A DNA stretch of 64,000 bases from Gemmatimonadales bacterium. Its GTDB lineage: Bacteria > Gemmatimonadota > Gemmatimonadetes > Gemmatimonadales > GWC2-71-9. Shown here in pieces: positions 1-64,000 of the stretch. Below the pieces are notes generated by a model that saw nothing but the letters and a program-made list of their open reading frames with translations, was not told the origin of the DNA and did no database searches. The DNA is taken from positions 9,957 to 73,956 of the forward strand of contig DASWII010000024.1 in NCBI GenBank assembly GCA_036397755.1, in the 5' to 3' direction. Position 1 is the first letter of the stretch. Each line of letters starts with the position of its first letter. The position numbers and the translations under genes were made by a program.

Positions 1-1464
1 GCCCGTGAACTCCGCCCAGAGATCGTCATTCCCTCCCCCGGTCCAAGCCGGCCAGCCGAGCAGTGTGGCTTCCGACACCGACGCGTTCATATCGAAGGCG
101 TACAGGTCCAGATCGACACCGACGGGATGTCGCAGCAGATACGCCTGGAACTTCCCGGGAGTCGGCGACGTCACCGAGAACCAGTCCGGGTCGCCGGCGT
201 TGTCGATCGTGAACATCGACGAGCTCAGCTGCTCGTAGGGCGCCGCCATACTGCAGAGATCGTTTTCCTCCGCCGCGTCCGGCGCCAGCTCGGACACGTA
301 GGAGTTCGCCACCTGGTAGCCGTACGGAATGGCCTCCACGAGGCCCAACTGCCCGTAGTCGAGGAAGACCTCGTAGCCGCCGACCGGCGCGTCCTGCAAC
401 GCGAGCCGGAACTGTCGGGGCAGGCCCGCCGCCGGCAGAAAGCCAAACAACGGCGAATACGTGGGCCGGCCAGCGCAATAGTGCAGCCCCCCCGGGGTCG
501 CAATGTCGAAATTGGACGTATCGACGAAGTAGACGTAGGTCGGGAATTCGGTGCCAAAGGGCGAGTTCAGTAACACGGTCATGTCCGTCGTAGCCGGCAC
601 CGGCATGGTGTACCAATCGACACCACCGATCTGCGCTGTCGAATCGCGCAGCTGGATCACGGTGTCGGGTGGCGTGTCAAGGCTGTCGCTTCCCACCAGG
701 ATCGTGTCCTCAACCTGCAGCGTGATCGTCTGACGCGGCTCCATCGCGATCAGCGGGGTGTCGAACCCCACCGCGACCGACCTCGGTTCGTCGTCGTTCG
801 GCTCGAGGAAGTCGAACTGCTGGACCGTCAGCGTCCCACCGAAGAGCGCCGCGTCGGAACCCGAACTCACCTCGACGGTTGACTGCACCGGCGCCGGTGG
901 CACCACCCACGCCGCCACACTCCCGCGCGCCTGTGGTTTGGTCGGGTCCTCCGGGGTGTACCCGTTCTCGATCGGCGCATGCCCGATCCCCCCAATGGTC
1001 ACGAACGACACCTCGTCGAGACCGACACCCCAAATGAACGCCGTGTCGCCCCAGGCCACCGACGCCGGCGTCACCGAGTCGATTTCGACCGCCTGATGAA
1101 TCAGGACGGTGGCTTCTCCCGCCGGGACGCCCTCGATGCCCACCACTTCCGCGATCACCGTCGGCGTGCCCGCCCCCACCGCCTCGATCGTGGCGGAGGT
1201 GTACGTGACTGAGTCCGTCGCGACCAACAACGCGGTGGGTTCATCCGTCGAGAACCGGAACGCAATGCCGGGAATCACCGCGCCACTCGAGTCCCTGAGT
1301 ATCGCGGTCACCGTCACAACGTCCCCCAGGAACATCTCGTCCGGTACACTGGAAATCTCGATGCCCACGATCTCCACGACAGCGGTTTCGTCCGGGAAGC
1401 ATCCATAGGCAATGAGACTCGCGGCCAGCAAGGCACCGAGACCAACTCGAGAAAAGGCACGCAT
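1..1464 (-). CDS. Secreted lipoprotein with an Ig-like N-terminal region and PPC (pre-peptidase C-terminal)-like domains; 3' end runs off the window
   Basis: Not in the ORF track, apparently because no stop codon lies inside the window. My own minus-strand translation from the ATG at 1464 gives MRAFSRVGLGALLAASLIAYGC (signal peptide plus lipobox Cys). Checked stretches in the same frame read FLEPNDDEPRSV, IGGVDWYTMP and, at the window edge, GDPDWFSVTSP...VDLDLYAFD, which are PPC-type motifs. No other listed minus ORF uses this frame. Confidence 0.6.
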   Translation of the reverse strand, partial: MRAFSRVGLGALLAASLIAYGCFPDETAVVEIVGIEISSVPDEMFLGDVVTVTAILRDSSGAVIPGIAFRFSTDEPTALLVATDSVTYTSATIEAVGAGTPTVIAEVVGIEGVPAGEATVLIHQAVEIDSVTPASVAWGDTAFIWGVGLDEVSFVTIGGIGHAPIENGYTPEDPTKPQARGSVAAWVVPPAPVQSTVEVSSGSDAALFGGTLTVQQFDFLEPNDDEPRSVAVGFDTPLIAMEPRQTITLQVEDTILVGSDSLDTPPDTVIQLRDSTAQIGGVDWYTMPVPATTDMTVLLNSPFGTEFPTYVYFVDTSNFDIATPGGLHYCAGRPTYSPLFGFLPAAGLPRQFRLALQDAPVGGYEVFLDYGQLGLVEAIPYGYQVANSYVSELAPDAAEENDLCSMAAPYEQLSSSMFTIDNAGDPDWFSVTSPTPGKFQAYLLRHPVGVDLDLYAFDMNASVSEATLLGWPAWTGGGNDDLWAEFTG

Positions 1465-1750
1465 CGTTACGACCTCTGCCGGAGGTGAGTGCAATCCGTG
1501 GTATCATGCCCTCACAACGAGGGCGTGTCAAGGAACCTGCGCAGGGGCCCAATCGTCTTGTGAGGTCAGGAGTTGCGCCCTCCGCAGGCCGCGTCGCTCG
1601 GCCGCTTGCGCGACGCCGTGCAACCGCCGAAACCGACCGTAGCATCCCCTGTGCCACCCCGCGAGTGCCGACCGGCTACCCCGGGCGGCGACAGCTCGTA
1701 TCTTCCTTCGCCAGCAGTAGATAGCACCCCTCGGAACCCGGAGACCACCA

Positions 1751-2485
1751 GTGGAATGGCTCACGAATCCCGAACTGTGGATCGCCCTCGTCACCCTGAC
1801 CGTTCTGGAGATCGTGTTGGGGATCGACAACGTCGTGTTTATCACGATTCTGGCCGGCAAGCTCCCCCTCCACCTGCAGGATCGCGCCCGGCGCGTCGGT
1901 CTCGTGCTCGCGATGGTCACGAGGATTCTGTTGCTCCTCTCCATCACCTGGATCATCCGGCTCACCGCACCGCTGATCACCGTTCTCGGGCAGGAATTGT
2001 CCGGGCGCGATTTGATTCTGATGGCGGGTGGACTGTTCCTCCTCGGGAAAGCGACGCACGAGATCCACGAGCGCCTCGAAGGGGAGGAAGGGCGCCGATC
2101 CGCCGCCCAGGCGGCGACGTTCGGTGCGGTCGTGACGCAGATCATGCTGCTCGACGTCGTCTTCTCGATCGACTCGGTCGTGACCGCGGTCGGCATGGTG
2201 CGGGAGGTGGCCGTGATGGTCACGGCCGTCGTGATCGCCGTCCTCGTGATGCTCGTGTCCGTCGGGCCGATCAGTGACTTTGTCGAGCGCCATCCCACCG
2301 TCAAGATGCTGGCGCTGAGCTTCCTGCTCCTGATCGGCATGTCCCTCGTCGCCGAATCGCTCGATCAGCACATTCCGAAGGGCCATATCTACTTTGCCAT
2401 GGGCTTCTCGGTGTTCGTGGAAGCGCTGAACACACGTGCGAGACGCGCCGCGAAGCCGGTGCAGCTGCGGAGTCCGTACAGGTGA
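1751..2485 (+). CDS. TerC family integral membrane protein
   Basis: 244 aa and multi-TM. The N-terminus WIALVTLTVLEIVLGIDNVVFI is typical of the TerC/YoaE family. Confidence 0.88.
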   Translation: MEWLTNPELWIALVTLTVLEIVLGIDNVVFITILAGKLPLHLQDRARRVGLVLAMVTRILLLLSITWIIRLTAPLITVLGQELSGRDLILMAGGLFLLGKATHEIHERLEGEEGRRSAAQAATFGAVVTQIMLLDVVFSIDSVVTAVGMVREVAVMVTAVVIAVLVMLVSVGPISDFVERHPTVKMLALSFLLLIGMSLVAESLDQHIPKGHIYFAMGFSVFVEALNTRARRAAKPVQLRSPYR

Positions 2486-2659
2486 GCGACCGTCATGGTA
2501 TCTTTATGACCGTGCGATCGTCGGGCGTTCGGAGTGCCCCGGTCGATCGCCGGGACCATGAGCGGGGAGGTGACTGTGGGGAAGACTACGGTATCAGCCC
2601 AAGGCGGCCGTGCGCAGGACGCGTATGGCCGCGACGACATTCAGCCCGGTGAGGACACT

Positions 2660-3946
2660 GTGGGGAAGAACACACTATCGATCACGGACAACCGTACCGG
2701 GAAGGTGTACGAGGTACCGATCGAGCATGACACGATTCGGGCGATGGATCTGCGGCAGATACGGGTGCGGGATGAAGACTTCGGGCTCATGACCTATGAC
2801 CCGGGATTCACGAACACCGCGTCATGCAAGAGCACGATCACGTATATCGACGGCGACCGGGGCATCCTGCGCTATCGAGGGTACCCGATCGAGGAGGTGG
2901 CGGAGAAGAGCAACTTTCTCGAGGTCGCCTACTTGCTGCTCAATGGCGAACTGCCGAGCGAGGGCGAACTCAATGAGTGGCGGCACGGGGTCACGCACCA
3001 CACGTTTCTGCACGAGAACATCCGCAAGCTCATGGACGGGTTCCGCTACGACGCGCATCCCATGGGGGCGTTCGTGAGCACGGTGGCCGCGCTGTCCACC
3101 TTCTACACCAACGCGAAACACATCCGCGACAAACAGTCGCGCCATCACCAAATCGAGCGACTGATCGCGAAAGCGCCCACGATCGCGGCGTTCGCCTATC
3201 GGCACATGATGGGGTTGCCCTACGTGTACCCGGACAACGAGCTGTCGTACGCGGGGAACTTCTTGAACATGATGTTCCGGACCAGTGAGGCCCGGTACCG
3301 GCCCAACCCGGTGCTGGAACACGCGCTCGATGTCCTGTTCATCCTCCACGCCGACCACGAGCAGAACTGTTCGACCAGCGCCATGCGGGGGGTCGGCTCG
3401 AGCGAGTCCGACCCGTACGTGGCGATGGCCGCCGCCGCCGCCGCGTTGTACGGCCCGCTCCACGGCGGAGCGAACGAGAAGGTGCTGCGCATGCTCCGGG
3501 AGATCAGTGATGTGAGGAGCATTCCCGACTATATCAAACGGGTGAAGAGCCGCGAAGTGCGCTTGATGGGATTCGGGCACCGGGTCTACAAGAATTACGA
3601 TCCGCGCGCTTCGGTCATCAAGCAGATCGCGTACGAGGTCTTCGAGGTCACCGGCAAGAACCCGCTCATCGACATCGCGATCGAGCTCGAGCGCATCGCG
3701 CTCGAAGACGAGTTCTTCATCGAGCGGAAACTCTATCCAAACGTCGACTTCTACTCCGGCATCATCTACGAGGCGATGCAGTTTCCGATGGAGATGTTCC
3801 CGGTGCTCTTCGCCATCGGCCGTGCGCCGGGCTGGCTCGCCCAGTGGCAGGAGATGTTGGAGGACGACGATCAGCGCATCGCCCGCCCCCGCCAGATTTA
3901 CTTGGGCAGCGACGCACGATCGTACGTGCCGTTGGTGAATCGGTAG
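2660..3946 (+). CDS. gltA: Citrate synthase (type II)
   Basis: Motifs GFGHRVYKNYDPRA, YDPGFTNTASC and HADHEQNCSTS. The ORF track starts at 2534 (GTG). A GTG at 2660, preceded by GAGGA-cact, gives an N-terminus (VGKNTLSITDNRTGK) that aligns in length with known citrate synthases. Alternative starts are 2576 and 2534. Confidence 0.93.
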   Translation: MGKNTLSITDNRTGKVYEVPIEHDTIRAMDLRQIRVRDEDFGLMTYDPGFTNTASCKSTITYIDGDRGILRYRGYPIEEVAEKSNFLEVAYLLLNGELPSEGELNEWRHGVTHHTFLHENIRKLMDGFRYDAHPMGAFVSTVAALSTFYTNAKHIRDKQSRHHQIERLIAKAPTIAAFAYRHMMGLPYVYPDNELSYAGNFLNMMFRTSEARYRPNPVLEHALDVLFILHADHEQNCSTSAMRGVGSSESDPYVAMAAAAAALYGPLHGGANEKVLRMLREISDVRSIPDYIKRVKSREVRLMGFGHRVYKNYDPRASVIKQIAYEVFEVTGKNPLIDIAIELERIALEDEFFIERKLYPNVDFYSGIIYEAMQFPMEMFPVLFAIGRAPGWLAQWQEMLEDDDQRIARPRQIYLGSDARSYVPLVNR

Positions 3947-3956
3947 CGGAACGAAG

Positions 3957-4011
3957 CGGAACGACGGGAACGGCGGGAGGCGAAACCCCTCCCGTCCCTC
4001 CCGTCGTTCCG
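3957..4011. terminator. Long imperfect GC-rich hairpin between convergent gltA and the TIGR03545-like gene
   Basis: cggaacgacgggaacggcgggagg / cctcccgtccctcccgtcgttccg: 13 bp plus 6 bp of complementarity around a short loop, lying between two stop codons. Confidence 0.5.
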
Positions 4012-4021
4012 TCCCCGTCGT

Positions 4022-5842
4022 TTATCTCCCAAGGCGCTGCAGCTGGGCGCGTAACTCGGCCTGGACGGCCGCCAGCTGCTCGCGCGGGACACCGACGCGC
4101 TCGGCGATGGTATCCCGCAACGCCGCCACACGCGCCTCCGCGGCGGCGACCTCGTCACCAACCAGGCGCTGAACTTCCGCTCGCACGTCCGCCTGTGCGC
4201 GCTCGAGTTCACGCCCCAGCTCGGCACGCACGCTCTGCACCACCGCACGCCCCACGTTGGACCGAACCGCCAGCGACGGGCGCGCCGGGTCGCCAACGAC
4301 CTCCATATCCAGCTCGACGTTGCGAACCCCGGCCACGGACCGCCATAGCAGGTCCGCTAACCACGCCTGAGATCCCCGCGCGGGAGGCGACGCCGGCGCC
4401 GCCGCCAGCCGGGTCCACCGCACGGCGGGCGCCTCGATGTGCCACCGCGCCCGCAGGCTCCCTGCCTCACGGACGAGATGCAGCTCGGTCGTACCCTGCC
4501 CCAATGCGAGCGCCGCACCCAGCTCCTCGAGCGTCAGCGTGGGCAGCGTCAGGCCCGCGGCGCGGGCGTCGACCGAGTCGCGCGCCGCCGCGCCGGCCCG
4601 ATCGATCACGGCCGCCAGGGCAAGATCGCGCGGTCCCGCGGTCGCGCCAGTCCGGCCGGCGGTCACCTCCAGCGGACGACCGTAGATCGCGGGATCGGTC
4701 GTGAGGCCCGTCAGCCGGGCGCCGTATGCGCCAGCCGCTACACCTGCCCCACCGAGCACCATGTCCACGTCCGCATGCTCGAGCAGGAATCGCGGGTACT
4801 CGGTACCGCCGGGATAGTGAACCGTCGTGCCGGCCCGCCGAGCGCGTTTGGAACCCGCCATGCGTCGCGGGTCGAGTCCCGGGGGCACGAAGCGGTCGGC
4901 GACGTTGAGCCAGTACAACACTGGGCGCACCCACTCCACGGCCAACCGCCCGAATATGGCCGTGGAAACCGTCGGCGCATCGAGTGTCGGGAGCTGGAGC
5001 CGGCCCATGGCCCACCTGACGTCGGCGGCATGCGCGTCTTCCAGGGCCGCGAGCCCGCGATTCAGGTCCGCCATCTGCCCGCGCGCACTGGAGTCGACCT
5101 GCGCGAGACTGCGTTCGAGACCGCCGAGTACGTCCAGCGTCGCGCGCGTCCGCCCGACGAGTCGCGTCACACCCCCGACACCCAACGAGAGGATGTTGGC
5201 GCCGCTCAACTCGCGCGCCAACGCCCTTGCCGAGTCGATACGCGGACTCGGATCCAATCCGGCGATCTGCCGCCGGAACGTCTGCTCGACGGTGGCCGCG
5301 TCGCTTGTGAGATCCCGCGCGACCCGGAAGGTGTGCAGACTGTCCGGCGTGAGGCGCGACAGGTCAACCCCCTGCCGCAAGCCGCTCAGCGACAGTGCGG
5401 GAATGCGCACGCTGTTGGCCCACGCGTCCACCTCGCTGCGCACCGCCCGGCTGGCCGCGCTGGGGTGATCCAGCGCCCCCGAGGTTTCCCGCGCCGTACC
5501 GAACCGGACCCCGCGCACCGCAAGGCTCTCAACAACCACCCGTTGCATGAGCAACGGGCGGACCGCCACATCCGCCACGATCTCTTCCGCTTCGAAGAGG
5601 TTGGTCATCGGCGCGTCAGGATTGGTGACCGCCAGCCCGCGGAAGGTCACGGCGCCGTCCGTGACCCGCACGTCCGCGGAGGCAAGATCGACGCGCGCAC
5701 CGACGACCACGGCCCCGACGTCTTCCACGGCCCGCTCCACAGCGCGATCCAGCAGCAACCACCACACCCCCGCGACGAGCCCGAGGAACACCGTGAGCGG
5801 CACCACCGCCTTCCAACGCACCCATCGTCCGCGGGCGCTCAC
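4022..5842 (-). CDS. TIGR03545-like uncharacterised protein (single N-terminal TM, large extracytoplasmic body, C-terminal coiled coil)
   Basis: The listed ORF 4022-6199 overlaps the upstream gene. An in-frame GTG at 5842 forms a GTGA start/stop overlap with that gene and gives VSARGRWVRWKAVVPLTVFLGLVAGVWWLLL (TM helix). The body has repeated 'VxxLxVxGVRF'-like segments, as in AsmA/TIGR03545-type proteins. Confidence 0.65.
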   Translation of the reverse strand: MSARGRWVRWKAVVPLTVFLGLVAGVWWLLLDRAVERAVEDVGAVVVGARVDLASADVRVTDGAVTFRGLAVTNPDAPMTNLFEAEEIVADVAVRPLLMQRVVVESLAVRGVRFGTARETSGALDHPSAASRAVRSEVDAWANSVRIPALSLSGLRQGVDLSRLTPDSLHTFRVARDLTSDAATVEQTFRRQIAGLDPSPRIDSARALARELSGANILSLGVGGVTRLVGRTRATLDVLGGLERSLAQVDSSARGQMADLNRGLAALEDAHAADVRWAMGRLQLPTLDAPTVSTAIFGRLAVEWVRPVLYWLNVADRFVPPGLDPRRMAGSKRARRAGTTVHYPGGTEYPRFLLEHADVDMVLGGAGVAAGAYGARLTGLTTDPAIYGRPLEVTAGRTGATAGPRDLALAAVIDRAGAAARDSVDARAAGLTLPTLTLEELGAALALGQGTTELHLVREAGSLRARWHIEAPAVRWTRLAAAPASPPARGSQAWLADLLWRSVAGVRNVELDMEVVGDPARPSLAVRSNVGRAVVQSVRAELGRELERAQADVRAEVQRLVGDEVAAAEARVAALRDTIAERVGVPREQLAAVQAELRAQLQRLGR

Positions 5843-6357
5843 GGCCGGAACCAGCGATAGGCGTTGTACAGTTTCGAGGCCTGCACGACGCGGACGACCT
5901 TCCACTTCCGCGCGCGCACGTAGATGGTCGCGCGATATCGCGCGACACCCCACCGCGCCGCGAAGAAGATCGGAACCACCAGCGCCACCCACACCACGAT
6001 GCTGCCGAGTGTCACCGTGTTGTTGACACGGGAGAGAGAGAGCACCGGCGTATGGTAGATCGCGCGCCACAGTGGCGTGAACGCCGAGGCATCCTGAAGG
6101 AGGGCGCCGCCCACCATGTCGAACACGGGGTCCAACGCAAATCCGAACGGGGTGAAGATCAGGAAACCGAGTACCGCTCCCGGCACGGACACGTTGCACA
6201 GCATCAAGACGGCCACCATCACGAGATTGTGCAGGGAAAGGAGGGGCGTCAGCCCGAAGATGCTCCCGAGGGCGATCCCGGCCGCCACCTGGCCGGGGGT
6301 ACCGTCCGAATTGAGCGTTCGGACGAGCGTCTGGACGAACTTGAGGATGGCCAGCAT
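5839..6357 (-). CDS. TIGR03546-like small membrane protein (DUF2062-like)
   Basis: MLAILKFVQTLVRTLNSDGTPGQVAAGIALGSIFGLTPLLSLHNL...NNTVTLGSIVVWVALVVPIFF matches my memory of the family that pairs with TIGR03545. The start is taken at internal Met28 (6357) of ORF 5839-6438. Confidence 0.65.
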   Translation of the reverse strand: MLAILKFVQTLVRTLNSDGTPGQVAAGIALGSIFGLTPLLSLHNLVMVAVLMLCNVSVPGAVLGFLIFTPFGFALDPVFDMVGGALLQDASAFTPLWRAIYHTPVLSLSRVNNTVTLGSIVVWVALVVPIFFAARWGVARYRATIYVRARKWKVVRVVQASKLYNAYRWFRP

Positions 6358-6514
6358 TGTGGAAGTGTTTCGCCGCGCGGCGTGCCTTGTCCAGTCCCCC
6401 AGGCGCCCAGGTCGCCCGTCGGGTGCCGGACCGCTCACTCCGAGCGCATCACCGGCGACAGCGTGTCACTTTCCCTGCCCCGTGTGCGCGCGATCTTGCC
6501 GCTAGATTTCGCGC

Positions 6515-8647
6515 ATGTCATCCCTCGACCCGATTCTCCGCCCGCAATCGATTGCGGTGATCGGCGCCTCGCGCCAGCCGAATACCATCGGCTGGCAGAT
6601 TCTCCACAACCTGTTGAATCACGGATTCCAGGGACCCGTCTATCCAGTCAACCCCAAGGCGCGCGCCATTCACTCGATCCAGGCCTACCCATCCATCTCC
6701 GCGGTCCCCGGACCGGTCGACCTCGCTCTGGTGGTCGTCCCGAAGCAGCATGTGTTGAAGGTCGTCCTGGAGAGCGTCGCAGCCGGGGTGCGGGGGCTCG
6801 TGATCATCTCCGCAGGGTTCAAGGAGGTCGGCGGTGAAGGTGTCGAACGCGAGCGCGAGCTGCTGGACGTCGTGCGGACGGCAGGCATCCGAATGGTGGG
6901 CCCCAACTGCATGGGTGTGATGAACACCAATCCCGGCACCTCGATGAACGCCACCTTCGCGCCCGGCGCACCACCCACGGGTCCGATCGCGCTGGTGAGT
7001 CAATCGGGCGCGATGGGGGTGAGCATCCTCGACTATGCGCAAAGCCTCGGCATCGGCATCTCGGCGTTCGTCTCAAGCGGCAACAAGGCCGACGTGAGCG
7101 GCAACGACCTGCTCGAGTATTGGCGCGACGACGACGATATCGAGATGGTGCTCATGTACCTCGAGGGGTTCGGCAACCCCGTTCGGTTTGTCGAGCTCGG
7201 ACGGACGATGACGCGCACGAAGCCGGTGTGCGTCGTCAAGTCCGGCCGGACGGGTGCCGGCGCCCGCGCCGCCGCGTCGCACACCGGCGCCCTCGCCGGG
7301 ACGGAGCTCGTCACGGAAGCCATCATCGCCCAAGCCGGGGCCATTCGTGCCGACACGGTCCAGGAACTTTTCGATTTCGCCATGGCGTTCTCCAACCAGC
7401 CGCTGCCGCCAGGCAACCGCGTCGCCATCGTCACCAATGCCGGTGGGCCCGGCATTATCATCGCCGACGCATGCGAGGCGCACGGGCTCGCGGTGACATC
7501 GCTCACGGAGGGGACGGAGGCCAAGCTGCGGTCTCGGCTGCCCGAGGAAGCCAGCGTGCACAATCCTGTGGATCTCATTGCCTCGGCCAATGGCGACGCC
7601 TATGAGTTCGCGCTTTGCTGTGTGCTGGACGACCCGCAGGTCGATGCGGCGATCGCGGCGTTCGTCCCCCCCCTTGGCATACAAACAGCCGAGGTGGCGG
7701 CCGCCATCGTCCGCGCCAACGCGGGCTTTCCGGACAAGCCGATCCTGGCGGTGCTCATGGGCCGCGAGGGACTGCCGGCAGGTGTCGCGGAACTGCAGGA
7801 GGCGCGGATTCCCGCGTACATCTTTCCCGAATCAGCCGCCCGCGCGCTCGCCGCGATGTGGCGGCAGCGTGAAGCCGCCAGCCGGCCCGTCGGGAAACGG
7901 GTGCAGTTCGCGACCGATGACGATGGCGTCGGCGCGATCATCGATCGGACGCTCGCCGCCGGCGCCACGAAGGTCAGCGAGGCGGACGCGATGCGAGTGC
8001 TGGAAGCCTACGGGGTTCCCGTTCTGCCGTGGCACTACGTCGGCGCCCGAGACAGCGACGATGTCGCGGCGGCCGCGGCCGCGGCCGCCGAGGACGTCGG
8101 CCTTCCGGTCGCCGTGAAGATCGTCAGTCCCCAAGTCGTTCACAAAACCGAGGTCGGCGGCGTGGCCCTGGGTCTGGAAACAGCCGACGCGGTGCGCGAC
8201 GCCGTGCGATCCATGCTCGCGCAGGTCGCCACGGCGGGGCCCGCCGGAGGGCCGGCGATGGTGAGCGGGTTTGTCGTGCAGCAGATGGCGTCACGCGACG
8301 GCATCGAGACGATCGTCGGCCTCACCCGCGCGCCCAGGGTGGGCCCGTTGGTGATGTTCGGGATGGGAGGGATCTACGTGGAGGTGATGAAGGACGTGGT
8401 CCTACGCCTCGCGCCCCTGCTCGACAGCGACGCGGACGACATGATGCACCAGGTCAAGCTGTACCGGTTGCTCGAAGGCGTCCGTGGCCAAGCGCCGCGC
8501 GACCGGCAGGCGCTGGCGAGCACGATCCTTCGCATCGGGCAACTCGCCGTTCGTCATCCCCGCATCGTGGAGATGGATATCAATCCGCTCATGGCGCTCG
8601 ATCGCGGCGTCGTCGCGATCGACGTGCGGATTCAGCTCGATGGTTGA
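6515..8647 (+). CDS. ADP-forming acetyl-CoA synthetase / acetate--CoA ligase family protein (fused alpha-beta)
   Basis: N-terminal CoA-binding motif SIAVIGASRQPNTIG, a succinyl-CoA-ligase-like middle region and a C-terminal ATP-grasp region. 710 aa with no GNAT domain. Confidence 0.85.
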   Translation: MSSLDPILRPQSIAVIGASRQPNTIGWQILHNLLNHGFQGPVYPVNPKARAIHSIQAYPSISAVPGPVDLALVVVPKQHVLKVVLESVAAGVRGLVIISAGFKEVGGEGVERERELLDVVRTAGIRMVGPNCMGVMNTNPGTSMNATFAPGAPPTGPIALVSQSGAMGVSILDYAQSLGIGISAFVSSGNKADVSGNDLLEYWRDDDDIEMVLMYLEGFGNPVRFVELGRTMTRTKPVCVVKSGRTGAGARAAASHTGALAGTELVTEAIIAQAGAIRADTVQELFDFAMAFSNQPLPPGNRVAIVTNAGGPGIIIADACEAHGLAVTSLTEGTEAKLRSRLPEEASVHNPVDLIASANGDAYEFALCCVLDDPQVDAAIAAFVPPLGIQTAEVAAAIVRANAGFPDKPILAVLMGREGLPAGVAELQEARIPAYIFPESAARALAAMWRQREAASRPVGKRVQFATDDDGVGAIIDRTLAAGATKVSEADAMRVLEAYGVPVLPWHYVGARDSDDVAAAAAAAAEDVGLPVAVKIVSPQVVHKTEVGGVALGLETADAVRDAVRSMLAQVATAGPAGGPAMVSGFVVQQMASRDGIETIVGLTRAPRVGPLVMFGMGGIYVEVMKDVVLRLAPLLDSDADDMMHQVKLYRLLEGVRGQAPRDRQALASTILRIGQLAVRHPRIVEMDINPLMALDRGVVAIDVRIQLDG

Positions 8648-9822
8648 CCCGGCGCCCGTGGCCGGCGACCGGCGTACCGGCGCCCAGCCAGGGGGCGTCC
8701 ATCGGGGTTGGCGGCGTAGCGCCATGCGGAACGCGGCCCACTCACCAACGTCAGCTGATCCAGCCAGTATGCCTTGTCGTCGCGCACCGCGATCACCATT
8801 TTGCCAAAGTCCTCCTCACGCTGGGCGCGGTGATAGCGCATGTACACGTGCTCGTCATCCACACCCACGACCTCGATCTTGCCCGAGGCGTGCGACATCA
8901 CGAACCGCGCGCGCTTCGCGAGACCGGACACGCGGCGTTGGGCGTCCGTGAACAAATGCCACCCTTCAACGAGCGGCACCTCGAAGGGGAGGTTCCCCGC
9001 GGTCGGGCGACCCTGAAACACGTAGTAGGGCGGACACGCCGCAAAGGAGAGCTCCCGGAATAGCGCCGCCAACGTCGCCGCCCGGTCATTCACCCCGCGA
9101 ATAATCGGGCACTGGTTGACGATGCCGACCCCCGCGCCCAGCAGACGCCCCATGGCCTCCCGGGCCTCGCTCGTCAGTTCACGCGGATGGTCGAAGTGAT
9201 TCATCACGTAGATCCGCATGCCCGACCGGCAGTATTCGGCAAGCAACTCGACGAGTCCGGGATCGTCGAGCACACGGAACGGGTTGAACGCCAGCATCTT
9301 GCTCCCGATCCGAACGATCCGCACGTGGGGCACCGCCGTCACGTCGCTCAGAATCCGCTCGATGCGCTTGGTGGAGAGGATGAGTGGATCCCCACCCGTC
9401 AGCAGCACGTTGGTGATCTCCTCGTGCTCCTGGATGTAGTGGAGGCCCGGACGATAGTCGAGCGACGCATCGTCGTTATCGTTCATGAACAGGCGCTTGC
9501 GGAAGCAGTAGCGGCAGTAGGCGCCGCAGACCTCATTCACCAACAACAGCGCCGTGTCGCTGTACTTGTGCTGGCAACCGCGCACGGGCGTATAGTGTGC
9601 TTCGTGGCTCGCGTCCAACTCGCCCCACTCGGTCAGTTCCTGCTCGTGCGGCACCACCAAACGGCGCAACGGATCGCGGGGATCGTCCCAGTCGATCAGA
9701 CCGATGTAGTAGTCGTTCACACGAAAGGCGAAACGCTCGGCGACGGGTGCGAGCCGGCGGCGTTCGTCGGGAGGGAGCTGGGCAAGCCGTGCAAGGCTCG
9801 TGATATGGCGGACTCGTGTCAC
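8632..9822 (-). CDS. KamA-family radical SAM protein (lysine 2,3-aminomutase-like)
   Basis: CGAYCRYCFRKR (CxxxCxxC) radical-SAM cluster motif. LLTGGDPL and the overall layout fit the KamA/EpmB family. Confidence 0.85.
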   Translation of the reverse strand: MTRVRHITSLARLAQLPPDERRRLAPVAERFAFRVNDYYIGLIDWDDPRDPLRRLVVPHEQELTEWGELDASHEAHYTPVRGCQHKYSDTALLLVNEVCGAYCRYCFRKRLFMNDNDDASLDYRPGLHYIQEHEEITNVLLTGGDPLILSTKRIERILSDVTAVPHVRIVRIGSKMLAFNPFRVLDDPGLVELLAEYCRSGMRIYVMNHFDHPRELTSEAREAMGRLLGAGVGIVNQCPIIRGVNDRAATLAALFRELSFAACPPYYVFQGRPTAGNLPFEVPLVEGWHLFTDAQRRVSGLAKRARFVMSHASGKIEVVGVDDEHVYMRYHRAQREEDFGKMVIAVRDDKAYWLDQLTLVSGPRSAWRYAANPDGRPLAGRRYAGRRPRAPGQPSS

Positions 9823-9945
9823 AGGCCGCTCCTGTGGTAGCTAGAATTCGTTGGGTTGCGTGCGCTAGCGATCCTCTTCGTTCTCGGGTTCTGCGGACCC
9901 GCCGCTGGACACCTGATAAGTGAAATCGAAACGGGCGACCCCACA

Positions 9946-10869
9946 ATGGCAACCTCTCGACGGATCCTCCTCACCGGCGCAACAGGGCTCATCGGCCGTG
10001 GGGTCGTCCAAAGGCTTGCCGCACAAGGAGATACGTGTGTAGTGATTTCCCGCGGCTCGCGCGACCCGTGGAGCCTGAGCAACGTGAAGGTCGTCGCGGC
10101 CGACCCGACGCAGTCCGGCGACTGGCAGGCCCTCGTGGACGGTACCCACGGCGTCATCAACCTCGCCGGGGCCCGCCTCGTGGAGCCACCGAAGCGATGG
10201 ACCTCCCGGCAGCGGGCGATCCTCCGCGCGAGCCGAGTGGACACCACCGCAAGACTCGCCGAGGCGGTGTTGGCGGCCCCGACACCGCCCGGCGTCTTCC
10301 TCAGCGGATCGGCCGTCGGGTACTACGGCAACCGGGGCGACGAGCCCGTGGGCGAGACCGCCGGTGCGGGAACCGATTTCCTCGCGAGACTTTGCGAAGA
10401 GTGGGAAACGGCCGCCCGCCCCGCTGCCCGGCGGACACGGGTCGTGTGGTTGCGAACGGGACTGGTCCTGGCCGCGAACGACGGCTTCCTCGCGCCGATG
10501 CTTCCGTTCTTTCGCTTAGGGCTCGGCACCGGATGGGCCGATGGTTCGGGGTGGCTGTCGTGGATTCACCGCGCCGACGAGGTCGGGCTGATCCAGGCGG
10601 CGCTGGACGACGAGCGCTACGCCGGCGCGCTCAACTGCACGGCGCCCGAACCCGTCACCGTCGCGCAATTCACCGAACTCCTGGCGGCTGCCCTCCGCCG
10701 CCCCACGTTCCTTCCGAACATCCCGGGTGCTCTGCTGCGGGTGGGTCTCGGCGAGGCTGCCGACGTGTTGTTGCACCTGCAGCGTGTCCTGCCGGAACGC
10801 GCGCTACAGCTGGGATACCCATTCCGCCACCCGACACTCGCGGCGGCCCTGCGAGACGTGCTGGCATAA
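9946..10869 (+). CDS. TIGR01777-type NAD-dependent epimerase/dehydratase family protein (YfcH-like, DUF1731 C-terminus)
   Basis: Rossmann motif ILLTGATGLIGRGVV directly after the ATG at 9946. The C-terminus reads LGYPFRHPTLAAALRDVL. The upstream 30 codons of the listed ORF look non-coding. Confidence 0.82.
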   Translation: MATSRRILLTGATGLIGRGVVQRLAAQGDTCVVISRGSRDPWSLSNVKVVAADPTQSGDWQALVDGTHGVINLAGARLVEPPKRWTSRQRAILRASRVDTTARLAEAVLAAPTPPGVFLSGSAVGYYGNRGDEPVGETAGAGTDFLARLCEEWETAARPAARRTRVVWLRTGLVLAANDGFLAPMLPFFRLGLGTGWADGSGWLSWIHRADEVGLIQAALDDERYAGALNCTAPEPVTVAQFTELLAAALRRPTFLPNIPGALLRVGLGEAADVLLHLQRVLPERALQLGYPFRHPTLAAALRDVLA

Positions 10870-10873
10870 AAAG

Positions 10874-10893
10874 GCCGCCTCATGCGAGGCGGC
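10874..10893. terminator. Bidirectional stem-loop between convergent genes
   Basis: gccgcctc-atgc-gaggcggc is a perfect 8-bp stem preceded by an A-run (aaaaa). It sits between the stops at 10869 (+) and 10920 (-). Confidence 0.55.
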
Positions 10894-10919
10894 GGCGAGC
10901 GCCGGCTCGGCTCCGGAGA

Positions 10920-11180
10920 TTAGACCATCACCCGCCGATCGCGTCCGCTGCGCCGGTCCTCGAATTCACGACGCTCATCGCCGCGGCGTTCCCATGCCGC
11001 GCGGCGTCCGGCCGTGCGCCGGGCCGCCAAGTCTCGTCGCTCGACCCCCCGGCGGTCTTCAGGTGTTCGACGCTCGAACTCTCCGCGCCGAATCAGCTGC
11101 CTGCGCTCGATCCCGGAACGTTCCACGGCGTGCGAGTCCGGGTTGGAATGCGGCATGGAAGGATGGGGCTGCATGGCCAC
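10920..11180 (-). CDS. Small Arg-rich repeat protein (eight (D/E)RR triplets), function unknown
   Basis: 86 aa. GGAG lies 5 nt upstream of the ATG and the gene is followed by the hairpin at 10874-10893. Third-codon positions are mostly G/C. Confidence 0.45.
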   Translation of the reverse strand: MAMQPHPSMPHSNPDSHAVERSGIERRQLIRRGEFERRTPEDRRGVERRDLAARRTAGRRAAWERRGDERREFEDRRSGRDRRVMV

Positions 11181-11282
11181 TCCCAGGGAAAAACGTCGGA
11201 TCGGCGCTCAGATGGAAGATATGAAAACCGGCATGGCGCGCAACTCTCGCCGGCGTCGACTCGACGGTGCCGACGGCCAGCT

Positions 11283-11558
11283 TCACCAGGCGGTTGGCAA
11301 CCGCTTCTGGTCCTTCACACCGCTGCGGACGCCGAGGCCGACGCCCGCACCGAGAATCAGCCCCGAGATCTTCGTCACGATGGGGAGCAAGGCTCCCACA
11401 GGCATGGCCGCGATACCCACCACGGCACCGACCAAGATCGGCACAGCCGGGTGTTTCACCGCATCGACGAACCGCAAACGAGATCGCACGAAGCGGCGGG
11501 TTTGGTAGTATCCGTACGCCGTCGCACCACCGGTCAGCACCAGCCAAAGCCATTCCAT
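11283..11558 (-). CDS. Small membrane protein, hypothetical
   Basis: Strong SD (GGAGGAG) 8 nt upstream of the ATG at 11558. MEWLWLVLTGGATAYGYY... plus a second Gly/Ala/Val-rich TM segment. Confidence 0.55.
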   Translation of the reverse strand: MEWLWLVLTGGATAYGYYQTRRFVRSRLRFVDAVKHPAVPILVGAVVGIAAMPVGALLPIVTKISGLILGAGVGLGVRSGVKDQKRLPTAW

Positions 11559-11695
11559 GATATTGTCTCCTCCTGCAACATACGACGAGAGCCGGTGCCG
11601 GAGGGTTTCAGCCAAGAGACGCCGGAAGACGACCTACAAGGGGAAAAGACTGCAGAGGACGTTCGGAAACATCGTCCTCTACCGTCTTCTGCCAG

Positions 11696-11767
11696 AGCCA
11701 CCGGTCGGAATTGAACCGACGACCGCTCGATTACGAATCGAGAGCTCTACCGCTGAGCTACGGTGGC
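11696..11767 (-). tRNA. tRNA-Thr (anticodon CGU)
   Basis: The reverse complement GCCACCGTAGCTCAGCGGTAGAGCTCTCGATTCGTAATCGAGCGGTCGTCGGTTCAATTCCGACCGGTGGCT folds as a cloverleaf. The anticodon loop is TTCGTAA, the T-loop is GGTTCAATTCC, and CCA is not encoded. Confidence 0.9.
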
Positions 11768-11789
11768 GAGCCACGGATTTCCGCGGTCA

Positions 11790-11871
11790 TGCCCTGGCCC
11801 GGATTCGAACCGGGACGGCTTGCGCCACTGCCCCCTCAAGACAGCGTGTCTACCAGTTTCACCACCAGGGC
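11790..11871 (-). tRNA. tRNA-Leu (anticodon GAG)
   Basis: The reverse complement GCCCTGGTGGTGAAACTGGTAGACACGCTGTCTTGAGGGGGCAGTGGCGCAAGCCGTCCCGGTTCGAATCCGGGCCAGGGCA has a long variable arm, anticodon loop TTGAGGG and T-loop GGTTCGAATCC. Confidence 0.9.
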
Positions 11872-11955
11872 GCCTCCCGCAACCTGCGGCGGGCACGGAA
11901 CATATGCGGGTAACGGCTCGACGGTCAACGGTGGACGGGCCCTCCGGACACCGCC

Positions 11956-13191
11956 CTAGTCCCTCCCCATCACGACCCGCAACTCCTGGTGCGCGGCGCG
12001 GAGCGCGGCCTCGACCCGGTCCGGCGATTCGCCGGCCGCGGTGATGAACCCGAGGTATCGCGACTCCTCAGGCAGCGTTCGGAGCGATTGCCCCGGATGT
12101 ACCGTGATCTCCACACTGCGAACGCGGGGCACGGCGAGCGCTCTCTCCACTCCCTCCACACGGCTGAGCCACCCAGGCTGCGGAATCGGAACCATCATCA
12201 CGCCGGACGCCTCGGACTCCCGCTGGGGCGGCACATCGATACGACTCAGCGCCGCGCCGATCACGATGTCCTCCAGCGACACATCGCCGGACGGCCCGAA
12301 CCGCAGCGCGCGCGCGCAGCGGCCACCGATCGAGCGTGCCGCCAGCTCGACGAGCCAGGGGCCGGCATCGTTGTGGCGCAGCTCCACGTGGACGGGGCCG
12401 TGCGTCAACCCAAGCGCCGCCACCGCCCGCGCGGCGCACTCCAGAAGCGCCTTCTGAACATCCGCCGACGCGCGGCTTGGCGTCGTGTAGATCGTCTCCT
12501 CGAAGAATGGGCCGTCCAACGGATCGGGCTTGTCGAACAGCGCCAGTTGGTGGAGCTGCCCGGCCACCACGAGGCCTTCCAACGCATACTCCGGTCCTGC
12601 GACGAAGCTCTCCACCAGAAAGTGCTTCGCGTCGTCCGTCGTGCGCACGTCAGGTTCCCGGAGAATCGCCAGCAGCCGAGCGTGGGCGCGGGTGAACTCC
12701 TCGGCGGAGTCGGCGCGCATGACCCCCCGACTCGCCGAGAGATGGAGCGGCTTGAGCACAACCGGGAAGGCCAGCGAGCCCGCCAGGGCAACCGGATCGT
12801 CGTCAATCGAGATCCGACGGAAGTCCGGCACGGGTACGCCCGCTTGGCCCAGGATGGCACGCTGCCGGTATTTGCTTCCCGCGGCGGCCGCGGCGTCGGG
12901 ACTGTGATGTGGCAGCCCTAACGCATCGGCAATCCTCGCGGCGACGACCACCGTGCCATCGTCGACGCCGACGACGCCGTGCAACGGGTGCGTGGCGGCG
13001 AACCGTACGGCCGCCTCCACCGCCGCTGCAAGGTCGCCGAACTCCAGGGTGAGCAACCCCGGATCTCCCGCGGTCGCGAGGGTGCTGTCCAGCTCCGAGG
13101 CGACCGTAAGGTCGACGCCGAGCCGCCGGGCCGCTTCGACGAACGCCTCGGTGCGGTAGCTGGAGGTGGGAATGAGGAGGAGGAGACGCAC
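11956..13191 (-). CDS. ATP-grasp domain protein (carboxylate-amine ligase type)
   Basis: 411 aa. The pre-ATP-grasp N-domain reads MRLLLLIPTSSYRTEAFVEAARRLG. The central region, FPVVLKPLHLSASRGVMRAD...ESFVAGPEYALEG, is typical of ATP-grasp folds. Confidence 0.8.
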   Translation of the reverse strand: MRLLLLIPTSSYRTEAFVEAARRLGVDLTVASELDSTLATAGDPGLLTLEFGDLAAAVEAAVRFAATHPLHGVVGVDDGTVVVAARIADALGLPHHSPDAAAAAGSKYRQRAILGQAGVPVPDFRRISIDDDPVALAGSLAFPVVLKPLHLSASRGVMRADSAEEFTRAHARLLAILREPDVRTTDDAKHFLVESFVAGPEYALEGLVVAGQLHQLALFDKPDPLDGPFFEETIYTTPSRASADVQKALLECAARAVAALGLTHGPVHVELRHNDAGPWLVELAARSIGGRCARALRFGPSGDVSLEDIVIGAALSRIDVPPQRESEASGVMMVPIPQPGWLSRVEGVERALAVPRVRSVEITVHPGQSLRTLPEESRYLGFITAAGESPDRVEAALRAAHQELRVVMGRD

Positions 13192-13223
13192 GGCTCATGG
13201 ATCCCGGGCGAGCCGGGAGACGG

Positions 13224-13811
13224 TCACTTCGTGGACGCTGAGAAGTACGGATTCGCGCCGGACGAGTGATCGGTCACGTCCTTGACTCCCTTGACAGCGG
13301 GCAACCGGCGTTTGAGCGTCGCCTCGATCCCCTGCCGCAACGTGACCGTCGCCATCCCACAGCCCTGGCATCCGCCCATCATGCGCACCACCACCGTGCC
13401 GTCCTGCACATCGAGCAGATCCACCCGGCCCCCGTGCTGCGCCACAGCCGGGTTGATCTCCACGCGAAACAGGTCCTGCACCACGTCATACATCTCGTCG
13501 TCGTCATCCGTGGCGCTGGTGGACGCCACGACCGCCGGCACGGCCGCGGCCCGCTCCAAGGCATAGCGCACCTGCGGCTCGAGCCCGGCCCACGAGCACG
13601 ACCCGTCCTGCACCACGGTAACCGCGCCGCCCGCCACGACGACCTCGCAGACGCCCGGCACCGCGAGCACGGCCGCCGCCACCGGTACATCCGCGACATC
13701 GTCACCGTCGCGGAATTTCCGCGCGCTCCGCGGCGCGATCTCCCGATCGAGAACGAACTTGCGACGCAAGTCGTCCAGTGGTTCGGTGGTGATCGTGAGC
13801 GTCGGTTGCAT
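13224..13811 (-). CDS. Nfu/NifU-type Fe-S cluster carrier (Nfu N-terminal domain plus NifU C-terminal CxxC domain)
   Basis: INPAVAQHGGRVDLLDVQDGTVVVRMMGGCQGCGMATVTL is the classical NifU C-terminal motif. The start is taken at Met25 (MQPTLTITTEP). Confidence 0.85.
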   Translation of the reverse strand: MQPTLTITTEPLDDLRRKFVLDREIAPRSARKFRDGDDVADVPVAAAVLAVPGVCEVVVAGGAVTVVQDGSCSWAGLEPQVRYALERAAAVPAVVASTSATDDDDEMYDVVQDLFRVEINPAVAQHGGRVDLLDVQDGTVVVRMMGGCQGCGMATVTLRQGIEATLKRRLPAVKGVKDVTDHSSGANPYFSASTK

Positions 13812-13910
13812 AGACTGTAAACTAATCGGAAACGACCGAGGACGACCCACGGCACGCCCTCGGCGTCCGTCGTCCTCGATCATCCTCCACCGTCCTCTTC
13901 GGCTCGGGCC

Positions 13911-16900
13911 TTACGGAATCGGCCGTTCCTCCCGAACAACGATCGGGCTGAGACCGTTGCTCTCGAGTAGCTCGTTCAGCCGGCGCAGATCGGTCTCGAT
14001 GATGACCTGCAGCCTGTTCAACTGCACCTGGAGCCGCCCGCTCAGGTCCTCGAACACCTGACGGGACTGTTCTGTCGGTGGCCCTTCGCCACTCTCCACC
14101 ACTCCGAGCAGCGACGCGATCTTGTTGTTCAGCTTGATCGGGAAGTTGAGCGGATCCTGGCTCGATTCATTCCGTACTTGATAGACCTCCTCCTCCACGG
14201 CACCGAGGTTGGTGTTCACCACCGCCCCCTGCTGCTCGACCGCCCGCACGTCGGTCTGTGCGAGTCGGTCGCCCACCTCGGCTTTCACCTTGCGGATCTC
14301 AATGATCGCCTCGTTGGCGTCGGTGACCCGATCGCGAATCTGCATTGCCAGGTCGAAACGCTGCTGCAGCTGCGCGATCGTCACGCCCTCGAGGCGCGAA
14401 TCCATGCGGATCTCGAAGTCACGCGTCTGCACGACCTCACCGGCGGTCATGCGCACTTGATACCGTCCGGGCACCGCCAGTGGACCGATCGGCCCGGCTG
14501 CCCAGAAAATGCGGCCTTCGAAATCCGTCCACGCGGGGAAGCGCATGTTCCACGTGAACGAGTGCGAGCCCGCCTTGGCGGATGGCGTACGGTTACCGCC
14601 ACCCCCAAAGAAGCCGAACCCCCCGCCGCCTCCTTGCTGCGGGCGATCTTGCGGCGTTCCCGTGTAGGTTTGGATCACGTCGCCGGAGGCATCCAGGAAC
14701 TCGAGCGTCAGCGTGTCGGCGTCGCTTGCGAGGTAGTAGAACACCTGGACGCCGAAATCGACCCCGCGCACCGGATCGGCCGGATCGAACAGATACGCTT
14801 CGCCCTGCGCGACCGCGTCACTCATCTGCCGGAGCACGCCGATGTTGTTCATCATCCAGAACGATCGCCCGTGCGTCGCGATCACCAGGTCGTTCTCTTC
14901 CACCACGAGGTCGGAGACTTGGACGACCGGGAGATTCCGGGCGAGCGACTGCCAGGACGTCCCGTCGTCCCACGACACATACACGGTGCGCTCCGACGCC
15001 GCATAGAGGAGGCCCGGGCGGGCTGGATCTTCGCGCACCGAGCGAATGAAATCGTCACCGGGAATCCCGCTCACGATCTTCGTCCACGTGGCGCCGAAGT
15101 CCGTGGTTTTCCAGACATAGGGCGCCCGATCATTGTCCACGAGATAGCGAATGCCGGCGACGTACGCCTTGCCGGGAGTGTGGCGCGATGCCTCGATCGT
15201 ATTGATGCGCACGAAGTCAGGCGCATCCCGCGGCGTCACGTTCCGCCACGTGCCGCCACCATTCTGCGTCACGTGCACCAGCCCGTCGTCCGATCCGACC
15301 CAAATGACGTTGACGTCATGATAGGACGGCGCGATCGCAAAGACGGTCCCGTAGGTCTCCACGCCCGTCTGGTCCTTGGTAATGGGTCCGCCCGACGGCC
15401 CGATCGTGGCTGGGTCGGCGCGGGTCAGGTCGTTGGACAACTGTTGCCAGGACTGGCCCTCGTTGGTGCTCATCCACAGCTTCTGCGTCCCGGTATAGAG
15501 CCGCTCCGGATCGACGGGCGAAAACACGATGGGGAACGTCCACTGGACCCGCTCCCGCATGTCCTTGGACGACTCTCCCATCGGGTTCTCGGGCCAGACG
15601 TTCACGGCACGCTCTTCGCCATTGCGATGGTTGTACCGCGACAGATACCCCCCGTAACACCCGGCGTAGTAGATGTCCGGATCCTTCGCGTCGTTGGCGA
15701 TATACCCGCTCTCGCACCCGCCGGCGGTGAAGAACGGCTGGCCCTGGGCGCTGAGATGGCCCCAGCCCCGACTCGGCACGCAGGCCGTGCTGTTGTCCTG
15801 CTGCGCGCCGCAGATGAAGTACGGGTCGTGGTGCGTCGTGGTGACGCGGTAGAACTGGGCTGTGGGGAAGTCCTGCTCGGTCCACGTGCGGCCGCCGTTG
15901 ACCGACACGTTCGCGCCACCATCGTTGGCGTTGATCATCCGATTCGGATCGCTGGGCGCGATCCACAGGTCGTGGTTGTCGCCGTGCGGCACACCGATGC
16001 CCTGATAGGTCGCTCCACCGTCCCGCGACCGGTAGAACCCGGTGTTCAGCGCATACATGACGTCTGGGTCGAGCGGGTCCGCGTAGATCCGCGTGTAGTA
16101 GAACGCCCGCTGTCGCAGCCGCCGCTCCTCGTTCACGCGCTTCCATGTGGCCCCCGCGTCGTCGGAACGGAACACGCCGCCATCGTCGTGCTCCACGATC
16201 GCCCACACGCGGTAGGGCGCAGCCGGCGACAGCGCCACGCCGATCTTGCCGATGAGCCCGGCCTGTGGCAACCCCGGATTGCGGGTGATCTCCGTCCACG
16301 TTTCCCCAAAATCGACGCTCTTGAACAGCCCGCTGCCCGGCCCGCCCGACGACATGCCCCACGATTTGCGCCACGCCTCCCACAGGGCGGCGTACATCAC
16401 GGCGGGGTTGTGAGGATCGACCGTGAGGTCGACCGCGCCGGTGCGCTCGTCACGGTACAGCACTTTGCGCCACGACTCGCCGCCATTGGTGGACTTGAAG
16501 ATCCCCCGCTCGGCGTTGGCGGCGGAGTGCACGCCGAAGGCGGCCACCCACACGATGTTGCAGTCCTGCGGGTGGATCCGGATGCGCGCGATGTTCTGCG
16601 TCGCCACGAGGCCAATGTGCCGCCACGTCCCGCCGCCGTCGGTGCTCTTGTAGATGCCGTCGCCCTGCTGGATGTTGCCCCGCAGCTGGGTCTCACCGGT
16701 GCCCATGTAGACGACGTCGGGATTGGCTTCGCACACCTGCACGGCGCCCACCGACGCGCTGGTGATCTGGCCGTCGGTGACCGGCTGCCAGGTTTGGCCA
16801 GCATCCGTGGTCTTCCACAGTCCGCCGCCCGTCGCGCCGAAGTAGAACTCGAGTGGTCTGGCGTCGCTGCCCGCCGCGGCGATGGAACGGCCGCCACGTG

Positions 16901-17045
16901 CCGGGCCGATGGAGCGCCACTGCAGCGCGTCGGAGAACTTGGAATCGTATTGCGCCAACCCCTGCCCGACGGTGAGCATGTAGGCCAACACCACGAGCGC
17001 AAACACTCGAGCGCCACCCAGCCCACCTCTACCGACGTTTCGCAT
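13911..17045 (-). CDS. Secreted BNR/Asp-box repeat protein (sortilin/VPS10- or GH74-like double beta-propeller)
   Basis: Has a signal peptide and about ten Asp-box motifs (STDGGGTWRH, STNGGESWRK, SVDFGETWTE, SDDAGATWKR, STNEGQSWQQ, TQNGGGTWRN, TTDFGATWTK, SWDDGTSWQS...). Confidence 0.85.
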   Translation of the reverse strand: MRNVGRGGLGGARVFALVVLAYMLTVGQGLAQYDSKFSDALQWRSIGPARGGRSIAAAGSDARPLEFYFGATGGGLWKTTDAGQTWQPVTDGQITSASVGAVQVCEANPDVVYMGTGETQLRGNIQQGDGIYKSTDGGGTWRHIGLVATQNIARIRIHPQDCNIVWVAAFGVHSAANAERGIFKSTNGGESWRKVLYRDERTGAVDLTVDPHNPAVMYAALWEAWRKSWGMSSGGPGSGLFKSVDFGETWTEITRNPGLPQAGLIGKIGVALSPAAPYRVWAIVEHDDGGVFRSDDAGATWKRVNEERRLRQRAFYYTRIYADPLDPDVMYALNTGFYRSRDGGATYQGIGVPHGDNHDLWIAPSDPNRMINANDGGANVSVNGGRTWTEQDFPTAQFYRVTTTHHDPYFICGAQQDNSTACVPSRGWGHLSAQGQPFFTAGGCESGYIANDAKDPDIYYAGCYGGYLSRYNHRNGEERAVNVWPENPMGESSKDMRERVQWTFPIVFSPVDPERLYTGTQKLWMSTNEGQSWQQLSNDLTRADPATIGPSGGPITKDQTGVETYGTVFAIAPSYHDVNVIWVGSDDGLVHVTQNGGGTWRNVTPRDAPDFVRINTIEASRHTPGKAYVAGIRYLVDNDRAPYVWKTTDFGATWTKIVSGIPGDDFIRSVREDPARPGLLYAASERTVYVSWDDGTSWQSLARNLPVVQVSDLVVEENDLVIATHGRSFWMMNNIGVLRQMSDAVAQGEAYLFDPADPVRGVDFGVQVFYYLASDADTLTLEFLDASGDVIQTYTGTPQDRPQQGGGGGFGFFGGGGNRTPSAKAGSHSFTWNMRFPAWTDFEGRIFWAAGPIGPLAVPGRYQVRMTAGEVVQTRDFEIRMDSRLEGVTIAQLQQRFDLAMQIRDRVTDANEAIIEIRKVKAEVGDRLAQTDVRAVEQQGAVVNTNLGAVEEEVYQVRNESSQDPLNFPIKLNNKIASLLGVVESGEGPPTEQSRQVFEDLSGRLQVQLNRLQVIIETDLRRLNELLESNGLSPIVVREERPIP

Positions 17046-17151
17046 CGCGAGAACTCCGCGTTGAGATTGTGGAAGGAGGGAGATTGTACTGCCCCAATCC
17101 AGACGCGGCTAGGGTGCGCGAGCGCGAAGCCGTACGAACGCGGCCGCGCCC

Positions 17152-18435
17152 CTACGCAGCAGACCGCGCCAATCGCAGGCCCATGAATTGCCACCGATCG
17201 GGAGGATAGAAGAAGTTGCGGTACGTGGGCCGGATGTGCGTGCGCGACGTTCCGCAGGACCCCCCGCGCAAGACATTCTGCGCAGACATGAACTTGGCGT
17301 TGTACTCGCCCAGCGCGCCATCAGGCACCCGATATCCAGGGTACGGCGCGTACGCACTCATCGTCCACTCCCACACGTCGCCGAACAACTGCCGGACCCC
17401 CTCGGCGGCTCGGTGGTCGGACGCCAGCGGCCGCGGATGCAGTTCCTCGTTCTCGACGAAGTTCCCCTCGACGGGGACACGTTCAGCCACGACCTCCCAT
17501 TCGGCTTCGGTTGGTAGGCGCGCCCCCGCCCACCGCGCGAAAGCGTCGGCCTCGTACAGACTCACGTGGCACACCGGCTCGTCGGCCCGCACCGGCCGCA
17601 GCCCGGCGAGGGTGTAGCAAAGCCACTCGCTATCCTGCTGTTCCCAGTACAGCGGTCCCTGCCAGCCGCGTTCCTGCAGCGTCGCCCAGCCGTTGGACAG
17701 CCAGAATTCCGGCCGCTCGTAGCCGCCGTCGGCGATGAACTCCAGAAACTCGCCGCACGTCACCAGTCGATCGGCAAGCTCGCAGGCATGGACATACACC
17801 CGGTGTCGCGGCCCCTCGTTGTCGTACGCGAACCCCTCACCGGCATGGCCGATCTCGTAGACCCCCTCTTCGATTCCGGTCCACGTGAGCGCGGGGACGT
17901 CGCCGCCGGGCCCCGTCATTTGGCGTTCGCGGTACACGGGACGCAGCGGGTTCAGCGCGAGGAGGCTCTTGAGATCGGTCACCATCAGCTCCTGGTGCTG
18001 CTGTTCGTGGTTGAGACCAACCTCGATGACGTCCTCCGGCAAAGGCAGTCCCGACGCATCGGCCCGGTGGAACAGCTCCGTCATGTGCGCGTCCACGTGG
18101 GCGCGGTAGCGCTGCACATCCGCCACGGTCGGCCGCGTGATGAGTCCGCGGTGCGGCCGGTGAAACTGCTTGCCGAGCGAGTTGTAGTACGAGTTGAACA
18201 GGAAGTGATACCGCTCGTCGATCGACTCGTAGCCGGGTAGATGGGGCTTGAGGACGAGGGCCTCGAAGAACCAGCTCACATGCGCGAGATGCCACTTGAT
18301 CGGGCTGGCATCCGGCATGGCCTGCACCACATAGTCCTCCACTTCGAGCGGCGCGCAGAACCGCTCCGTTGCGCGCCGGACCTCCGCGTACCGCTGCGCC
18401 AGACTCCGCCCGGTGGTCGGCGTCGTGCGCGTCAT
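17152..18435 (-). CDS. egtB: Ergothioneine biosynthesis sulfoxide synthase EgtB (DinB-like plus FGE-sulfatase domains)
   Basis: Motifs HLAHVSWFFE, FNSYYNSLG, GDVWEWT and the C-terminal RGGSCGTSRTHIRPTYRNFF. The ATG at 18435 lies 2 nt after the egtD stop. Confidence 0.9.
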   Translation of the reverse strand: MTRTTPTTGRSLAQRYAEVRRATERFCAPLEVEDYVVQAMPDASPIKWHLAHVSWFFEALVLKPHLPGYESIDERYHFLFNSYYNSLGKQFHRPHRGLITRPTVADVQRYRAHVDAHMTELFHRADASGLPLPEDVIEVGLNHEQQHQELMVTDLKSLLALNPLRPVYRERQMTGPGGDVPALTWTGIEEGVYEIGHAGEGFAYDNEGPRHRVYVHACELADRLVTCGEFLEFIADGGYERPEFWLSNGWATLQERGWQGPLYWEQQDSEWLCYTLAGLRPVRADEPVCHVSLYEADAFARWAGARLPTEAEWEVVAERVPVEGNFVENEELHPRPLASDHRAAEGVRQLFGDVWEWTMSAYAPYPGYRVPDGALGEYNAKFMSAQNVLRGGSCGTSRTHIRPTYRNFFYPPDRWQFMGLRLARSAA

Positions 18436-18437
18436 CG

Positions 18438-19427
18438 TCACGCTCCTTGTTGCCTCTGAATCAACAGTAACGCGAACCATTCGTCCGGATCGGTGAACAC
18501 GCGCCGGCTCTCGAGGCCGAATGCCCCGAGGTATCGCATCAGGTCCGGCAGCAGGAACTTGCGGCTGATCTCCACCATCACGCGTTCGCCCTCCGGGATG
18601 GGGATCCGCGCACCGAGCGGCGCAATGGTGACGGTCTGCGCCCGCGCGAACCGCGCGAAGATCTCCACGCGCTGCCAGGTCTCGCTATACCGCGCCTCGT
18701 GTTCAATGCCCTCGACGTCCAGCCCCGCACCCAACTCGCGGTTCATCCGCACGAACAGGTTTTTCGTGAATTCCGCGGTGACGCCCGCCGCATCGTTGTA
18801 GGCGGCGTCCAGCACCGCCGGATCCTTCACCAGGTCGGCGCCAAGCAGGAAATAGTCTCCCGGCGCGAGCGCCTGGGTCACGCGCGTCCAAAACGCGGCG
18901 CTCTCGCCCTGGTTGAAGTTCCCCAGCGTCGAACCGAGAAACGCCACCATGCACGGTGAATACTCCCGGAAGCGTGGAAACGCGTCCTGGTAGGGGCCCA
19001 CGATCGGGTGCACGTGGACCTGCGGATGGGCGGCCTCGATCCGGTCGTGCGCCGCCGCCAACGCGGCGCCGCTCACGTCGACCGGCACGTAGTGCAGGTC
19101 TCGCTTCGCCTCGGCATATGCCGAGAGCAGCAGCTCCGTCTTGGTGGACGAGCCGGATCCCAACTCGATCAGGCTCACCGGGCCCGTGATCGCCGCGATC
19201 TCGGGAGCCGCACGCTCCAGAATGCCAACCTCGGTGCGCGTCGGGTAGTACTCCGGGAGCTCCGTGATTTGCTCGAACAGTTCGCTGCCCCGCGCATCGT
19301 ACAGGTACTGACAGGGAAGCCAGCGCGGGGACTCGCTCAGCCCAAGCAAAACCGCCCGTGCGAACGCACGCGTCTCTTCCGACGGGACGGCGTCAGTCGC
19401 GTGCGCGCCCATCCGCCCGCCGTGCAT
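18438..19427 (-). CDS. egtD: L-histidine N-alpha-methyltransferase EgtD
   Basis: Motifs YLYDARGSELFEQITELPEYYPTRTE and LIELGSGSSTKT. The listed ORF carries about 107 implausible N-terminal codons. Start taken at Met108 (19427), alternative 19412. Confidence 0.9.
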   Translation of the reverse strand: MHGGRMGAHATDAVPSEETRAFARAVLLGLSESPRWLPCQYLYDARGSELFEQITELPEYYPTRTEVGILERAAPEIAAITGPVSLIELGSGSSTKTELLLSAYAEAKRDLHYVPVDVSGAALAAAHDRIEAAHPQVHVHPIVGPYQDAFPRFREYSPCMVAFLGSTLGNFNQGESAAFWTRVTQALAPGDYFLLGADLVKDPAVLDAAYNDAAGVTAEFTKNLFVRMNRELGAGLDVEGIEHEARYSETWQRVEIFARFARAQTVTIAPLGARIPIPEGERVMVEISRKFLLPDLMRYLGAFGLESRRVFTDPDEWFALLLIQRQQGA

Positions 19428-19644
19428 GCGCTGACGCTGCGGAGCTTTCGATGTGCGTATCGTGACGGGAGCCTCGAGGTCAACGGTCAATGCGAACGCC
19501 AAACAGATTCCTGAACGTAGGGTGCCACCTCGGATCGGCAAGCAATCCGTGGTGCCTGCAACGTAACCCGGCGCGCCGAGGGAAAGTTCCCGATGGCGCC
19601 GGGGTTTCGAGCACCGTGGGCCCGATCCGCTGGTAGCTCCCTCG

Positions 19645-22593
19645 CTACGTCCCGCGCAACGCGGCCCACCGGTGCTCGAGTTCGCGGATGCGCTCGCGGT
19701 GGGTCTGGGTCGGCGGGTACAGGCTCCCCTGTCGGACGTCCTCTCCATTCAGGGTCTCCGCCAGCGCATAGACGTCGCAGCGCAGTCGCGTCAGCTCGTG
19801 CTGGGAACGCCCCGAACAGCTGCGCGGGCGCCCCACGCTGCCGAGCGCGCGTTGCTCCGCCTCCCACACCGCCTCCTCGAGCTCGAGCAGGCCGACGAGC
19901 ACCGCCTCACGCTCGCGCCACTGTGCGAGCGTGAGTGGCACGTCCGGATCTCCACGCACCTCCACCGTTTGCCGACTCACGCTGCGTCCATCCACCTCCA
20001 GGACGGCGGTGTAGTACCCCGGCGAGACGAACGGGCCCCGCGGCCCGAGTGGGTGAGGGAGCTCCGGCAATCCCGGCTCGCGCCGTACGGGTCCGTGCGG
20101 CGGCGTGCGGTGGCGCAGGTCCCACACCGAGCGTTGCAACCCGGGACCGGGCTCCGCCTCGATCTCGCGTATCGTGGTTCCCGAGTCGGCTTGGATGAGC
20201 AGCCGGGCCGACCGCGCCCCGGGCCCGACGGCATAGGTGAGCACGGCGCCATCCGGAGGGTTCTCGCCGGCGTAGGCCGCCTGTCCGCGGTACGACGTCG
20301 TCTTCCAGTACTGGCGTACCGTCGCCGGGCGGACCGAGAACATGTGACCGGGCGCGCCGGCAACGACCGCTGTCCACTCCGCCAGCGGGCGTGTGTCATC
20401 GAGTATCCAGATGCTGCGACCATGCGTGCCGATCACGAGGTCTTTCTCGCGCGGGTGCACCAGCATGTCATCGTAGTGGGTCGTCGGAAGGTTCGATGCG
20501 AACCGCATCCACCGTCCCCCGGCGTCCAGGCTCACGAACAAGGCGTGTTCCGTCCCCAGGAACATCAACTCCGGGTTGTCCGGATGCTCGACGATGACAT
20601 TGACTGAGCCCTCCGCCGGCAGCCCGTCGATCCGGCTGGTCCAGGTGCGCCCGAAGTCCGCGGTGTGGTACACGAACGGCCGAAAGTCCCCGTCGCGGTG
20701 AGCGTCGAACGTCACCCACGCGACGCCATCGCCGGCTCGCGAACCCGCCACCCGGCTCACGTACGTGCCCGCCGGAACGTCCGGGACGTTGCCGCTGACT
20801 TCGGTCCACGAGCCGCCGCCATCGCGCGAGACCTGGACGTTCCCATCGTCCGTGCCGACCCACAGAATCCGGGGGTCCCGCGGCGACTCCGCGATCGTCG
20901 TGATCTCGCCGTAGGAACTGGTTCCGTCGTTGCGCGAGATCGTGATATCCGCACCGCGCACTCCCATCAGCTCCAACGTGTCGCGATCGATCTGGCGCGT
21001 GAGGTCCACGGTGCGCGCCCAGCTATCCCCACGGTCGTGGGAGATGAACAGCCGGTTCCCACCCACGTACACCGTCGCAGGATCGTGGCGGGACACGAGG
21101 CTGGGGGACACCCAATCCCATCGATAGGTCTCCCCCTCGGGCGGCCGCGGTCGAATGTCGAGCAGGTCACCGGTTTCGGCGTCGAGGCGCGTGTAGCTGC
21201 CGTTCTGGGCGTTGCCGTACACGTACCGGTGACTGGTGGGATCGGGCTGCCAGTACATGCCGTCGCCAAACCCGATCTGCGACCAATCGTCGTTGATGAT
21301 GCCGATCCAGCGTCGCGTCGCACTCGGGCCCATCCACGAGTGGTTGTCCTGCATGCCCCCGTAGATGTAGTACGGATCACGCATGTCCACCCCGATGGCG
21401 TAGAACTGCCCGATGGGGATGTTGTTGATGCGGATGAACGTTGCACCCATATCCCAGGTCTCGTGGAGACCGGCATCCCCGACCAGGTAGTAGTGCTCGG
21501 GATCACCGGGATCGATCCACATATGATGGTAGTCCGCATGCACTCCGACGTCGTACGTCGGGTTGGTCGGCACGCGATCGAAGGTTCGGCCCCCGTCCTC
21601 GCTCTTGTACATGCTGGTGGCCAGGACGTATACCCGATCGGCGTTGGTGGGATCGATGAAGATGTGGCTGTAATACATTGGGCGCGGGTTGAGCGCGTTG
21701 ACCCGTGCCCAGGTGTCGCCCCCGTCCTCGGTCCGGTACGTGCCGCTCCGGTCGGCGTGCTCGATCGTCGCAACGAGCACGCGCGGGTCGGTGCGGGCGA
21801 TCGCCAAGCCAATCCGCCCCTTGTCGCCCGCCGGAATGCCGCGGGTCAGCTCCTGCCACGTCGTTCCGCCATCCCGGCTGCGGTAGATGCCGCTCCCGGG
21901 GCCGCCGCCGTTGAACCCCCACGTGCGGCGAAGACGCTGGTACATAGCCGCGTACAGGACCGCCGGCTGCGCGGGGTTGATGACCAGATCGACCGCGCCG
22001 GTCAGCGAGTCGACCGCAAGGACGCGCGTCCAGTGCCGGCCGGCGTCCGTCGAGCGATATACGCCGCGCTCCTCGCTTGGCTTCCAGAGGTTCCCGAGTG
22101 CCGCCACGTACACGACCTCCGGGTCGCGCGGGTCGACGACGATCTTGCCGATGTGCCGGGTATCGGCGAGCCCAACATGCGTCCAGGTTTCGCCCGCGTC
22201 GTCCGAGCGGTAGACGCCGTTGCCCCATGACGTGGACTGCCGATTGTTCTGTTCGCCCGTTCCGGCATAGAGGATCGACGGGTTGGATGGGGCGACCGCG
22301 ATGTCCCCGAACGTGCTCACGGGATACCGATCGAACACGGGCGTCCACGTGGTGCCCTTGTTTGTGGTCTTCCAGATCCCCCCGGACGCCGTCCCCAAGT
22401 AGATCGTGGACGGGTCGTTTGGGAGCGCTTCTACATCGTGGATGCGGCCTCCCGTGACCGCCGGACCGATGGAGCGAAACCGGAACGCGGCAAGATCGTG
22501 TTCCGTCAAACGCGCATGCTGCGCGAGCAGCGCGGGTGAGACGGCAGTGAGAGCGAGCCCGGCGGCGAGGAGTACTCGAGCGACCCTGCGCAT
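19645..22593 (-). CDS. Secreted BNR/Asp-box repeat protein, paralog of 13911-17045
   Basis: Signal peptide MRRVARVLLAAGLALTAVSPALLAQ. Asp-boxes include TTNKGTTWTP, SDDAGETWTH, STDAGRHWTR, SRDGGTTWQE, TEDGGDTWAR, SRDGGGSWTE and TADFGRTWTS. Confidence 0.85.
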   Translation of the reverse strand: MRRVARVLLAAGLALTAVSPALLAQHARLTEHDLAAFRFRSIGPAVTGGRIHDVEALPNDPSTIYLGTASGGIWKTTNKGTTWTPVFDRYPVSTFGDIAVAPSNPSILYAGTGEQNNRQSTSWGNGVYRSDDAGETWTHVGLADTRHIGKIVVDPRDPEVVYVAALGNLWKPSEERGVYRSTDAGRHWTRVLAVDSLTGAVDLVINPAQPAVLYAAMYQRLRRTWGFNGGGPGSGIYRSRDGGTTWQELTRGIPAGDKGRIGLAIARTDPRVLVATIEHADRSGTYRTEDGGDTWARVNALNPRPMYYSHIFIDPTNADRVYVLATSMYKSEDGGRTFDRVPTNPTYDVGVHADYHHMWIDPGDPEHYYLVGDAGLHETWDMGATFIRINNIPIGQFYAIGVDMRDPYYIYGGMQDNHSWMGPSATRRWIGIINDDWSQIGFGDGMYWQPDPTSHRYVYGNAQNGSYTRLDAETGDLLDIRPRPPEGETYRWDWVSPSLVSRHDPATVYVGGNRLFISHDRGDSWARTVDLTRQIDRDTLELMGVRGADITISRNDGTSSYGEITTIAESPRDPRILWVGTDDGNVQVSRDGGGSWTEVSGNVPDVPAGTYVSRVAGSRAGDGVAWVTFDAHRDGDFRPFVYHTADFGRTWTSRIDGLPAEGSVNVIVEHPDNPELMFLGTEHALFVSLDAGGRWMRFASNLPTTHYDDMLVHPREKDLVIGTHGRSIWILDDTRPLAEWTAVVAGAPGHMFSVRPATVRQYWKTTSYRGQAAYAGENPPDGAVLTYAVGPGARSARLLIQADSGTTIREIEAEPGPGLQRSVWDLRHRTPPHGPVRREPGLPELPHPLGPRGPFVSPGYYTAVLEVDGRSVSRQTVEVRGDPDVPLTLAQWREREAVLVGLLELEEAVWEAEQRALGSVGRPRSCSGRSQHELTRLRCDVYALAETLNGEDVRQGSLYPPTQTHRERIRELEHRWAALRGT

Positions 22594-22724
22594 GGCAACT
22601 CCGGCGATGAACGGTAGAGTGATCGCGAGAAGGTACGTCCCGAAGGCCGCGCTGCAACCTTAAGGGGCCGGCAGGTGTCTATATTGCGTCCTCGCGCCAT
22701 CGCCCTTCACTCCTCGAGAGATCG

Positions 22725-24032
22725 ATGCGACTCGTGAACCGGCTGCAATGTGGAATACTTTTGGCGGGATTCGTGGTGCTGGCCCCCGCGACGGCCCAGC
22801 CGCAAAACCTGGCGACCGACTCGTCGGGCAACCGAACGCTCCTCGTCTTCCTTGATTGCAACGCGCCGTATTGCGATTTCGACCACGCGCGCCGAGAAGT
22901 CACCTGGGTGAATTGGGTGCGTGACCGTACCGATGCGGATGTGCATCTGCTGGTGACCGCCCAGGTGACTGGGGGTGGCGGCTGGGACTTCAACCTGGAC
23001 TTCATCGGCCTCGGCCGGTTCGCCGGTCAAACCCATACGCTGCGGCACGTGTCCGACCCGGACGACGTAGACGCGCGCGTCCGCGACGGCCTGACGCAGG
23101 CGATTCGTCTCGGGCTGGTGCATTACGCTGCACAGACGGCGCTCGCGCCGGGCATCCTTGTGACGTTCGATCAGCCCGCTGGCGCGCCGGCGAACGGCGG
23201 GCAGCAGGAGAACGATCCGTGGAACCTCTGGGTGTTCCGCGTGGGGTTCAACGGCTCACTCGCAGGCGAGGCCAATCAGCGAAGTTACTCCGTGCGTGGC
23301 AACGCTTCGGCCAACCGCACGAGCGACGGCTTCAAGTTCAACATCAACACGTCCGGCCGGCGGAGCGTGGCGGAGTTCGATATCGACGACACGACGACGG
23401 TCGAAAACGTCTCGGAGAATTACAACGCGAACCTCCTTGCCGTCTGGAGCCTGAGCCCGCGCACGTCGTTCGGGTTCACGGCCCGCGCGGAGCGGTCGAC
23501 GTTCAGCAACGTGGAGTATGGCGCCTCGGGCGGACCCGCGATCGAGTTCGACCTTTATCCGTATGCGCAATCCACCAGGCGTTCATTGACGTTGCGGTAT
23601 TCCGTCGAGACCGCGTACTTCAACTACGAGTTGGTGACCGTGACGGGGCGCCTTGCTGAGACGCGGCTGCGCCACGAGTTACAGCTGTCGGCCAACATCC
23701 AGCAGCCCTGGGGACAGGTCTTCGGGTCCGTCGAAGGAATTCAGTACTTCCACGACCTGGGCGCGCACCGCATCGACACATTCGGGGTCATCGAGCTTCG
23801 CGTATTCCGCGGTCTGAGCTTCAACCTTTTTGGTGGCGTGTCGCGCATCAAAGACCAGTTCTTCCTGCCCGCCGCCGGCCTCACGGAGGAGGAAATCCTG
23901 CTGCAGCGCCGAGCCCGCGAGACCGCCTTCCGATTCGACTTCAGCGCCGGGTTCAGCTATCGGTTCGGTTCGAAGTTCGCCAACATCGTGAACCCGAGGA
24001 TGGGGGGTGGGGGCGGCATGTTCTTCTTTTAG
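22725..24032 (+). CDS. Predicted outer-membrane beta-barrel protein, hypothetical
   Basis: Signal peptide (…LAPATAQ), alternating amphipathic strands in the C-terminal two thirds, and a terminal aromatic residue (…GGGGMFFF). Confidence 0.6.
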   Translation: MRLVNRLQCGILLAGFVVLAPATAQPQNLATDSSGNRTLLVFLDCNAPYCDFDHARREVTWVNWVRDRTDADVHLLVTAQVTGGGGWDFNLDFIGLGRFAGQTHTLRHVSDPDDVDARVRDGLTQAIRLGLVHYAAQTALAPGILVTFDQPAGAPANGGQQENDPWNLWVFRVGFNGSLAGEANQRSYSVRGNASANRTSDGFKFNINTSGRRSVAEFDIDDTTTVENVSENYNANLLAVWSLSPRTSFGFTARAERSTFSNVEYGASGGPAIEFDLYPYAQSTRRSLTLRYSVETAYFNYELVTVTGRLAETRLRHELQLSANIQQPWGQVFGSVEGIQYFHDLGAHRIDTFGVIELRVFRGLSFNLFGGVSRIKDQFFLPAAGLTEEEILLQRRARETAFRFDFSAGFSYRFGSKFANIVNPRMGGGGGMFFF

Positions 24033-24544
24033 GGCCGGTTTTAGGGCCGGGTCCGGGAGTTCATAGCCTGGATCGCGCAGCCACGGAGTCCCGAATTGGA
24101 GCGTTGGGACTCGCCGCCGCGGTGTCGAGGGTGGTGAGCGCGCCTCCATTCCCAAGTGCGCGGGGCGAGTTCGAGGGACCCGCCAGGATTCGGCCTCTGT
24201 GAGGAACTCCCGGCCGCCGGAGTTCTCCACAACTCAAAGTTGATTCGTAGCAACGACTTACATCAAGTTGTACGGACAGTGTCGCGATGGTGACGCCATT
24301 GTTCCAATCCTGCGGGAGCGTCCGATGACACGATCTCCCAGGTACAGGGTTGTGGGTCAGGATGTCGCATCAATCGTGAGTTAGTTGATCATTTAACCAA
24401 TACCTTGTAGGCGTGCAGCTCGCCAGAAAACGGTTTATCCGTACCCGTCATTCCCACAAGCTCGAGTCGACTGGGCTCAGAGCTATCTCCCTTCGATCAC
24501 CACACCCCTATTTCACGGGTCAGCCCTGGGGTTAGTTTTTCCGG

Positions 24545-25012
24545 ATGTCTCTTGGTCGTATCGAGTCCCTCTGGATCAAGCGGGCACACGGTGGCCCCAT
24601 GGGCCCAACACCCCGTGTCACACTCATTGCCGGTCATGGGATCGAGGGGAACGCGTCGGTCGGCGGCAAGCGGCACGTGACCGTCCTGTCGCTCGAGCGG
24701 TGGCGGGAGGTCGAGCGGTCGCTTGGGCGCACGATCGACCCCTCGGCCCGGCGGGCCAACGTCTTGGTCAGCGGGATCGACCTTGCGGACGCCCGGGGCA
24801 AGTTGCTCCGACTCGGCAGCGCGCGCATCGCGGTTCGTGGCGAGACGCGCCCCTGCGAGCAAATGGACGAGGCCAGCAGCGGGCTCCGGGCCGCGCTGTC
24901 CCCCCCGTGGGCCGGCGGTCTGTTCGGGGAAGTGGCAGTCGGCGGGGTGATCGCGATCGGCGACCCCGCTTCGTGGGACGACGGTGTGGCACACCAGGAG
25001 GGCTCCGTATGA
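24545..25012 (+). CDS. MOSC domain-containing protein
   Basis: 155 aa. HGIEGN, RHVTVLS and the conserved Cys in [12 protein letters not shown] are typical of the MOSC/YiiM fold. Confidence 0.85.
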
Positions 25013-25419
25013 GCGACGCGCGTGATATGACCGACGCCGACTGGCGTGCGAGGCTCACTCCCGAGCAGTACGAGATCACGCGCCTCAAGGGCACAGAGCC
25101 GCCGTTCAGCGGACGGTACGTGGACACCAAGCTGGACGGAACGTATGCCTGTGTCTGCTGCGGTGCGGACCTCTTTTCGTCAGCCACCAAGTACGATTCC
25201 CGATCGGGGTGGCCGAGCTTCTTCGCTCCGACCGCCGAAGCGAGCATCCGCACCGAGACGGACGCCTCCCACGGGATGCACCGCACCGAAGTGCTGTGTG
25301 CGCGCTGCGACGCCCACCTGGGCCACGTCTTTCCCGACGGACCGCAGCCCACGGGTCTCCGCTACTGTATCAACTCGGCGGCGCTCGAGCTGCGAGACGA
25401 CACCAACTCCTCGACCTAA
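25009..25419 (+). CDS. msrB: Peptide-methionine (R)-S-oxide reductase MsrB
   Basis: Motifs [19 protein letters not shown] and [16 protein letters not shown]...RYCINS. The ATG at 25009 overlaps the MOSC stop (ATGA). Confidence 0.95.
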
Positions 25420-25540
25420 TCTGTAAAGTTTCATCTTCAGTTTGCGGTTTCGATACGCTCCTCGAGATAGACTGCGGGGCATCACGGGCGCCCGGCCGCC
25501 GGCTCGGCGCCCGCACGTGTGAGGGGAGAGGGATGATGGA

Positions 25541-27181
25541 ATGACCGATTCCGCCGAACGGAACGACCCGGCGCAGCCGCGCGGTATCCGCCTGCTGCAC
25601 GATCCGCACTTGAACAAGGGCACCGCCTTCACGGAGCCCGAGCGCGACGCGCTCGGGCTGCGCGGCCTGCTGCCGCCACGAGTGCTCTCCATGAAGGAGC
25701 AGCTCGCCCGGGTGCTGGCCAACTTCCGGCTCAAGAGCTCGGATCTCGACCGCTATGTCGATCTGATTGCGCTCCAGGACCGCAACGAAACCCTGTTCTA
25801 TCGCCTGCTCCTCGACAACGTCGAGACGATGCTGCCGGTGGTCTACACCCCGACCGTGGGTGAAGCGTGTAAGAAGTTCGGGCACATCTTCCGGCGGCCG
25901 AGGGGTCTGTACATCTCACTGCACGACCGTGGGCGGATCACGGAACTCCTCGGGAATTGGCCGGAACGACATGTCTCGATCATCGTGGTCACCGACGGGG
26001 AGCGGATTCTCGGACTCGGCGACCTCGGAACGTATGGGATGGGGATCCCGATCGGGAAGCTCGCGTTGTATACGACGTGCGCGGGGATTCACCCACGAGC
26101 GTGCCTGCCCATTACGCTCGACGTGGGCACCAACAACGAGGAACTGCGCAGCGATCCACTGTACACCGGCATCCTCGATCCGCGCGTGCGCGGTCCGGAG
26201 TACCACGAATTTCTCGAGCAGTTCGTCCAGGCCGTGCAGCAGCGCTTCCCCGACGCGGTGCTCCAGTTCGAGGATTTCGCCACCCAGAACGCGCTCGACC
26301 TGCTGCGGCGCTATCGCGACCGTGTGTGCTGCTTCAACGACGACATCCAGGGAACGGCCGCCGTGGCGCTGGCGAGCCTGCTGGCGGTGAACCGGATCAC
26401 CGGCGCCACCCTGAGCGACCAATGCCTGCTTTTTCACGGTGCCGGCTCAGCAGCGACTGGAATCGCCGACCTCATCGCGGAGCACATGACGAGCGAGGGA
26501 CTCAGCCTGGAGGACGCGCGCCGGAGAATCTGGTTCGTGGACTCCAAGGGCCTCGTCGTGCGCGCGCGCGAGGATCTGGCGCCGCACAAGCGCCGATACG
26601 CCCACGACCACGAACCCGTGCGGGATCTCCGAGCGATCGTCGAGGACATCCGGCCGACCGCGCTCGTCGGGGTGTCCGGCCAGGCGCGCGAGTTCACCGA
26701 ACAAGTGGTGCGGGCGATGGCCGCAATCAACCCCAGGCCGATCATCTTCGCGCTCTCGAACCCCACGTCAAAGGCGGAGTGCACCGCGGAGGAAGCGTAC
26801 CGCTGGACGGAGGGCCGGGCCATCTTCGCGAGCGGGAGCCCGTTCGAACCGGTCGAGTTCGCGGGGCACGTGCTCACGCCTGCCCAGGCCAACAACGCCT
26901 ATGTGTTCCCCGGCGTGGGCCTCGGGGTGGTCACATCACGCGCACGATTCGTGACCGACGCGATGTTCGCCGCCGCCGCCGAGACGCTCGCCGGTGAAGC
27001 GTCGGACGAGGTACTCGCGCGGGGATGTCTTCTGCCGCCTTTTCACCGGATCCGGGAGGTCTCGCTCCAGATTGCCATAGCGGTGGCGGAGGTCGCGTTC
27101 GGGAGCGGTTTGGCCCGCATCGACCGCCCCGACGACCTCCGCGCGCACATCCAGCGCTCGATGTACTGGCCGGACTACTAG
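25541..27181 (+). CDS. maeA: NAD(P)-dependent malic enzyme (large, eukaryote-like form)
   Basis: Motifs LHDPHLNKGTAFTEPERDALGLRGLLPP, VVTDGERILGLGDLG and FNDDIQGTAAV. Confidence 0.95.
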   Translation: MTDSAERNDPAQPRGIRLLHDPHLNKGTAFTEPERDALGLRGLLPPRVLSMKEQLARVLANFRLKSSDLDRYVDLIALQDRNETLFYRLLLDNVETMLPVVYTPTVGEACKKFGHIFRRPRGLYISLHDRGRITELLGNWPERHVSIIVVTDGERILGLGDLGTYGMGIPIGKLALYTTCAGIHPRACLPITLDVGTNNEELRSDPLYTGILDPRVRGPEYHEFLEQFVQAVQQRFPDAVLQFEDFATQNALDLLRRYRDRVCCFNDDIQGTAAVALASLLAVNRITGATLSDQCLLFHGAGSAATGIADLIAEHMTSEGLSLEDARRRIWFVDSKGLVVRAREDLAPHKRRYAHDHEPVRDLRAIVEDIRPTALVGVSGQAREFTEQVVRAMAAINPRPIIFALSNPTSKAECTAEEAYRWTEGRAIFASGSPFEPVEFAGHVLTPAQANNAYVFPGVGLGVVTSRARFVTDAMFAAAAETLAGEASDEVLARGCLLPPFHRIREVSLQIAIAVAEVAFGSGLARIDRPDDLRAHIQRSMYWPDY

Positions 27182-27258
27182 CCCAGGAGTTTCCCTGCGG
27201 AAGACGATCCTGGCGGGTCCGTCCGGTCGCTGCCGCACCGGCGGAACCGACGCGCAAC

Positions 27259-27277
27259 GGAGCCGGAATCCGGCTCC
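27259..27277. terminator. Perfect 8-bp stem-loop between convergent malic enzyme and dodecin genes
   Basis: ggagccgg-aat-ccggctcc. Confidence 0.5.
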
Positions 27278-27282
27278 GGAGC

Positions 27283-27492
27283 CTAGTCATCCAACGTGAA
27301 TCCGATTCGCACGGCGACCTGCCAGTGGGAGACCTTGCCGTCCTCGATATGCCCGCGCATCTCCTGCACCTCGAGCCAGCGCATGTTCCGCACCGTCTTG
27401 CTCGCGCGCGCAACCGCATTCTCGATCGCCTGCTCGATGCTCTTGGGGGACGAACCGACGAGATCGGTGGTCTTGTACACGTGGTCGGACAT
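27283..27492 (-). CDS. Dodecin family flavin-binding protein
   Basis: 69 aa. [27 protein letters not shown]...W..V is canonical for dodecin/DUF1458. Confidence 0.9.
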
Positions 27493-27542
27493 ATGGTCTC
27501 CTGAGTGAATGGCTCGTGATCAAAGTTCGCGAACTGGGCAAG

Positions 27543-28355
27543 CTACCGCATCTCGAACGTGAGTGTCGCCCACTTGGATTCGTAGTCGACGGGCGAAGCC
27601 TCGTCCAGAGACACCATGTTGATGAACTTGATATACCACCGGCCGGCCCGATCGATCGTGAACCGTAGCACGCCGTCGGCATCCGTTCGCCCCGACCGTT
27701 CCGAGATCGCGACGCCCCCCACCCCGATTCCGCCAATCAACACGAACTGCCCGGGGACCGCGCGGCCGTCCACCAGGCACCGGACCGCGAGCGCGTCGCC
27801 GACTCGCAGGTTGTAGGGGTTGTCCAGCGGCACGACCTCTGCTGGATATCCCAGGACGATGTCGAACCCCTCGGACCGTGCCTCGCCGACCTGAAAGACC
27901 GCCTTCACGTGCTTGCTGTACCGTTCCGCGACGTCGACATCCAGTTGCCCCGCCCGACGGCGAGCTTCCAGCACATCGGGGATGCCGTCGTGCTCCAGAT
28001 ACTCGTTGAACTCGTTCGCCGTGAGCTCGAAATCCGTGTGTCGGGTCGACGCCCCCATGACATACGTCCCCGCGGCCGCCGTGCGGATTCCGATGAACGT
28101 GGTGTCGCCGGCGGCCGTCCAGTCCTTCAAGTCGATCGGCCGCCGCCGACCGGCCACGACCAGACTGGCGTCGCTCACACGGTTCACAGCGATCGCGTTC
28201 TCGCTCGCGACAAAGGTCCCGTTGATGAGTGGGACCTGAACGGCCGAATTCGGCTGGAGGAAGTACGTGTTCAGCTTGATGAACATGTCGTGCGCGAGGG
28301 CGGCGGTGGCCACGCTCATTAGGCCCAACCCAACGGCGGCGAGTCTCTTCCACAT
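27543..28355 (-). CDS. DUF4198 domain periplasmic protein (NikK/CbiK-like metal-uptake associated)
   Basis: Signal peptide MWKRLAAVGLGLMSVATAALAHD followed by an all-beta sequence (HDMFIKLNTYFL...). Start taken at Met10. Confidence 0.75.
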   Translation of the reverse strand: MWKRLAAVGLGLMSVATAALAHDMFIKLNTYFLQPNSAVQVPLINGTFVASENAIAVNRVSDASLVVAGRRRPIDLKDWTAAGDTTFIGIRTAAAGTYVMGASTRHTDFELTANEFNEYLEHDGIPDVLEARRRAGQLDVDVAERYSKHVKAVFQVGEARSEGFDIVLGYPAEVVPLDNPYNLRVGDALAVRCLVDGRAVPGQFVLIGGIGVGGVAISERSGRTDADGVLRFTIDRAGRWYIKFINMVSLDEASPVDYESKWATLTFEMR

Positions 28356-28403
28356 GAGACAGTCCTTTCGTTGCGGGATCACCCTCTCAGCATTTCGCGG
28401 TCG

Positions 28404-29168
28404 TTAGCCGGGTGGGGAGAGGCGCCCACCCGTTTCGAGGTATTCGGCGAACTCGTTGGGGAGCGAGCTGGCGAGGATCGCCGCCTTCGCCCGGTCGAGA
28501 TCGTACGCGACCCGGATGAACTCGACCGTCGCCGCGTGGCCGGTCATATTCAGCAAGACGTACCCAGCACGCCAGTCACCGTCCTTGGGGCGGCCGACCG
28601 AACCCGTGTTCAGGAAATGGATCCCCTTGATCTCGCGATACCACGGCTGATGGGTATGGCCGAACGCAATGACGTCCCCGGCCCGCAGTCCCGCATTGCG
28701 AGCCATCTTGAGACAGAACGCATCAGATCGATCCTCGGTCCAATAGACCGTGTTGAGCGTCGGTGTGCCATGCACCAGGACGAGCTTCGGTCCGCCACTG
28801 TGGCCACCCTGTGGATGGAGATCCATGCGGAAGGGCAAGGTTCCGAGATACGCACGGGTGTCTTCGGTGACGTGCTCCAGCGTCCACCCGTAGCTTTCGT
28901 GCGACAGTGCTTCCTGCCGCGGGTCTTCGTACCTGCAACCGCAATGCTTGTAGCGCACAGCCACGGTGGAGTCATAATTGCCGCTGACTCCGGCGATCCC
29001 GTGCGTTCGCAGCAAGCTCACGACCTCGTTTGGCCATGGCGCATATCCCACGAGGTCGCCCAGATGAAAGCACCGGTGTCGCGCATCATCATGCCGCGCC
29101 AAGTCCTTCAGCACTGCCTCGAGGGCAGGCAGGTTGGCGTGTACGTCGGATATCAAGACGTAGCGCAC
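28404..29168 (-). CDS. Metallophosphoesterase family protein (YfcE/MJ0936-like)
   Basis: Motifs VLISDVHAN, GDLVGY, GNYD, LVHGTP and FGHTH. The GTG at 29168 is preceded by GGAGG. It overlaps the acr3 stop by 16 nt. Confidence 0.8.
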   Translation of the reverse strand: MRYVLISDVHANLPALEAVLKDLARHDDARHRCFHLGDLVGYAPWPNEVVSLLRTHGIAGVSGNYDSTVAVRYKHCGCRYEDPRQEALSHESYGWTLEHVTEDTRAYLGTLPFRMDLHPQGGHSGGPKLVLVHGTPTLNTVYWTEDRSDAFCLKMARNAGLRAGDVIAFGHTHQPWYREIKGIHFLNTGSVGRPKDGDWRAGYVLLNMTGHAATVEFIRVAYDLDRAKAAILASSLPNEFAEYLETGGRLSPPG

Positions 29169-30259
29169 GGCCCTGCCTCCGGCACAGCCGGGGTCTCGGT
29201 CTGCTGGTCCTCGAACCAGTGTCGAGTCGCGACGCACACCCGGCACACCGAAAGCATCACCGGTACCTCTACCAGGACCCCGACCACCGTCGCGAGCGCA
29301 GCGCCCGAGTCAGCCCCATAGAGGGCGATCGCCGTAGCGACCGCCAGCTCGAAAAAGTTCGACGCCCCGATGAGGGCTCCGGGTGCCGCGATCCGGTACG
29401 GAACGCGAAACAGCCGCATGAGTCCATAGGTGAGCGACGAGTTGAAGTAGACCTGAAGCAGGATGGGAATCGCAATCAACACGACATGAAACCAACGCGT
29501 CGTGATGTTCTCGGCCTGAAACGCAAAGATACACATGAGCGTGGTCAGAAGCGCCAGCACCGTAATCGGAGCGAAGAGCGGCAGGTAACGCCCGTTGAAC
29601 CACGCGAGACCCCGCCGAGCGATCAACACTCGACGGCTGATCGATCCGGCCACGAGGGGTACCACCACGAAAATGACGACCGAGTAGACAAGGACCTCAA
29701 ACGGGACCTCGAGGCCCGACGCGCCTGTCACGAGGAGCGTCACGATCGGGACGAACGCGACCAACATGATGAGATCGTTTACCGAGACCTGCACCAACGT
29801 GTACGCGGGGTCGCCGTCGGACAAATACGACCACACGAAGACCATGGCGGTGCACGGCGCCGCCGCCAGGATGATCACCCCGGCGATGTATTGGCTCGCG
29901 AGGTCCTCTCCGATGAGCGGGAGGAAGAGGTGTCTGAAAAACAGCCAGCCGAAGAACGCCATCGAGAAAGGCTTGACGAGCCAATTCACGAACACCGTCA
30001 CGAACAGACCCGTAGGCCGCTTGCCGACGTCCTTGATCGAGGTGAAATCGATCTTCAGCATCATGGGGTAGATCATGAGCCAGATCAGGACGGCGATCGG
30101 GATGTTGATGTGACTGCCGTCACCGAACTCGAGATCACGCAGACTGCCGACCACTCCGGGAACGAGCTTGCCGATCGCGACGCCGAGCACCATGCAGAGC
30201 GCCACCCAAACGGTGAGGTAACGTTCGAACACGTTCATCTGCCTCGCGGTATCACCCAT
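29153..30259 (-). CDS. acr3: ACR3 family arsenite efflux transporter
   Basis: FERYLTVWVALCMVLGVAIG and IAVLIWLMIYPMMLKIDF with about 10 TM segments. Start at Met36 (30259) or Met43 (30238). Confidence 0.9.
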   Translation of the reverse strand: MGDTARQMNVFERYLTVWVALCMVLGVAIGKLVPGVVGSLRDLEFGDGSHINIPIAVLIWLMIYPMMLKIDFTSIKDVGKRPTGLFVTVFVNWLVKPFSMAFFGWLFFRHLFLPLIGEDLASQYIAGVIILAAAPCTAMVFVWSYLSDGDPAYTLVQVSVNDLIMLVAFVPIVTLLVTGASGLEVPFEVLVYSVVIFVVVPLVAGSISRRVLIARRGLAWFNGRYLPLFAPITVLALLTTLMCIFAFQAENITTRWFHVVLIAIPILLQVYFNSSLTYGLMRLFRVPYRIAAPGALIGASNFFELAVATAIALYGADSGAALATVVGVLVEVPVMLSVCRVCVATRHWFEDQQTETPAVPEAGPCATS

Positions 30260-30671
30260 GGTCCGGCGTCCCCGCGGCGACCGTGGTTCTGAAGATTGAC
30301 AGCACCTCGAGATCCAGATCGACGCTGCAGAGTCGCTCCACGGGAACCGCCCGAAGCTGTCCAACGATGCGCCGGTCGCTGGCGATCTGGTCGTCGTCCC
30401 GCAGGCGATCCCACACAGGGGCTAGCATGGCGCGCTCCGGATCGGTGGTCGCAAGCGCATAGTGGACCCACCGGCCGTCTCTACGTTCCGTGATCAGCGC
30501 TGCCCGCCGAAGCTCGGCCAGATGAGCGGAGACCGTTGAAGGAGCCAAGTCGAGCACGGCGGTGATTTGACAGGCGCAGAGTTCGCCGTCACGCAGCATC
30601 GAGGCGATGCGGAGTCGCGCCGGGTGTCCTAACGCTTTCAGAACGCGTGATGTCGAGGCGAGGTCCATCAT
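30252..30671 (-). CDS. arsR: ArsR/SmtB family metalloregulator
   Basis: LKALGHPARLRIASMLRDGELCACQITAVLDLAPSTVSAHLAELRRA is a winged HTH carrying the ELCxC metal-site motif. Confidence 0.9.
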   Translation of the reverse strand: MMDLASTSRVLKALGHPARLRIASMLRDGELCACQITAVLDLAPSTVSAHLAELRRAALITERRDGRWVHYALATTDPERAMLAPVWDRLRDDDQIASDRRIVGQLRAVPVERLCSVDLDLEVLSIFRTTVAAGTPDHG

Positions 30672-30740
30672 TTCGTCACTTCGCGAATTACAGCACTGAA
30701 TGTAACCGAAGTCGGAACCATGTGAATATCCGTGCGGGCC

Positions 30741-30772
30741 TTGACTCTATACCATGGTATAAGGTTTACACT
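30741..30772 (+). promoter_or_regulatory. MerR-type promoter: -35 TTGACT, overlong 19-20 bp spacer holding a perfect 14-bp palindrome (TATACCATGGTATA), -10 TACACT
   Basis: Read directly: cTTGACTcTATACCATGGTATAaggttTACACTag, ending about 25 nt upstream of the merR ATG. Confidence 0.6.
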
Positions 30773-30795
30773 AGTGATTGTTGGAGGGCACACGC

Positions 30796-31197
30796 ATGAC
30801 GATGACCATTGGGCAGGTAGCGTCCGGGGCCGGGGTCAACATCCAAACCGTCCGGTATTACGAGCGCCGCGGTCTGCTCCCCAAGGCGCCGCGCACCCCG
30901 TCGGGATATCGCCAGTACGATCCCGAGGCCGTCGCGCGACTCCGATTCATCAAACGGGCGCAGGAACTCGGGTTCTCGCTGGAAGAGGTCGCCGAGCTCC
31001 TCGAACTGCGGGTTGAGCACGGTGCTGCCTGCCAGGCGGTTGAGTCCAAGGCCAAGGAGAAGATTGCGATGGTCGAGAGCAAGATCGGCGAGTTAGAAAG
31101 AATGAAGGCGGTCCTGGTCGAGCTTGCGCGGGCGTGTGACGTCCGCGAACCGACGAGCGACTGCCCGATTCTCGCAACCCTCAGCGAGGACGCGTGA
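30796..31197 (+). CDS. merR: MerR family Hg(II)-responsive transcriptional regulator
   Basis: MTIGQVASGAGVNIQTVRYYERRGLLP HTH. Three Cys (GAACQ, RACD, SDCP) are spaced like the MerR Hg-binding cysteines. GGAGGG lies 7 nt upstream of the ATG at 30796. Confidence 0.88.
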   Translation: MTMTIGQVASGAGVNIQTVRYYERRGLLPKAPRTPSGYRQYDPEAVARLRFIKRAQELGFSLEEVAELLELRVEHGAACQAVESKAKEKIAMVESKIGELERMKAVLVELARACDVREPTSDCPILATLSEDA

Positions 31198-31382
31198 TCA
31201 AGGCGACGGTGACGGCGGTCGGCGCGGCGGCAGCCGGCGGCGTTCATTGCGGAGCTGACCCGGCTCACCGGGTTCACCGCTGTCGTGGGTACCACGCACG
31301 ACGGCAGAATCGCCCCGCCGGTAGCTGACAGCACGCCTCAGGGCAGAGACACCATCACAGTTCGAGATTGAGGAGAAGCAAC

Positions 31383-33041
31383 GTGTCAGAGCGGATCGAG
31401 TTGGAAGTACGAGGTATGACGTGCGACGGGTGCGCACGCCACGTAACGGCGGCGTTGCATGAGATTCCCGGGGTGATTCACGCCGAGGTGCTTGGGTGGG
31501 AAAGCCACCACGCGGTCGTTGACGCGGAGCCAGGGATCGGAGCTACACGGCTCCAAGCGGCCGTGGCCGCAGCCGGCTACGAAGCCAGAGTCACGGCACG
31601 TCACGCGAGCTCCACCGTTGCCCGCGCACCAGCGGACAGCGCCGCTGACTTCGATCTGCTGGTGATCGGGGCCGGCTCCGCGGGATTCGCTGCGGCGATC
31701 AAGGGAGTGGACCTGGGGTTCCGGGTCGCCCTGACCGGCGACGGTCCGCTGGGAGGAACCTGCGTGAACGTCGGGTGCGTCCCCAGCAAGACGCTCATCC
31801 GCGCCGCCCACGTGTGGTATCGCGCAGGACGTCACCCCTTCAAGGGGGTTGGGACCTCCCAGGTGGCATTGGATTGGAACGCGGTGAGGGACGAGAAGAA
31901 CGCCCTGGTAGATTCGATGCGACAAGAAAAGTATGCGGACGTGCTCGCCGCCTATCCCGCGATCACGTTTTTCTCCGGGCGCGCGCGCTTCCAGCGTGAC
32001 GGAACCGTACGGATTGGCGATCGAGCCTTCCGCGCCGAGAAATACCTCGTGGCGACGGGCGCGGTGCCGCGCATGGTTCCGATCCCTGGCGCCGCTGAGG
32101 CCGGGGTGCTCACAAGCACCACCGTGATGGATCTGCCCGCGCTTCCAGAATCGCTGATCGTACTTGGCGGCCGGGCGGTAGCGCTCGAGCTGGGCCAGGC
32201 CATGGCACGATTCGGAGTCCGGGTGACGATTCTCCAGCGGAGCAGCAGCATCATTCCGGAGCACGACCCCGAAGTGGGCCGGGCGCTGACGGAGGCGCTG
32301 GTCAATGAAGGCATCGAGATCGTAACCGATGTACACACAGAACGCATCGATCGCGACGACGACCAGCGCTTCGTGCGCGCGTCGGTCAACGGACAGGAGA
32401 AGGTCTTCCGAGCGGAGCAGATTCTGATGGCATTGGGCCGAGAGCCGCAGACCGCCGGATTAGGTCTGGAAGACGTCGGAGTCGAGCTGGATGAGCGAGG
32501 TGCCGTGCTCGTCGATGCGGGCCTGCGAACGTCGAACCCCCACGTGTACGCCGCTGGTGATGTCACCAACAACCCCGAGTTCGTCTACGTTGCCGCCGCT
32601 GGCGCTGCGGTGGCCGCCGAGAACGCATTGACGGGTGCCGATCGACGTCTGGACCTGTCAGCAATGCCGGGTGTCATCTTCACCGATCCTCAAGTGGCGA
32701 CGGTCGGCCTAACCGAGGCCGCCGCGGTGCAGGCGGGCCTCGACGTCCGGACCTCCACCCTGCCCCTCACGCACGTGGCCCGCGCTCTCGCCGCGCGGGA
32801 CACCCGTGGCCTGATCAAGCTCGTGGCCGATCGCGCGACGGGGCGGATTGTGGGCGCGCATGCCGTGGCCGCGGAAGCCGGGGAGCTCATTCAGACAGCG
32901 GTGCTGGCGGTCAAGCATGGTCTCACCATCAACGATCTCGCGGGGACGCTTTTCCCATACCTCACCATGGTTGAAGGTCTCAAGCTGGCGGCGCAGACGT
33001 TCGATAAGGACGTGTCGAAGCTGAGTTGCTGCGCGGCCTGA
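31383..33041 (+). CDS. merA: Mercuric reductase MerA with N-terminal HMA (NmerA) domain
   Basis: GMTCDGCARHV (HMA domain), redox-active GGTCVNVGCVPSK and the C-terminal vicinal Cys pair KLSCCAA. The GTG at 31383 follows GAGGAG. The track start, TTG at 31368, is the alternative. Confidence 0.95.
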   Translation: MSERIELEVRGMTCDGCARHVTAALHEIPGVIHAEVLGWESHHAVVDAEPGIGATRLQAAVAAAGYEARVTARHASSTVARAPADSAADFDLLVIGAGSAGFAAAIKGVDLGFRVALTGDGPLGGTCVNVGCVPSKTLIRAAHVWYRAGRHPFKGVGTSQVALDWNAVRDEKNALVDSMRQEKYADVLAAYPAITFFSGRARFQRDGTVRIGDRAFRAEKYLVATGAVPRMVPIPGAAEAGVLTSTTVMDLPALPESLIVLGGRAVALELGQAMARFGVRVTILQRSSSIIPEHDPEVGRALTEALVNEGIEIVTDVHTERIDRDDDQRFVRASVNGQEKVFRAEQILMALGREPQTAGLGLEDVGVELDERGAVLVDAGLRTSNPHVYAAGDVTNNPEFVYVAAAGAAVAAENALTGADRRLDLSAMPGVIFTDPQVATVGLTEAAAVQAGLDVRTSTLPLTHVARALAARDTRGLIKLVADRATGRIVGAHAVAAEAGELIQTAVLAVKHGLTINDLAGTLFPYLTMVEGLKLAAQTFDKDVSKLSCCAA

Positions 33042-33181
33042 TCTCTCCCTGCGTGCCGAGAGCGTGCGACCAGCATCACCAAGCTTGGCTCAGGCATGTG
33101 GGGGCAATGATCGGCCGACGGGCTCCTCCCCGGAGGCCGGCCCGCTACATTACCCTCTGCCCCGACCTCCAGGTGCATCGA

Positions 33182-33631
33182 ATGGCAATGGCCCTCCGCA
33201 TCCCGATCATGATCGCCGTCCTCGCGGCACTCCCGAACCTCACCCGCGCGCAGGCGCCAAGCCCCGCTTTGGCCGCGGTCGCAGCGTTTCACTCGGCCAT
33301 GGAGGCCGGAGACAGTGCCACCGTACTCTCACTTCTCCATCCGGACGTCGTCGTGTTCGAGTCCGGACGCATGGAAGCCGGGCGCGATGAGTACCGATCC
33401 CATCATCTTGGCGCGGATATGGAAGCCGCCCAGGGCCTCACGCGCGACGTGACGTTCGAGGAGTCGGGCGGATCCGGAGATGTAGCGTGGGTGATCGCGC
33501 GGACGCGCACCACCGGGGCGTTTCGCGGTCGCGAGATCGACAGTGAGGGAGACGAGACGATGGTGCTTCGCCATACCGAGGCGGGGTGGCGCATCGTTCA
33601 CATTCACTGGTCGCAGCGCCCGCGCCGCTGA
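33182..33631 (+). CDS. Secreted SnoaL-like / DUF4440 (NTF2-fold) protein
   Basis: Signal peptide MAMALRIPIMIAVLAALPNLTRAQA. FHSAMEAGDSATVLSLLHPDVVVFE...GWRIVHIHWS is typical of the NTF2-like fold. Confidence 0.7.
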   Translation: MAMALRIPIMIAVLAALPNLTRAQAPSPALAAVAAFHSAMEAGDSATVLSLLHPDVVVFESGRMEAGRDEYRSHHLGADMEAAQGLTRDVTFEESGGSGDVAWVIARTRTTGAFRGREIDSEGDETMVLRHTEAGWRIVHIHWSQRPRR

Positions 33632-33709
33632 CGAGCCGCGGCGACTGCTTCAGGCGCACAGCGGCGCGAATCTCGACGATGTCCGGCATACCGATACCCC
33701 CTTTCGGCC

Positions 33710-36700
33710 TCAGCCGCCTGGCTCCAACGCCGCGCGGTCCAGCAACGCTCCGCCAACTGCCGCCTCGGGTCGGTGCCGAACTTGCCAGCTGCGCCAAAGC
33801 AGATAGATGGCCGGGATCACCACCAGGGTGAGCACCGTGGACGTCACCATCCCGCCCACCATGGGCGCCGCGATGCGCTTCATCACGTCCGCACCGGTGC
33901 CCTGACTCCACAGAATCGGGGCCAGACCTGCCGTGATGGCGATGACGGTCATCATTTTGGGACGTAGTCGCTCCACCGCGCCCTCTCGCACCGCCTCGGC
34001 CACGTCCGTGCGCGAGCGCATCCGCCCCTCGCGGTCCCGATGGTGGAACGCCTCATCCAGATAGATCAGCATCACCACGCCGGTCTCGGCGGCCACGCCA
34101 GCCAGCGCGATGAAGCCCACCCACACCGCGACACTGGTGTTGTACCCCGCCAGCCAGATGTACCAAATGCCTCCCACCAGCGCGAACGGAACCGAGAGCA
34201 TGACGATGACCGACTCGGTCACGCCCCGAAAATTGAGATACAGCAGCAGGAAGATGATGCCGAGGGTCACCGGCACCACTAGGCGCAGCTTCTGGGCCAC
34301 GCGCTGCATGAACTCGTATTGCCCGCTCCAGGTGAGCGTGTAGCCTGTCGGGAGCTGGAGCTGCTGCGCCACCGTGCGTTGGGCATCCCGCACGTAGCTG
34401 CCCACGTCGCGCCCTTCGATGTCCACGAAGATGGTGGTGACGGGAAACGCATCTTCCGTCTTCACCGCCATCGGTCCCTGCACCACCTGAATGGTGGCAA
34501 CCTGGCCGAGGGGAATCTGGGTGATCCTCCGCGGGAGGCCGCCGGCGTTGCCGCCGTTTCCCACATCACTCATGCCGCCGCCGGTAGCCATGCCACCCAT
34601 GCCGGCCACCGCCGGGATGACCACTTCGCGGAGCTTCTGCAGGTTGTCGCGCAGCTCTCTGGGATATCGCACGTTCACCGCGTAGCGCTCCCGGCCCTCG
34701 ACCGTGGTGGCCGCATCCATGCCGCCGACCGTGGCCATGATGGCGTTGTGGATGTCGCCCACGTTGAGCCCGTAGCGGGCGGCTTCGGCACGGTCGATTT
34801 CGATGTCCACGTAGTAGCCGGAGACGCCCCGCTCGGCGAAGGCGCTGCGGGTGCCGGGGACCTGCTGGACAATGCGTTCGGCCCGCTCGCCCAGGGCCTG
34901 GAGCGTGTCGAGGTTCGGGCCGAAAATCTTGATCCCCACCGCCGTCCGGACCCCGGTCGCGAGCATGTCGATCCGGCCCTTGATAGGCATGGTCCAGGCG
35001 TTGGTGACGCCGGGCAGCTTGACCGCCCCGTCCATCTCGGCAATGAGCCGCTCGTAGGTCATGCCGCGGCGCCACTCCCTCTCGGGCTTCAGCGTGATGG
35101 TGGTCTCGTACATGTCCAGGGGCGCCGGATCGGTCGCCGTGTTCGCCCGACCTGCTTTGCCGAGCACGGTCTCGACCTCGGGGAACGAGGCCAGGACGCT
35201 GTCCTGGTAGCGCATGATTTCGCGCGACTGGGCGATGGAGACGCCCGGCACCGTGGTCGGCATGAAGAGCACGGAGCCCTCGTGCAGCTGTGGCATGAAC
35301 TCGCTCCCCAGCCGGCTCCAGGGAAGCACGGTAACGAGCAGCGCCACGGCGGCGCCGGCGATCACGATCCACGGCCGCCGAATAGCGAACTCGATCACGG
35401 GCCGGTACGCCCAGCGCAGCGCCCGGTTGACCGGGTTCTGCGCCTCGGGCCGGATCTTGCCGCGAATCAGATACCCCATCAGGACCGGGACCAGCGTGAT
35501 GGAGAGCAGTGCCGCACCGGCCATCGCGAAGGTCTTGGTGAACGCCAGCGGCTTGAACAGCCGGCCCTCTTGCTGCTCCAGCGCGAACACCGGCAGGAAG
35601 CTGAAGGTGATGATCAGGAGCGAGAAGAACAGCGGCGGGCCCACCTGCTTGGCACTCGCCAGCACAATCTCCCAGCGCGAGGCTGTGCCGTCGGCCCGCT
35701 CGAGGTGCTTGTGCATGTTCTCGATCATCACGATGGCGGCGTCCACCATGGCGCCGATGGCGATGGCGATCCCGCCCAGGCTCATGATGTTGGCGTTGAC
35801 CCCGATCCAGCGCATCACGATGAACGAAATCAAGATGCCCAGGGGCAGCGTGATGATGGCCACCAGGGCGGATCGGGCATGGAGCAGGAACAGGATCGCG
35901 ACGCCGGCCACGATGAGCGACTCCTCGATCAACTTCTCCTTGAGGTTGTCGATGGCGCGGTGGATCAGATCGCTTCGGTCGTAGGCCGTGCGGATGCGCA
36001 CGCCCGGCGGAAGGCCGGCCTTGATCTCCTCGAGGCGGGCCTTGACCGCTTCGATGGTCTTGAGCGCGTCGGTCCCGAACCGCATGACCACGATGCCGGC
36101 CACGACCTCGCCTTTGCCATTCAAGTCGGCGGCACCGCGCCGCGGGGCGGGCCCGATTTGCACCGTGGCGATGTCGCGCACCCGGATCGGCGTCCCGTTG
36201 GGCGTGATCCCCACCGCTACGTTCTCGATGTCCCGCACCCCCTCCAGGTAGCCCAGGCCGCGGATCATGTACTCGCGGCCGCCCATCTCCAGCACCCGCG
36301 CGCCGATGTCCGCATTGTGGGACCCGATCGCCTGCGCCACCCGGGTCACCGGGATATTGAAGGCCCGCAGCCGCTCCGGGTTGACCTCAACCTGGTACTG
36401 CTTCACGAACCCGCCGAGGCTGGCCACTTCCGAAACGCCGGGAACGGCCGTCAGCTGGTAGCGGATGTACCAGTCCTGCAGCGTTCGGAGCTGCGCCAGG
36501 TCCAGGCTGTCGGATTCGAGTGTGTACTCGAACACCCAGCCCACGCCCGTGGCGTCCGGCCCCAGCGTGGGCTCCACGCCGCCGGGCAGGCGCTGGCGGA
36601 TGCCGTTCAGGTACTCCAACACGCGGGACCGCGCCCAGTAGATGTCGGTGCCGTCCTCGAAGATCACATAGACCAGACTTAGGCCGAAGAACGAAAAGGC

Positions 36701-36949
36701 GCGGACCACCCGCGTGCCCGGCACCTTGAGCATCTCGGACGCGATGGGGTAGGTAACCTGGTCTTCCACGATCTGCGGCGCCTGCTCGCTGAAGTCGGTC
36801 TGGATAATGACCTGCACGTCCGACAGATCGGGTATGGCATCGAGAGGCGTGGTCGCCATCGCCCAGACGCCGCCGCCGATCAACCCAACCGTGGCCAGCA
36901 ACACCAGCCCCCGGTTGCGCAGCGACCAGGCGATGATGCCGTTAATCAT
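33710..36949 (-). CDS. CusA/CzcA family heavy-metal efflux RND permease
   Basis: 1079 aa. The N-terminus MINGIIAWSLRNRGLVLLATVGLIGGGVWAM..LDAIPDLSDVQVII is the hallmark of HME-RND pumps. Confidence 0.95.
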   Translation of the reverse strand: MINGIIAWSLRNRGLVLLATVGLIGGGVWAMATTPLDAIPDLSDVQVIIQTDFSEQAPQIVEDQVTYPIASEMLKVPGTRVVRAFSFFGLSLVYVIFEDGTDIYWARSRVLEYLNGIRQRLPGGVEPTLGPDATGVGWVFEYTLESDSLDLAQLRTLQDWYIRYQLTAVPGVSEVASLGGFVKQYQVEVNPERLRAFNIPVTRVAQAIGSHNADIGARVLEMGGREYMIRGLGYLEGVRDIENVAVGITPNGTPIRVRDIATVQIGPAPRRGAADLNGKGEVVAGIVVMRFGTDALKTIEAVKARLEEIKAGLPPGVRIRTAYDRSDLIHRAIDNLKEKLIEESLIVAGVAILFLLHARSALVAIITLPLGILISFIVMRWIGVNANIMSLGGIAIAIGAMVDAAIVMIENMHKHLERADGTASRWEIVLASAKQVGPPLFFSLLIITFSFLPVFALEQQEGRLFKPLAFTKTFAMAGAALLSITLVPVLMGYLIRGKIRPEAQNPVNRALRWAYRPVIEFAIRRPWIVIAGAAVALLVTVLPWSRLGSEFMPQLHEGSVLFMPTTVPGVSIAQSREIMRYQDSVLASFPEVETVLGKAGRANTATDPAPLDMYETTITLKPEREWRRGMTYERLIAEMDGAVKLPGVTNAWTMPIKGRIDMLATGVRTAVGIKIFGPNLDTLQALGERAERIVQQVPGTRSAFAERGVSGYYVDIEIDRAEAARYGLNVGDIHNAIMATVGGMDAATTVEGRERYAVNVRYPRELRDNLQKLREVVIPAVAGMGGMATGGGMSDVGNGGNAGGLPRRITQIPLGQVATIQVVQGPMAVKTEDAFPVTTIFVDIEGRDVGSYVRDAQRTVAQQLQLPTGYTLTWSGQYEFMQRVAQKLRLVVPVTLGIIFLLLYLNFRGVTESVIVMLSVPFALVGGIWYIWLAGYNTSVAVWVGFIALAGVAAETGVVMLIYLDEAFHHRDREGRMRSRTDVAEAVREGAVERLRPKMMTVIAITAGLAPILWSQGTGADVMKRIAAPMVGGMVTSTVLTLVVIPAIYLLWRSWQVRHRPEAAVGGALLDRAALEPGG

Positions 36950-38189
36950 GATTGTGCTCCGGCATCGGTATACTGTCGGGTTTGACTTTCGGCACCGAAG
37001 CGGTGTCCGCGCCGTGCTCCATGCCCGGCATGGCGCTTCCGGTACTCGCCAGCCGAGACTCGGCGTCGACCAAGAAGTTGGCTGCGGCTACGATGGTCAG
37101 GCCCTCGGTGAGGCCCCCGAGGATCTCTACCTGATCTCCGGCACGGGCACCGAGCACCACCTCGGCGGGCGTCAACACGCCCTCGCTATCCCGCACGAAC
37201 ACCAGGTTGCGCTGGCCCGTCACCACCACCGCCTCGGACGGCACCGCGATGACATTGGTGCGCTCGACGTCAAAGTAGATCGTGGCATACATGCCCGGTT
37301 TGAGCCGCAGCCCCGGATTGGGCACGGTAACACGCACTCGATTGGTGCGGCTGTCCGGATCCACCGTGGGATAGACGAAGCTCACCCGCCCCATCAGGTG
37401 CTCGCCAGGATAGGCTGCCACCTCGATGTGGGCCTGCGAGCCCACCCTCACGAACTGGAGGTCCTGCTCGAACACGTCGCCTTCCGCCCACACGGAGGAC
37501 AGGTCGGCAATGCGATACAGGCGCATCCCCGGCATGACCTGCTGGCCCTCGAGCACGTTTTTCTCAAGCACGATGCCATTCACCGGAGAGACGAGAGTCA
37601 GCGTCTTGGTGATCTCGCCTGATCGCTCGACCTCCTCGATCTGCTGCGGGGTAATGTCCCAATAGGCCAGGCGGCGCCGGGCAGCGACCAGCGTCGCCTG
37701 CGCGTTGGTCCAGGTCTCGCCCGCCGCGGAATCCACCTGCGTCGCCAGCCGCCGGGCCGTGAGCAGTTCCTGTTGCGCCGCCACCAGCATGGGGCTGTAG
37801 ATCGTGAGCAAGGGCTGGCCCTGCCGCACGGCCTGGCCGGTGTAGCTCACGGACAGGTTCTCGGCGAAGCCGTCGATCTTCGGCGTCACGTCGGCGATTT
37901 GGGGCTCCGGAGCCGCAACCGTCCCCACGGTCCGGATGGTGCGCGTCAGGGTCCCGCGCCGGACCGTGGTGTAGATCACGCCCAGCGCACGCTCCTGCGC
38001 GGCCGTCAGGTGCACCGGCTGGCGCATGACCGCGCCGGTGGTGTCGACCGCGCCTTGCGCGCCGCCGGCTTGCATGCGCGCGTGTTCCTCCGCCGTCATA
38101 CCCCCCAGTGGCACATCGTCCGCCTTTCGCTCGCACGCGCCAACAAGGAGGGCCGCGGCGGCGAGCAGCAACAACAATCGGCCGCTCAT
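36942..38189 (-). CDS. Efflux RND periplasmic adaptor (CusB-like membrane fusion protein), lipoprotein
   Basis: The ATG at 38189 forms an ATGA overlap with the upstream OMF stop. MSGRLLLLLAAAALLVGAC is the lipobox. Barrel-sandwich/beta-barrel MFP signature (FVRVGSQAHIEV, ...VVVTGQRNLVFV). The upstream 121 codons of the listed ORF are implausible. Confidence 0.9.
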   Translation of the reverse strand: MSGRLLLLLAAAALLVGACERKADDVPLGGMTAEEHARMQAGGAQGAVDTTGAVMRQPVHLTAAQERALGVIYTTVRRGTLTRTIRTVGTVAAPEPQIADVTPKIDGFAENLSVSYTGQAVRQGQPLLTIYSPMLVAAQQELLTARRLATQVDSAAGETWTNAQATLVAARRRLAYWDITPQQIEEVERSGEITKTLTLVSPVNGIVLEKNVLEGQQVMPGMRLYRIADLSSVWAEGDVFEQDLQFVRVGSQAHIEVAAYPGEHLMGRVSFVYPTVDPDSRTNRVRVTVPNPGLRLKPGMYATIYFDVERTNVIAVPSEAVVVTGQRNLVFVRDSEGVLTPAEVVLGARAGDQVEILGGLTEGLTIVAAANFLVDAESRLASTGSAMPGMEHGADTASVPKVKPDSIPMPEHNHD

Positions 38190-39493
38190 CGGACGCCTCC
38201 GATCTCCGCTCCCACCAACGCCGCGATCTCGGCCACGGCCTTGTGATAGCCGGCCACCAGTCGCACACTCTCGGTCTCGTAGCGATTCACCGTCATCTGA
38301 TTCTCCACTAGGCTCATGTAGTCCACCCTGCCCACCCGATACGCCGCCAGCGCCGCGTCCACCGAGGCCCGCGCCTGCGGTACGATGGACGTCGCATACA
38401 GGCTCGCCAGGTTGAGGCTCTTTGCGGCATCCGCCCGTATCTCGACCAGCATCGCGAACGTCTCGTTGGTGAGATCGAGGGCCTCGGCCTCCGCCATCGC
38501 CTGCATCGCCAGCATCTCCCGGCGCATCGGGAGCTGGCGCCGGCCGGCCCAAATCGGCAAACGGACGCCCACCATGAAGGTGGCCATGTCGTCGAACGCG
38601 GGGCGCTGGCCGTAGCTCACGCCCAGCATGACATCGGGATACAACTCGCGCCGCGCGGCCCGGTAGCCCGCTTCGGCGGCGCCCGCGCGCTGGCGCGCCG
38701 CCTGAAGCTTGGGCCGCCGAGCGTCGGCCAGCGCCATAAGCGAGTCCACGCCAGGCAACGAGCGGTCGGGCGCGGGCAGTTCCAGAGCGCCGATCGGCAC
38801 CGTCGCCTCTCGGCCTAAGAGCGCGTTTAACCGACCGGCCATCGCGATCCGCCCCTGGGCCATCGCGGTGATCTCTTCGGTCATGCGGGCGACGCCGACC
38901 TGCGCTTGGAGCACGTCCTGCTGGAGTCCCGAGCCTACGGCGTACATGGTCAGCGAGACTTGGACGAAATCCCGCAGCAGATCCCGCGACTCTCCCATCA
39001 GCGCGAGCGCGCGATCCATGTAGGCGAGGTCGTAATAGACACTCTTGACACGGGCGACCAGCATCAGCTCAGCATCTTCCGCGTCGAGCTGATCGGCGCG
39101 AGCCAGCCGCTCAGCCCGAAGCTTGGCAAAGCTCAGCATGCCCGGCCAGGGCAGCATCTGCGTCAGCTGGACCTGGTTCATCGTCATGGGATCCATGGTC
39201 GACCCAAGACTGCCGACCATGCGGTTCATCAGGCCCAGTGACAGCTCGGGGTCGGGCAACGTGCTGACTTGCGGTATGCGCTCTAGCGCCGCTTCGGCCT
39301 TGAGCCGGGCGGCGCGCAGCATGGGGTTGCCCGAGCGGGCCTGCGACAACGCTTCCGAGAGGCGAAGCGTGTCCCCGGGAGTGGGTGTTTGCAGTGTAGC
39401 ACTCGCTGGTGCGGCAAACAGCAGCGCGAGCACAACCATCCTGGTCGCGCGCCTCATGCCGCCACCGCTCTGAGGCGGGGTGAAGTTGCTCAT
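38186..39493 (-). CDS. TolC-family outer membrane efflux protein (CusC-like)
   Basis: LRLSEALSQARSGNPMLRAARLKAEAA plus duplicated OEP repeats. Start at Met109 (39493, AGAGGA upstream) or Met121 (39457). Confidence 0.85.
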   Translation of the reverse strand: MSNFTPPQSGGGMRRATRMVVLALLFAAPASATLQTPTPGDTLRLSEALSQARSGNPMLRAARLKAEAALERIPQVSTLPDPELSLGLMNRMVGSLGSTMDPMTMNQVQLTQMLPWPGMLSFAKLRAERLARADQLDAEDAELMLVARVKSVYYDLAYMDRALALMGESRDLLRDFVQVSLTMYAVGSGLQQDVLQAQVGVARMTEEITAMAQGRIAMAGRLNALLGREATVPIGALELPAPDRSLPGVDSLMALADARRPKLQAARQRAGAAEAGYRAARRELYPDVMLGVSYGQRPAFDDMATFMVGVRLPIWAGRRQLPMRREMLAMQAMAEAEALDLTNETFAMLVEIRADAAKSLNLASLYATSIVPQARASVDAALAAYRVGRVDYMSLVENQMTVNRYETESVRLVAGYHKAVAEIAALVGAEIGGVR

Positions 39494-39537
39494 GGGGTTT
39501 CTATTCCTCTTCGCGTACGATCCTGGCACTGCCGTGT

Positions 39538-39553
39538 CGCAGGAAGCACACCA
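39538..39553 (-). promoter_or_regulatory. Candidate sigma-54 (-24/-12) promoter for the RND operon
   Basis: The minus strand reads TGGTGTGCTTCCTGCG, with the correct GG-N10-GC spacing against the consensus TGGCACG-N4-TTGC. The GC lies 46 nt upstream of the ATG at 39493. Confidence 0.35.
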
Positions 39554-40079
39554 AACCATGAAGTAACGTAACCCGTTACGACACTGATCTTTACAATGTT
39601 CGATCGGGATTGGTGACCGATCGCCCGCCGCCAGGACCCGCGGCCGTTGGGGCTTTTGCCCCACGAGGTCAGCCGCGCCCTGGACCCAACGGCGGCGGAA
39701 CAACACGCCACGGGCCACACATGCTCGACTCCTCGGTCCCACGAATCGAGCTACGGGCGGTCTGAACGCGGGGGCTGCGCTCCGCATCGCCGCGGTTGCT
39801 ATGCGGAGCGCTTTCATCGCTTCACCTCAGTCCGATCGGTTGTCGACCATCCCCCCTCGAGAATGCGCACTCGCTGCCGGTCGCTGAGGTCCCAGACTTG
39901 CGCCTGTTCTCGAGGACGAAGCAACTTGAACACCGCAGGTGACAGGTGCCTAACTGTCGCAGTTCCAGGAGATTGGCTGCGCCACCGCGACGCGTGACCC
40001 TCGACATGCACGGGGCGATTGGCCCGAGCGCCGGGGGAAATGACCCGCACACCAACGCACGAGGGCAACGACGATCCAG

Positions 40080-41831
40080 GTGGGGAGAAGTTTGGTGCTC
40101 CGCGACAAGCTCCTCGCGTTGCTGTTCGCCTTCGGCGCCGTTCCTCTGGCCGTCGCGATCGCCGTGAGTTATGCGGTGGGCAAGAGCACAGTGACGCGGC
40201 AGGCGGAAGCGGCCTTGCGCGAGCTGACACAAACGCAAGCGGTTCATCTGGCCACCGAGCTGAGCCGCCAGCGACTGCTGTTGCGCACAATCGCGGGCCA
40301 GGTGCCTCGTTCGGCGGAACGCGGGCGTATGTCTTCAACCCGCCTGGCGCAGCTCCTGGTGCAGGGGCTGCCGGAGGGTGGCGTGTTCGATGGCCTGCGG
40401 ATCGTGCTCCCGGACGGCCGGATCCTGGCTAGTGTGGCCTTGGGAAACACGGCGCCGCACTGGCCGCCGCAGGCGCCGGCGGAGGAGTGGACCGACACCC
40501 GTGTCGTCGTACACCGCGAGGGCGACCGCGTATGGGCGTACCTCGTCGCCGTGCAGCTGCACGACACCACCGCGATTGCCTGGCTCGAGGGTCACGTCCG
40601 AACGGAAGACTTCCGCCGGGTGTTCGCGGTTCCGGCACACCTCATGGAGGGCGCCGAGTCAGGCGTCTTCGAGTCGAGCGGCGCGCCGATCCTGGTGGGG
40701 CACGAGCATGCCAGCCCCGGCCTCGCCGCCATGTTCGCGTCCGTCAGCGGAGACACGGCGGGAGTGTTCCGCGCACCCGTCGCCGGACAGCGCTCGCTCG
40801 TGGCTCTGGCACCGGTTCCCACGACGGATTGGGTGTTCGCCACCGCCCTCCCGCTGGACATCGCCCTGGCGCCGCTCGCCCGGCTGCGCAACACGGCGCT
40901 GCTGAGTTCCCTGGTGTTCGTGGTGCTCGTTGTCTTCACGGCCGCCTGGGCCGCACGGTCGGTGACCACTCCGCTCCGTCAGTTGGCCGACGCGGCGCGC
41001 CACTTCGGACGGACCGGCACGCACTGGCCGGTGGCCGCCCATGGAAGTGCCGAGGTCGCCCTGCTCGTGGAGGCGTTCAATCGAATGGCGGGCGATCTGG
41101 ACGCCTCGCGCGCGGAGGTCGAACGCTTGCACGCGCAGGAAATGGAGCGGGCGCAGCAGCTTGCCACCGTTGGTGAGCTGGCCAGTGGTGTGGCCCATGA
41201 GATTCGCAACCCCTTAACGGGCGTGCTGGGAGCGCTCGACCTCGCGTTGAAGAGTTCGGCGCCGCAGAATGCCGCACGGCCGTTGCTGGAGGAAGCCGGG
41301 CGCCAGCTCCGCCGCATCGAGCGCACGACACAGCAACTCCTGCGCTACGCCCGCCCGCCGGAGCTGCGAGAGGTGACGGTGGACGCCAACGAGCTCGTGG
41401 CGCGGGCCGCCCAGCTGGTTGCTCCACAGGCGAGCGCGGCAAGCGTCACGTTGCGAACGGAGCCGGAGGTGGAGGCGGTGCCGGTCCAGGTAGACCCGGA
41501 ACTCATCGTGCAGGTGCTGGTCAACCTGATGTTGAACGGGATCGAGGCCATGTCGGGTGGTGGCGACTTGACGGTCTGGGTCACGCACCATGCGACGGAG
41601 GTGTGGATCGGGGTGCGCGACACCGGGCCGGGCATCGCCGCCGAGCGACGGTCGCAAATCTTTCGGCCGTTCTTCACGACCAAACACACGGGCACCGGCC
41701 TCGGCCTGTCCATCTCGCGCCAGATCGTCGTGCGACACGGCGGATCGCTGCGGCTGGAGGACACACCCGGCGGGGGAGCGACGTTCGTGGTCGCCCTGCC
41801 TCTGGCCGAAACGACGGGGAGGCCATCGTGA
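40080..41831 (+). CDS. Sensor histidine kinase (two TM helices, ~250-aa periplasmic sensor, HAMP, HisKA, HATPase_c)
   Basis: H-box ELASGVAHEIRNPLTGV, N-box LVNLMLNGIEA and G-boxes DTGPGI / GTGLGLSIS. An alternative GTG start at 40095 follows GGGGAGAAG. Confidence 0.85.
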   Translation: MGRSLVLRDKLLALLFAFGAVPLAVAIAVSYAVGKSTVTRQAEAALRELTQTQAVHLATELSRQRLLLRTIAGQVPRSAERGRMSSTRLAQLLVQGLPEGGVFDGLRIVLPDGRILASVALGNTAPHWPPQAPAEEWTDTRVVVHREGDRVWAYLVAVQLHDTTAIAWLEGHVRTEDFRRVFAVPAHLMEGAESGVFESSGAPILVGHEHASPGLAAMFASVSGDTAGVFRAPVAGQRSLVALAPVPTTDWVFATALPLDIALAPLARLRNTALLSSLVFVVLVVFTAAWAARSVTTPLRQLADAARHFGRTGTHWPVAAHGSAEVALLVEAFNRMAGDLDASRAEVERLHAQEMERAQQLATVGELASGVAHEIRNPLTGVLGALDLALKSSAPQNAARPLLEEAGRQLRRIERTTQQLLRYARPPELREVTVDANELVARAAQLVAPQASAASVTLRTEPEVEAVPVQVDPELIVQVLVNLMLNGIEAMSGGGDLTVWVTHHATEVWIGVRDTGPGIAAERRSQIFRPFFTTKHTGTGLGLSISRQIVVRHGGSLRLEDTPGGGATFVVALPLAETTGRPS

Positions 41832-43225
41832 GCGGCAAAGACCGGCTGGTTCTGGTGGTGGACGATGAGAACCTCATTCGCGTGTGGCTGGAGGCGCACC
41901 TGGGCGAGTCAGGCTACCAGGTGGCCGTCGCCGAGAACGCGGCCAAAGCAAGAGCGGCGTTCGCGACGACCCCCCCAGCGGCCGCGCTGCTCGACCTGAA
42001 GTTGCCCGACGGCTCGGGCCTGGATCTGCTACGGGAGTTCCTCGAGGCGGATCCCGAGCTGGTGGCCGTGATTCTCACGGCACACGGCGACATCGGCACG
42101 GCGGTGGAGGCAGTGAAGCTGGGTGCGTATCACTTCCTGGAAAAGCCTCCCAAGCTCGAAGAACTGGTGGTCACGCTCGAGAAGGGCCTGGAGACCCGGG
42201 CCCTCAAGCGCACGGTTTCGGCGCTGCGCCGGCAGGCCGGCTGGCAGTTCGCCGGCGTCGAAGTCGTGGGACGGTCGCAGGCCATGCAGCGGGTGGTGGA
42301 TCTCGTCGGGAAGGTGGCGGCCAGTGAGGGCACCACGGTGCTGGTGCGTGGGGAGAGCGGCGTGGGGAAGGAAGTGGTGGCCCGCGCAATCCACGCGCAG
42401 AGCGCCCGGTGGGAGTCCCCCTTCCTCGAAATCAACTGCACGGCACTTCCTGAGACGTTGCTCGAGTCCGAGTTGTTCGGGCACGAGCGAGGGGCCTTCA
42501 CCGACGCGAAGGAACGGAAGCAAGGGCTCCTCGAGCTGGCCGACCACGGAACGATCTTGCTGGATGAGATCGGCGATCTGCCAGCCGGTTCGCAGGCGAA
42601 GCTGCTGCGTTTCCTGGAGACGCGGACGTTCAAGCGCGTCGGAGGAGTACGGGACATCACGGTGGACGTGCGCATCATCGCGTCCACCAACCGCGACCTG
42701 GAGGCGGGGGTGCGGGACGGCACATTTCGGAGGGATCTCTTCTTCCGCTTGAACGTGATTCCCATCGTCATTCCGCCGTTGCGCGAACGCCCAGAGGACG
42801 TCGAGCCGCTGGCGCACCATTTCCTGCAAGCGATGACCACGGCCCTCCGCCGCCCGGCGCGGCAGATACCGCGTGACTCGCTGGCCATGCTGGAGCGCTA
42901 CGCGTGGCCCGGCAACGTGCGGGAGCTCAAGAATGTGATCGAACGGGCCGTGATCCTCGAGGAAGGCCCGGAGATTTTGCCCGCGCACCTACCGGACGAG
43001 CTCAAGCCGGGCGGGCGGGCGCTGGATCTCGAACCCGGTTTCCGGCTTCCGGCGGGCGGGATCAATCTCGAGGAGCTGGAGAAGGATCTACTCCTGCAGG
43101 CTCTTGAGCAGTCGCGCGGCAACAAGACGCGGGCGGCCGAATTGCTGGGACTCACCCGTGACACGCTCCGCTATCGAGTCGAGAAGTACACTCGCTCAGG
43201 CAAGGCCGAGGCGGGCGGGAACTGA
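41828..43225 (+). CDS. Sigma-54-dependent response regulator (NtrC/ZraR class: REC, AAA+, Fis-type HTH)
   Basis: The GTG at 41828 overlaps the kinase stop (GTGA). REC domain LVLVVDDE...LLDLKLPDGSG, Walker A GESGVGKE, sigma-54 contact loop ERGAFTDA (a GAFTGA variant) and C-terminal HTH NKTRAAELLGLTRDTLRYRV. Confidence 0.9.
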   Translation: MSGKDRLVLVVDDENLIRVWLEAHLGESGYQVAVAENAAKARAAFATTPPAAALLDLKLPDGSGLDLLREFLEADPELVAVILTAHGDIGTAVEAVKLGAYHFLEKPPKLEELVVTLEKGLETRALKRTVSALRRQAGWQFAGVEVVGRSQAMQRVVDLVGKVAASEGTTVLVRGESGVGKEVVARAIHAQSARWESPFLEINCTALPETLLESELFGHERGAFTDAKERKQGLLELADHGTILLDEIGDLPAGSQAKLLRFLETRTFKRVGGVRDITVDVRIIASTNRDLEAGVRDGTFRRDLFFRLNVIPIVIPPLRERPEDVEPLAHHFLQAMTTALRRPARQIPRDSLAMLERYAWPGNVRELKNVIERAVILEEGPEILPAHLPDELKPGGRALDLEPGFRLPAGGINLEELEKDLLLQALEQSRGNKTRAAELLGLTRDTLRYRVEKYTRSGKAEAGGN

Positions 43226-43296
43226 GCAATCCGGCGAACACCGGCCAATATCGCAGATCCGAACGGCGTGCGGCGGCAATTCGCCATGAAGCTCGG

Positions 43297-44685
43297 TCAA
43301 CGGCCGGCTCGCGGCAACGCCTCCGGCAGATCCGCCACGACGTACGCCATGACCGCCATAGTGGCAACGCACAGCGCCACGTCGTGCGGATCGAGCTTGT
43401 CGATCGTGTCCGCGTCGGTGTGGTGATACCAAAATAACCTGGACTCATCCACGTCCAGCCCCATGCCGGGCACGCCCTCGCGCATGATCGGATCGATGTC
43501 CGCCCCGCCTCCACCCCGGTTGATCCTCCCTGCCCCGATGCCGTCGAGCAGCCGACCGACTTCCTGCGCGATCGCGAAGGCGGCGTCGGACCCCGAGAAA
43601 CCGAATCCAGCGGGCTTGAACACCCCGCCATCCGACTCGATCGCCAACACCGTGCGATCCAGCTCGTCCACGTGCGCGTCGCGGTATCCGGTGCCGCCGC
43701 GCAGACCGTTCTCCTCATTCGTCCACCCCACCGCGCGGATGGTCCGGCGGGGTCGCAACCCTAGGGCCTTGAGCAGGCGAATGGCCTCCCACGCGGCGAC
43801 GACACCACCGGCATCGTCCATCATCCCCTGCCCAACATCCCACGAGTCGATGTGACCACCCATCACGACGTACTCATCGGGGAGCTCGGTGCCGCGAAGT
43901 TCCGCCACCACGTTGCGGGACTCCACGTCGTCCTCGTCGCGGGCCTCCATGGTGAGGCGCACCACCACGCGTTCACCACGACGCTGCATCCGGTGCAACA
44001 TCTCCGCGTGCTCCACGGTGATCGCGGCGATGGGAATCCGCGGTACCGAGTCGCCGTAACCCATCGCACCGGTGTGGGGCGTTTGCTGGGAGTACGGCGT
44101 CACGGACCGGATCAGCGCGGCCACGGCCCCCGCTGAGCTGGCGGCGTCGGCACCCCGTGACCGGTAGCGCACGGTAGCCCCATAACTGGTGAACGGGGCG
44201 TTGAAGAGCACGATCTTCCCTCGGGCCTCCTCGGCTCGTTCCGACAGCTCCGCGAAGCTCGCCACGACCAAGACCTCCGCCGTGATCCCTCCAGGCGGCG
44301 TTCCGATGCTCCGTCCCAATCCAAGCATGGGCAGCGCGAGCGGTCGTGGCTCGACCAGCTCCGCCGATTCCCGTCCCCTGATCCACCGCGGGACCATGAC
44401 CGGTTCTCCCCGCACATTGTCCAGCCCATCCTCCTTCATCCGTTCCAGCATCCAGTCGATCGCCCGCTCCAGGCTCTCGGACCCACTGAACCGGTGACCG
44501 AACCGGTCGCCAAGCTCGGCGAGCCGCTCGTACGCCGAACTGTCGGCCACGGCGGCCGCGATGATTCGGTCCGCGGCATTGCGGTAGCGCGAGACGATGT
44601 CAGACTGGGCCAGCCCGTCGGTCGGGACGGCGGCGGTAAGCGACAATGCCACAACGAGTTGGCCAATGAGGGTGTGTGCGTACAT
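43297..44685 (-). CDS. M28 family metallo-aminopeptidase with PA domain, secreted
   Basis: GGHIDSWDVGQGMMDDAGG and WTNEENGLRGG are Zn-ligand motifs. The signal peptide begins at Met14. Confidence 0.85.
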   Translation of the reverse strand: MYAHTLIGQLVVALSLTAAVPTDGLAQSDIVSRYRNAADRIIAAAVADSSAYERLAELGDRFGHRFSGSESLERAIDWMLERMKEDGLDNVRGEPVMVPRWIRGRESAELVEPRPLALPMLGLGRSIGTPPGGITAEVLVVASFAELSERAEEARGKIVLFNAPFTSYGATVRYRSRGADAASSAGAVAALIRSVTPYSQQTPHTGAMGYGDSVPRIPIAAITVEHAEMLHRMQRRGERVVVRLTMEARDEDDVESRNVVAELRGTELPDEYVVMGGHIDSWDVGQGMMDDAGGVVAAWEAIRLLKALGLRPRRTIRAVGWTNEENGLRGGTGYRDAHVDELDRTVLAIESDGGVFKPAGFGFSGSDAAFAIAQEVGRLLDGIGAGRINRGGGGADIDPIMREGVPGMGLDVDESRLFWYHHTDADTIDKLDPHDVALCVATMAVMAYVVADLPEALPRAGR

Positions 44686-44777
44686 TTGAGGTCTTTCGGC
44701 GGGTCTTGAGAGAAAATTCACCACCCCTTTATGGGGGGAGGGAAAAACTTAACCGTGATTCAAACTTCTCGTTTCCC

Positions 44778-45383
44778 ATGACAACCGACGTGCTCGCCGG
44801 ATCACCACGGGTTCGGGCCCGGCACGCGCGGCGACGCGCGGAGATTCTCCATGCGGCGCTCGCGGCCTTCCGCCAGAACGGGTACCACACCACGACGCTA
44901 GACGATATCGCTGGTCGGTTGGGGATTCGCAATACCGCGCTGTATCACTACTTCCCCGACAAGGAAGCGATCCTGTACGCTTGTCATCAGGAGTCGCTCG
45001 CCGAGCTCGAGCGCATTCTGGATGAATCCGAGCACGTCGACCATACAGCGCGCGCCCGACTGGCTTTTCTCGTGCGCGAACACGTACGCGTCATGATCGA
45101 CACGCTCGAGGGGTCACCGCTCGCGTTTGAGGTATCCGCCCTGTCACCACAGCACCAGGCGGAGGTCATTCGTCGCCGCGACCGTTACGAGCGTGCGATC
45201 CGCGAACTCGTTGCCGACGGCATCGGGGCGGGAGAGTTTCGCACCGTCGATCCGAAGACGGCGACCTTTGCCATCCTCGGCGCGATCAATTGGATCGCCC
45301 GCTGGTACCGACCGGGTGGCGGTCTCAACGCCTCGCGATTGGGCCAGGACTTTGCCGAGCATCTCGTTGGAGGACTCACATGA
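44778..45383 (+). CDS. TetR/AcrR family transcriptional regulator
   Basis: The HTH TTLDDIAGRLGIRNTALYHYFPDKEAIL follows the ATG at 44778. Confidence 0.85.
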   Translation: MTTDVLAGSPRVRARHARRRAEILHAALAAFRQNGYHTTTLDDIAGRLGIRNTALYHYFPDKEAILYACHQESLAELERILDESEHVDHTARARLAFLVREHVRVMIDTLEGSPLAFEVSALSPQHQAEVIRRRDRYERAIRELVADGIGAGEFRTVDPKTATFAILGAINWIARWYRPGGGLNASRLGQDFAEHLVGGLT

Positions 45384-46444
45384 CCGCCGTCACCGACACC
45401 AGAAAGTTCACCGCGCGCGCCCCCGCGAGCTACGACTTCCGCGAGATTCTGTACGAGAAGAAGGACCAAGTCGCGCGCATCACACTCAACCGTCCACAGG
45501 CCTACAACGCCTACTCGACCGAAGCGCTGGAGGAACTCGCGACAGCGTTCCGCGACGCCAGCTTCGACGATGCGGTGGGCGTCATCGTGTACACCGGCGT
45601 GGGCGATCGGGCGTTTTGTACCGGCGGCGACGTGAAGGAATACGCCGAGAGCTACGTGCGCACGCCGCGTGACTATTGGAAGTACATGGCCTTGTTCCGG
45701 GCGTACATCGAGGCGATTCTCAACACCGGGAAGCCGGTGGTGGCACGCATCAATGGGATGGCGGTTGGCGGCGGCAACGAAAGCCAACTCGCGTGCGACC
45801 TGAGCGTCATGGCGCAGCACACGTTCATCAAGCAGGTCGGCACGCACGTGGGCTCCGTGGCGTGCGGCGGGTCGACGCAGTGGCTGCCACTGGTGGTGGG
45901 CGACAAGCGCGCCCGCGAGATCCTGATGCTCAACGAACCGATCCCCGCGCTCAAGGCGCTGGACTGGGGCCTGGTGAATTGGGTGGTGCCCACTGTCCGC
46001 AAGGGCGACCAGTGGATCGACGAGGCCGACGCGACGGAAATCAAGCACGCGCAGCGGGGCGAGGAGGATTACACCATCGACTTGAGCCGACTCGACACGA
46101 CCGTCGCCGACGTGTGCCGGCGCCTGCTCGCGTCCTTCCCCGAGTGTACGCGCTACACCAAGCAGCAAGTCAACTTCTGGAAGGACCTGGCTTGGCACTC
46201 GACGGTACGGCACGCGCAGGATTGGCTGAGCCTGCACTACACGTGCTGGGAGCCTGCCGAGGGTATGCAAGCGTTCGTGGAGAAGCGCGCCGCCCGGTAC
46301 GACTTGCTCCGCGAGCGAGCCGCGGAGGGCCGGTCGTCCGAAACCCCGTGGGGCACCCCGGTGGCGGCCTGCGCGGCGTGCGGCGCCAAAGGGCTACCCG
46401 CCGATCACCGGTACTGTGGCGTATGCGGCGTACCGCTCTCGTAA
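45380..46444 (+). CDS. oah: Crotonase-fold ring-opening hydrolase, 6-oxocyclohex-1-ene-1-carbonyl-CoA hydrolase (Oah/BamA)-like, with a C-terminal CxxC-X12-CxxC zinc-ribbon tail
   Basis: VYTGVGDRAFCTGGDVKEYAESY...YMALFRAYIEAIL..KPVVARINGMAVGGGNE..ACDLS runs parallel to my memory of Thauera Oah. The 354-aa length also fits. ATGA overlap with the tetR stop. Confidence 0.72.
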   Translation: MTAVTDTRKFTARAPASYDFREILYEKKDQVARITLNRPQAYNAYSTEALEELATAFRDASFDDAVGVIVYTGVGDRAFCTGGDVKEYAESYVRTPRDYWKYMALFRAYIEAILNTGKPVVARINGMAVGGGNESQLACDLSVMAQHTFIKQVGTHVGSVACGGSTQWLPLVVGDKRAREILMLNEPIPALKALDWGLVNWVVPTVRKGDQWIDEADATEIKHAQRGEEDYTIDLSRLDTTVADVCRRLLASFPECTRYTKQQVNFWKDLAWHSTVRHAQDWLSLHYTCWEPAEGMQAFVEKRAARYDLLRERAAEGRSSETPWGTPVAACAACGAKGLPADHRYCGVCGVPLS

Positions 46445-47136
46445 CCGGAGCCGCGCGGGGCATCGGCCGCGCCATCGCCACCGCCCTGGCGGAGGACGCG
46501 TGGGTGGCGGGACTCGATCTGTCCTTTCCGGACGGGGGCGACTGGCTCGGTCGGGCAATCGAGGCGAACGTCGCCGACCCCGAAGCCGTGCAGCGTGCGG
46601 TGCACTCCGTGCGCGTCGAGCGTGACGGCATCGACATCGTCGTCTGCGCCGCGGGGATTATTCAAGACCACATCAGTTGGAAGATGGACGACAAGGCCTG
46701 GCATACCGTCCTCGACGTGAATCTCTCCGGGACGTTCTACACGGTGCGCGCCGCCGCGCCGGCGCTGCGACAGTCGTCCGCCGGCCGGGTCGTACTCATC
46801 AGCTCCATCAATGGCCTGCGCGGACGCCTGGGACAGGCCAATTATGCGGCGTCCAAGGCGGGCGTGATCGGGCTCGGCAAGACGCTGGCCGCCGAGTTTG
46901 CGCGTGACGGCGTGACGGTCAACGTGATCGCCCCGGGATACATCGACACGCGGATGACCAAGAATCTCCCGGCCGCGGTGCGGGAGCAGGCGGTCGCGCG
47001 CACCCCGCTCGGCCGCATGGGCCAACCTGAAGACGTCGCACACCTCGCGGTCTTCCTCACGAGCGAACGCGCCGGGTTCATCACAGGAACCGTGATTCCG
47101 GTCGACGGAGGACAGCTGTTGGGGGGCGCGGTATGA
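46423..47136 (+). CDS. Short-chain dehydrogenase/reductase (FabG-like 3-oxoacyl reductase)
   Basis: ALVTGAARGIGRAIA and the catalytic YAASKAGVIGL. Encoded in the tail of the listed ORF 45676-47136. The start overlaps the oah 3' end by 22 nt. Confidence 0.85.
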   Translation: MRRTALVTGAARGIGRAIATALAEDAWVAGLDLSFPDGGDWLGRAIEANVADPEAVQRAVHSVRVERDGIDIVVCAAGIIQDHISWKMDDKAWHTVLDVNLSGTFYTVRAAAPALRQSSAGRVVLISSINGLRGRLGQANYAASKAGVIGLGKTLAAEFARDGVTVNVIAPGYIDTRMTKNLPAAVREQAVARTPLGRMGQPEDVAHLAVFLTSERAGFITGTVIPVDGGQLLGGAV

Positions 47137-47897
47137 GTGGGGCGCTCGTGCATACCTCGGAGTCCGACGGGATCGGACGCATCACCCTCGATCATCCGCC
47201 GCTCAACATCCTGACGCGCGCCGTGCTCGGCGAATTCCGCGGAGGCCTGGAGCGACTGCGCGGTGATACCACGTTGCGCGTGATCATCGTGGACGCGGCG
47301 GGCAAGCACTTCTCCGCCGGCGCCGACGTCGGCGAGCACGTCCCGCCCGAATGCGACGAGATGATTCCGGAGTTCGTGGCGACGATCCGCGCGCTCTATG
47401 AGTTTCCGACCCCGACCATCGTGGCGGTGCACGGCAAGTGCCTGGGCGGTGGCTGCGAACTCGCGCTCGCGGGCGACCTTGTCGTCGCCACGGACGCCGC
47501 GGTGTTCGGCCAGCCCGAGATCTTGCTCGGCGTGCTGCCGCCCGCGGCGTGTGCACTGCTCCCCGGCCGCGTGCCTGCCGCCGTCGCCGCGGAGCTGGTG
47601 TTGACCGGAGATCCGATGACGGCACCTGACCTCCATCGGGCCGGTCTCGTGAACCGTGTCGTGCCGCCCGACGACCTGGAGGCCGCCGCACTCGCCCTGG
47701 CGCGGCGCATCGCCCGACACAGCGCCGCCTCCGTGCGCGCGGGCAAGCGCATGCTCCACAGTGGCGTGGACGACCGCGGCGCCGCGCTGGAGCGGGCCGG
47801 ACAGCTATACCTGAACGACCTGATGCAAACGGACGATGCCCGCGAGGGACTCCGGGCGTTTCTCGAGAAACGTGCACCCGCCTGGAGCCACCGGTGA
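47133..47897 (+). CDS. dch: Enoyl-CoA hydratase, cyclohexa-1,5-diene-1-carbonyl-CoA hydratase (Dch)-like
   Basis: FSAGADVGEHVPPECDEMI, GKCLGGGCELALAGD, FGQPEILLGV and the C-terminal EGLRAFLEKRAPAWSHR closely track my memory of Thauera Dch. ATGA overlap with the SDR stop. Confidence 0.75.
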   Translation: MSGALVHTSESDGIGRITLDHPPLNILTRAVLGEFRGGLERLRGDTTLRVIIVDAAGKHFSAGADVGEHVPPECDEMIPEFVATIRALYEFPTPTIVAVHGKCLGGGCELALAGDLVVATDAAVFGQPEILLGVLPPAACALLPGRVPAAVAAELVLTGDPMTAPDLHRAGLVNRVVPPDDLEAAALALARRIARHSAASVRAGKRMLHSGVDDRGAALERAGQLYLNDLMQTDDAREGLRAFLEKRAPAWSHR

Positions 47898-47904
47898 GCG
47901 CGCG

Positions 47905-49074
47905 ATGGTGACCGAGCCCCTCTTCCCGGCCTGGCGCGACACCGCGCTCGACGAAACGCTGTACGAGTGCCGTGAACTCCTAGAGGATACGGGGTTCCCG
48001 ACGGTCGCGCGCTGGCGCGAGCGCGGCGGCAAGGTGCTGGGACACTTCCAGGTCTACTTCCCGGAGGAGATCGCGCACGCCGCCGGGATGCTCCCGGTGA
48101 AGTTGCGTGGAGCCCCCGTCGAGCCGGCTCGCGCGGACTCGCTGTTCGGATCCTACTTGTGCTCCATCCTCAAGACGTCGCTCGAGATCGCGCTCTCGAA
48201 CAAGATCGTGCTCGACATGTTCGTGACGCACCCGATCTGCGATGCGGCGCGAAACCTCGCGGGGATCTGGGGACGAAACTTCGCGTACCCCTGTGAGATC
48301 CTGTATTTGCCCCAGAACGCGAACTCCGGTCACACCACCACCTACCTCCGCGGTGAGTACGACCGCTTGCGGCGGCGTATCGAGGAGGTGGCCGGCGCCG
48401 CCGTGACCGATGACGCGCTGCGCGCGTCCACCGAGATCTACAACACCAATCGCGCGCTGCTGCGCGACCTGTACGCGTTGAAGCGCACGGCGCCTTGGCT
48501 GGTCACGGCGGACGAGGCGTACGTCCTGATGGCCGTGGGCAGCGTGCTCCCTCGTGAGGAACACAACGCGCTCCTCGCCGCCACGCTGCCGCGGCTCGCC
48601 GCCCGAAACGCCAAACCGCAGGACCGCGTCCGCGTGGTGTTCGAGGGTGGCTTCTGCGAGCAACCTCCGCTGGACTTGATTCGTGTGCTGGGACGGTCGT
48701 GCTACGTGGTCGACGACGACTTCCTGATCGGCCTCCGCTGGCTCACCGACGACGTGCCGCTCGACGGCGACGCGCTGGCTAATCTCGCGGAGGCCTACGT
48801 CCATCGGTCGTCGTACAGTCCCGTCCAGCACGACCTGCGGAAGAGGAAAGAGGACATGCTGCTCGAACGCATTCGCGCGTCCGGGGCGCAGGCGGCGGTC
48901 GTGACGGCGGCGAAGATGTGCGAGCCGGGACTCGAGGAGCAGGTGACGTACACCCGCACCCTGGACGCCGCGGGGATTCCGTACTTCGTGAGCGAGTTCG
49001 AGGAGAACATGACCAGTTTCGACCATCTCGAGATACAGCTCGAGACGTTCGTCGAAAACCTGTTGTTTGAGTGA
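47905..49074 (+). CDS. 2-hydroxyacyl-CoA dehydratase family protein, benzoyl-CoA reductase subunit C (BcrC/BzdN)-like
   Basis: 389 aa from Met24 of the listed ORF. GKVLGHFQVYFPEEIAHAAGMLPV is typical of the HgdB/BcrC family. Confidence 0.75.
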   Translation: MVTEPLFPAWRDTALDETLYECRELLEDTGFPTVARWRERGGKVLGHFQVYFPEEIAHAAGMLPVKLRGAPVEPARADSLFGSYLCSILKTSLEIALSNKIVLDMFVTHPICDAARNLAGIWGRNFAYPCEILYLPQNANSGHTTTYLRGEYDRLRRRIEEVAGAAVTDDALRASTEIYNTNRALLRDLYALKRTAPWLVTADEAYVLMAVGSVLPREEHNALLAATLPRLAARNAKPQDRVRVVFEGGFCEQPPLDLIRVLGRSCYVVDDDFLIGLRWLTDDVPLDGDALANLAEAYVHRSSYSPVQHDLRKRKEDMLLERIRASGAQAAVVTAAKMCEPGLEEQVTYTRTLDAAGIPYFVSEFEENMTSFDHLEIQLETFVENLLFE

Positions 49075-50386
49075 GGGAATCGTGAACGGAGCACGCGACA
49101 CCCACGAACTCGTCGGCCGCGGCAACCAGGCGGGCGCTCAGCTGTTCCGCGACTGGTTCGACGAGTTGAACGCCGCCGCCGCGGAGGATCGGCGTGGCGC
49201 GTACGTGTTCGTCATGGGGAGTCTGGCCGAACTGTTGCGCGTGTTCGACTTCCCCCTCGTCTTCCCGGAGATCAACTCGCTGCAGACCGCGGTACGCCGC
49301 GTGGCGCACGAATACCTGAACGAAGCGGAGGACTACGGCTACTCTCCGGACATCTGCGGCTATGTGAAAGCCGACGTGGCGGTCCAGTTGCGTCACGGGG
49401 CGCACCCGATGGGCCAGATCCCCAAGCCCGCACTCGCCGTCTATACGAATGCCTGCAATACCTACATCAAGTGGGCCGAGATCTGGGAACGGATGTACGA
49501 CATCCCCATCTTCACGCTGGATGTCCCCGGGACACGCGGGGCGGGGCGACAGACGTGGCCGGGGCACGTCGACTTCGAGAACGATCGCCGGTATGTGCGC
49601 GCCCAGCTCGGGGAGCTGATCACCCTGTGCGAGCGTGTGTCCGGCAAGCGCTTCGACATCGACCGGTTGCGCGAGTGCCTGATGCATGCGAACGCCATGC
49701 ACCAGTCGTGGCAACGTCTGCTCGAACTCAACCGGGCACGACCGTCGGTGTTCAACGCGTTGTCAGACGGGACGATTTACCTCGGCGTGTCGAACGGGTT
49801 CCGCGGCACGGCCGCGGGCGCGACGTACTTCCGCGACCTCGTGGAGGAAATGGAGTACAAGGTCGCCCACGGAATCGGGACGCTCACGGAGGAACAGTAT
49901 CGGCTGCTCTTCGTCGGGGTGCCCTGCTACCCGATCTTCCGGCGGTTCAACGAGTTGTTCACGGAGTGGGGTGGAACGTTCGTGAACTCCACGTATTTGT
50001 GGTTCGCCTCCGGCGGATCCAACGTGGGATTCCAATACGACCTCGCGAGCCCGCTCGACAGCCTTGCCGAAGGGGTGCTGGTGAACGTGCGCGACGCGAT
50101 GGACAGCATGTTCTTTCAGGATCGCATCCTCGCCCAGATGATCGACGACTTCAGCGCGGACGGGATCGTATATCACCCCATCAAGAGTTGCCGCACCGTG
50201 TCCACCGGCCTGGCGGACAACCGGCGCGCCCTGATGCAGCAGCGGGACATCCCGAGCCTGTTCATCGAGTCCGACATGATGGATCGCCGGGTCGTCTCGG
50301 AGGCCCAGCTGAAGAATCGGGCGGACGCGTTCTTCGAGGGCCTCGGCGCTCGCCGCCACCAAGCCGCCACCCTCCCGGCCACGTAG
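49067..50386 (+). CDS. 2-hydroxyacyl-CoA dehydratase family protein, benzoyl-CoA reductase subunit B (BcrB/BzdO)-like
   Basis: 439 aa. [23 protein letters not shown] and [10 protein letters not shown] are Cys-containing motifs of the HgdA/BcrB family. TTG start at 49067 (8-nt overlap) or GTG at 49082. Confidence 0.75.
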
Positions 50387-50396
50387 GAGAGCTCGC

Positions 50397-51212
50397 ATGG
50401 CGTATGCAGCCGGTGTCGACGTCGGTTCGACGCAGACGAAGGCCGTCATCATCGACGAGGCGCGCACGATCGTCGCGCGATCGCTCACCGACACGGGCGC
50501 CAACGTGATTCGCGCGGCGGAGCAGGCCTACCAGGAAGCGCTCCACGCCGGCCGACTCCAGGAGGAGGAAGTCGAGTATGTCATCGGCACGGGCTACGGG
50601 CGCTACAAGGTGACCTTCGGGAACTCACAGGTCACCGAGATCAGCTGTCACGCCCGCGGTTCCGTGCACATGTTCCCGAAGACCCGCACCGTGGTCGACA
50701 TGGGCGGCCAGGACACGAAGGCCATCCGGGTGTCACCGTCCGGCGAGATCGTCGACTTCTGCATGAACGACAAGTGCGCGGCCGGCACCGGGCGGTTTCT
50801 CGGGGCCGCCTCCAGCGCGCTCGACATCGAGTTGGGCTCGCTGGGTCCGACCGCGCTCCGCGGCGAACGCCCCGTGAGGATCAGCACCACGTGCACCGTG
50901 TTCGCCGAGTCCGAGGTGCTGTCGTGGCTTGGGAAGGGCAAGAAGATCGAAGACATTCTACTCGGCGTCCATCAGTCCATCGCCGCCCGTTCCATCGGCC
51001 TGCTGCGTCGTGTCGGCATCGAAGATCAGGTGACGTTCACCGGCGGCGTCGCGCGCAATGTGGCGATGGTGAGCTGCCTCAACGCGCGGCTCGAGCAGCC
51101 GGTCAACGTGAGCGACGACTCGCACTTCATGGGAGCGCTCGGCGCGGCGCTGTTCGCGCTCGATCGGATCGTGACCAGCCGATCACCCGTCGCGGCCGGA
51201 GGTGCCCAATGA
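50397..51212 (+). CDS. BadF/BadG/BcrA/BcrD-type ATPase (reductase electron-activating subunit 1)
   Basis: ASKHA fold: [24 protein letters not shown], and cluster-bridging cysteines in [11 protein letters not shown] and TCTVFAESE. Confidence 0.85.
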
Positions 51213-52030
51213 CGTACACGGCGGGCATCGACATCGGTTCGACCTATACGAAAGCACTCATCCTCGACGAGGAACGCGCCATCGTCGGGCAGAGCATGCG
51301 ACCGACCGGATTCAAGCTCGACACCGTGTCCCAGACCGTCCTGCACGAGGCCCTGGATCGGGCGGGTCTCCAACGCGGTGACGTCGCCTACGTGGTGGCC
51401 ACCGGCTTCGGCCGGCACCAGGCCTCGGACGCCGACACATCCGTGACCGATCTGACGGCGGCCGCCCGAGGCGTGACCCACCTCTTCCCCAACACCCGGA
51501 CGATTCTCGACGTCGGCGGCCAAACGATGAAGGCGAGCCGTCTCGAGAATGGGTGGAAGGTCAAGTCGTTCCGACTCAACGACAAGTGCGCAGCCGGCAC
51601 CGGCGCGTTTCTGGAGAAGACCGCGCGGTACATGGGCTATACGACCCTGGAGATCGGTCCGCTCGTGACGACGTCGAAGGAAGCGATTCCCATCTCGGGC
51701 GTCTGCGCGGTCTTTGCGGAATCCGAAGTCATCAACCACCTGTCACAAGGTGTCTCGCCCGCCGACATCATGCATGGAGCCATGGTCTCCCTGGTGGGTC
51801 GGTCCGTGCAGTTGATGAAGCGTGTCCGCATGGAACCGGAATACACGCTCGTCGGCGGGATTTTGCGATTCGAGAAGATGAAGGAAGCGGTCGAGGAGCA
51901 GATCGGCGCCGGCGTGAACGTGCCTCCGCCCGATCAAGTGCAGTTCAGCGCCGCGCTCGGCGCCGCATTGCTGGGATTCCAGCGCGTGGGTCACAAGAGC
52001 GCCGGTGCGGCGCCGGGAGCAACGGTGTGA
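51209..52030 (+). CDS. BadF/BadG/BcrA/BcrD-type ATPase (reductase electron-activating subunit 2)
   Basis: The ATG at 51209 overlaps the previous stop (ATGA). [35 protein letters not shown] and VCAVFAESE. It is a distinct paralog of the preceding gene. Confidence 0.85.
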
Positions 52031-52347
52031 TCGAGCCCGATCCGCGGCTGCTCGGGTCCATCGTGGAGCAGGAGGCGCAACGCACCCTGTCGGAGGCCGA
52101 CCTGCAACCGGACCCGGCGCGGGTCGCCGCAGGGTGGACGCGTCGCTTCATCACCGATCGCACGCGGCTCGATGAGGTGCGAGCTCTCTACGAGGAATTG
52201 GGATTCGTCGTTGAGGTCGATTCCGTGCGGTCGACCCAGGTGGGAAAGGACTGCGAGGACTGCTACCTCGTGGCGCTCGAACGGTTCGTCACGGTGTACA
52301 CGCGGCGGCGCGAAGTACACGGGCCGACGACGGGAGGTGGGGAATGA
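52027..52347 (+). CDS. Small conserved-looking hypothetical protein with a CEDC (CxxC) motif
   Basis: The GTG at 52027 forms a GTGA overlap with the ATPase stop, and the stop overlaps the next ATG (ATGA). 106 aa: VIEPDPRLL...AAGWTRRFITDRTRLDEVRALYEELGFVVEV...GKDCEDCYLVALERFVTVYTRRR. Confidence 0.55.
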   Translation: MIEPDPRLLGSIVEQEAQRTLSEADLQPDPARVAAGWTRRFITDRTRLDEVRALYEELGFVVEVDSVRSTQVGKDCEDCYLVALERFVTVYTRRREVHGPTTGGGE

Positions 52348-53366
52348 AAGCAGCAGTATTCCATGGGCCGGATCGTCCACTCGAAGTCACCGACGTTCCG
52401 ACCCCCGAACCGGATCGCCACGAGGTGCTCGTCCGCGTCGCGGGCTGCGGGATGTGTCATACGGACTTGCACTACATCGATCACGGCGTCCAGACCTTCA
52501 AGTCCCCGCCGATCATCCTCGGTCACGAGGCCGCCGGCACAATTGCCGAGTTGGGCGAGGCTGTGACGGGGTGGGCTGAGGGAGACCGCGTACTCATCCC
52601 CGCCGTGCTGTCGTGCGGCCGGTGTCCCTACTGTCGGGAGGGGCGCGAGAACCTGTGCGACAACTTGCGCATGCTCGGCAACCACATGGACGGAGCGTAC
52701 GCGGAGTTCGTCCGCGTGCCGGCGGATGAGTTGATCCGCGTGCCGGCAAGTCTGCCACTCGAGAAGGCATGCGTGGTGGCCGACGCGCTCTCGACGCCCT
52801 ACCACGCCGTCACCCGCAGGGCGCGCGTGCGCGCCGGCGAACAGGTGGCGGTCGTCGGGTGCGGGGGCGTCGGACTCAATGTGGTACAGTGCGCGGTGGC
52901 GGTGGGTGCGACGGTCACCGCCATCGACGTCAACGAGGCCCGGCTCGAGATCGCGCGGGAACTCGGAGCCAGCGAAACGATCAACCCCAAGGACCACGAG
53001 CGCCTGGACAAGGTGGTACGGAAGCGCACGGACGGTGGCGTGTCAGTCGCGTTCGAGGCCATCGGGTCGCCCGCCACCATCCGTCTGGCCTTCAACCTGT
53101 TGCGTCGGGGCGGACGCCTGTGCGTGATCGGATTCTCTCACGAAGAGGTGAGCCTTGCCGCCGGCAAGATCATGTTCTACGAACTCGAGGTCATCGGCAG
53201 CCTGGGGTGTGGCGGCGGCACCTACCCGGAGATCCTGAGCCTCCTTCAAGCAGGCCGGCTCCAACTGGACCCCGTGGTCTCGGGCTCGATCGAACTGGAC
53301 AATATCAACACGGGGTTCGACCGGCTGCGTCGGGGCGAGGGAGTGCGCTGGGTCGTGACGCCGTAG
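52344..53366 (+). CDS. had: Zn-dependent alcohol dehydrogenase family, 6-hydroxycyclohex-1-ene-1-carbonyl-CoA dehydrogenase (Had)-like
   Basis: GCGMCHTDLHY, GHEAAGTIAELG, structural-Zn CGRCPYCREGRENLC and Rossmann VVGCGGVGLN. The Had assignment rests on operon context. Confidence 0.8.
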   Translation: MKAAVFHGPDRPLEVTDVPTPEPDRHEVLVRVAGCGMCHTDLHYIDHGVQTFKSPPIILGHEAAGTIAELGEAVTGWAEGDRVLIPAVLSCGRCPYCREGRENLCDNLRMLGNHMDGAYAEFVRVPADELIRVPASLPLEKACVVADALSTPYHAVTRRARVRAGEQVAVVGCGGVGLNVVQCAVAVGATVTAIDVNEARLEIARELGASETINPKDHERLDKVVRKRTDGGVSVAFEAIGSPATIRLAFNLLRRGGRLCVIGFSHEEVSLAAGKIMFYELEVIGSLGCGGGTYPEILSLLQAGRLQLDPVVSGSIELDNINTGFDRLRRGEGVRWVVTP

Positions 53367-53573
53367 CTTCCCACTCCATCCCTTCGTTCACCGCACCTTC
53401 ACGAAGGGTTCAGACGTCAGGCGGGATATTGGCGCAAGAACAGGGCGCGCCAGCCCGGTACCGCACGGTTCGGGTTCGCCAGCGAGGGGGGCGATTGACT
53501 CCTACCTTTGAGTCATCGTGGCGCGACCTGTTCTTTTGCATGCCTGCCGGCCGCGTTCACCGGACCGATAATC

Positions 53574-54878
53574 TCATCCGCCGCAGTCGCCTGCCGTACG
53601 CGGACCCGGCGTCTCGGTCACACGCACCCGATAACGCCCCGTCTGCCCAGGCAGGGTGGTGTTGACTACGATGCGATAGCGACCCGCGCCGGGGGATGGC
53701 AGGGTGACCCGGGAGTCACAGGCCCCCGCCCCATCATCGTCACGCCAGATCTCTCCGTCCGGCGCCACGACGAACAAGAAGGCGTCGAAATCATCCGACA
53801 GCACGTCGACCGTCACGCTGGGTACGCCTCCGCGAAGCTGCAGTTCCCACGCCTGCACCCACGAGCCGTCGGGGCCCCCGGCATCCGCCGTGCTCAACTC
53901 CCCACCGTGCTCGCGGCCCAGCTCAAGCATTCGCCCCGCGACCGGCAAATCGTTCAACCAGTCGCTCGAAATGTCGGCGCAGTCACCTTCCATGGTGGGA
54001 CCAGGCGTGGTCGTCACGCGCAGTCGAAAACGCCCCACCGCTCCTTCACCGATGCTGTTGGCCACCACGCGGTAGGTGCCCGACGCGCCGGCGGTAAAGT
54101 CAATTCGGGCGTAGCACCCGCCTGCCCCGTCATCGTCGTATAGAGGATCCTCCATTCCCGGCCCAATGAACATCAGGAACGGGTCGAACGCCTCGGAGAG
54201 CAAATCAATGACGACGCGATCACCGACGTTCAAGTTGAGCGCCCACGCCTGCACATGCGATCCGTCCCCCGAAACGCTGTCGCCCTCGGAGAGCGCGCCC
54301 GGGAACTCCTGGCCGACACGGAGCGACCGTCCGTCGGTGGGCAGCGACCGGAGCCACTCGACGTTGACTCCCGCGAACGCGTCGGGGTCCTCCAACCCAT
54401 CGCCGCGGCAGCTCCCCTCGGTGATCGGACCCGGCTCCGTACTGACCCGCACGCGGAACCGCCCCACCGACTCGACCGCGATGGTGTTCACCACCACGCG
54501 ATAGAGTCCGGTCTCGGGCGCCTCGAACGTGAGCCGCGCGTCGCAGGCACCTGCACCGTCATCGTCCGAGAGATGTTCGTCGAACCCCGGACCGCCGATC
54601 AGCAGGTAGGAATCGAAATCGTCCGACAACAGGTCGACCGTCACCGATTGCCCGCGCTGCAACTCGATCCCCCACGCCTGCGCGTAGGTCCCGTCCACCC
54701 ATTTCGCGTCCTCGGCCGTCAGCGTTCCCGCCGCCTCCGACCCAATCGTGAGCCGGCGGTTCTGCAACGAAAGCCGACCGATCTCGTCCAAGCCTTGGGC
54801 GCGGGCGCTTGCCGGAACCATCGTCAGCAACGCCAGAACACTCCACCGGAGCCCGGTCCGCATGCGCACGTGCCGCAT
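53574..54878 (-). CDS. Secreted protein built of three tandem ~130-aa PPC-like repeats
   Basis: Starts at Met234 (54878) or Met239 (54863) of the listed 667-aa ORF, giving signal peptide MRTGLRWSVLALLTMVPASARAQ. Three repeats share G.L...D......QAW...L..G..V.(V/I)D(L/V)LS..FD..L.......DDDGAG.C..R......G.YR(V/I)V.N......GR(F/Y)R(V/L)RV...PGP...G.C. Confidence 0.75.
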   Translation of the reverse strand: MRHVRMRTGLRWSVLALLTMVPASARAQGLDEIGRLSLQNRRLTIGSEAAGTLTAEDAKWVDGTYAQAWGIELQRGQSVTVDLLSDDFDSYLLIGGPGFDEHLSDDDGAGACDARLTFEAPETGLYRVVVNTIAVESVGRFRVRVSTEPGPITEGSCRGDGLEDPDAFAGVNVEWLRSLPTDGRSLRVGQEFPGALSEGDSVSGDGSHVQAWALNLNVGDRVVIDLLSEAFDPFLMFIGPGMEDPLYDDDGAGGCYARIDFTAGASGTYRVVANSIGEGAVGRFRLRVTTTPGPTMEGDCADISSDWLNDLPVAGRMLELGREHGGELSTADAGGPDGSWVQAWELQLRGGVPSVTVDVLSDDFDAFLFVVAPDGEIWRDDDGAGACDSRVTLPSPGAGRYRIVVNTTLPGQTGRYRVRVTETPGPRTAGDCGG

Positions 54879-54979
54879 CCCGCGTTTGAGGTAAGTGAGT
54901 CGACGAATCACCCGGTTCAAAGGTGGCGCCCCGCCAAACGGCTGGCAAGCTCGCTCACTTGAGGCGAAGTTCCCCTTCG

Positions 54980-55723
54980 ATGATCCAGCTTCTCGGCCTT
55001 GGCCTCGCGTGTCTGACGCCGGCCGCCGGCGCACCACCGGCGGACCCGCTGCGAATCGCCGTGGCCGCCAGCTTTGCGGAAGCGGCGGAGGCGCTCGGCG
55101 CGGCATACCGCGCCGCGACGGGGAGAGAGGTGGTAGTGGTCTCGGCCGCCACCGGCCTGCTGTACGCTCAGATCGCGCATGGCGCCCCCTTCGACATTCT
55201 CCTCGCGGCCGATACCACACGACCGGCTGCGCTCGAGCAATCCGGGAGAGCCGTGGCAGGATCACGCCGGCCGTATGCCGTCGGACGCCTGGCGCTGTGG
55301 AGCGCGAGCATGACAGTCCAAGACAGCAGTCCCCTGTTCGATCCATCCGTGGGGCGCATTGCGATCGCCAAACCTGAGACGGCACCCTACGGCGCCGCCG
55401 CCCACCAAGTCCTCGAGCGGATCGGGGCACCGAAGGCGCTGGCCACGCGCGCCGTGCGAGGGGAGAACGTGTCGCAGACGTATCAGGTGGTGCGAAGTCG
55501 CGGTGTGGCACTGGGGTTCGTGACCCGGGCCGCGGTCCGCCAGGAGCCCGCCGGGTCGCAATGGCTCGTGCCGGCACACTTGCACGACCCGCTGGTTCAT
55601 GAAGCCGTTCTCCTCCGTCACGCCGAACGCGACGCGGACGCCCGCGCCTTCCTGGACTTTCTGCGTAGCGATGCGGCGCGGGCCGTCATCCGCGCTCAGG
55701 GCTACGATGTGCCCGCGCCATGA
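54980..55723 (+). CDS. modA: Molybdate ABC transporter substrate-binding protein ModA
   Basis: LRIAVAASF...AATGLLYAQIAHGAPFDILLAAD...IAIAKPETAPYGAAA. Alternative GTG start at 54923. Confidence 0.88.
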   Translation: MIQLLGLGLACLTPAAGAPPADPLRIAVAASFAEAAEALGAAYRAATGREVVVVSAATGLLYAQIAHGAPFDILLAADTTRPAALEQSGRAVAGSRRPYAVGRLALWSASMTVQDSSPLFDPSVGRIAIAKPETAPYGAAAHQVLERIGAPKALATRAVRGENVSQTYQVVRSRGVALGFVTRAAVRQEPAGSQWLVPAHLHDPLVHEAVLLRHAERDADARAFLDFLRSDAARAVIRAQGYDVPAP

Positions 55724-56391
55724 CGACCATTCCGTTCGCCCCGATCTGGCTCACCCTGCGGCTCGCCACTGTCACGACCGTCATCCTCCTCATGCTTGGG
55801 ACACCCGCCGCCTGGTGGCTGGCGCACACGCGCTCGCGCCTGAAGCCGTTCGTCGAAGCCGGCGTCGCCGTGCCGCTCGTGCTCCCACCCACGGTCCTCG
55901 GGTTCTACATGCTGATCGCCCTGGGCCCGCAGGGAGTCGTCGGGTCGGCATGGGCCGCCCTCGGCGGCGCTCCGCTCGTGTTCTCCTTCACGGGCCTCGT
56001 CATCGGCTCCGTTCTCTTTTCGCTGCCGTTTGCCGTGCAACCCCTCCAAGGCGCGTTCGAGGCCACAGGACGGGCGCCGCTCGAGGAGGCGGCGACGCTC
56101 GGCGCGGGCCCGATCGATCGGTTCTTCACCGTGGCGCTCCCGCTCGCGCGGCGCGGGTATGTCACGGCGGCGACCCTCGGATTCGCGCACACCGTTGGCG
56201 AGTTTGGCGTGGTCCTCATGATCGGCGGCAACATCCCGCGCGAAACGGAAGTTGTTTCGATCGCCATCTACAATGCGGTCGAACGGCTGGACTACGCGCA
56301 AGCACACGTGTTGTCCCTCGGAATGTTGGTGTTTGCGTTTGTCCTGCTGCTCGGCATCCAGTTCCTCAATCGACTGTGGGCGCGCGCATGA
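55720..56391 (+). CDS. modB: Molybdate ABC transporter permease ModB
   Basis: ATGA overlap with modA. EAA-loop region PLEEAATLGAGPIDRFFTVALPLA. 223 aa with 5-6 TM helices. Confidence 0.93.
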   Translation: MTTIPFAPIWLTLRLATVTTVILLMLGTPAAWWLAHTRSRLKPFVEAGVAVPLVLPPTVLGFYMLIALGPQGVVGSAWAALGGAPLVFSFTGLVIGSVLFSLPFAVQPLQGAFEATGRAPLEEAATLGAGPIDRFFTVALPLARRGYVTAATLGFAHTVGEFGVVLMIGGNIPRETEVVSIAIYNAVERLDYAQAHVLSLGMLVFAFVLLLGIQFLNRLWARA

Positions 56392-57458
56392 CCGCGTGCG
56401 CCATCCGACTGGCCGTCGAGCGCCCACCGTTCCGACTGGACGTGGACCTCGCACTCGAGCTGTCGGGCATCCTCGGGGTGCTTGGCCCGTCCGGATCGGG
56501 CAAAACGACATTGCTCCGATGCATCGCGGGCCTCGAGCGCGCGGCGCGCGGGACGATCGACATCGGTGGCGTGCCATGGCAGAGCGAGCGCGCCGGCGAT
56601 TTCCTGCCGCCGCATCGACGGGGCGTGGGGTATGTCGCGCAGCAACCGACACTGTTTGCACACCTCTCCGTCCACGGCAATCTGGCGTATGGATGGCGCC
56701 GGCGCGGAGGGGATCACGAAACGTTCGACCGCGTCGTGCAGGTGATGGGACTCACCCGGCTGCTGGATCGCGGCGTCGCGGAACTCTCGGGAGGCGAACG
56801 GCGGCGCGTGGCCATCGCACGGGCGCTCGTGGCCCAGCCGCGGCTCCTGCTGCTCGACGAACCCACCGCGAACCTCGACCAGCGGATCCGGGCCGAGTTC
56901 CTGCCCCACCTCGAGCGCCTGCACGAAGACCTCGCCGTGCCGGTGATCCTCGTCAGTCACGTGCTGGACGACGTGGCGCGCCTGGCGGACCACGTCGTGC
57001 TGCTCGAACACGGAAGGGTATCGGCGATTGGTGCGCTGCACGACATCCTCACCCGTTTGGACCTGTCACCCGCCCGAGAACCGGGCGCGGAAGCGGTGAT
57101 CGAGGCGCGTGTGAGCGGGCACGACGAGGACTATCATCTGACCAGGTTGACCTTTGCGGGGGGCGAACTGTGGCTGCCACGTGAGGATCTCGTCGCGGGA
57201 GCCGCGGTCCGCGTTCGCGTCGCCGCGCGCGACGTAAGTCTCACGCTGGAGAGATCGAACGCGACCAGCATTCTCAACGTGCTGCCCGCAACCGTCGCCG
57301 AGTTGGTGGAGGCTGGCCCCGCGCAAGTGCTGGTAAGACTCGATTGTGGGGGCGTTCCGCTCCTGGGGCGGGTCACCAGAAGATCCGCGGTCACGCTGGG
57401 TCTTCAAACCGGCACGGCGGTGTTCGCACAGGTCAAGAGCGTGGCGCTCGCGAAGTAG
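56388..57458 (+). CDS. modC: Molybdate ABC transporter ATP-binding protein ModC (with C-terminal TOBE/Mop domain)
   Basis: ATGA overlap with modB. Walker A GPSGSGKTT, signature LSGGERRRVAIARAL, Walker B LLLLDEP. The C-terminal ~120 aa form the TOBE domain. Confidence 0.93.
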   Translation: MTACAIRLAVERPPFRLDVDLALELSGILGVLGPSGSGKTTLLRCIAGLERAARGTIDIGGVPWQSERAGDFLPPHRRGVGYVAQQPTLFAHLSVHGNLAYGWRRRGGDHETFDRVVQVMGLTRLLDRGVAELSGGERRRVAIARALVAQPRLLLLDEPTANLDQRIRAEFLPHLERLHEDLAVPVILVSHVLDDVARLADHVVLLEHGRVSAIGALHDILTRLDLSPAREPGAEAVIEARVSGHDEDYHLTRLTFAGGELWLPREDLVAGAAVRVRVAARDVSLTLERSNATSILNVLPATVAELVEAGPAQVLVRLDCGGVPLLGRVTRRSAVTLGLQTGTAVFAQVKSVALAK

Positions 57459-57794
57459 TGCCACTCGCGACACACCGGGCTACCTCCGGATCTTCCACAG
57501 CCCAACCGTCAGCACCGGAAAGATGAACAGGGCGATCCCGGTCCACGCCAGGATTCCGTAGCCCGCGCGATCGGTGGCGGCGGCGCGCTCAGCGGCGTGT
57601 CCCAGGAGTTCGTTGTCTGGATTGAGAGTCCCGGTGGGTCCCGCAGGGAGCGTTCGGACCGGCGGTCTCGGCGTCTCAACTGGCCAGCGGGCTCCGATTC
57701 CAGGCTTGGGTGGGGCGTCGAGTCCGCCGGTACGGCAGCGACCGAAGGGACCCGCCGGGGCTCGCCTTCCGCACCGAACTCCTTTGACACGACA

Positions 57795-58490
57795 CTAGGC
57801 CAGCGCAAGGAACCGTTGCCCCAAGGCCGGTCCGGCGCCCTCGTCCTCGTGTTTGAAGAACACATAAGCGTCTGACCACTGCTGCTCCCGGATCCACGCC
57901 GCCCAACCCTCGAGCGCTCCCTGATCGTACGATGCGCGGCGCAACCGCACATACCCCCACCCGGCCGTCGCCACTCGCGGTGCCGCGTCATCGTCGGTAT
58001 CCGCGAGACACAAGGCGGCATCGTAGTCCCGGAGGATGCCGTAGACCTCATCGTCGAACCACGTGGCGTGGCGAAACTCGAACGCGGCCGGCCAACCCTC
58101 CGGAAGGAGCTTCAAGAACCCCACCAGACGATCCGCGTCCTTCTTGAGATTGGGCGGACACTGGAAGAACGACGGGCCGCGCTTGGGGCCGAGGCCCGCA
58201 CAGGCCCGCAGGTACCACGCGAGCGGCTCGTCCGCGTTGGCCAGTCGGTGACGATGCGTGATGCGTTGGGACGCCTTGAGCACGAAGCGAAACCCCTCGG
58301 GCACCTGACTCGCCCATTGCGTCACCACCGACTCCTTCGGAATCCTGTAGAAGGTGTTGTTGATCTCGACGGCCGAAAACCGCTCGGCGTAGTGGGCGAG
58401 CATCTGATCCACCGGCATGTCCGCGGGATAGAAGCTGCCCTTCCATTCCTTGTACTGGTAGCCACTCGTGCCAACGTAGAGGGTGGGCAT
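57795..58490 (-). CDS. DUF72 (UPF0759, YecE-like) family protein
   Basis: MPTLYVGTSGYQYKEWKGSFYP...FSAVEINNTFYR is canonical DUF72. The ATG at 58490 overlaps the EVE stop (ATGA). Confidence 0.9.
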   Translation of the reverse strand: MPTLYVGTSGYQYKEWKGSFYPADMPVDQMLAHYAERFSAVEINNTFYRIPKESVVTQWASQVPEGFRFVLKASQRITHRHRLANADEPLAWYLRACAGLGPKRGPSFFQCPPNLKKDADRLVGFLKLLPEGWPAAFEFRHATWFDDEVYGILRDYDAALCLADTDDDAAPRVATAGWGYVRLRRASYDQGALEGWAAWIREQQWSDAYVFFKHEDEGAGPALGQRFLALA

Positions 58491-58906
58491 CAGGCGCCAG
58501 ATCCCCCCATCGCCAACAGTCTCTTCCACTGGACGGCCTGCACCGGCACCACCGACAAGCGGCCCTGTCGCACCAGGGCCAAATCGGCGAACGCGCCGTC
58601 CGCCTTGATGTCGGCGAGCGTGACCGGTCGCCGCAGCCGTTTGCCCGCGGCGACCTCGACCACAACAAGGCGCTCGTCCGAGGCACCGGGGTCGGGGTAC
58701 GGTCCCGCGGCAATCCGTGCCAGGCCGACCGCCGCCCTTTCCTTTCCCGTATGGTAGATCAGCACCTCGTCGCCCTTCCGCATCGACCTGAGACGCTTGA
58801 GGGCAACCGGATTGCGTACGCCGTCCCACACGGTGGTTCCGTCACGCGTCAAGTCATCGTGTGAGTACGACGACGGCTCGGTCTTGAGAATCCAGTAATT
58901 CGGCAT
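58490..58906 (-). CDS. EVE (PUA-like) domain protein
   Basis: MPNYWILKTEPSSYSHDDL...WDGVRN..A...LR.M..GD.VLIYH is the canonical EVE N-terminus. Confidence 0.9.
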   Translation of the reverse strand: MPNYWILKTEPSSYSHDDLTRDGTTVWDGVRNPVALKRLRSMRKGDEVLIYHTGKERAAVGLARIAAGPYPDPGASDERLVVVEVAAGKRLRRPVTLADIKADGAFADLALVRQGRLSVVPVQAVQWKRLLAMGGSGA

Positions 58907-58917
58907 GTCGGTGTCCT

Positions 58918-59574
58918 TCAGAGAATTCCGCGGGCCCAGACGGCAACGGCGGCGGTCAGTTCGTCCGTGACGGCGTCGCCCGACCGACCCGATCGTTTGC
59001 GAACGTTGAAGGAATGGTCTCCATCATCGACGACGTGCAGTGTGGCGCGATCACCCAAGCGATCGCACAGCGGCCGGAGCAGCGTCAAGTCTGCGAGCGG
59101 GTCACGCGTGCCCTGCAAGAAGAGCATCGGGATCCGCACGTCGGCCAGGTGGGCACCGCGCCGATTGTCCACCCGGTTCGGCGCGTGCAGCGGGAAGCCC
59201 AGAAAGACGAGCCCCGACACGCCCGGAATCGGCTCCTCCGCTTGTGCCGTCGACGTCATGCGCCCACCGAACGATTTCCCCCCCGCGATCATCGGAAGAT
59301 CCGCCGCGACTCCACGCACCGCGGCGGCGGCGGCGCGGATCGTCGCCATGGCCCGGTCGGGTGGATCCGGTCTGCGACTCCTCCGTTCCATGTAGGGAAA
59401 CTGATAGCGATATGTCGCGATCCCTCGTGCCCCCAGAGCCTCCGCTATCCGCTCCAGAAACGGATGGTGCATGCCGGCCCCCGCACCGTGCGCGAGCAGA
59501 TACACGAGCCACGCTCCGGGCGGGCGGTCCAGCTGGGACGAGACGGTGCCCGCCCCGGGGACGTCGAGCGTCAC
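58918..59574 (-). CDS. Alpha/beta hydrolase family protein (KANL3/Tex30- or dienelactone-hydrolase-like)
   Basis: LAHGAGAGMHHPF, the nucleophile-elbow-like GGKSFGGR, and FLQGTRDP...DGDHSF. The GTG at 59574 overlaps the upstream stop (GTGA). Confidence 0.8.
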   Translation of the reverse strand: MTLDVPGAGTVSSQLDRPPGAWLVYLLAHGAGAGMHHPFLERIAEALGARGIATYRYQFPYMERRSRRPDPPDRAMATIRAAAAAVRGVAADLPMIAGGKSFGGRMTSTAQAEEPIPGVSGLVFLGFPLHAPNRVDNRRGAHLADVRIPMLFLQGTRDPLADLTLLRPLCDRLGDRATLHVVDDGDHSFNVRKRSGRSGDAVTDELTAAVAVWARGIL

Positions 59575-61250
59575 GGATCGCGGTCACCCCATCCGCTCCA
59601 CCCTGGACCGCGCACGACCCGCCCGGGCAACGCGCCGGTATGCTCGCCATCACGCAGTACCTGTGTGCCGTTCACAAAGACATGCACCACACCCGTGGCA
59701 TACTGGTGCGGCTGCTCGAATGTGGCGTGGTCCTGTATGCGGGTTGGATCAAACACGACGACGTCGGCGAAATACCCCGGGCGCAGTCTGCCGCGGTTGC
59801 GAATCCGCAGGTTGTCCGCCGGCTGGGACGTGAGCTTCCGAATCGCCTCCTCGAGCGGGATCACCTGTTCGTCGCGCACGTACCTGCCGAGGAGGCGAGC
59901 GAAGTTGCCATAGGCACGCGGGTGCGTGCTGGACTTGAGAAAGTTGCCTTCGGGAGCCATGGAACCCGCGTCTGACCCGAAGCTCACCCAGGGAATGGCG
60001 ATCTGCCGCGCCACGTTTTCCTCCGACATGAGGAAATACACCACCTGCACGCGGCTGCCATCCTCGACCACGAGGTCCATCGCGGTCTCTTCGGGGCTCA
60101 TCCCGCGCATGGTCGCGACCTCCGCCAGCGTCTTGCCGGTGAGCGGCTTGAGCGAATCGTTTCTGAAGCCCACGAGCAGCGTCTGCTCCGGCCCCGCCGC
60201 GAGGTACAAGTTTTCCCATTCGTCGGTGGGCGTCGCCATTTCCCGCTTCACGCGCGCCCGCACTGCCGGGTCCCGCAGCCGCTCCGACCACGCGTCATAT
60301 CCACCCTCCTGCACCCACGGCGGCATCGCGGCATCCAGCCCGGTGGACCCCGCCGTGTAGGTGTACATGTCGGCCGTGATGCCGAGTCCTTCGGCACGGG
60401 CAGCCTCGATCCGCGCGATCACCGCATCGAGCTTGTCCCAGTTGGAGCGCCCGGCTGCCTTCAAGTGGTAAATTTCGGCGCGCGTCCCCGCCGCGCGGGC
60501 GATCGTGATGAGTTCGTCCACGGCCTGCAGAAGACGATTGCCTTCCGATCGCATGTGCGAGATGTACATCCCGCCGTACTCGGCGGCGACCTGCGTCAGC
60601 GCGATCAGTTCGTCCGTGCTCGCGTAGAACGCGGGCGCATAGATGAGCGACGAGCCCACGCCGAGTGCCCCGTCCTCCATGGCCTGGCGCACGAGCGCCC
60701 GCATGCGTTCGAGCTCTTCACTGGTGGGCGTCCGATCCTCGTAGCCGACCTCGTGGATGCGAAGCGTCGTCGCGCCAACGAAAGACGCCACGTTCGGCGC
60801 GATCCCGCGACCGACGAGATACTCGAGATACTCGTTGAGGGTCCTCCACGGCACATCGAACTTGAGGTCGCCCTGCCCGCGGATCACGTCGGCGCGCATG
60901 GAGTCAGTGAGCGGCCCCTCCGACCAGCCCTCACCGAACACCTCCAGCGTCACGCCTTGCCGGATGTCCCCCTGGGAGCGGCCGTCCTCGATCAGCGTTT
61001 CCGTGGCCCAGCTGAGCATGTTGATGAACCCGGGACTCACCGCCATCCCCGTGGCGTCCACCTCGACGCGACCGCGGCCGGCGATCGTGCCGCCGACGGC
61101 CGCCACCGTGTCGCCCGCGACGGCCACGTCCCCAACAGCCGGCACGCTGCCGGACCCATCGTAGATCGTCCCACCCCGGATCACGACGTCGTACTGCGGG
61201 CCGCAAGCGGCAAACACGGCGATCGCGCTGAGACACAGAAAGGGTCGCAT
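59571..61250 (-). CDS. N-acyl-D-amino-acid deacylase (D-aminoacylase) family amidohydrolase, lipoprotein signal
   Basis: MRPFLCLSAIAVFAAC signal peptide. DVVIRGGTIYDGSG...VSPGFINMLSW and the C-terminal FDP..I.D.ATFE.P are typical of D-aminoacylases. Confidence 0.88.
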   Translation of the reverse strand: MRPFLCLSAIAVFAACGPQYDVVIRGGTIYDGSGSVPAVGDVAVAGDTVAAVGGTIAGRGRVEVDATGMAVSPGFINMLSWATETLIEDGRSQGDIRQGVTLEVFGEGWSEGPLTDSMRADVIRGQGDLKFDVPWRTLNEYLEYLVGRGIAPNVASFVGATTLRIHEVGYEDRTPTSEELERMRALVRQAMEDGALGVGSSLIYAPAFYASTDELIALTQVAAEYGGMYISHMRSEGNRLLQAVDELITIARAAGTRAEIYHLKAAGRSNWDKLDAVIARIEAARAEGLGITADMYTYTAGSTGLDAAMPPWVQEGGYDAWSERLRDPAVRARVKREMATPTDEWENLYLAAGPEQTLLVGFRNDSLKPLTGKTLAEVATMRGMSPEETAMDLVVEDGSRVQVVYFLMSEENVARQIAIPWVSFGSDAGSMAPEGNFLKSSTHPRAYGNFARLLGRYVRDEQVIPLEEAIRKLTSQPADNLRIRNRGRLRPGYFADVVVFDPTRIQDHATFEQPHQYATGVVHVFVNGTQVLRDGEHTGALPGRVVRGPGWSGWGDRDP

Positions 61251-61287
61251 GGGCGCTTCTCCTCTTATCGAGCGTGCTGCGTGAAGT

Positions 61288-63813
61288 TCAGGTTGCGAGC
61301 CGCCGTCCGATGCGAGCGAGCAGCGCGTTCAAGTCCGGCCGGTGTTCGAGTACGGGGAGCAGCGGATCCCCACCGAGCCGCGTCATCCGATCGATCGCCG
61401 TCGCGACCGTGAAGTTCAGTGGGTCCAGGCGTTCGTTCACCTCGCTCCACTCCAGCGGCATCGAGACCTTGGCACCCGCGTACGGTCGCACACAAAATGG
61501 CGCGACGATCAGCTTGCCGCGACCGTTCTGCAGGTAATCGACATACACCTTGCCCTCGCGCTGCGCCGGGAGCCGGGTGATCGTCGCGAGATCCGGCGCC
61601 TCCGTCACCACGACGCGCGCCAACAACTCGCCGAGGGTTTTCGCCTGCTCGTGCGTACACTGCCTTCCCAAGGGCACCATCACGTGCAGTCCCGACTGGC
61701 CGCTGGTCTTGATGAAGACGGGAAGCGCGACGTCCTCGCACACGGCGCGTACGCACTGCGCGACCGCGATCACATCCGTGAACGGCGCCTCTTTGGGATC
61801 CAAATCGAGCACACACCAGTCCGGCTGCTCCAGTGTCGCCACACGACTCGCCCAGACGTGGAGCGGGATCGACGCGAGATTGGCGATGTACAGCAACGCC
61901 TCCGGCGAATCGACCACGAAGTAGTTGAGCGCGCGCTCCGTGTCGTCGCTCCACATCGTCTCGCGACGGATCCACTCGGGCGCGAACCCCGGCGCGTCCT
62001 TTTGAAAGAAGGACTTGCCGTGAATCCCATCGGGAAACCGCGTCATCACCACCGGACGGTCGCGCAGATAGGGCATGATCCAAGGAGTAATCGCGCGATA
62101 GTACTCGATGAGATCGCCCTTGGTGTAGCCTTCTTCAGGCCAGAATACCTTGTCCAGATTGGAGAAGTGCACCGTCCGCTCCACTCGGTGCTCCACCTGC
62201 GGCATCGCCAGGTCGTCGCGTTCCGCTTCGTCCGTGCGCACCCCGGGGTGCCGACATTCCCGCGCGTCCTTGTCCGTCCGGAAGCGGAGGAACACCGGCT
62301 GACGCAACAACTCCTCCTCGGTCCATTCCTTGTACCGCACCTCACACACGATGCCCGGCTCCACCCACACGTGATCTCGACCGCGCGGCGCCCGTGCGCA
62401 GGCCGGCTCATCCCGTCGGGCGGCCTCCAACAAGCTCCCGACTTCGTCCAGCTGCTCTTCGGTGAAGCCGCTCCCGACGCGCCCGATGTATACCAACTCG
62501 CGGTCGCGATATGCGGCGAGGTGCAGCGCGCCAAATCCTCCGCGGCGTCCCTTCGGCCGACTGTATCCCACGACGACGAAATCGTCCGTGCGATCGGCCC
62601 GCACCTTGATCCAGTCGGCGGTGCGCCGGCCGCGGTAGGGAGCGTCGGCGCGCTTGGCGACGATGCCCTCCAGCCCGAGTTGCTCCACCTGTCGATAAAA
62701 TGCCTCTCCCTGTTCCTCGATGTGATCCGCGAACTTGAGAGGCCCGAGCGGCGGGAGCACCCGACGGAGCACGTCTTTGCGCTCGAGCAGCGGCAGCGAT
62801 CGGAGATCGAAATCCTCGAAGCCGATCGCATCGAACAGGTACAGCGTGGCCGGATGCTCGACGGCTTGGAGGCGCACGTCCGACGCGCGGGACAGCCGGG
62901 CCCGCTGTTGCAGGCGCTGGAAACTCGGCAGCCCGTCGTCCCCGTGCACCACGATCTCGCCGTCGAGAATCAAATGGCGATACGGGAGGGCCCGGAGCGC
63001 GCGGACGACCTCGGGAAACGCCCCCGAGGCATCATGGCCATTGCGCGTTCGCAACCAGGCCTCGCCCTCGTGCACCCCGGCGAGCATCCGATAGCCGTCT
63101 AACTTGATCTCGAACACCCAACCAGGTTTGCTGAACGGCTTCTGCCGTGTTTCCGCGAGCTGGAACGCCACGTCCGTGGCCTGCACCGCGCGCCGTTCGA
63201 CCGGACGTGCGGCCAGCCTCTCCCGCAGCTCCTCACCGGGGTCCACGGCATCACGCAGCTCCTCCACCGTCAATCCCGACAACACCGACCGATCGGGCAG
63301 CGGCTCGTCCTCGTCACGCGCCTCGCCGTCCCGCTCCTTGATGAGCAGCCATTCTTTGTCCGCCTTCTTGATCTTCACGAGGGTCCAGCGACCGCGCAGC
63401 TTGTATCCCCGCAACTCGAACAACAGCTTGCCCTTGGCGAACCCCTCGGCGACATCCTCGAGTGGGATCCACACACCGCGATCCCACAGAATCACCGCGC
63501 CGGCGCCGTAGTTGCCCTCGGGGATGATGCCTTCGAAATCACCGTATTCGAGCGGGTGATCCTCCACCTTCACCGCCAGACGCTTCTCCTTGGGGTCGAC
63601 CGAGGGCCCCTTCGGGACGGCCCATGACTCGAGGACGCCTTGCATCTCGAGCCGCAGGTCGAAGTGCAGCTGGCGGGCGGCATGCTGGTGAACGACGAAC
63701 AGGCGGCCGGGGGCCGAGGAGACCGCACCCACCGGCTCCGGCGTCGCACCGGGCGATCGCTTTGCGCGATAGCGACTTAGCTTGTCGCCGGGAGGCTCGC
63801 GTGTTGCGTTCAT
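61288..63813 (-). CDS. ligD: Multidomain ATP-dependent DNA ligase LigD (phosphoesterase, ligase, polymerase/primase order)
   Basis: N-terminal PE domain FVVHQHAARQLHFDLRLE, ligase motif I FEIKLDGYR, and the C-terminal Pol domain HFSNLDKVFWPEEGYTKGDLIEYY...IKTSGQSGLHV. Confidence 0.95.
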   Translation of the reverse strand: MNATREPPGDKLSRYRAKRSPGATPEPVGAVSSAPGRLFVVHQHAARQLHFDLRLEMQGVLESWAVPKGPSVDPKEKRLAVKVEDHPLEYGDFEGIIPEGNYGAGAVILWDRGVWIPLEDVAEGFAKGKLLFELRGYKLRGRWTLVKIKKADKEWLLIKERDGEARDEDEPLPDRSVLSGLTVEELRDAVDPGEELRERLAARPVERRAVQATDVAFQLAETRQKPFSKPGWVFEIKLDGYRMLAGVHEGEAWLRTRNGHDASGAFPEVVRALRALPYRHLILDGEIVVHGDDGLPSFQRLQQRARLSRASDVRLQAVEHPATLYLFDAIGFEDFDLRSLPLLERKDVLRRVLPPLGPLKFADHIEEQGEAFYRQVEQLGLEGIVAKRADAPYRGRRTADWIKVRADRTDDFVVVGYSRPKGRRGGFGALHLAAYRDRELVYIGRVGSGFTEEQLDEVGSLLEAARRDEPACARAPRGRDHVWVEPGIVCEVRYKEWTEEELLRQPVFLRFRTDKDARECRHPGVRTDEAERDDLAMPQVEHRVERTVHFSNLDKVFWPEEGYTKGDLIEYYRAITPWIMPYLRDRPVVMTRFPDGIHGKSFFQKDAPGFAPEWIRRETMWSDDTERALNYFVVDSPEALLYIANLASIPLHVWASRVATLEQPDWCVLDLDPKEAPFTDVIAVAQCVRAVCEDVALPVFIKTSGQSGLHVMVPLGRQCTHEQAKTLGELLARVVVTEAPDLATITRLPAQREGKVYVDYLQNGRGKLIVAPFCVRPYAGAKVSMPLEWSEVNERLDPLNFTVATAIDRMTRLGGDPLLPVLEHRPDLNALLARIGRRLAT

Positions 63814-63856
63814 GGAAAGGAGTTCGTACTATAGCGCCCCTATGCCAGCTCGTCCA
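63804..63856. promoter_or_regulatory. Back-to-back divergent ligD / ku promoters sharing a palindromic -10 core (CTATAG)
   Basis: Plus strand: TTGCGT-17 nt-TACTAT, with the -10 ending 9 nt before the ku ATG. Minus strand: TGGACG-17 nt-TATAGT, with the -10 ending 14 nt before the ligD ATG. Only 28 bp separate the two start codons. Confidence 0.4.
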
Positions 63857-64000
63857 ATCGCGTCCGCCACCGTGTCGTTCGGTCTCGTCTCGGTGCCCGT
63901 GCAGCTGTACTCCGCGTCGGAGTCCGAGGCCAAGGTGACGTTCAACTGGCTCCACCAGGACTGCGGCTCGCGCCTCAAGCAGCAGTATGTCTGCAAGCAG
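63842..64000 (+). CDS. ku: Ku protein (NHEJ DNA-end binding), 5' part only
   Basis: My translation from the ATG at 63842 is MPARPIASATVSFGLVSVPVQLYSASESEAKVTFNWLHQDCGSRLKQQYVCKQ, the canonical bacterial Ku N-terminus. It runs off the window. Confidence 0.9.
   Translation, partial: MPARPIASATVSFGLVSVPVQLYSASESEAKVTFNWLHQDCGSRLKQQYVCKQ

Follow-up and report, generated by a model that had tools for sequence, protein, structure and literature searches.

Is the heavy-metal efflux pump encoded at this locus controlled by the two-component system transcribed away from it, and does that control pass through sigma-54? The window, meaning the whole 64,000-nt stretch of DNA that was analysed, contains five genes that bear on this question:

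33710-36949, minus strand: RND permease, CusA-type heavy-metal (1079 aa; TIGR00914 CusA/CzcA)
36942-38189, minus strand: MFP, CusB/CzcB-like (415 aa; Pfam HlyD_D23, 1.3e-77)
38186-39493, minus strand: OMF gene, first in the pump operon (435 aa; Pfam OEP, 4.8e-39)
40095-41831, plus strand: sensor histidine kinase (TM, ~235-aa periplasmic dCache-like domain, TM, HAMP, HisKA, HATPase)
41828-43225, plus strand: NtrC-class response regulator, or EBP (REC, AAA+ sigma-54 interaction, HTH_8)

This layout had been proposed by an earlier, sequence-only reading. Its overlaps (ATGA between the OMF and MFP genes, 8 nt between the MFP and RND genes, GTGA between kinase and regulator), the Walker A motif GESGVGKE and the GAFTDA loop of the regulator are all in place, and its domain calls were confirmed. 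The longest extent of the OMF reading frame is 38186-39817 (minus strand). GAGGAA precedes the true start codon, ATG 39493, and a 435-aa product is likewise called on an identical JGI contig. For the kinase, GTG 40095 is the more likely start (the alternative is GTG 40080), and the product called for it on that contig has 578 aa.

Its sequence identifies the pump as an RND system of the CusA type, for Cu(I)/Ag(I). The permease scores 1193.6 bits against TIGR00914 (cutoff 701) and aligns to E. coli CusA with 1141 bits compared to 540 bits for ZneA. Its TM4 motif AIGAMVDAAIVMIEN is conserved and fits A-x5-D-x6-E, a monovalent-cation signature. Also conserved are the three Met residues that align with the Met triad of CusA, which we take to be M573, M623 and M672. 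The MFP matches the NCBIfam CzcB/NccB and CusB models below cutoff. No cusF is found in the pump operon, whose three genes overlap or abut, without space for a fourth reading frame.

The regulator matches Pfam Response_reg, Sigma54_activat (6.7e-67), AAA_lid_14 and HTH_8, all above cutoff, and no Pfam Trans_reg_C domain is found in it. We classify it as a complete NtrC-class sigma-54 activator. The GAFTDA variant of the GAFTGA loop is present in all 29 regulator orthologues where the motif was located. DVU2106, a D. vulgaris EBP to which a regulon has been assigned, carries this variant too, and there it was called compatible with activation (PMC4641369).

Upstream of the pump, the following elements make up a first promoter module (module 1) and its surroundings:

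39538-39553, minus strand: sigma-54-type -24/-12 element TGGTGTGCTTCCTGCG (GG at 39552-39551, GC at 39540-39539)
39563-39579: first dyad of the earlier reading, GTAACG-N5-CGTTAC
39569-39578, minus strand: IHF-like YAA-N4-TTR core TAACGGGTTA, inside the first dyad
39601-39623, unstranded: second dyad, CGATCGG-N9-CCGATCG, present but not conserved
39648-39663, unstranded: candidate upstream activating sequence, the perfect palindrome TGGGGCTTTTGCCCCA, ~104 nt upstream of the -24 GG

The -24/-12 element and the two dyads had been pointed out before and are indeed present. The spacing between GG and GC is exactly 10 nt, the element lies 46 nt upstream of ATG 39493, and the predicted start at ~39527 would give a leader of ~34 nt. 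In the sigma-54 PWM scan that had been suggested with the first reading, however, the element does not rise above chance by itself: it reaches 5.5 bits by an approximate matrix, a score attained about 0.7 times per kb and strand (interpolated), and its -12 region reads CTGC. TGG-N9-TGC occurs 48 times in the 64-kb window compared to 37.7 ± 5.6 expected. Taken alone, the match to the extended consensus TGGCACG-N4-TTGCW thus appears no better than chance, and only conservation makes it significant.

The comparison set consists of ~50 related Gemmatimonadota loci, all collected through the kinase, and includes nine non-redundant orthologous pump upstream regions, that of the window among them. 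All nine carry a palindrome (at least 9 of 12 positions) with GG-N10-GC at 104-107 nt from its centre, so that the comparison of orthologous pumps, also proposed earlier, finds the -24/-12 element conserved throughout. Three blocks are conserved in every region, namely TGGGGC-AWWT-GCCCCA, the IHF-like YAA-N4-TTR core and GG-N10-GC, and the only invariant blocks of the alignment (GGG..CCC, AA-N4-TT, GG and TGC) fall within them. In the window, TGGGGCTTTTGCCCCA is the sole 12/12 match, and its centre lies 104 nt from the module 1 element.

This palindrome, which the first reading missed, is the better enhancer candidate. That role had been given to the second dyad, which has no counterpart in the eight other pump upstream regions and is probably not functional, because it is not conserved. 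The first dyad fared differently: it overlaps the conserved core (consensus TCAAnGAnTTA in the nine regions), but this core is IHF-like and sits between enhancer and promoter. The core TAACGGGTTA fits what we take to be the IHF consensus, WATCAANNNNTTR, and is a putative site.

The geometry extends beyond the pump. At 103-107 nt from the centres of 59 strong palindromes there are 42 outward-facing GG-N10-GC elements compared to 7.8 expected, a statistic that is inflated because many of the modules are orthologous. Spacers of N8, N9, N11 and N12 reach only 15-18 in their best 5-nt window anywhere, and the inward-facing control has a peak of 24 at 139-143 nt. In a profile of 43 elements, the positions not forced by the search follow the sigma-54 consensus, as judged by base counts (T at -14 in 40/43, T at -15 in 32/43, G at -20 in 31/43, C or T at -23 in 41/43).

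These results weigh on a rival reading, in which the GG-N10-GC block is something other than a sigma-54 promoter, for instance an operator or a portion of a sigma-70 or ECF promoter peculiar to the lineage. Another holoenzyme would then transcribe the pump, the palindrome being a repressor or activator site. The elements do depart from TGGCAC-N5-TTGC (CCC for CAC, often CTGC), the module 1 element is weak by the approximate PWM, and conservation of GCAACTT/CTTGCGCC beside the kinase could serve a sigma-70 promoter on the opposite strand. Nonetheless, we regard this reading as quite improbable: the distance peak is specific to exactly N10, the unforced positions match sigma-54, an activator site ~105 nt upstream with an IHF-like core in between is the classical sigma-54 layout, and the sole regulator encoded at the locus is a sigma-54-dependent EBP. 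A sigma-54 promoter with an adjacent NtrC-type system, as first proposed for the pump, is strongly supported by comparative genomics. In the same phylum, Gemmatimonas aurantiaca T-27 has a sigma-54 gene according to the supplement of PMC3162934.

Between module 1 and the kinase gene lie further elements:

39773-39817, minus strand: 5′-end remnant of a deleted LTXXQ (ZraP/CpxP-like) gene, first ~15 codons (ATG 39817, MKALRIATAAMRSAA...)
39920-39935, minus strand: sigma-54-type -24/-12 element of module 2, CGGTGTTCAAGTTGCT, facing the pump
40011-40027 and 40032-40047, unstranded: tandem dyads of module 2, CGGGGCGATTGGCCCGA and CGGGGGAAATGACCCG, with positional orthologues in relatives

The gap of ~460 bp had been described as holding no convincing gene. 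It contains no intact gene, but the LTXXQ remnant and a second module lie within it. Neither an Rfam element nor a sigma-70 consensus promoter was found in the gap, although the consensus used may not be that of Gemmatimonadota. The second promoter module (39935-39920 with 40011-40047) had escaped the first reading.

Window positions 39773-40083 align at 70% with positions 2579-2881 of a related locus (L065), a stretch that takes in the initial ~15 codons of the LTXXQ gene there. In this relative and two others (L064 and L001), the LTXXQ gene is present and divergent from the two-component system. No intact LTXXQ, FAD reductase, copA or cupredoxin gene is found in the whole 64-kb window. A deletion has removed the LTXXQ-FAD reductase-copA-cupredoxin block here, thereby joining the promoter next to the kinase to that of the pump. 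Module 2 would now read into module 1, and the pump, which lies directly divergent from the two-component system, would consequently have two tandem sigma-54 promoters.

The module 2 element lies 106 nt from its palindrome centre, and a YGG-N4-GAAGTTGCY element like it is found ~140 nt upstream of the kinase start in ~30 of 45 kinase loci (window included). The window copy of the palindrome matches at only 8/12 positions and is weak alone for that reason; relatives have stronger palindromes at the orthologous position, for example TGGGGCAAATGGCCCG in L003.

Could the deletion have left a decayed arrangement that is no longer inducible, with both modules too weak, so that the pump is either silent or transcribed from some promoter unrelated to them? 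The module 1 promoter and module 2 palindrome are among the weakest copies, and neighbouring regulon genes have clearly been lost from the locus. Yet all five genes are intact with their overlaps and catalytic motifs preserved, the module 1 palindrome is perfect, and the module 2 -24/-12 element fits the family consensus. We give decay hardly any credence.

What else might the system control? Across the ~50 loci, the kinase-regulator orthologues are linked to copA, cupredoxin and pump genes in divergent or convergent arrangements or at 4-5 kb distance. The module also stands upstream of copA-cupredoxin, Met/His-rich LTXXQ (ZraP-like), CopC, YHS and multicopper oxidase genes; the families found downstream of modules are CopA, Cupredoxin_1, LTXXQ/Metal_resist, CopC, YHS, PCYCGC and multicopper oxidase. 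We infer that the module-bearing genes together would form a copper regulon.

It is conceivable that the promoters and the enhancer are genuine sigma-54 elements while another EBP, encoded elsewhere, binds the palindrome, so that the adjacent two-component system controls other genes or only part of the set. Selection of the loci via the kinase builds co-occurrence into the sample, and several EBPs are listed for G. aurantiaca (supplement of PMC3162934). We find this unlikely, since most orthologous loci have a palindrome 35-100 nt ahead of the kinase gene, several rearrangements have not parted the kinase-regulator pair from module-bearing copper genes, and no other EBP gene occurs in the examined loci (a six-frame search of the 64-kb window returns a single GAFT[GDAS]-type motif).

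Control by the adjacent system would place the locus among known sigma-54 metal systems. CorSR of M. xanthus is a copper-responsive sigma-54 two-component system that acts on copA and on a protein of the Cupredoxin_1 family (PF13473) through several predicted -24/-12 promoters (PMC3707914). CorSR and its curA operon share with the present system a histidine kinase, a sigma-54-dependent REC-AAA+-HTH_8 regulator and the gene families of the Gemmatimonadota regulon. In contrast to this locus, the CorSR genes lie inside their own target operon, CorSR is not reported to control an RND pump, and the passages of PMC3707914 consulted define no enhancer sequence for CorR. The key residues of CorS (H34, H38 and H171; PMC10100754) imply a sensor much smaller than the ~235-aa dCache-like domain here, a difference in size that takes CorS from its published description alone.

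The first reading had set ZraSR, which controls zraP, apart from a system for an RND pump, and this was half right. Like E. coli/Salmonella ZraPSR (HydHG), the window's closest relatives have a sigma-54 two-component system divergent from a periplasmic LTXXQ-family gene; the window itself, however, keeps only the ~15 codons. The ZraS and ZraR models match the kinase core and the regulator below the NCBIfam equivalog cutoffs (187.9 vs 479 and 347.6 vs 760, respectively). Unlike in ZraPSR, the LTXXQ protein of the relatives is Met/His-rich and that of the window deleted, and the predicted regulon comprises copA, cusCBA, CopC and multicopper oxidase genes rather than zraP alone.

The locus resembles CusRS-CusCFBA and CzcRS in that a two-component system lies divergent from a CusA-type pump with a CusB-like adaptor and the Met triad. 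It differs from both by an NtrC-class EBP in place of an OmpR winged-helix regulator and by -24/-12-type promoters, and from CusRS-CusCFBA also by the lack of cusF in the operon and a dCache-like rather than CusS-like sensor. From these comparisons, we view the locus as a new variant of the known sigma-54 metal systems (CorSR, ZraPSR).

We consider it likely that the locus is a sigma-54-dependent copper/silver stress system conserved across Gemmatimonadota. The kinase would sense periplasmic Cu/Ag stress, directly or indirectly, via its dCache-like domain and phosphorylate the NtrC-type regulator. We infer that the regulator would bind TGGGGC-AWWT-GCCCCA, usually plus a weaker second dyad ~21 bp away. 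With the DNA bent over the IHF-like site, it would spend ATP to open the sigma-54 holoenzyme on the GG-N10-GC promoter, with 103-107 nt between its -24 GG and the centre of the palindrome.

Finally, the kinase itself stands out. Its HAMP, HisKA and HATPase_c domains are matched by Pfam, and the large periplasmic sensor expected by the first reading was found at ~235 aa. The AlphaFold2 model (pLDDT 83) predicts a dCache fold for this sensor, which sets it apart from CusS, and Foldseek relates it to dCache sensors such as PctA/B, Mlp24/37 and KinD at E values of 1e-7 to 1e-12. The usual ligands of dCache domains are small organic molecules, not metals. The membrane-distal pocket contains invariant D104, R107, W128, W137, H145, E170 and H172, and a search of 5.8 billion proteins returned this kinase family from Gemmatimonadota only.

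Tentatively, and with somewhat less than even confidence, we propose that the family may represent a periplasmic metal sensor of a new class, which would bind Cu/Ag directly through its dCache domain. It would drive a sigma-54 copper regulon specific to the phylum, in which the enhancer-to-promoter geometry of ~106 bp is unusually rigid. If true, the locus would offer the first defined example of sigma-54 control over a CusCBA pump.

The sequence-only reading had proposed that a CusCBA-type pump is driven by sigma-54 through an adjacent NtrC-type system. This central idea is well supported computationally, with a corrected enhancer assignment, and we consider it likely that pump transcription depends on sigma-54 and is under the control of the neighbouring two-component system. 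The gene map, with its overlapping junctions, was borne out by ORF listing, translation and profile searches.

Pump and two-component genes
38186-39493, minus strand: OMF gene of the pump, Pfam OEP (ORF listing and translation)
36942-38189, minus strand: CusB/CzcB-like adaptor (MFP), HlyD_D23 profile match
33710-36949, minus strand: heavy-metal RND permease (profile search)
GTG 40095 (the more likely start, GGAGAA upstream) or GTG 40080 to 41831, plus strand: histidine kinase (HK), HAMP-HisKA-HATPase_c
41828-43225, plus strand: NtrC-class response regulator (RR) with REC, Sigma54_activat, AAA_lid_14 and HTH_8

The OMF and MFP genes overlap at ATGA, MFP and RND by 8 nt, and HK and RR at GTGA. 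The true OMF start is ATG 39493, with GAGGAA ahead of it, and gene calls on an identical JGI contig give the same 435-aa OMF product and a 578-aa kinase. L066, another contig with an identical kinase, is 100% identical to the window and so is no independent strain. By sequence comparison, the permease is a CusA-type rather than a CzcA-type protein, scoring 1141 bits against E. coli CusA versus 540 against ZneA. Its TM4 motif AIGAMVDAAIVMIEN is the same as in CusA, and it has methionines at the positions aligned to the CusA three-Met Cu(I)/Ag(I) site.

Cu/Ag RND pumps are textbook cases of OmpR-type control (CusRS/CzcRS). Control of this type is excluded here by the domain architecture of the RR. 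The translated RR shows GESGVGKE as its Walker A motif and GAFTDA as its contact loop, and GAFTDA is also the form of the loop in all 29 RR orthologues where this motif could be located. The same variant occurs in the D. vulgaris enhancer-binding protein (EBP) DVU2106, for which a regulon has been assigned, and is reported there to be compatible with activation (PMC4641369). For the phylum's type species, G. aurantiaca T-27, a sigma-54 gene is listed (supplement of PMC3162934).

Upstream of the pump we describe two modules, each combining a candidate palindrome with a GG-N10-GC (-24/-12) element: M1, proximal to the pump, and M2, proximal to the kinase.

Elements of the two modules
39648-39663: M1 palindrome TGGGGCTTTTGCCCCA, with no other perfect copy in the 64-kb window
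39578-39569, minus strand: M1 core TAACGGGTTA, an IHF-like YAA-N4-TTR site between palindrome and promoter
39553-39538, minus strand: M1 -24/-12 element TGGTGTGCTTCCTGCG, predicted start near 39527
40011-40027 and 40032-40047: M2 tandem dyads
39935-39920, minus strand: M2 -24/-12 element CGGTGTTCAAGTTGCT

The three motifs noticed earlier, namely the M1 -24/-12 element and two dyads (39563-39579 and 39601-39623), are all present. The dyads no longer qualify as enhancers: the second has no counterpart in relatives, and the first, which contains the M1 core, lies too near the promoter and matches the IHF-like site instead. TGG-N9-TGC occurs 48 times in the window compared to 37.7 +/- 5.6 in shuffles, and TGGTGTGCTTCCTGCG scores 5.5 bits on a sigma-54 PWM approximating the published consensus, a value reached by around 0.7 sites/kb/strand (interpolated). 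Since neither the simple pattern nor the approximate PWM exceeds chance, the case for the -24/-12 element rests on the relatives.

Orthologues of the kinase sensor domain are found in Gemmatimonadota only (5 loci in a genome scan, 48 in a metagenome scan, and 134 clusters from 5.8 billion proteins), which places the window in this phylum. Mapping the window proteins onto these loci gives a usual layout of RND<-MFP<-OMF, cupredoxin<-CopA and an FAD-dependent reductase, all transcribed away from HK->RR. In L004, L021, L030 and L044 the pump lies downstream of the RR in convergent orientation; with its position varying in this way, HK-RR keeps its linkage to copper genes through rearrangements. 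In the two closest relatives, L064 and L065 (kinase identity 83% and 73%), a gene for a Met/His-rich LTXXQ (CpxP/Spy/ZraP-family) protein comes first on the divergent side; the reductase gene is next and, at least in L064, copA after it. The homologue of this protein in locus L001 matches Pfam LTXXQ/Metal_resist. About 30 of 45 HK loci have an M2-type element (YGG-N4-GAAGTTGCY) around 140 nt ahead of the kinase start, and in relatives it faces LTXXQ, reductase or copA genes.

Only four blocks are invariant in an alignment of nine non-redundant, otherwise diverged pump upstream regions: the palindrome GGG...CCC, AA-N4-TT (consensus TCAAnGAnTTA), GG and TGC, the last two at GG-N10-GC spacing. 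In 9/9 regions, 104-107 nt separate the palindrome centre from the first G of GG. Across all loci, 59 strong palindromes were collected (TGGGGC-AWWT-GCCCCA, at least 10/12 matching, AT-rich centre). Outward-facing GG-N10-GC elements lie 103-107 nt from their centres in 42 cases compared to 7.8 expected, while N8, N9, N11 and N12 spacers reach only 15-18 in their best 5-nt window anywhere. The unconstrained positions match the sigma-54 consensus (T at -14 in 40/43, T at -15 in 32/43, G at -20 in 31/43, C/T at -23 in 41/43). These spacing counts are inflated by shared ancestry, since many modules are orthologous kinase-adjacent copies and the inward-facing control also shows a peak, albeit a smaller one (24 at 139-143 nt). 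The same geometry is found at non-orthologous promoters, those of the pump, copA, CopC, YHS proteins, a PCYCGC protein, a small membrane protein and multicopper oxidase. Judged from sequence, this recurrence argues independently for the module, and the genes behind the modules form a predicted copper regulon. In most modules a weaker second dyad also follows the main palindrome by around 21 nt on the promoter side, an arrangement that would be expected if the EBP oligomerises. A competing candidate in locus L003, AGGCAC...TGCA (N11), was ruled out on spacing; the proper L003 element, CGGTGCAACTCGTGCG, lies at 104 nt.

A GGGGC-AAAA-GCCCC hairpin was rejected as a terminator: it lacks a T tract and does not appear in the terminator scan, and its fixed distance to the promoter points to a protein site. 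Within 39400-40200, no sigma-70 consensus promoter was found at tool thresholds (a weak negative), and no Rfam family was found at E up to 1, which argues against a structured RNA or riboswitch.

The absence of a convincing gene from about 460 bp next to the kinase, as first read, stands in that no conserved ORF was found; this DNA nevertheless holds the second module and a deletion scar. A hidden gene in the 586-bp gap was rejected, the ORFs of at least 25 aa being low-complexity and not conserved. Window 39773-40083 aligns with L065 through the first ~15 LTXXQ codons (MKALRIATAAMRSAA versus MKAILTGITALFSAA), and neither LTXXQ, FAD reductase, copA nor cupredoxin is found anywhere in the 64-kb window, with no second copy. 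Accordingly, we infer that a deletion removed the LTXXQ-reductase-copA-cupredoxin block and fused M2 to M1. Such a deletion would account for the "empty" 460 bp and also for the long in-frame extension of the OMF ORF from an ATG further upstream. The 543-aa extended form was rejected, its extra part being what remains of an LTXXQ start codon together with non-coding DNA; 108 stop-free codons have an estimated chance of ~7% at this GC content. The pump is now predicted to stand behind two tandem sigma-54-type promoters.

For the window's kinase operon, the only plus-strand sigma-54 candidate, TGGCTGCGCCACCGCG, was rejected as chance-level and unconserved. On the kinase strand, CTTGCGCC (window 39896-39927 and equivalents in ~30 loci) lies exactly 17 nt from GCAACTT and is conserved in kinase-proximal modules. 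It may be the -35 of an HK-RR promoter arranged back-to-back with M2, or part of the M2 leader. Four loci (L018 5929-5944, L025 600-615, L027 661-676, and L028) carry the palindrome CGGGGCTTTTGCCCCG with GG-N10-GC 69-71 nt away on both sides. As one of these elements faces the kinase gene, HK-RR may be sigma-54-dependent in this subgroup.

The periplasmic domain of the HK has no Pfam match. An AlphaFold2 model of the sensor based on 42 homologues (pLDDT 83) matches dCache sensors such as PctA/B, Mlp24/37, McpB, KinD and DctB (Foldseek E 1e-7 to 1e-12). On the secondary-structure map, the invariant HK residues D104, R107, W128, W137, H145, E170 and H172 lie in the membrane-distal module. This dCache-type kinase may represent a new kind of metal sensor or metal-sensing domain.

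A metal-resistance neighbourhood (window 27543-33631) adjoins the pump.

Genes of the adjoining neighbourhood
27543-28382, minus strand: DUF4198 protein
29153-30364, minus strand: SBF/ACR3-like transporter
31368-33041, plus strand: MerA-like mercuric reductase with HMA domain and C-terminal CC pair
33176-33631, plus strand: SnoaL/DUF4440 protein

The best canonical sigma-54 match of the window, TGGCACAGGGGATGCT (1641-1656, minus strand), is intergenic and around 175 nt upstream of a minus-strand signal-peptide ORF (ATG 1464); a TTGACA...TGATAC pair lies closer to this ATG. Elsewhere, an 85-aa glycine-rich predicted membrane protein without Pfam assignment is encoded between the sigma-54 module and OMF (L029 6620-6890, L022 1-330). 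A conserved ~140-aa secreted protein with motif GRVTLELWPQWRDTVLVVQVRA and no Pfam match (L017 9300-9810, L020 7900-8340, L021 1300-1720) is the first gene product behind the kinase-proximal promoter in several loci. In L042 (8750-9000) and L043 (3130-3290), other lineages where the pump is near the kinase, the protein encoded directly upstream of the pump module has an HMA-like domain at its C-terminal end, similar to the degenerate HMA repeat at the N terminus of local CopA proteins.

The known systems include M. xanthus CorSR, a sigma-54 two-component system that responds to copper and acts on copA and a Cupredoxin_1 protein via predicted -24/-12 promoters; an RND pump is not reported among its targets (PMC3707914). 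The key sensor residues of CorS, H34, H38 and H171 (PMC10100754), indicate a sensor much smaller than that of the window HK. ZraPSR has the divergent LTXXQ layout in common with the Gemmatimonadota relatives, but the equivalog scores of the window HK and RR are far below cutoff and the regulon differs. No characterised sigma-54-driven cusCBA operon was found in the literature, within incomplete coverage.

Copper defence across the phylum appears to run through sigma-54 and one EBP, covering pump, P-type ATPase, multicopper oxidase, CopC and a ZraP-like chaperone. What goes beyond routine is a regulon spanning the phylum, in which the recognition site is defined and the spacing rigid, together with a dCache-type kinase. 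The window itself is an example of a deletion rewiring a regulon by fusing two promoter modules. For Gemmatimonadota, a little-studied phylum abundant in soil, the module provides a regulon model open to testing; being compact, it could also serve as a search target in metagenomes for predicting genes that respond to copper.

Follow-up and report, generated by a model that had tools for sequence, protein, structure and literature searches.

The closest described relative of the locus analysed here is the 3-methylbenzoyl-CoA reductase MbdONQP from Thauera chlorobenzoica and Aromatoleum sp. CIB (PDB 9g87, 9gai, 9gal and 9gba), the representative of the MBR type, which like our locus has four subunits and whose genes, in the order O-N-Q-P, are controlled by MbdR (PMC4424350). 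The benzoyl-CoA reductases BcrCBAD of Thauera and BadDEFG of Rhodopseudomonas share family and architecture with it. In the BZD-type benzoyl-CoA reductase BzdNOPQ of Aromatoleum sp. CIB (PDB 8s02), the cluster cysteines and the catalytic glutamate of BzdO have been defined (PMC11971306); our locus has the same three cysteine ligands and glutamate in its O subunit and ATPase subunits of similar size, and the same overall reaction would be expected. The (R)-2-hydroxyisocaproyl-CoA dehydratase HadBC with its activator HadI (PDB 3o3m and 4eht) belongs to the same superfamily, has the same Pfam domains and likewise injects electrons at the expense of ATP through an ATPase with a cysteine-bridged [4Fe-4S] cluster. 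However, it has one homodimeric activator instead of two distinct ATPases and lies among fermentation genes, whereas our locus contains predicted ring-opening enzymes.

The window, a 64-kb stretch of DNA, comes from a Gemmatimonadales metagenome-assembled genome (MAG) of an uncultured soil bacterium. The first-pass annotation described ten tightly packed genes on one strand at 44778-53366, and all of these ORFs are present. Pfam domains bear out the gene content that it gave, with TetR_N and TetR_C_24, two ECH_1 crotonases, one adh_short SDR, one Zn-ADH, two HGD-D proteins and two BcrAD_BadFG ATPases. The features are as follows:

44748-44764, + strand: remnant of a conserved putative TetR operator (CTTAACCGTGATTCAAA), 14 nt upstream of the start codon of the TetR gene
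44778-45383, + strand: TetR-family regulator, 201 aa
45380-46444, + strand: Oah-like ring hydrolase, 354 aa, a divergent type of crotonase of the MenB/BadI/Oah branch
46423-47136, + strand: FabG-like SDR, 237 aa
47133-47897, + strand: Dch-like cyclohexa-1,5-diene-1-carbonyl-CoA hydratase, 254 aa
47905-49074, + strand: subunit N (gamma), predicted electron-transfer FeS subunit, 389 aa, 59% identical to MbdN
49082-50386, + strand: subunit O (beta), predicted catalytic, substrate-binding subunit, 434 aa, 53% identical to MbdO (alternative start TTG 49067)
50397-51212, + strand: ATPase subunit Q (alpha), 271 aa, 71% identical to MbdQ
51209-52030, + strand: ATPase subunit P (delta), 273 aa, 58% identical to MbdP
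52027-52347, + strand: conserved protein with an invariant CxxC, 106 aa, directly after P
52344-53366, + strand: Had-like Zn-dependent alcohol dehydrogenase, 340 aa, divergent type

Recomputed from the sequence, the gene junctions were as the first-pass annotation had given them: ATGA overlaps at 45380 (4 nt, TetR/Oah-like), 47133 (SDR/Dch-like), 51209 (Q/P) and 52344 (small gene/Had-like), a GTGA at 52027 (P/small gene), a 22-nt overlap at 46423 (Oah-like/SDR), and gaps of 7 nt before 47905 (Dch-like/N) and 10 nt before 50397 (O/Q). Only the 8-nt overlap of N and O needs revision. It follows from reading O from TTG 49067 (439 aa), but a start at GTG 49082 (434 aa, 7-nt gap after N) is more likely, as a Shine-Dalgarno-like box (GAGGGAA) lies 5 nt upstream of it and the same start was called on identical JGI contigs. 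No internal terminator-like site was found in the 9.2 kb scanned (44500-53700), compared with 4.0 +/- 2.1 in shuffled sequences. As independent metagenome contigs carry the identical ten-gene set and many other genomes have the same order, this arrangement is not due to chance.

The four reductase genes align over their full length with the solved MbdN, MbdO, MbdQ and MbdP of T. chlorobenzoica at the identities listed above, and the products are 389, 434, 271 and 273 aa long, against 388, 445, 269 and 273 aa for the PDB chains. In phmmer searches, N scored 525 bits to MbdN (9g87_B) versus 121 to HadC and 90 to BzdN, O scored 528 bits to MbdO (9g87_A) versus 108 to HadB and 99 to BzdO, and Q and P scored 408 and 321 bits to MbdQ (9gai_D) and MbdP (9gai_C) versus 220 and 184 to the Had activator. 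In a neighbour-joining tree, O and its clade of MAG sequences were sister to MbdO (34 of 50 bootstraps), with Thauera-type BcrB in a clade of its own, many uncharacterised clades separating the MBR type from the BCR type, and both the BZD type and HadB at a large distance. O shares 35-36% identity with the true BcrB representatives P0293 and P0295 (815 and 630 bits). The subunits thus group with benzoyl-CoA reductases rather than 2-hydroxyacyl-CoA dehydratases, as had been proposed, but the proposed Azoarcus (BZD) subtype does not hold.

The predicted cluster-binding cysteines and the catalytic glutamate are all conserved. Cys92, Cys125 and Cys370 of O align with Cys95, Cys128 and Cys380 of BzdO, and Glu63, in the conserved motif FPEINSLQ, occupies the catalytic glutamate position; MbdO has the same cysteines and glutamate motif, and both proteins have KSCRTVS round the third cysteine. 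Three residues after the second cysteine, where BzdO has His131, O has Tyr, and MbdO and BcrB have Phe. MbdO also has a 9-residue insertion that O lacks. In N, Cys86, Cys112 and Cys339 align with cysteines common to MbdN, HadC and BzdN; because the extra cysteines of BzdN are missing, an [8Fe-9S] double cubane is unlikely in this subunit. Q and P, 40% identical to each other, are products of two distinct ATPase genes and carry the cysteine motifs reported by the first-pass annotation: NDKCAAGTG (Cys127 in both) and CTVFAESE in Q or CAVFAESE in P (Cys166 in both). Both lack the long N-terminal part of BcrA and match its model only at positions 229-432.

The remaining enzymes were compared with NCBIfam models. 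The models for dearomatising enzymes were the best matches for all three genes that had been named Dch, Had and Oah, ahead of generic beta-oxidation families, but all three scored below the curated cut-offs. Dienoyl_CoA_hyt gave 200 bits for the Dch-like protein (cut-off 292; next family 176), dearomat_had gave 256 for the Had-like protein (cut-off 339; threonine dehydrogenase 213), and dearomat_oah gave 216 for the Oah-like protein (cut-off 464; MenB 165, BadI 159), whose nearest solved structures are MenB. The SDR passes the FabG subfamily model NF009466 (228 bits, cut-off 222), resembles acetoacetyl-CoA reductase and occurs in most cluster variants; we infer that it is a 3-hydroxyacyl-CoA (3-hydroxypimeloyl-CoA) dehydrogenase. 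None of the eight catalytic genes reached an equivalog cut-off. For the reductase genes, whose best models for N and O are of the Thauera/Rhodopseudomonas type (TIGR02259-02263; 264 and 210 bits, cut-offs 421 and 487), the reason is that NCBIfam has no model of the MBR type, whereas for the Oah-like and Had-like proteins it is real divergence from the canonical enzymes (37-40% identity).

Taken together, homology to known enzymes, matching ligand residues and conserved synteny indicate that the operon most likely encodes a class I (ATP-dependent) aroyl-CoA reductase of the MBR type, for an attack on aromatic rings that needs no oxygen, together with enzymes to open the ring once it is reduced; the activities, the substrate and the effector are all predicted on this basis. 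The first-pass annotation had likewise placed a class I dearomatising reductase and Dch/Had/Oah-type genes behind a TetR gene, to which we add the Mbd matches (321-528 bits) and conserved cysteines. N/O/Q/P are most likely class I benzoyl-CoA reductase subunits of the MBR subtype, a known enzyme type to which the operon would add a member. The substrate range of MbdO should not be transferred to it, because O is only 53% identical. The window also differs from mbd in its gene order (N-O-Q-P), in the 106-aa gene after P, in its host (Gemmatimonadota versus Betaproteobacteria) and in that no genes for an MbdM-type ferredoxin, a ligase or a transporter lie nearby.

As long as substrate is absent, the TetR protein would occupy an operator in the promoter of the operon, from which an aroyl-CoA or alicyclic CoA thioester may release it. 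In the Q/P heterodimer, Cys127 and Cys166 of both subunits would together hold one [4Fe-4S] cluster, and ATP hydrolysis would drive low-potential electrons into the N/O heterodimer. There, a [4Fe-4S] cluster on Cys92, Cys125 and Cys370 of O, with a water ligand beside Glu63, would carry out the Birch-like reduction of benzoyl-CoA or a ring-substituted analogue to cyclohexa-1,5-diene-1-carbonyl-CoA. The Dch-like hydratase would add water, the Had-like dehydrogenase would oxidise the 6-hydroxyl group, and the Oah-like crotonase of the MenB family would hydrate the product and open its ring hydrolytically. The resulting 3-hydroxypimeloyl-CoA could then be oxidised by the SDR for beta-oxidation. 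Genes elsewhere in the genome would supply the CoA ligase, the electron donor and the enzyme that recharges this donor. The absence of a ferredoxin and a CoA ligase gene from the window had been pointed out before, and ORF and Pfam scans agree: the 64 kb held no CxxCxxCxxxC ferredoxin ORF of at least 50 aa and no 2-oxoacid:ferredoxin oxidoreductase, and neither the 20 larger upstream ORFs, scanned with Pfam, nor the genes annotated downstream on the identical JGI contig included an AMP-binding ligase.

At least 578 species genomes contain the N-O-Q-P core at 74-82% identity. The 80 best-matching ones are all MAGs and come from Gemmatimonadota, Acidobacteriota, Chloroflexota, Planctomycetota and Acidimicrobiia, and close relatives are MAGs without exception. 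The order N-O-Q-P is unchanged across these 80 loci, and about a dozen have the full ten-gene layout: it is complete in L007, L016, L023, L027, L043 and L074, and in the others only the small-protein match went undetected or the contig ended. A ferredoxin gene is almost never near the core, and the caveats on ferredoxin and ligase apply to the whole clade. Within type-A loci, the Oah-like and Had-like proteins are 75-81% and 69-74% identical, compared with 33-38% and 37-41% to their type-B counterparts. The type-B sister loci, whose O is 79% identical to that of the window, additionally carry a thiolase and a ChsH2-like DUF35 pair. In the type-B locus L049, both genes pass the curated cut-offs, Oah with 558 bits (cut-off 464) and Had with 474 (cut-off 339), and the Dch beside them is of the same sub-threshold type as in the window (194 bits). 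In four Gemmatimonadota loci the core adjoins a BzdO-like gene; that of L020, the one of the four that we tested, is a bona fide BZD-type BzdO (681 bits, cut-off 449). In other variants, the neighbour is a gene of the Amidohydro_2 decarboxylase family or one for a PaaX regulator.

These neighbourhoods bear on the substrate, and the caution that it may not be plain benzoyl-CoA holds across the clade. It is possible, and we propose it tentatively, that the same architecture and chemistry serve a ring-substituted aroyl-CoA instead, such as 3-methyl-, 3-hydroxy-, methoxy- or halo-benzoyl-CoA from lignin or humic matter, with Oah-like and Had-like enzymes adapted to the substituted ring. The nearest characterised enzyme is a 3-methylbenzoyl-CoA reductase, and the window's Oah-like and Had-like proteins are of a distinct type conserved at 69-81% in many Gemmatimonadota. 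The core beside a BzdO-like gene suggests two reductases with different jobs, for which Aromatoleum sp. CIB, with both bzd and mbd, is a precedent (PMC4424350), and the decarboxylase-family and PaaX genes would also fit a substituted ring. In the type-B loci, however, Had and Oah are of the canonical kind beside a closely similar O, which speaks for plain benzoyl-CoA as the substrate there, and the window has neither a ligase nor a peripheral-pathway gene that would indicate any substituent. The Thauera MBR is reportedly promiscuous and reduces benzoyl-CoA too; the benzoyl-CoA and substituted-ring readings therefore overlap and are not mutually exclusive.

Other readings depart further from an aroyl-CoA reductase. 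An ATP-dependent reductase of the BCR family for a ring other than benzoyl, for instance in a partly reduced bicyclic or alicyclic CoA ester, or one for biosynthesis, with the crotonases and dehydrogenases in a different beta-oxidation-like route, would fit the sub-threshold scores of every catalytic gene, the many uncharacterised clades between the MBR and BCR types, and the type-B thiolase and DUF35 pair, which are typical for side reactions of the alicyclic or steroid type. It is improbable in view of the 53-71% identity to an enzyme proven on benzoyl-type substrates, the linkage of the clade to Had and Oah genes scoring above the curated cut-offs, and the lack of biosynthetic genes near the operon. 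[quoted passage not shown] The NCBI (PGAP) annotation of the MAG does name '2-hydroxyacyl-CoA dehydratase' and 'acyl-CoA dehydratase activase', the domains HGD-D and BcrAD_BadFG are common to both enzyme kinds, and the generic activase domain model TIGR00241 alone passes its cut-off; this naming results from NCBIfam having no MBR-type model. Against it stand the far lower scores to HadC and HadB, the distance of O from HadB in the tree, the two different ATPase genes, and neighbours of the Dch/Had/Oah type rather than a CoA-transferase or 2-hydroxyacid dehydrogenase.

Like mbd, the operon is headed by a TetR-family gene, unlike the BZD system with BzdR. The closest solved relatives of the protein are 3dcf, 3vpr, KstR2, DarR and FadR, and those of the TetR_C_24 group include the acyl-CoA-responsive repressors KstR2 and FadR. 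We rejected it as an MbdR orthologue, as MbdR (4uds) gave only 42 bits, a weaker match than the best solved relatives. The gene heads the cluster in 25 loci (59-72% identity), and in 18 of these 25 a palindrome, TTCAAAnTTTGAA, lies at most 130 nt upstream, with only 19 further matches in 1.17 Mb. This palindrome, distinct from the MbdR operator ATACN10GTAT, is a conserved putative operator of the TetR gene. The full palindrome is absent from the window, where it is degenerate and only its right-hand part is kept; this remnant is the sole match in 64 kb (0.01 expected).

The 106-aa protein has no Pfam or NCBIfam match, and its AF2 model (pLDDT 77) has no fold match in the PDB. At least 566 proteins belong to its family, each of them annotated as 'hypothetical', with the invariant residues GW.RRF, LY..G.EV, C76..C79 and YTR. 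In 53 of 64 loci the gene comes directly after that for the second ATPase, P, and it was found in no other location. We regard the protein as a conserved accessory and a candidate fifth component.

The operon comprises ten co-directional open reading frames on the + strand, at 44778-53366. From 5' to 3', and with Pfam domains in brackets, they encode a TetR regulator (TetR_N + TetR_C_24), an Oah-like protein (ECH_1), an SDR (adh_short), a Dch-like protein (ECH_1), the reductase subunits N and O (both HGD-D), the ATPase subunits Q and P (both BcrAD_BadFG), a 106-aa CxxC protein (none) and a Had-like protein (ADH_N + ADH_zinc_N). Recomputed from the window sequence, the junctions include four-base ATGA/GTGA overlaps at 45380, 47133, 51209, 52027 and 52344, a 22-nt overlap at 46423, a 7-nt gap before 47905 and a 10-nt gap before 50397. 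They match those of the first-pass annotation apart from the start of one gene, O, which had been placed at TTG 49067. We prefer GTG 49082, which has a GAGGGAA ribosome-binding box in front of it and was also chosen as the start on identical public contigs (434-aa product); an exact look-up of the 439-aa product from TTG 49067 gave no match. Identical proteins are deposited under HEX9691423-HEX9691431 ('MAG TPA: Gemmatimonadales bacterium'), and several JGI and ENA metagenome contigs encode them as well. The G+C content of the cluster (0.65-0.69) is unremarkable against the rest of the window, and a scan of 44500-53700 found no sigma-70-like promoter and no intrinsic terminator.

Class I benzoyl-CoA reductases are divided into the types BCR, MBR and BZD (Fuchs et al. 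2025, PMC11971306). In a phmmer-type search of solved structures, N, O, Q and P matched MbdN, MbdO, MbdQ and MbdP of the 3-methylbenzoyl-CoA reductase from Thauera chlorobenzoica (9g87/9gai), their nearest characterised relatives, over their full length, with 525, 528, 408 and 321 bits, respectively. The identities over the alignable length are 59, 53, 71 and 58%, and the 53% in the catalytic subunit O does not fix the substrate, reduction of 3-methylbenzoyl-CoA included. N and O both carry PF06050 and share a weak and local similarity (~25% over 102 residues), and Q and P both carry PF01869 and are 40% identical to each other. Each of the two ATPases has the cysteines described in the first-pass annotation, which are expected to bridge one [4Fe-4S] cluster, namely Cys127 in NDKCAAGTG and Cys166 in C(T/A)VFAESE. 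A neighbour-joining tree built for O (101 O-type sequences, capped distances, midpoint rooting, 50 bootstraps) placed the window protein inside a tight clade of MAG sequences that is sister to MbdO with moderate support (34/50 bootstraps). True BcrB formed a separate clade, and HadB and the BZD type were distant.

These data bear on two other assignments. One is a 2-hydroxyacyl-CoA dehydratase with its activator: Q and P score 220 and 184 bits against the Had activator, and N and O score 121 and 108 bits against HadC and HadB. The latter scores are weak compared with the 525 and 528 bits to MbdN and MbdO, and the tree sets the window O far from HadB. Dehydratase systems of this kind have one homodimeric activator and a fermentation gene context, whereas the operon shows neither; its two ATPases are distinct and its reductase genes stand in a Dch/Had/Oah context. 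The dehydratase assignment is strongly disfavoured on these grounds, and the first-pass reading of the operon as a class I benzoyl-CoA reductase is supported. The same reading had taken the subunit sizes to fit the Azoarcus (BZD) type, and this part has to be given up: N and O score 90 and 99 bits against BzdN and BzdO, and on these scores and the distant place of the BZD type in the tree such an assignment was rejected. Judged by these comparisons, the window reductase is of the MBR type, and it would catalyse the ATP-dependent two-electron reduction of benzoyl-CoA to the 1,5-dienoyl-CoA.

The three cysteine ligands of the BzdO cluster, its catalytic Glu65 and its active site have been described (PMC11971306). 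Cys92, Cys125 and Cys370 of O align with the ligands Cys95, Cys128 and Cys380 of BzdO, and Glu63, which lies in an invariant PE motif (FPEINSLQ), probably corresponds to Glu65. The position of BzdO His131 is occupied by Tyr128 in the window O and by Phe in MbdO and BcrB, and the KSCRTVS segment at the third cysteine of O is the same in MbdO. N keeps the three cysteines common to MbdN, HadC and BzdN. Because the additional BzdN cysteines, which are candidate ligands of the six-cysteine [8Fe-9S] cluster, are absent, N is unlikely to hold a double-cubane cluster.

The equivalog-level NCBIfam model that scores best for each catalytic gene is one of the dearomatising pathway, and every score lies under the curated cut-off.

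Best equivalog-level NCBIfam model per catalytic gene, with score and curated cut-off.
N: BcrC, 264 bits, cut-off 421
O: BcrB, 210 bits, cut-off 487
Q: BcrA, 217 bits, cut-off 578
P: BcrD, 135 bits, cut-off 313
Oah-like: Oah, 216 bits, cut-off 464; next MenB, 165
Dch-like: Dch, 200 bits, cut-off 292; next EchA19, 176
Had-like: Had, 256 bits, cut-off 339; next Tdh, 213

For the Oah-like, Dch-like and Had-like genes, the dearomatising models score higher than the generic families (216/165, 200/176 and 256/213 bits), as the first-pass annotation would have it, yet remain sub-threshold. None of the curated equivalogs BcrA-D (TIGR02259-63) and BzdN-Q (TIGR03190-92) was passed by N, O, Q or P. Q and P reach higher scores with the generic activase domain model TIGR00241 (256 and 205 bits, cut-off 125), the only model whose cut-off the two ATPases pass. 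A scan of 1.84 billion cluster representatives gave 1,520 relatives of O. The nearest full-length representatives (50% clusters, MBR-like clade) also fail the BcrB model, at 189-297 bits, whereas the true BcrB sequences P0293 and P0295, which are 35-36% identical to the window O, pass it with 815 and 630 bits. This means that the sub-threshold reductase scores reflect a missing MBR-type model rather than a different function: NCBIfam holds BCR-type and BZD-type equivalog models, and MBR-type proteins pass none of them. The NCBI pipeline names the reductase subunits (e.g., HEX9691426 and HEX9691428) '2-hydroxyacyl-CoA dehydratase' and 'acyl-CoA dehydratase activase', and JGI, for those genes to which it assigns a specific function, uses the names 'benzoyl-CoA reductase subunit C', 'cyclohexa-1,5-dienecarbonyl-CoA hydratase' and '6-hydroxycyclohex-1-ene-1-carbonyl-CoA dehydrogenase'. 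As NCBI gives these genes generic dehydratase names, surveys relying on such names would under-count the capacity for aromatic reduction.

Relatives of O occur in at least 578 of 185,579 species genomes. The best 80 of these are all MAGs, with 74-82% identity and no cultured organism among those 80. The majority are Gemmatimonadota, and the others belong to Blastocatellia, Terriglobia, Thermoanaerobaculia, Vicinamibacterales, Anaerolineae/Caldilineales, Planctomycetota, Acidimicrobiia and one 'Proteobacteria'. More than 6,500 protein clusters match N, and a tblastn search with O against 72,556 plasmids found distant relatives only (at most 27% identity). The order N-O-Q-P is invariant in the related loci (numbered L0xx), where it is embedded in the following layouts.

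Locus layouts around N-O-Q-P; asterisks mark the Oah-like and Had-like genes of the window kind.
Layout A (window): TetR-Oah*-SDR-Dch-NOQP-small-Had*; complete in L007, L016, L023, L027 (Acidimicrobiia MAG), L043 and L074
Layout B: TetR-Had-Oah-SDR-thiolase-DUF35 (ChsH2-like)-Dch-NOQP-small; L049:3398-8803, similar in L009, L028, L038, L050, L061-L063, L076 and L077
Layout C: PaaX-type regulator, then NOQP-Oah-Dch-SDR-Had; Chloroflexota
Layout D: Amidohydro_2-SDR-NOQP; Blastocatellia
Layout E: BZD-type reductase and BzdV-like oxidoreductase, directly upstream of NOQP

Loci such as L036, L056 and L068 show layout A without a detectable small-protein match or cut by the contig end. A PaaX-family regulator stands in place of TetR at L018:943-1809 and in eleven further loci, mostly from Chloroflexota and Terriglobia (L019, L022, L031, L033, L037, L045, L051, L067, L075, L078 and L081); the PaaX-carrying loci other than those of layout C (Terriglobia and others) have a shorter or different gene set. 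In Blastocatellia/Pyrinomonadaceae, an Amidohydro_2 (decarboxylase-family) gene and a distant SDR lie 5' of N-O-Q-P (L010, L015, L019, L040, L048, L057, L058, L059 and L069, e.g., L069:7060-7989), and among those with sufficient downstream sequence, most lack the small CxxC gene. Layout E was seen in four Gemmatimonadota loci (L011, L020, L032 and L046), where a BzdO-like gene and one for an 855-aa BzdV-like FeS/flavin oxidoreductase (L020:2663-3967 and L020:6046-8610, respectively) precede N-O-Q-P-small. The L020 BzdO, the sole one tested, passes TIGR03191 (681 bits, cut-off 449), and so two class I types occur side by side. Across the 80 loci and six phyla, the N-O-Q-P proteins are 65-88% identical, and the co-located TetR, Dch, Had and small proteins 42-74%. 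The high identity of N-O-Q-P across phyla, together with the rough grouping of the clade sequences by phylum, may point to strong constraint with old transfers.

The layout B locus L049 links this reductase to known ring-opening enzymes. Its O is 79% identical to that of the window, its Dch (194 bits) is of the same sub-threshold type as the window Dch, and its Had (474 bits, cut-off 339) and Oah (558 bits, cut-off 464) both pass. As these two proteins pass curated cut-offs, the reductase clade is tied to the canonical dienoyl-CoA pathway. The window Oah-like and Had-like proteins share 37-40% identity with their canonical counterparts, yet type-A loci conserve them at 69-81%, and on these identities they form a second, divergent type. 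From the observed homology, residues and synteny, the substrates and activities may be predicted as follows. Q and P would use ATP to drive low-potential electrons via N to the aqua-[4Fe-4S] cluster of O, where benzoyl-CoA or a substituted analogue would be reduced to the 1,5-dienoyl-CoA. Hydration by the Dch-like, oxidation by the Had-like and hydrolytic ring opening by the Oah-like enzyme would follow, and the SDR may oxidise the resulting 3-hydroxypimeloyl-CoA.

Aromatic breakdown without oxygen has its gateway in the class I benzoyl-CoA reductases, and most of what is known of their biochemistry comes from a few denitrifying and phototrophic Proteobacteria. The 80 closest MAGs fall in abundant soil and sediment phyla (Gemmatimonadota, Acidobacteriota, Chloroflexota, Planctomycetota and Acidimicrobiia). 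A substantial part of the anaerobic or micro-oxic aromatic turnover in soils may be due to these lineages, provided that the enzymes are active. The presence of bcr genes in such phyla is not new, since class I genes have already been reported in MAGs of Chloroflexota, Acidobacteriota, Gemmatimonadota, Zixibacteria and Krumholzibacteriota (PMC11704145; PMC10936416). New here are the assignment to an MBR-like subtype that is sister to MbdO, the finding that the clade is large and tightly conserved, the generic names that NCBI systematically gives to its proteins, two alternative sets of Had and Oah, a conserved operator, and a conserved fifth gene with a general absence of a ferredoxin gene.

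The operon regulator is of the TetR_C_24 kind, and its best solved relatives are 3dcf, 3vpr, KstR2, DarR and FadR, several of which are acyl-CoA-responsive. A CoA thioester would relieve its repression. The motif TTCAAAnTTTGAA is found within 130 nt upstream of the TetR gene in 18 of 25 orthologous loci, with 19 other matches in 1.17 Mb. This candidate operator often reads GTTCAAAwTTTGAAC, 4 nt, then GTTCAAA, and lies ~17 nt downstream of a TTGACA box. In the window, CTTAACCGTGATTCAAA at 44748-44764 is all that remains, the sole match in 64 kb (0.01 expected); the element is degenerate there, as the full palindrome was not found in the window, and no inverted repeat was found in the region upstream of its TetR gene. 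MbdR, the regulator of the mbd system, has the operator ATACN10GTAT and the inducer 3-methylbenzoyl-CoA (PMC4424350). The window TetR was rejected as an MbdR orthologue, with 42 bits to MbdR and many better matches. The regulatory logic thus appears analogous to that of mbd, but its parts, the TetR and the candidate operator of the window clade (TTCAAAnTTTGAA), are not orthologous.

Classical bcr, bzd and mbd clusters carry a dedicated ferredoxin gene. No open reading frame with a CxxCxxCxxxC ferredoxin motif was found in the window, and no AMP-binding ligase among the larger window open reading frames scanned or in the downstream gene calls, in keeping with the first-pass annotation. A small 2x[4Fe-4S] ferredoxin open reading frame lies within 10 kb in one of the 80 related loci, and a standard aryl-CoA ligase nearby in none. 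A small gene lies directly 3' of P. Its 106-aa product has no Pfam or NCBIfam match, and a profile search with an alignment found at least 566 homologues, all unnamed; the alignment query was required, since the small protein by itself retrieved 3 matches in a word-index search. Residues G36, W37, R40, F41, L54, Y55, G59, C76, C79, F87, Y91, T92 and R93 are invariant in the family. Of the 64 loci that extend far enough, 53 have the small gene directly 3' of P according to an HMM. In the PaaX-type locus L033 it is placed a little further downstream. It occupies no unrelated position in any scanned locus and is missing mainly in the Blastocatellia layout; two distant homologues likewise follow the second ATPase gene. 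The AlphaFold model, a small alpha/beta unit (pLDDT 77), has no significant PDB match.

It is rather unlikely, though possible, that the clade from Gemmatimonadota, Acidobacteriota and Chloroflexota is a distinct five-gene MBR-type variant, with the fifth gene and the divergent downstream enzymes marking a real functional difference. The 106-aa protein might then be an electron-entry adaptor, an FeS- or disulfide-carrying partner, or a factor for maturation or oxygen protection. It would take the place of the dedicated ferredoxin gene absent from the clade, and the divergent Oah-like/Had-like pair would act on a ring whose substituent is not hydrogen. If true, a very widespread soil enzyme system would be unlike the textbook one in electron supply and substrate.

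The surroundings of the operon in the window are, as had been remarked, unlike those of a classical denitrifying or phototrophic aromatic degrader. The genes at 13911-17045, 17152-18480, 19645-22593, 31368-33041 and 33710-36949 are unrelated to aromatic catabolism and comprise two Sortilin/BNR proteins, an EgtB-like FGE-sulfatase/DinB_2 protein, a mercuric-reductase-like HMA + Pyr_redox_2 protein and an RND efflux pump. A single CoA-ligating enzyme was seen in the window, at a distance of 36 kb from the operon:

6515-8647, + strand, 710-aa ADP-forming acyl-CoA synthetase (CoA_binding_2 + Succ_CoA_lig + ATP-grasp_5)

A candidate electron source, absent from the window, is an IOR-type (indolepyruvate) 2-oxoacid:ferredoxin oxidoreductase, which lies a few kb downstream of N-O-Q-P in seven Gemmatimonadota loci (L011, L020, L021, L049, L061, L062 and L076; e.g., L061:17259-18989 and L020:16406-16981). 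A 4Fe-4S dicluster domain is fused to the C-terminus of its alpha subunit, and six of the seven loci also have a beta subunit.
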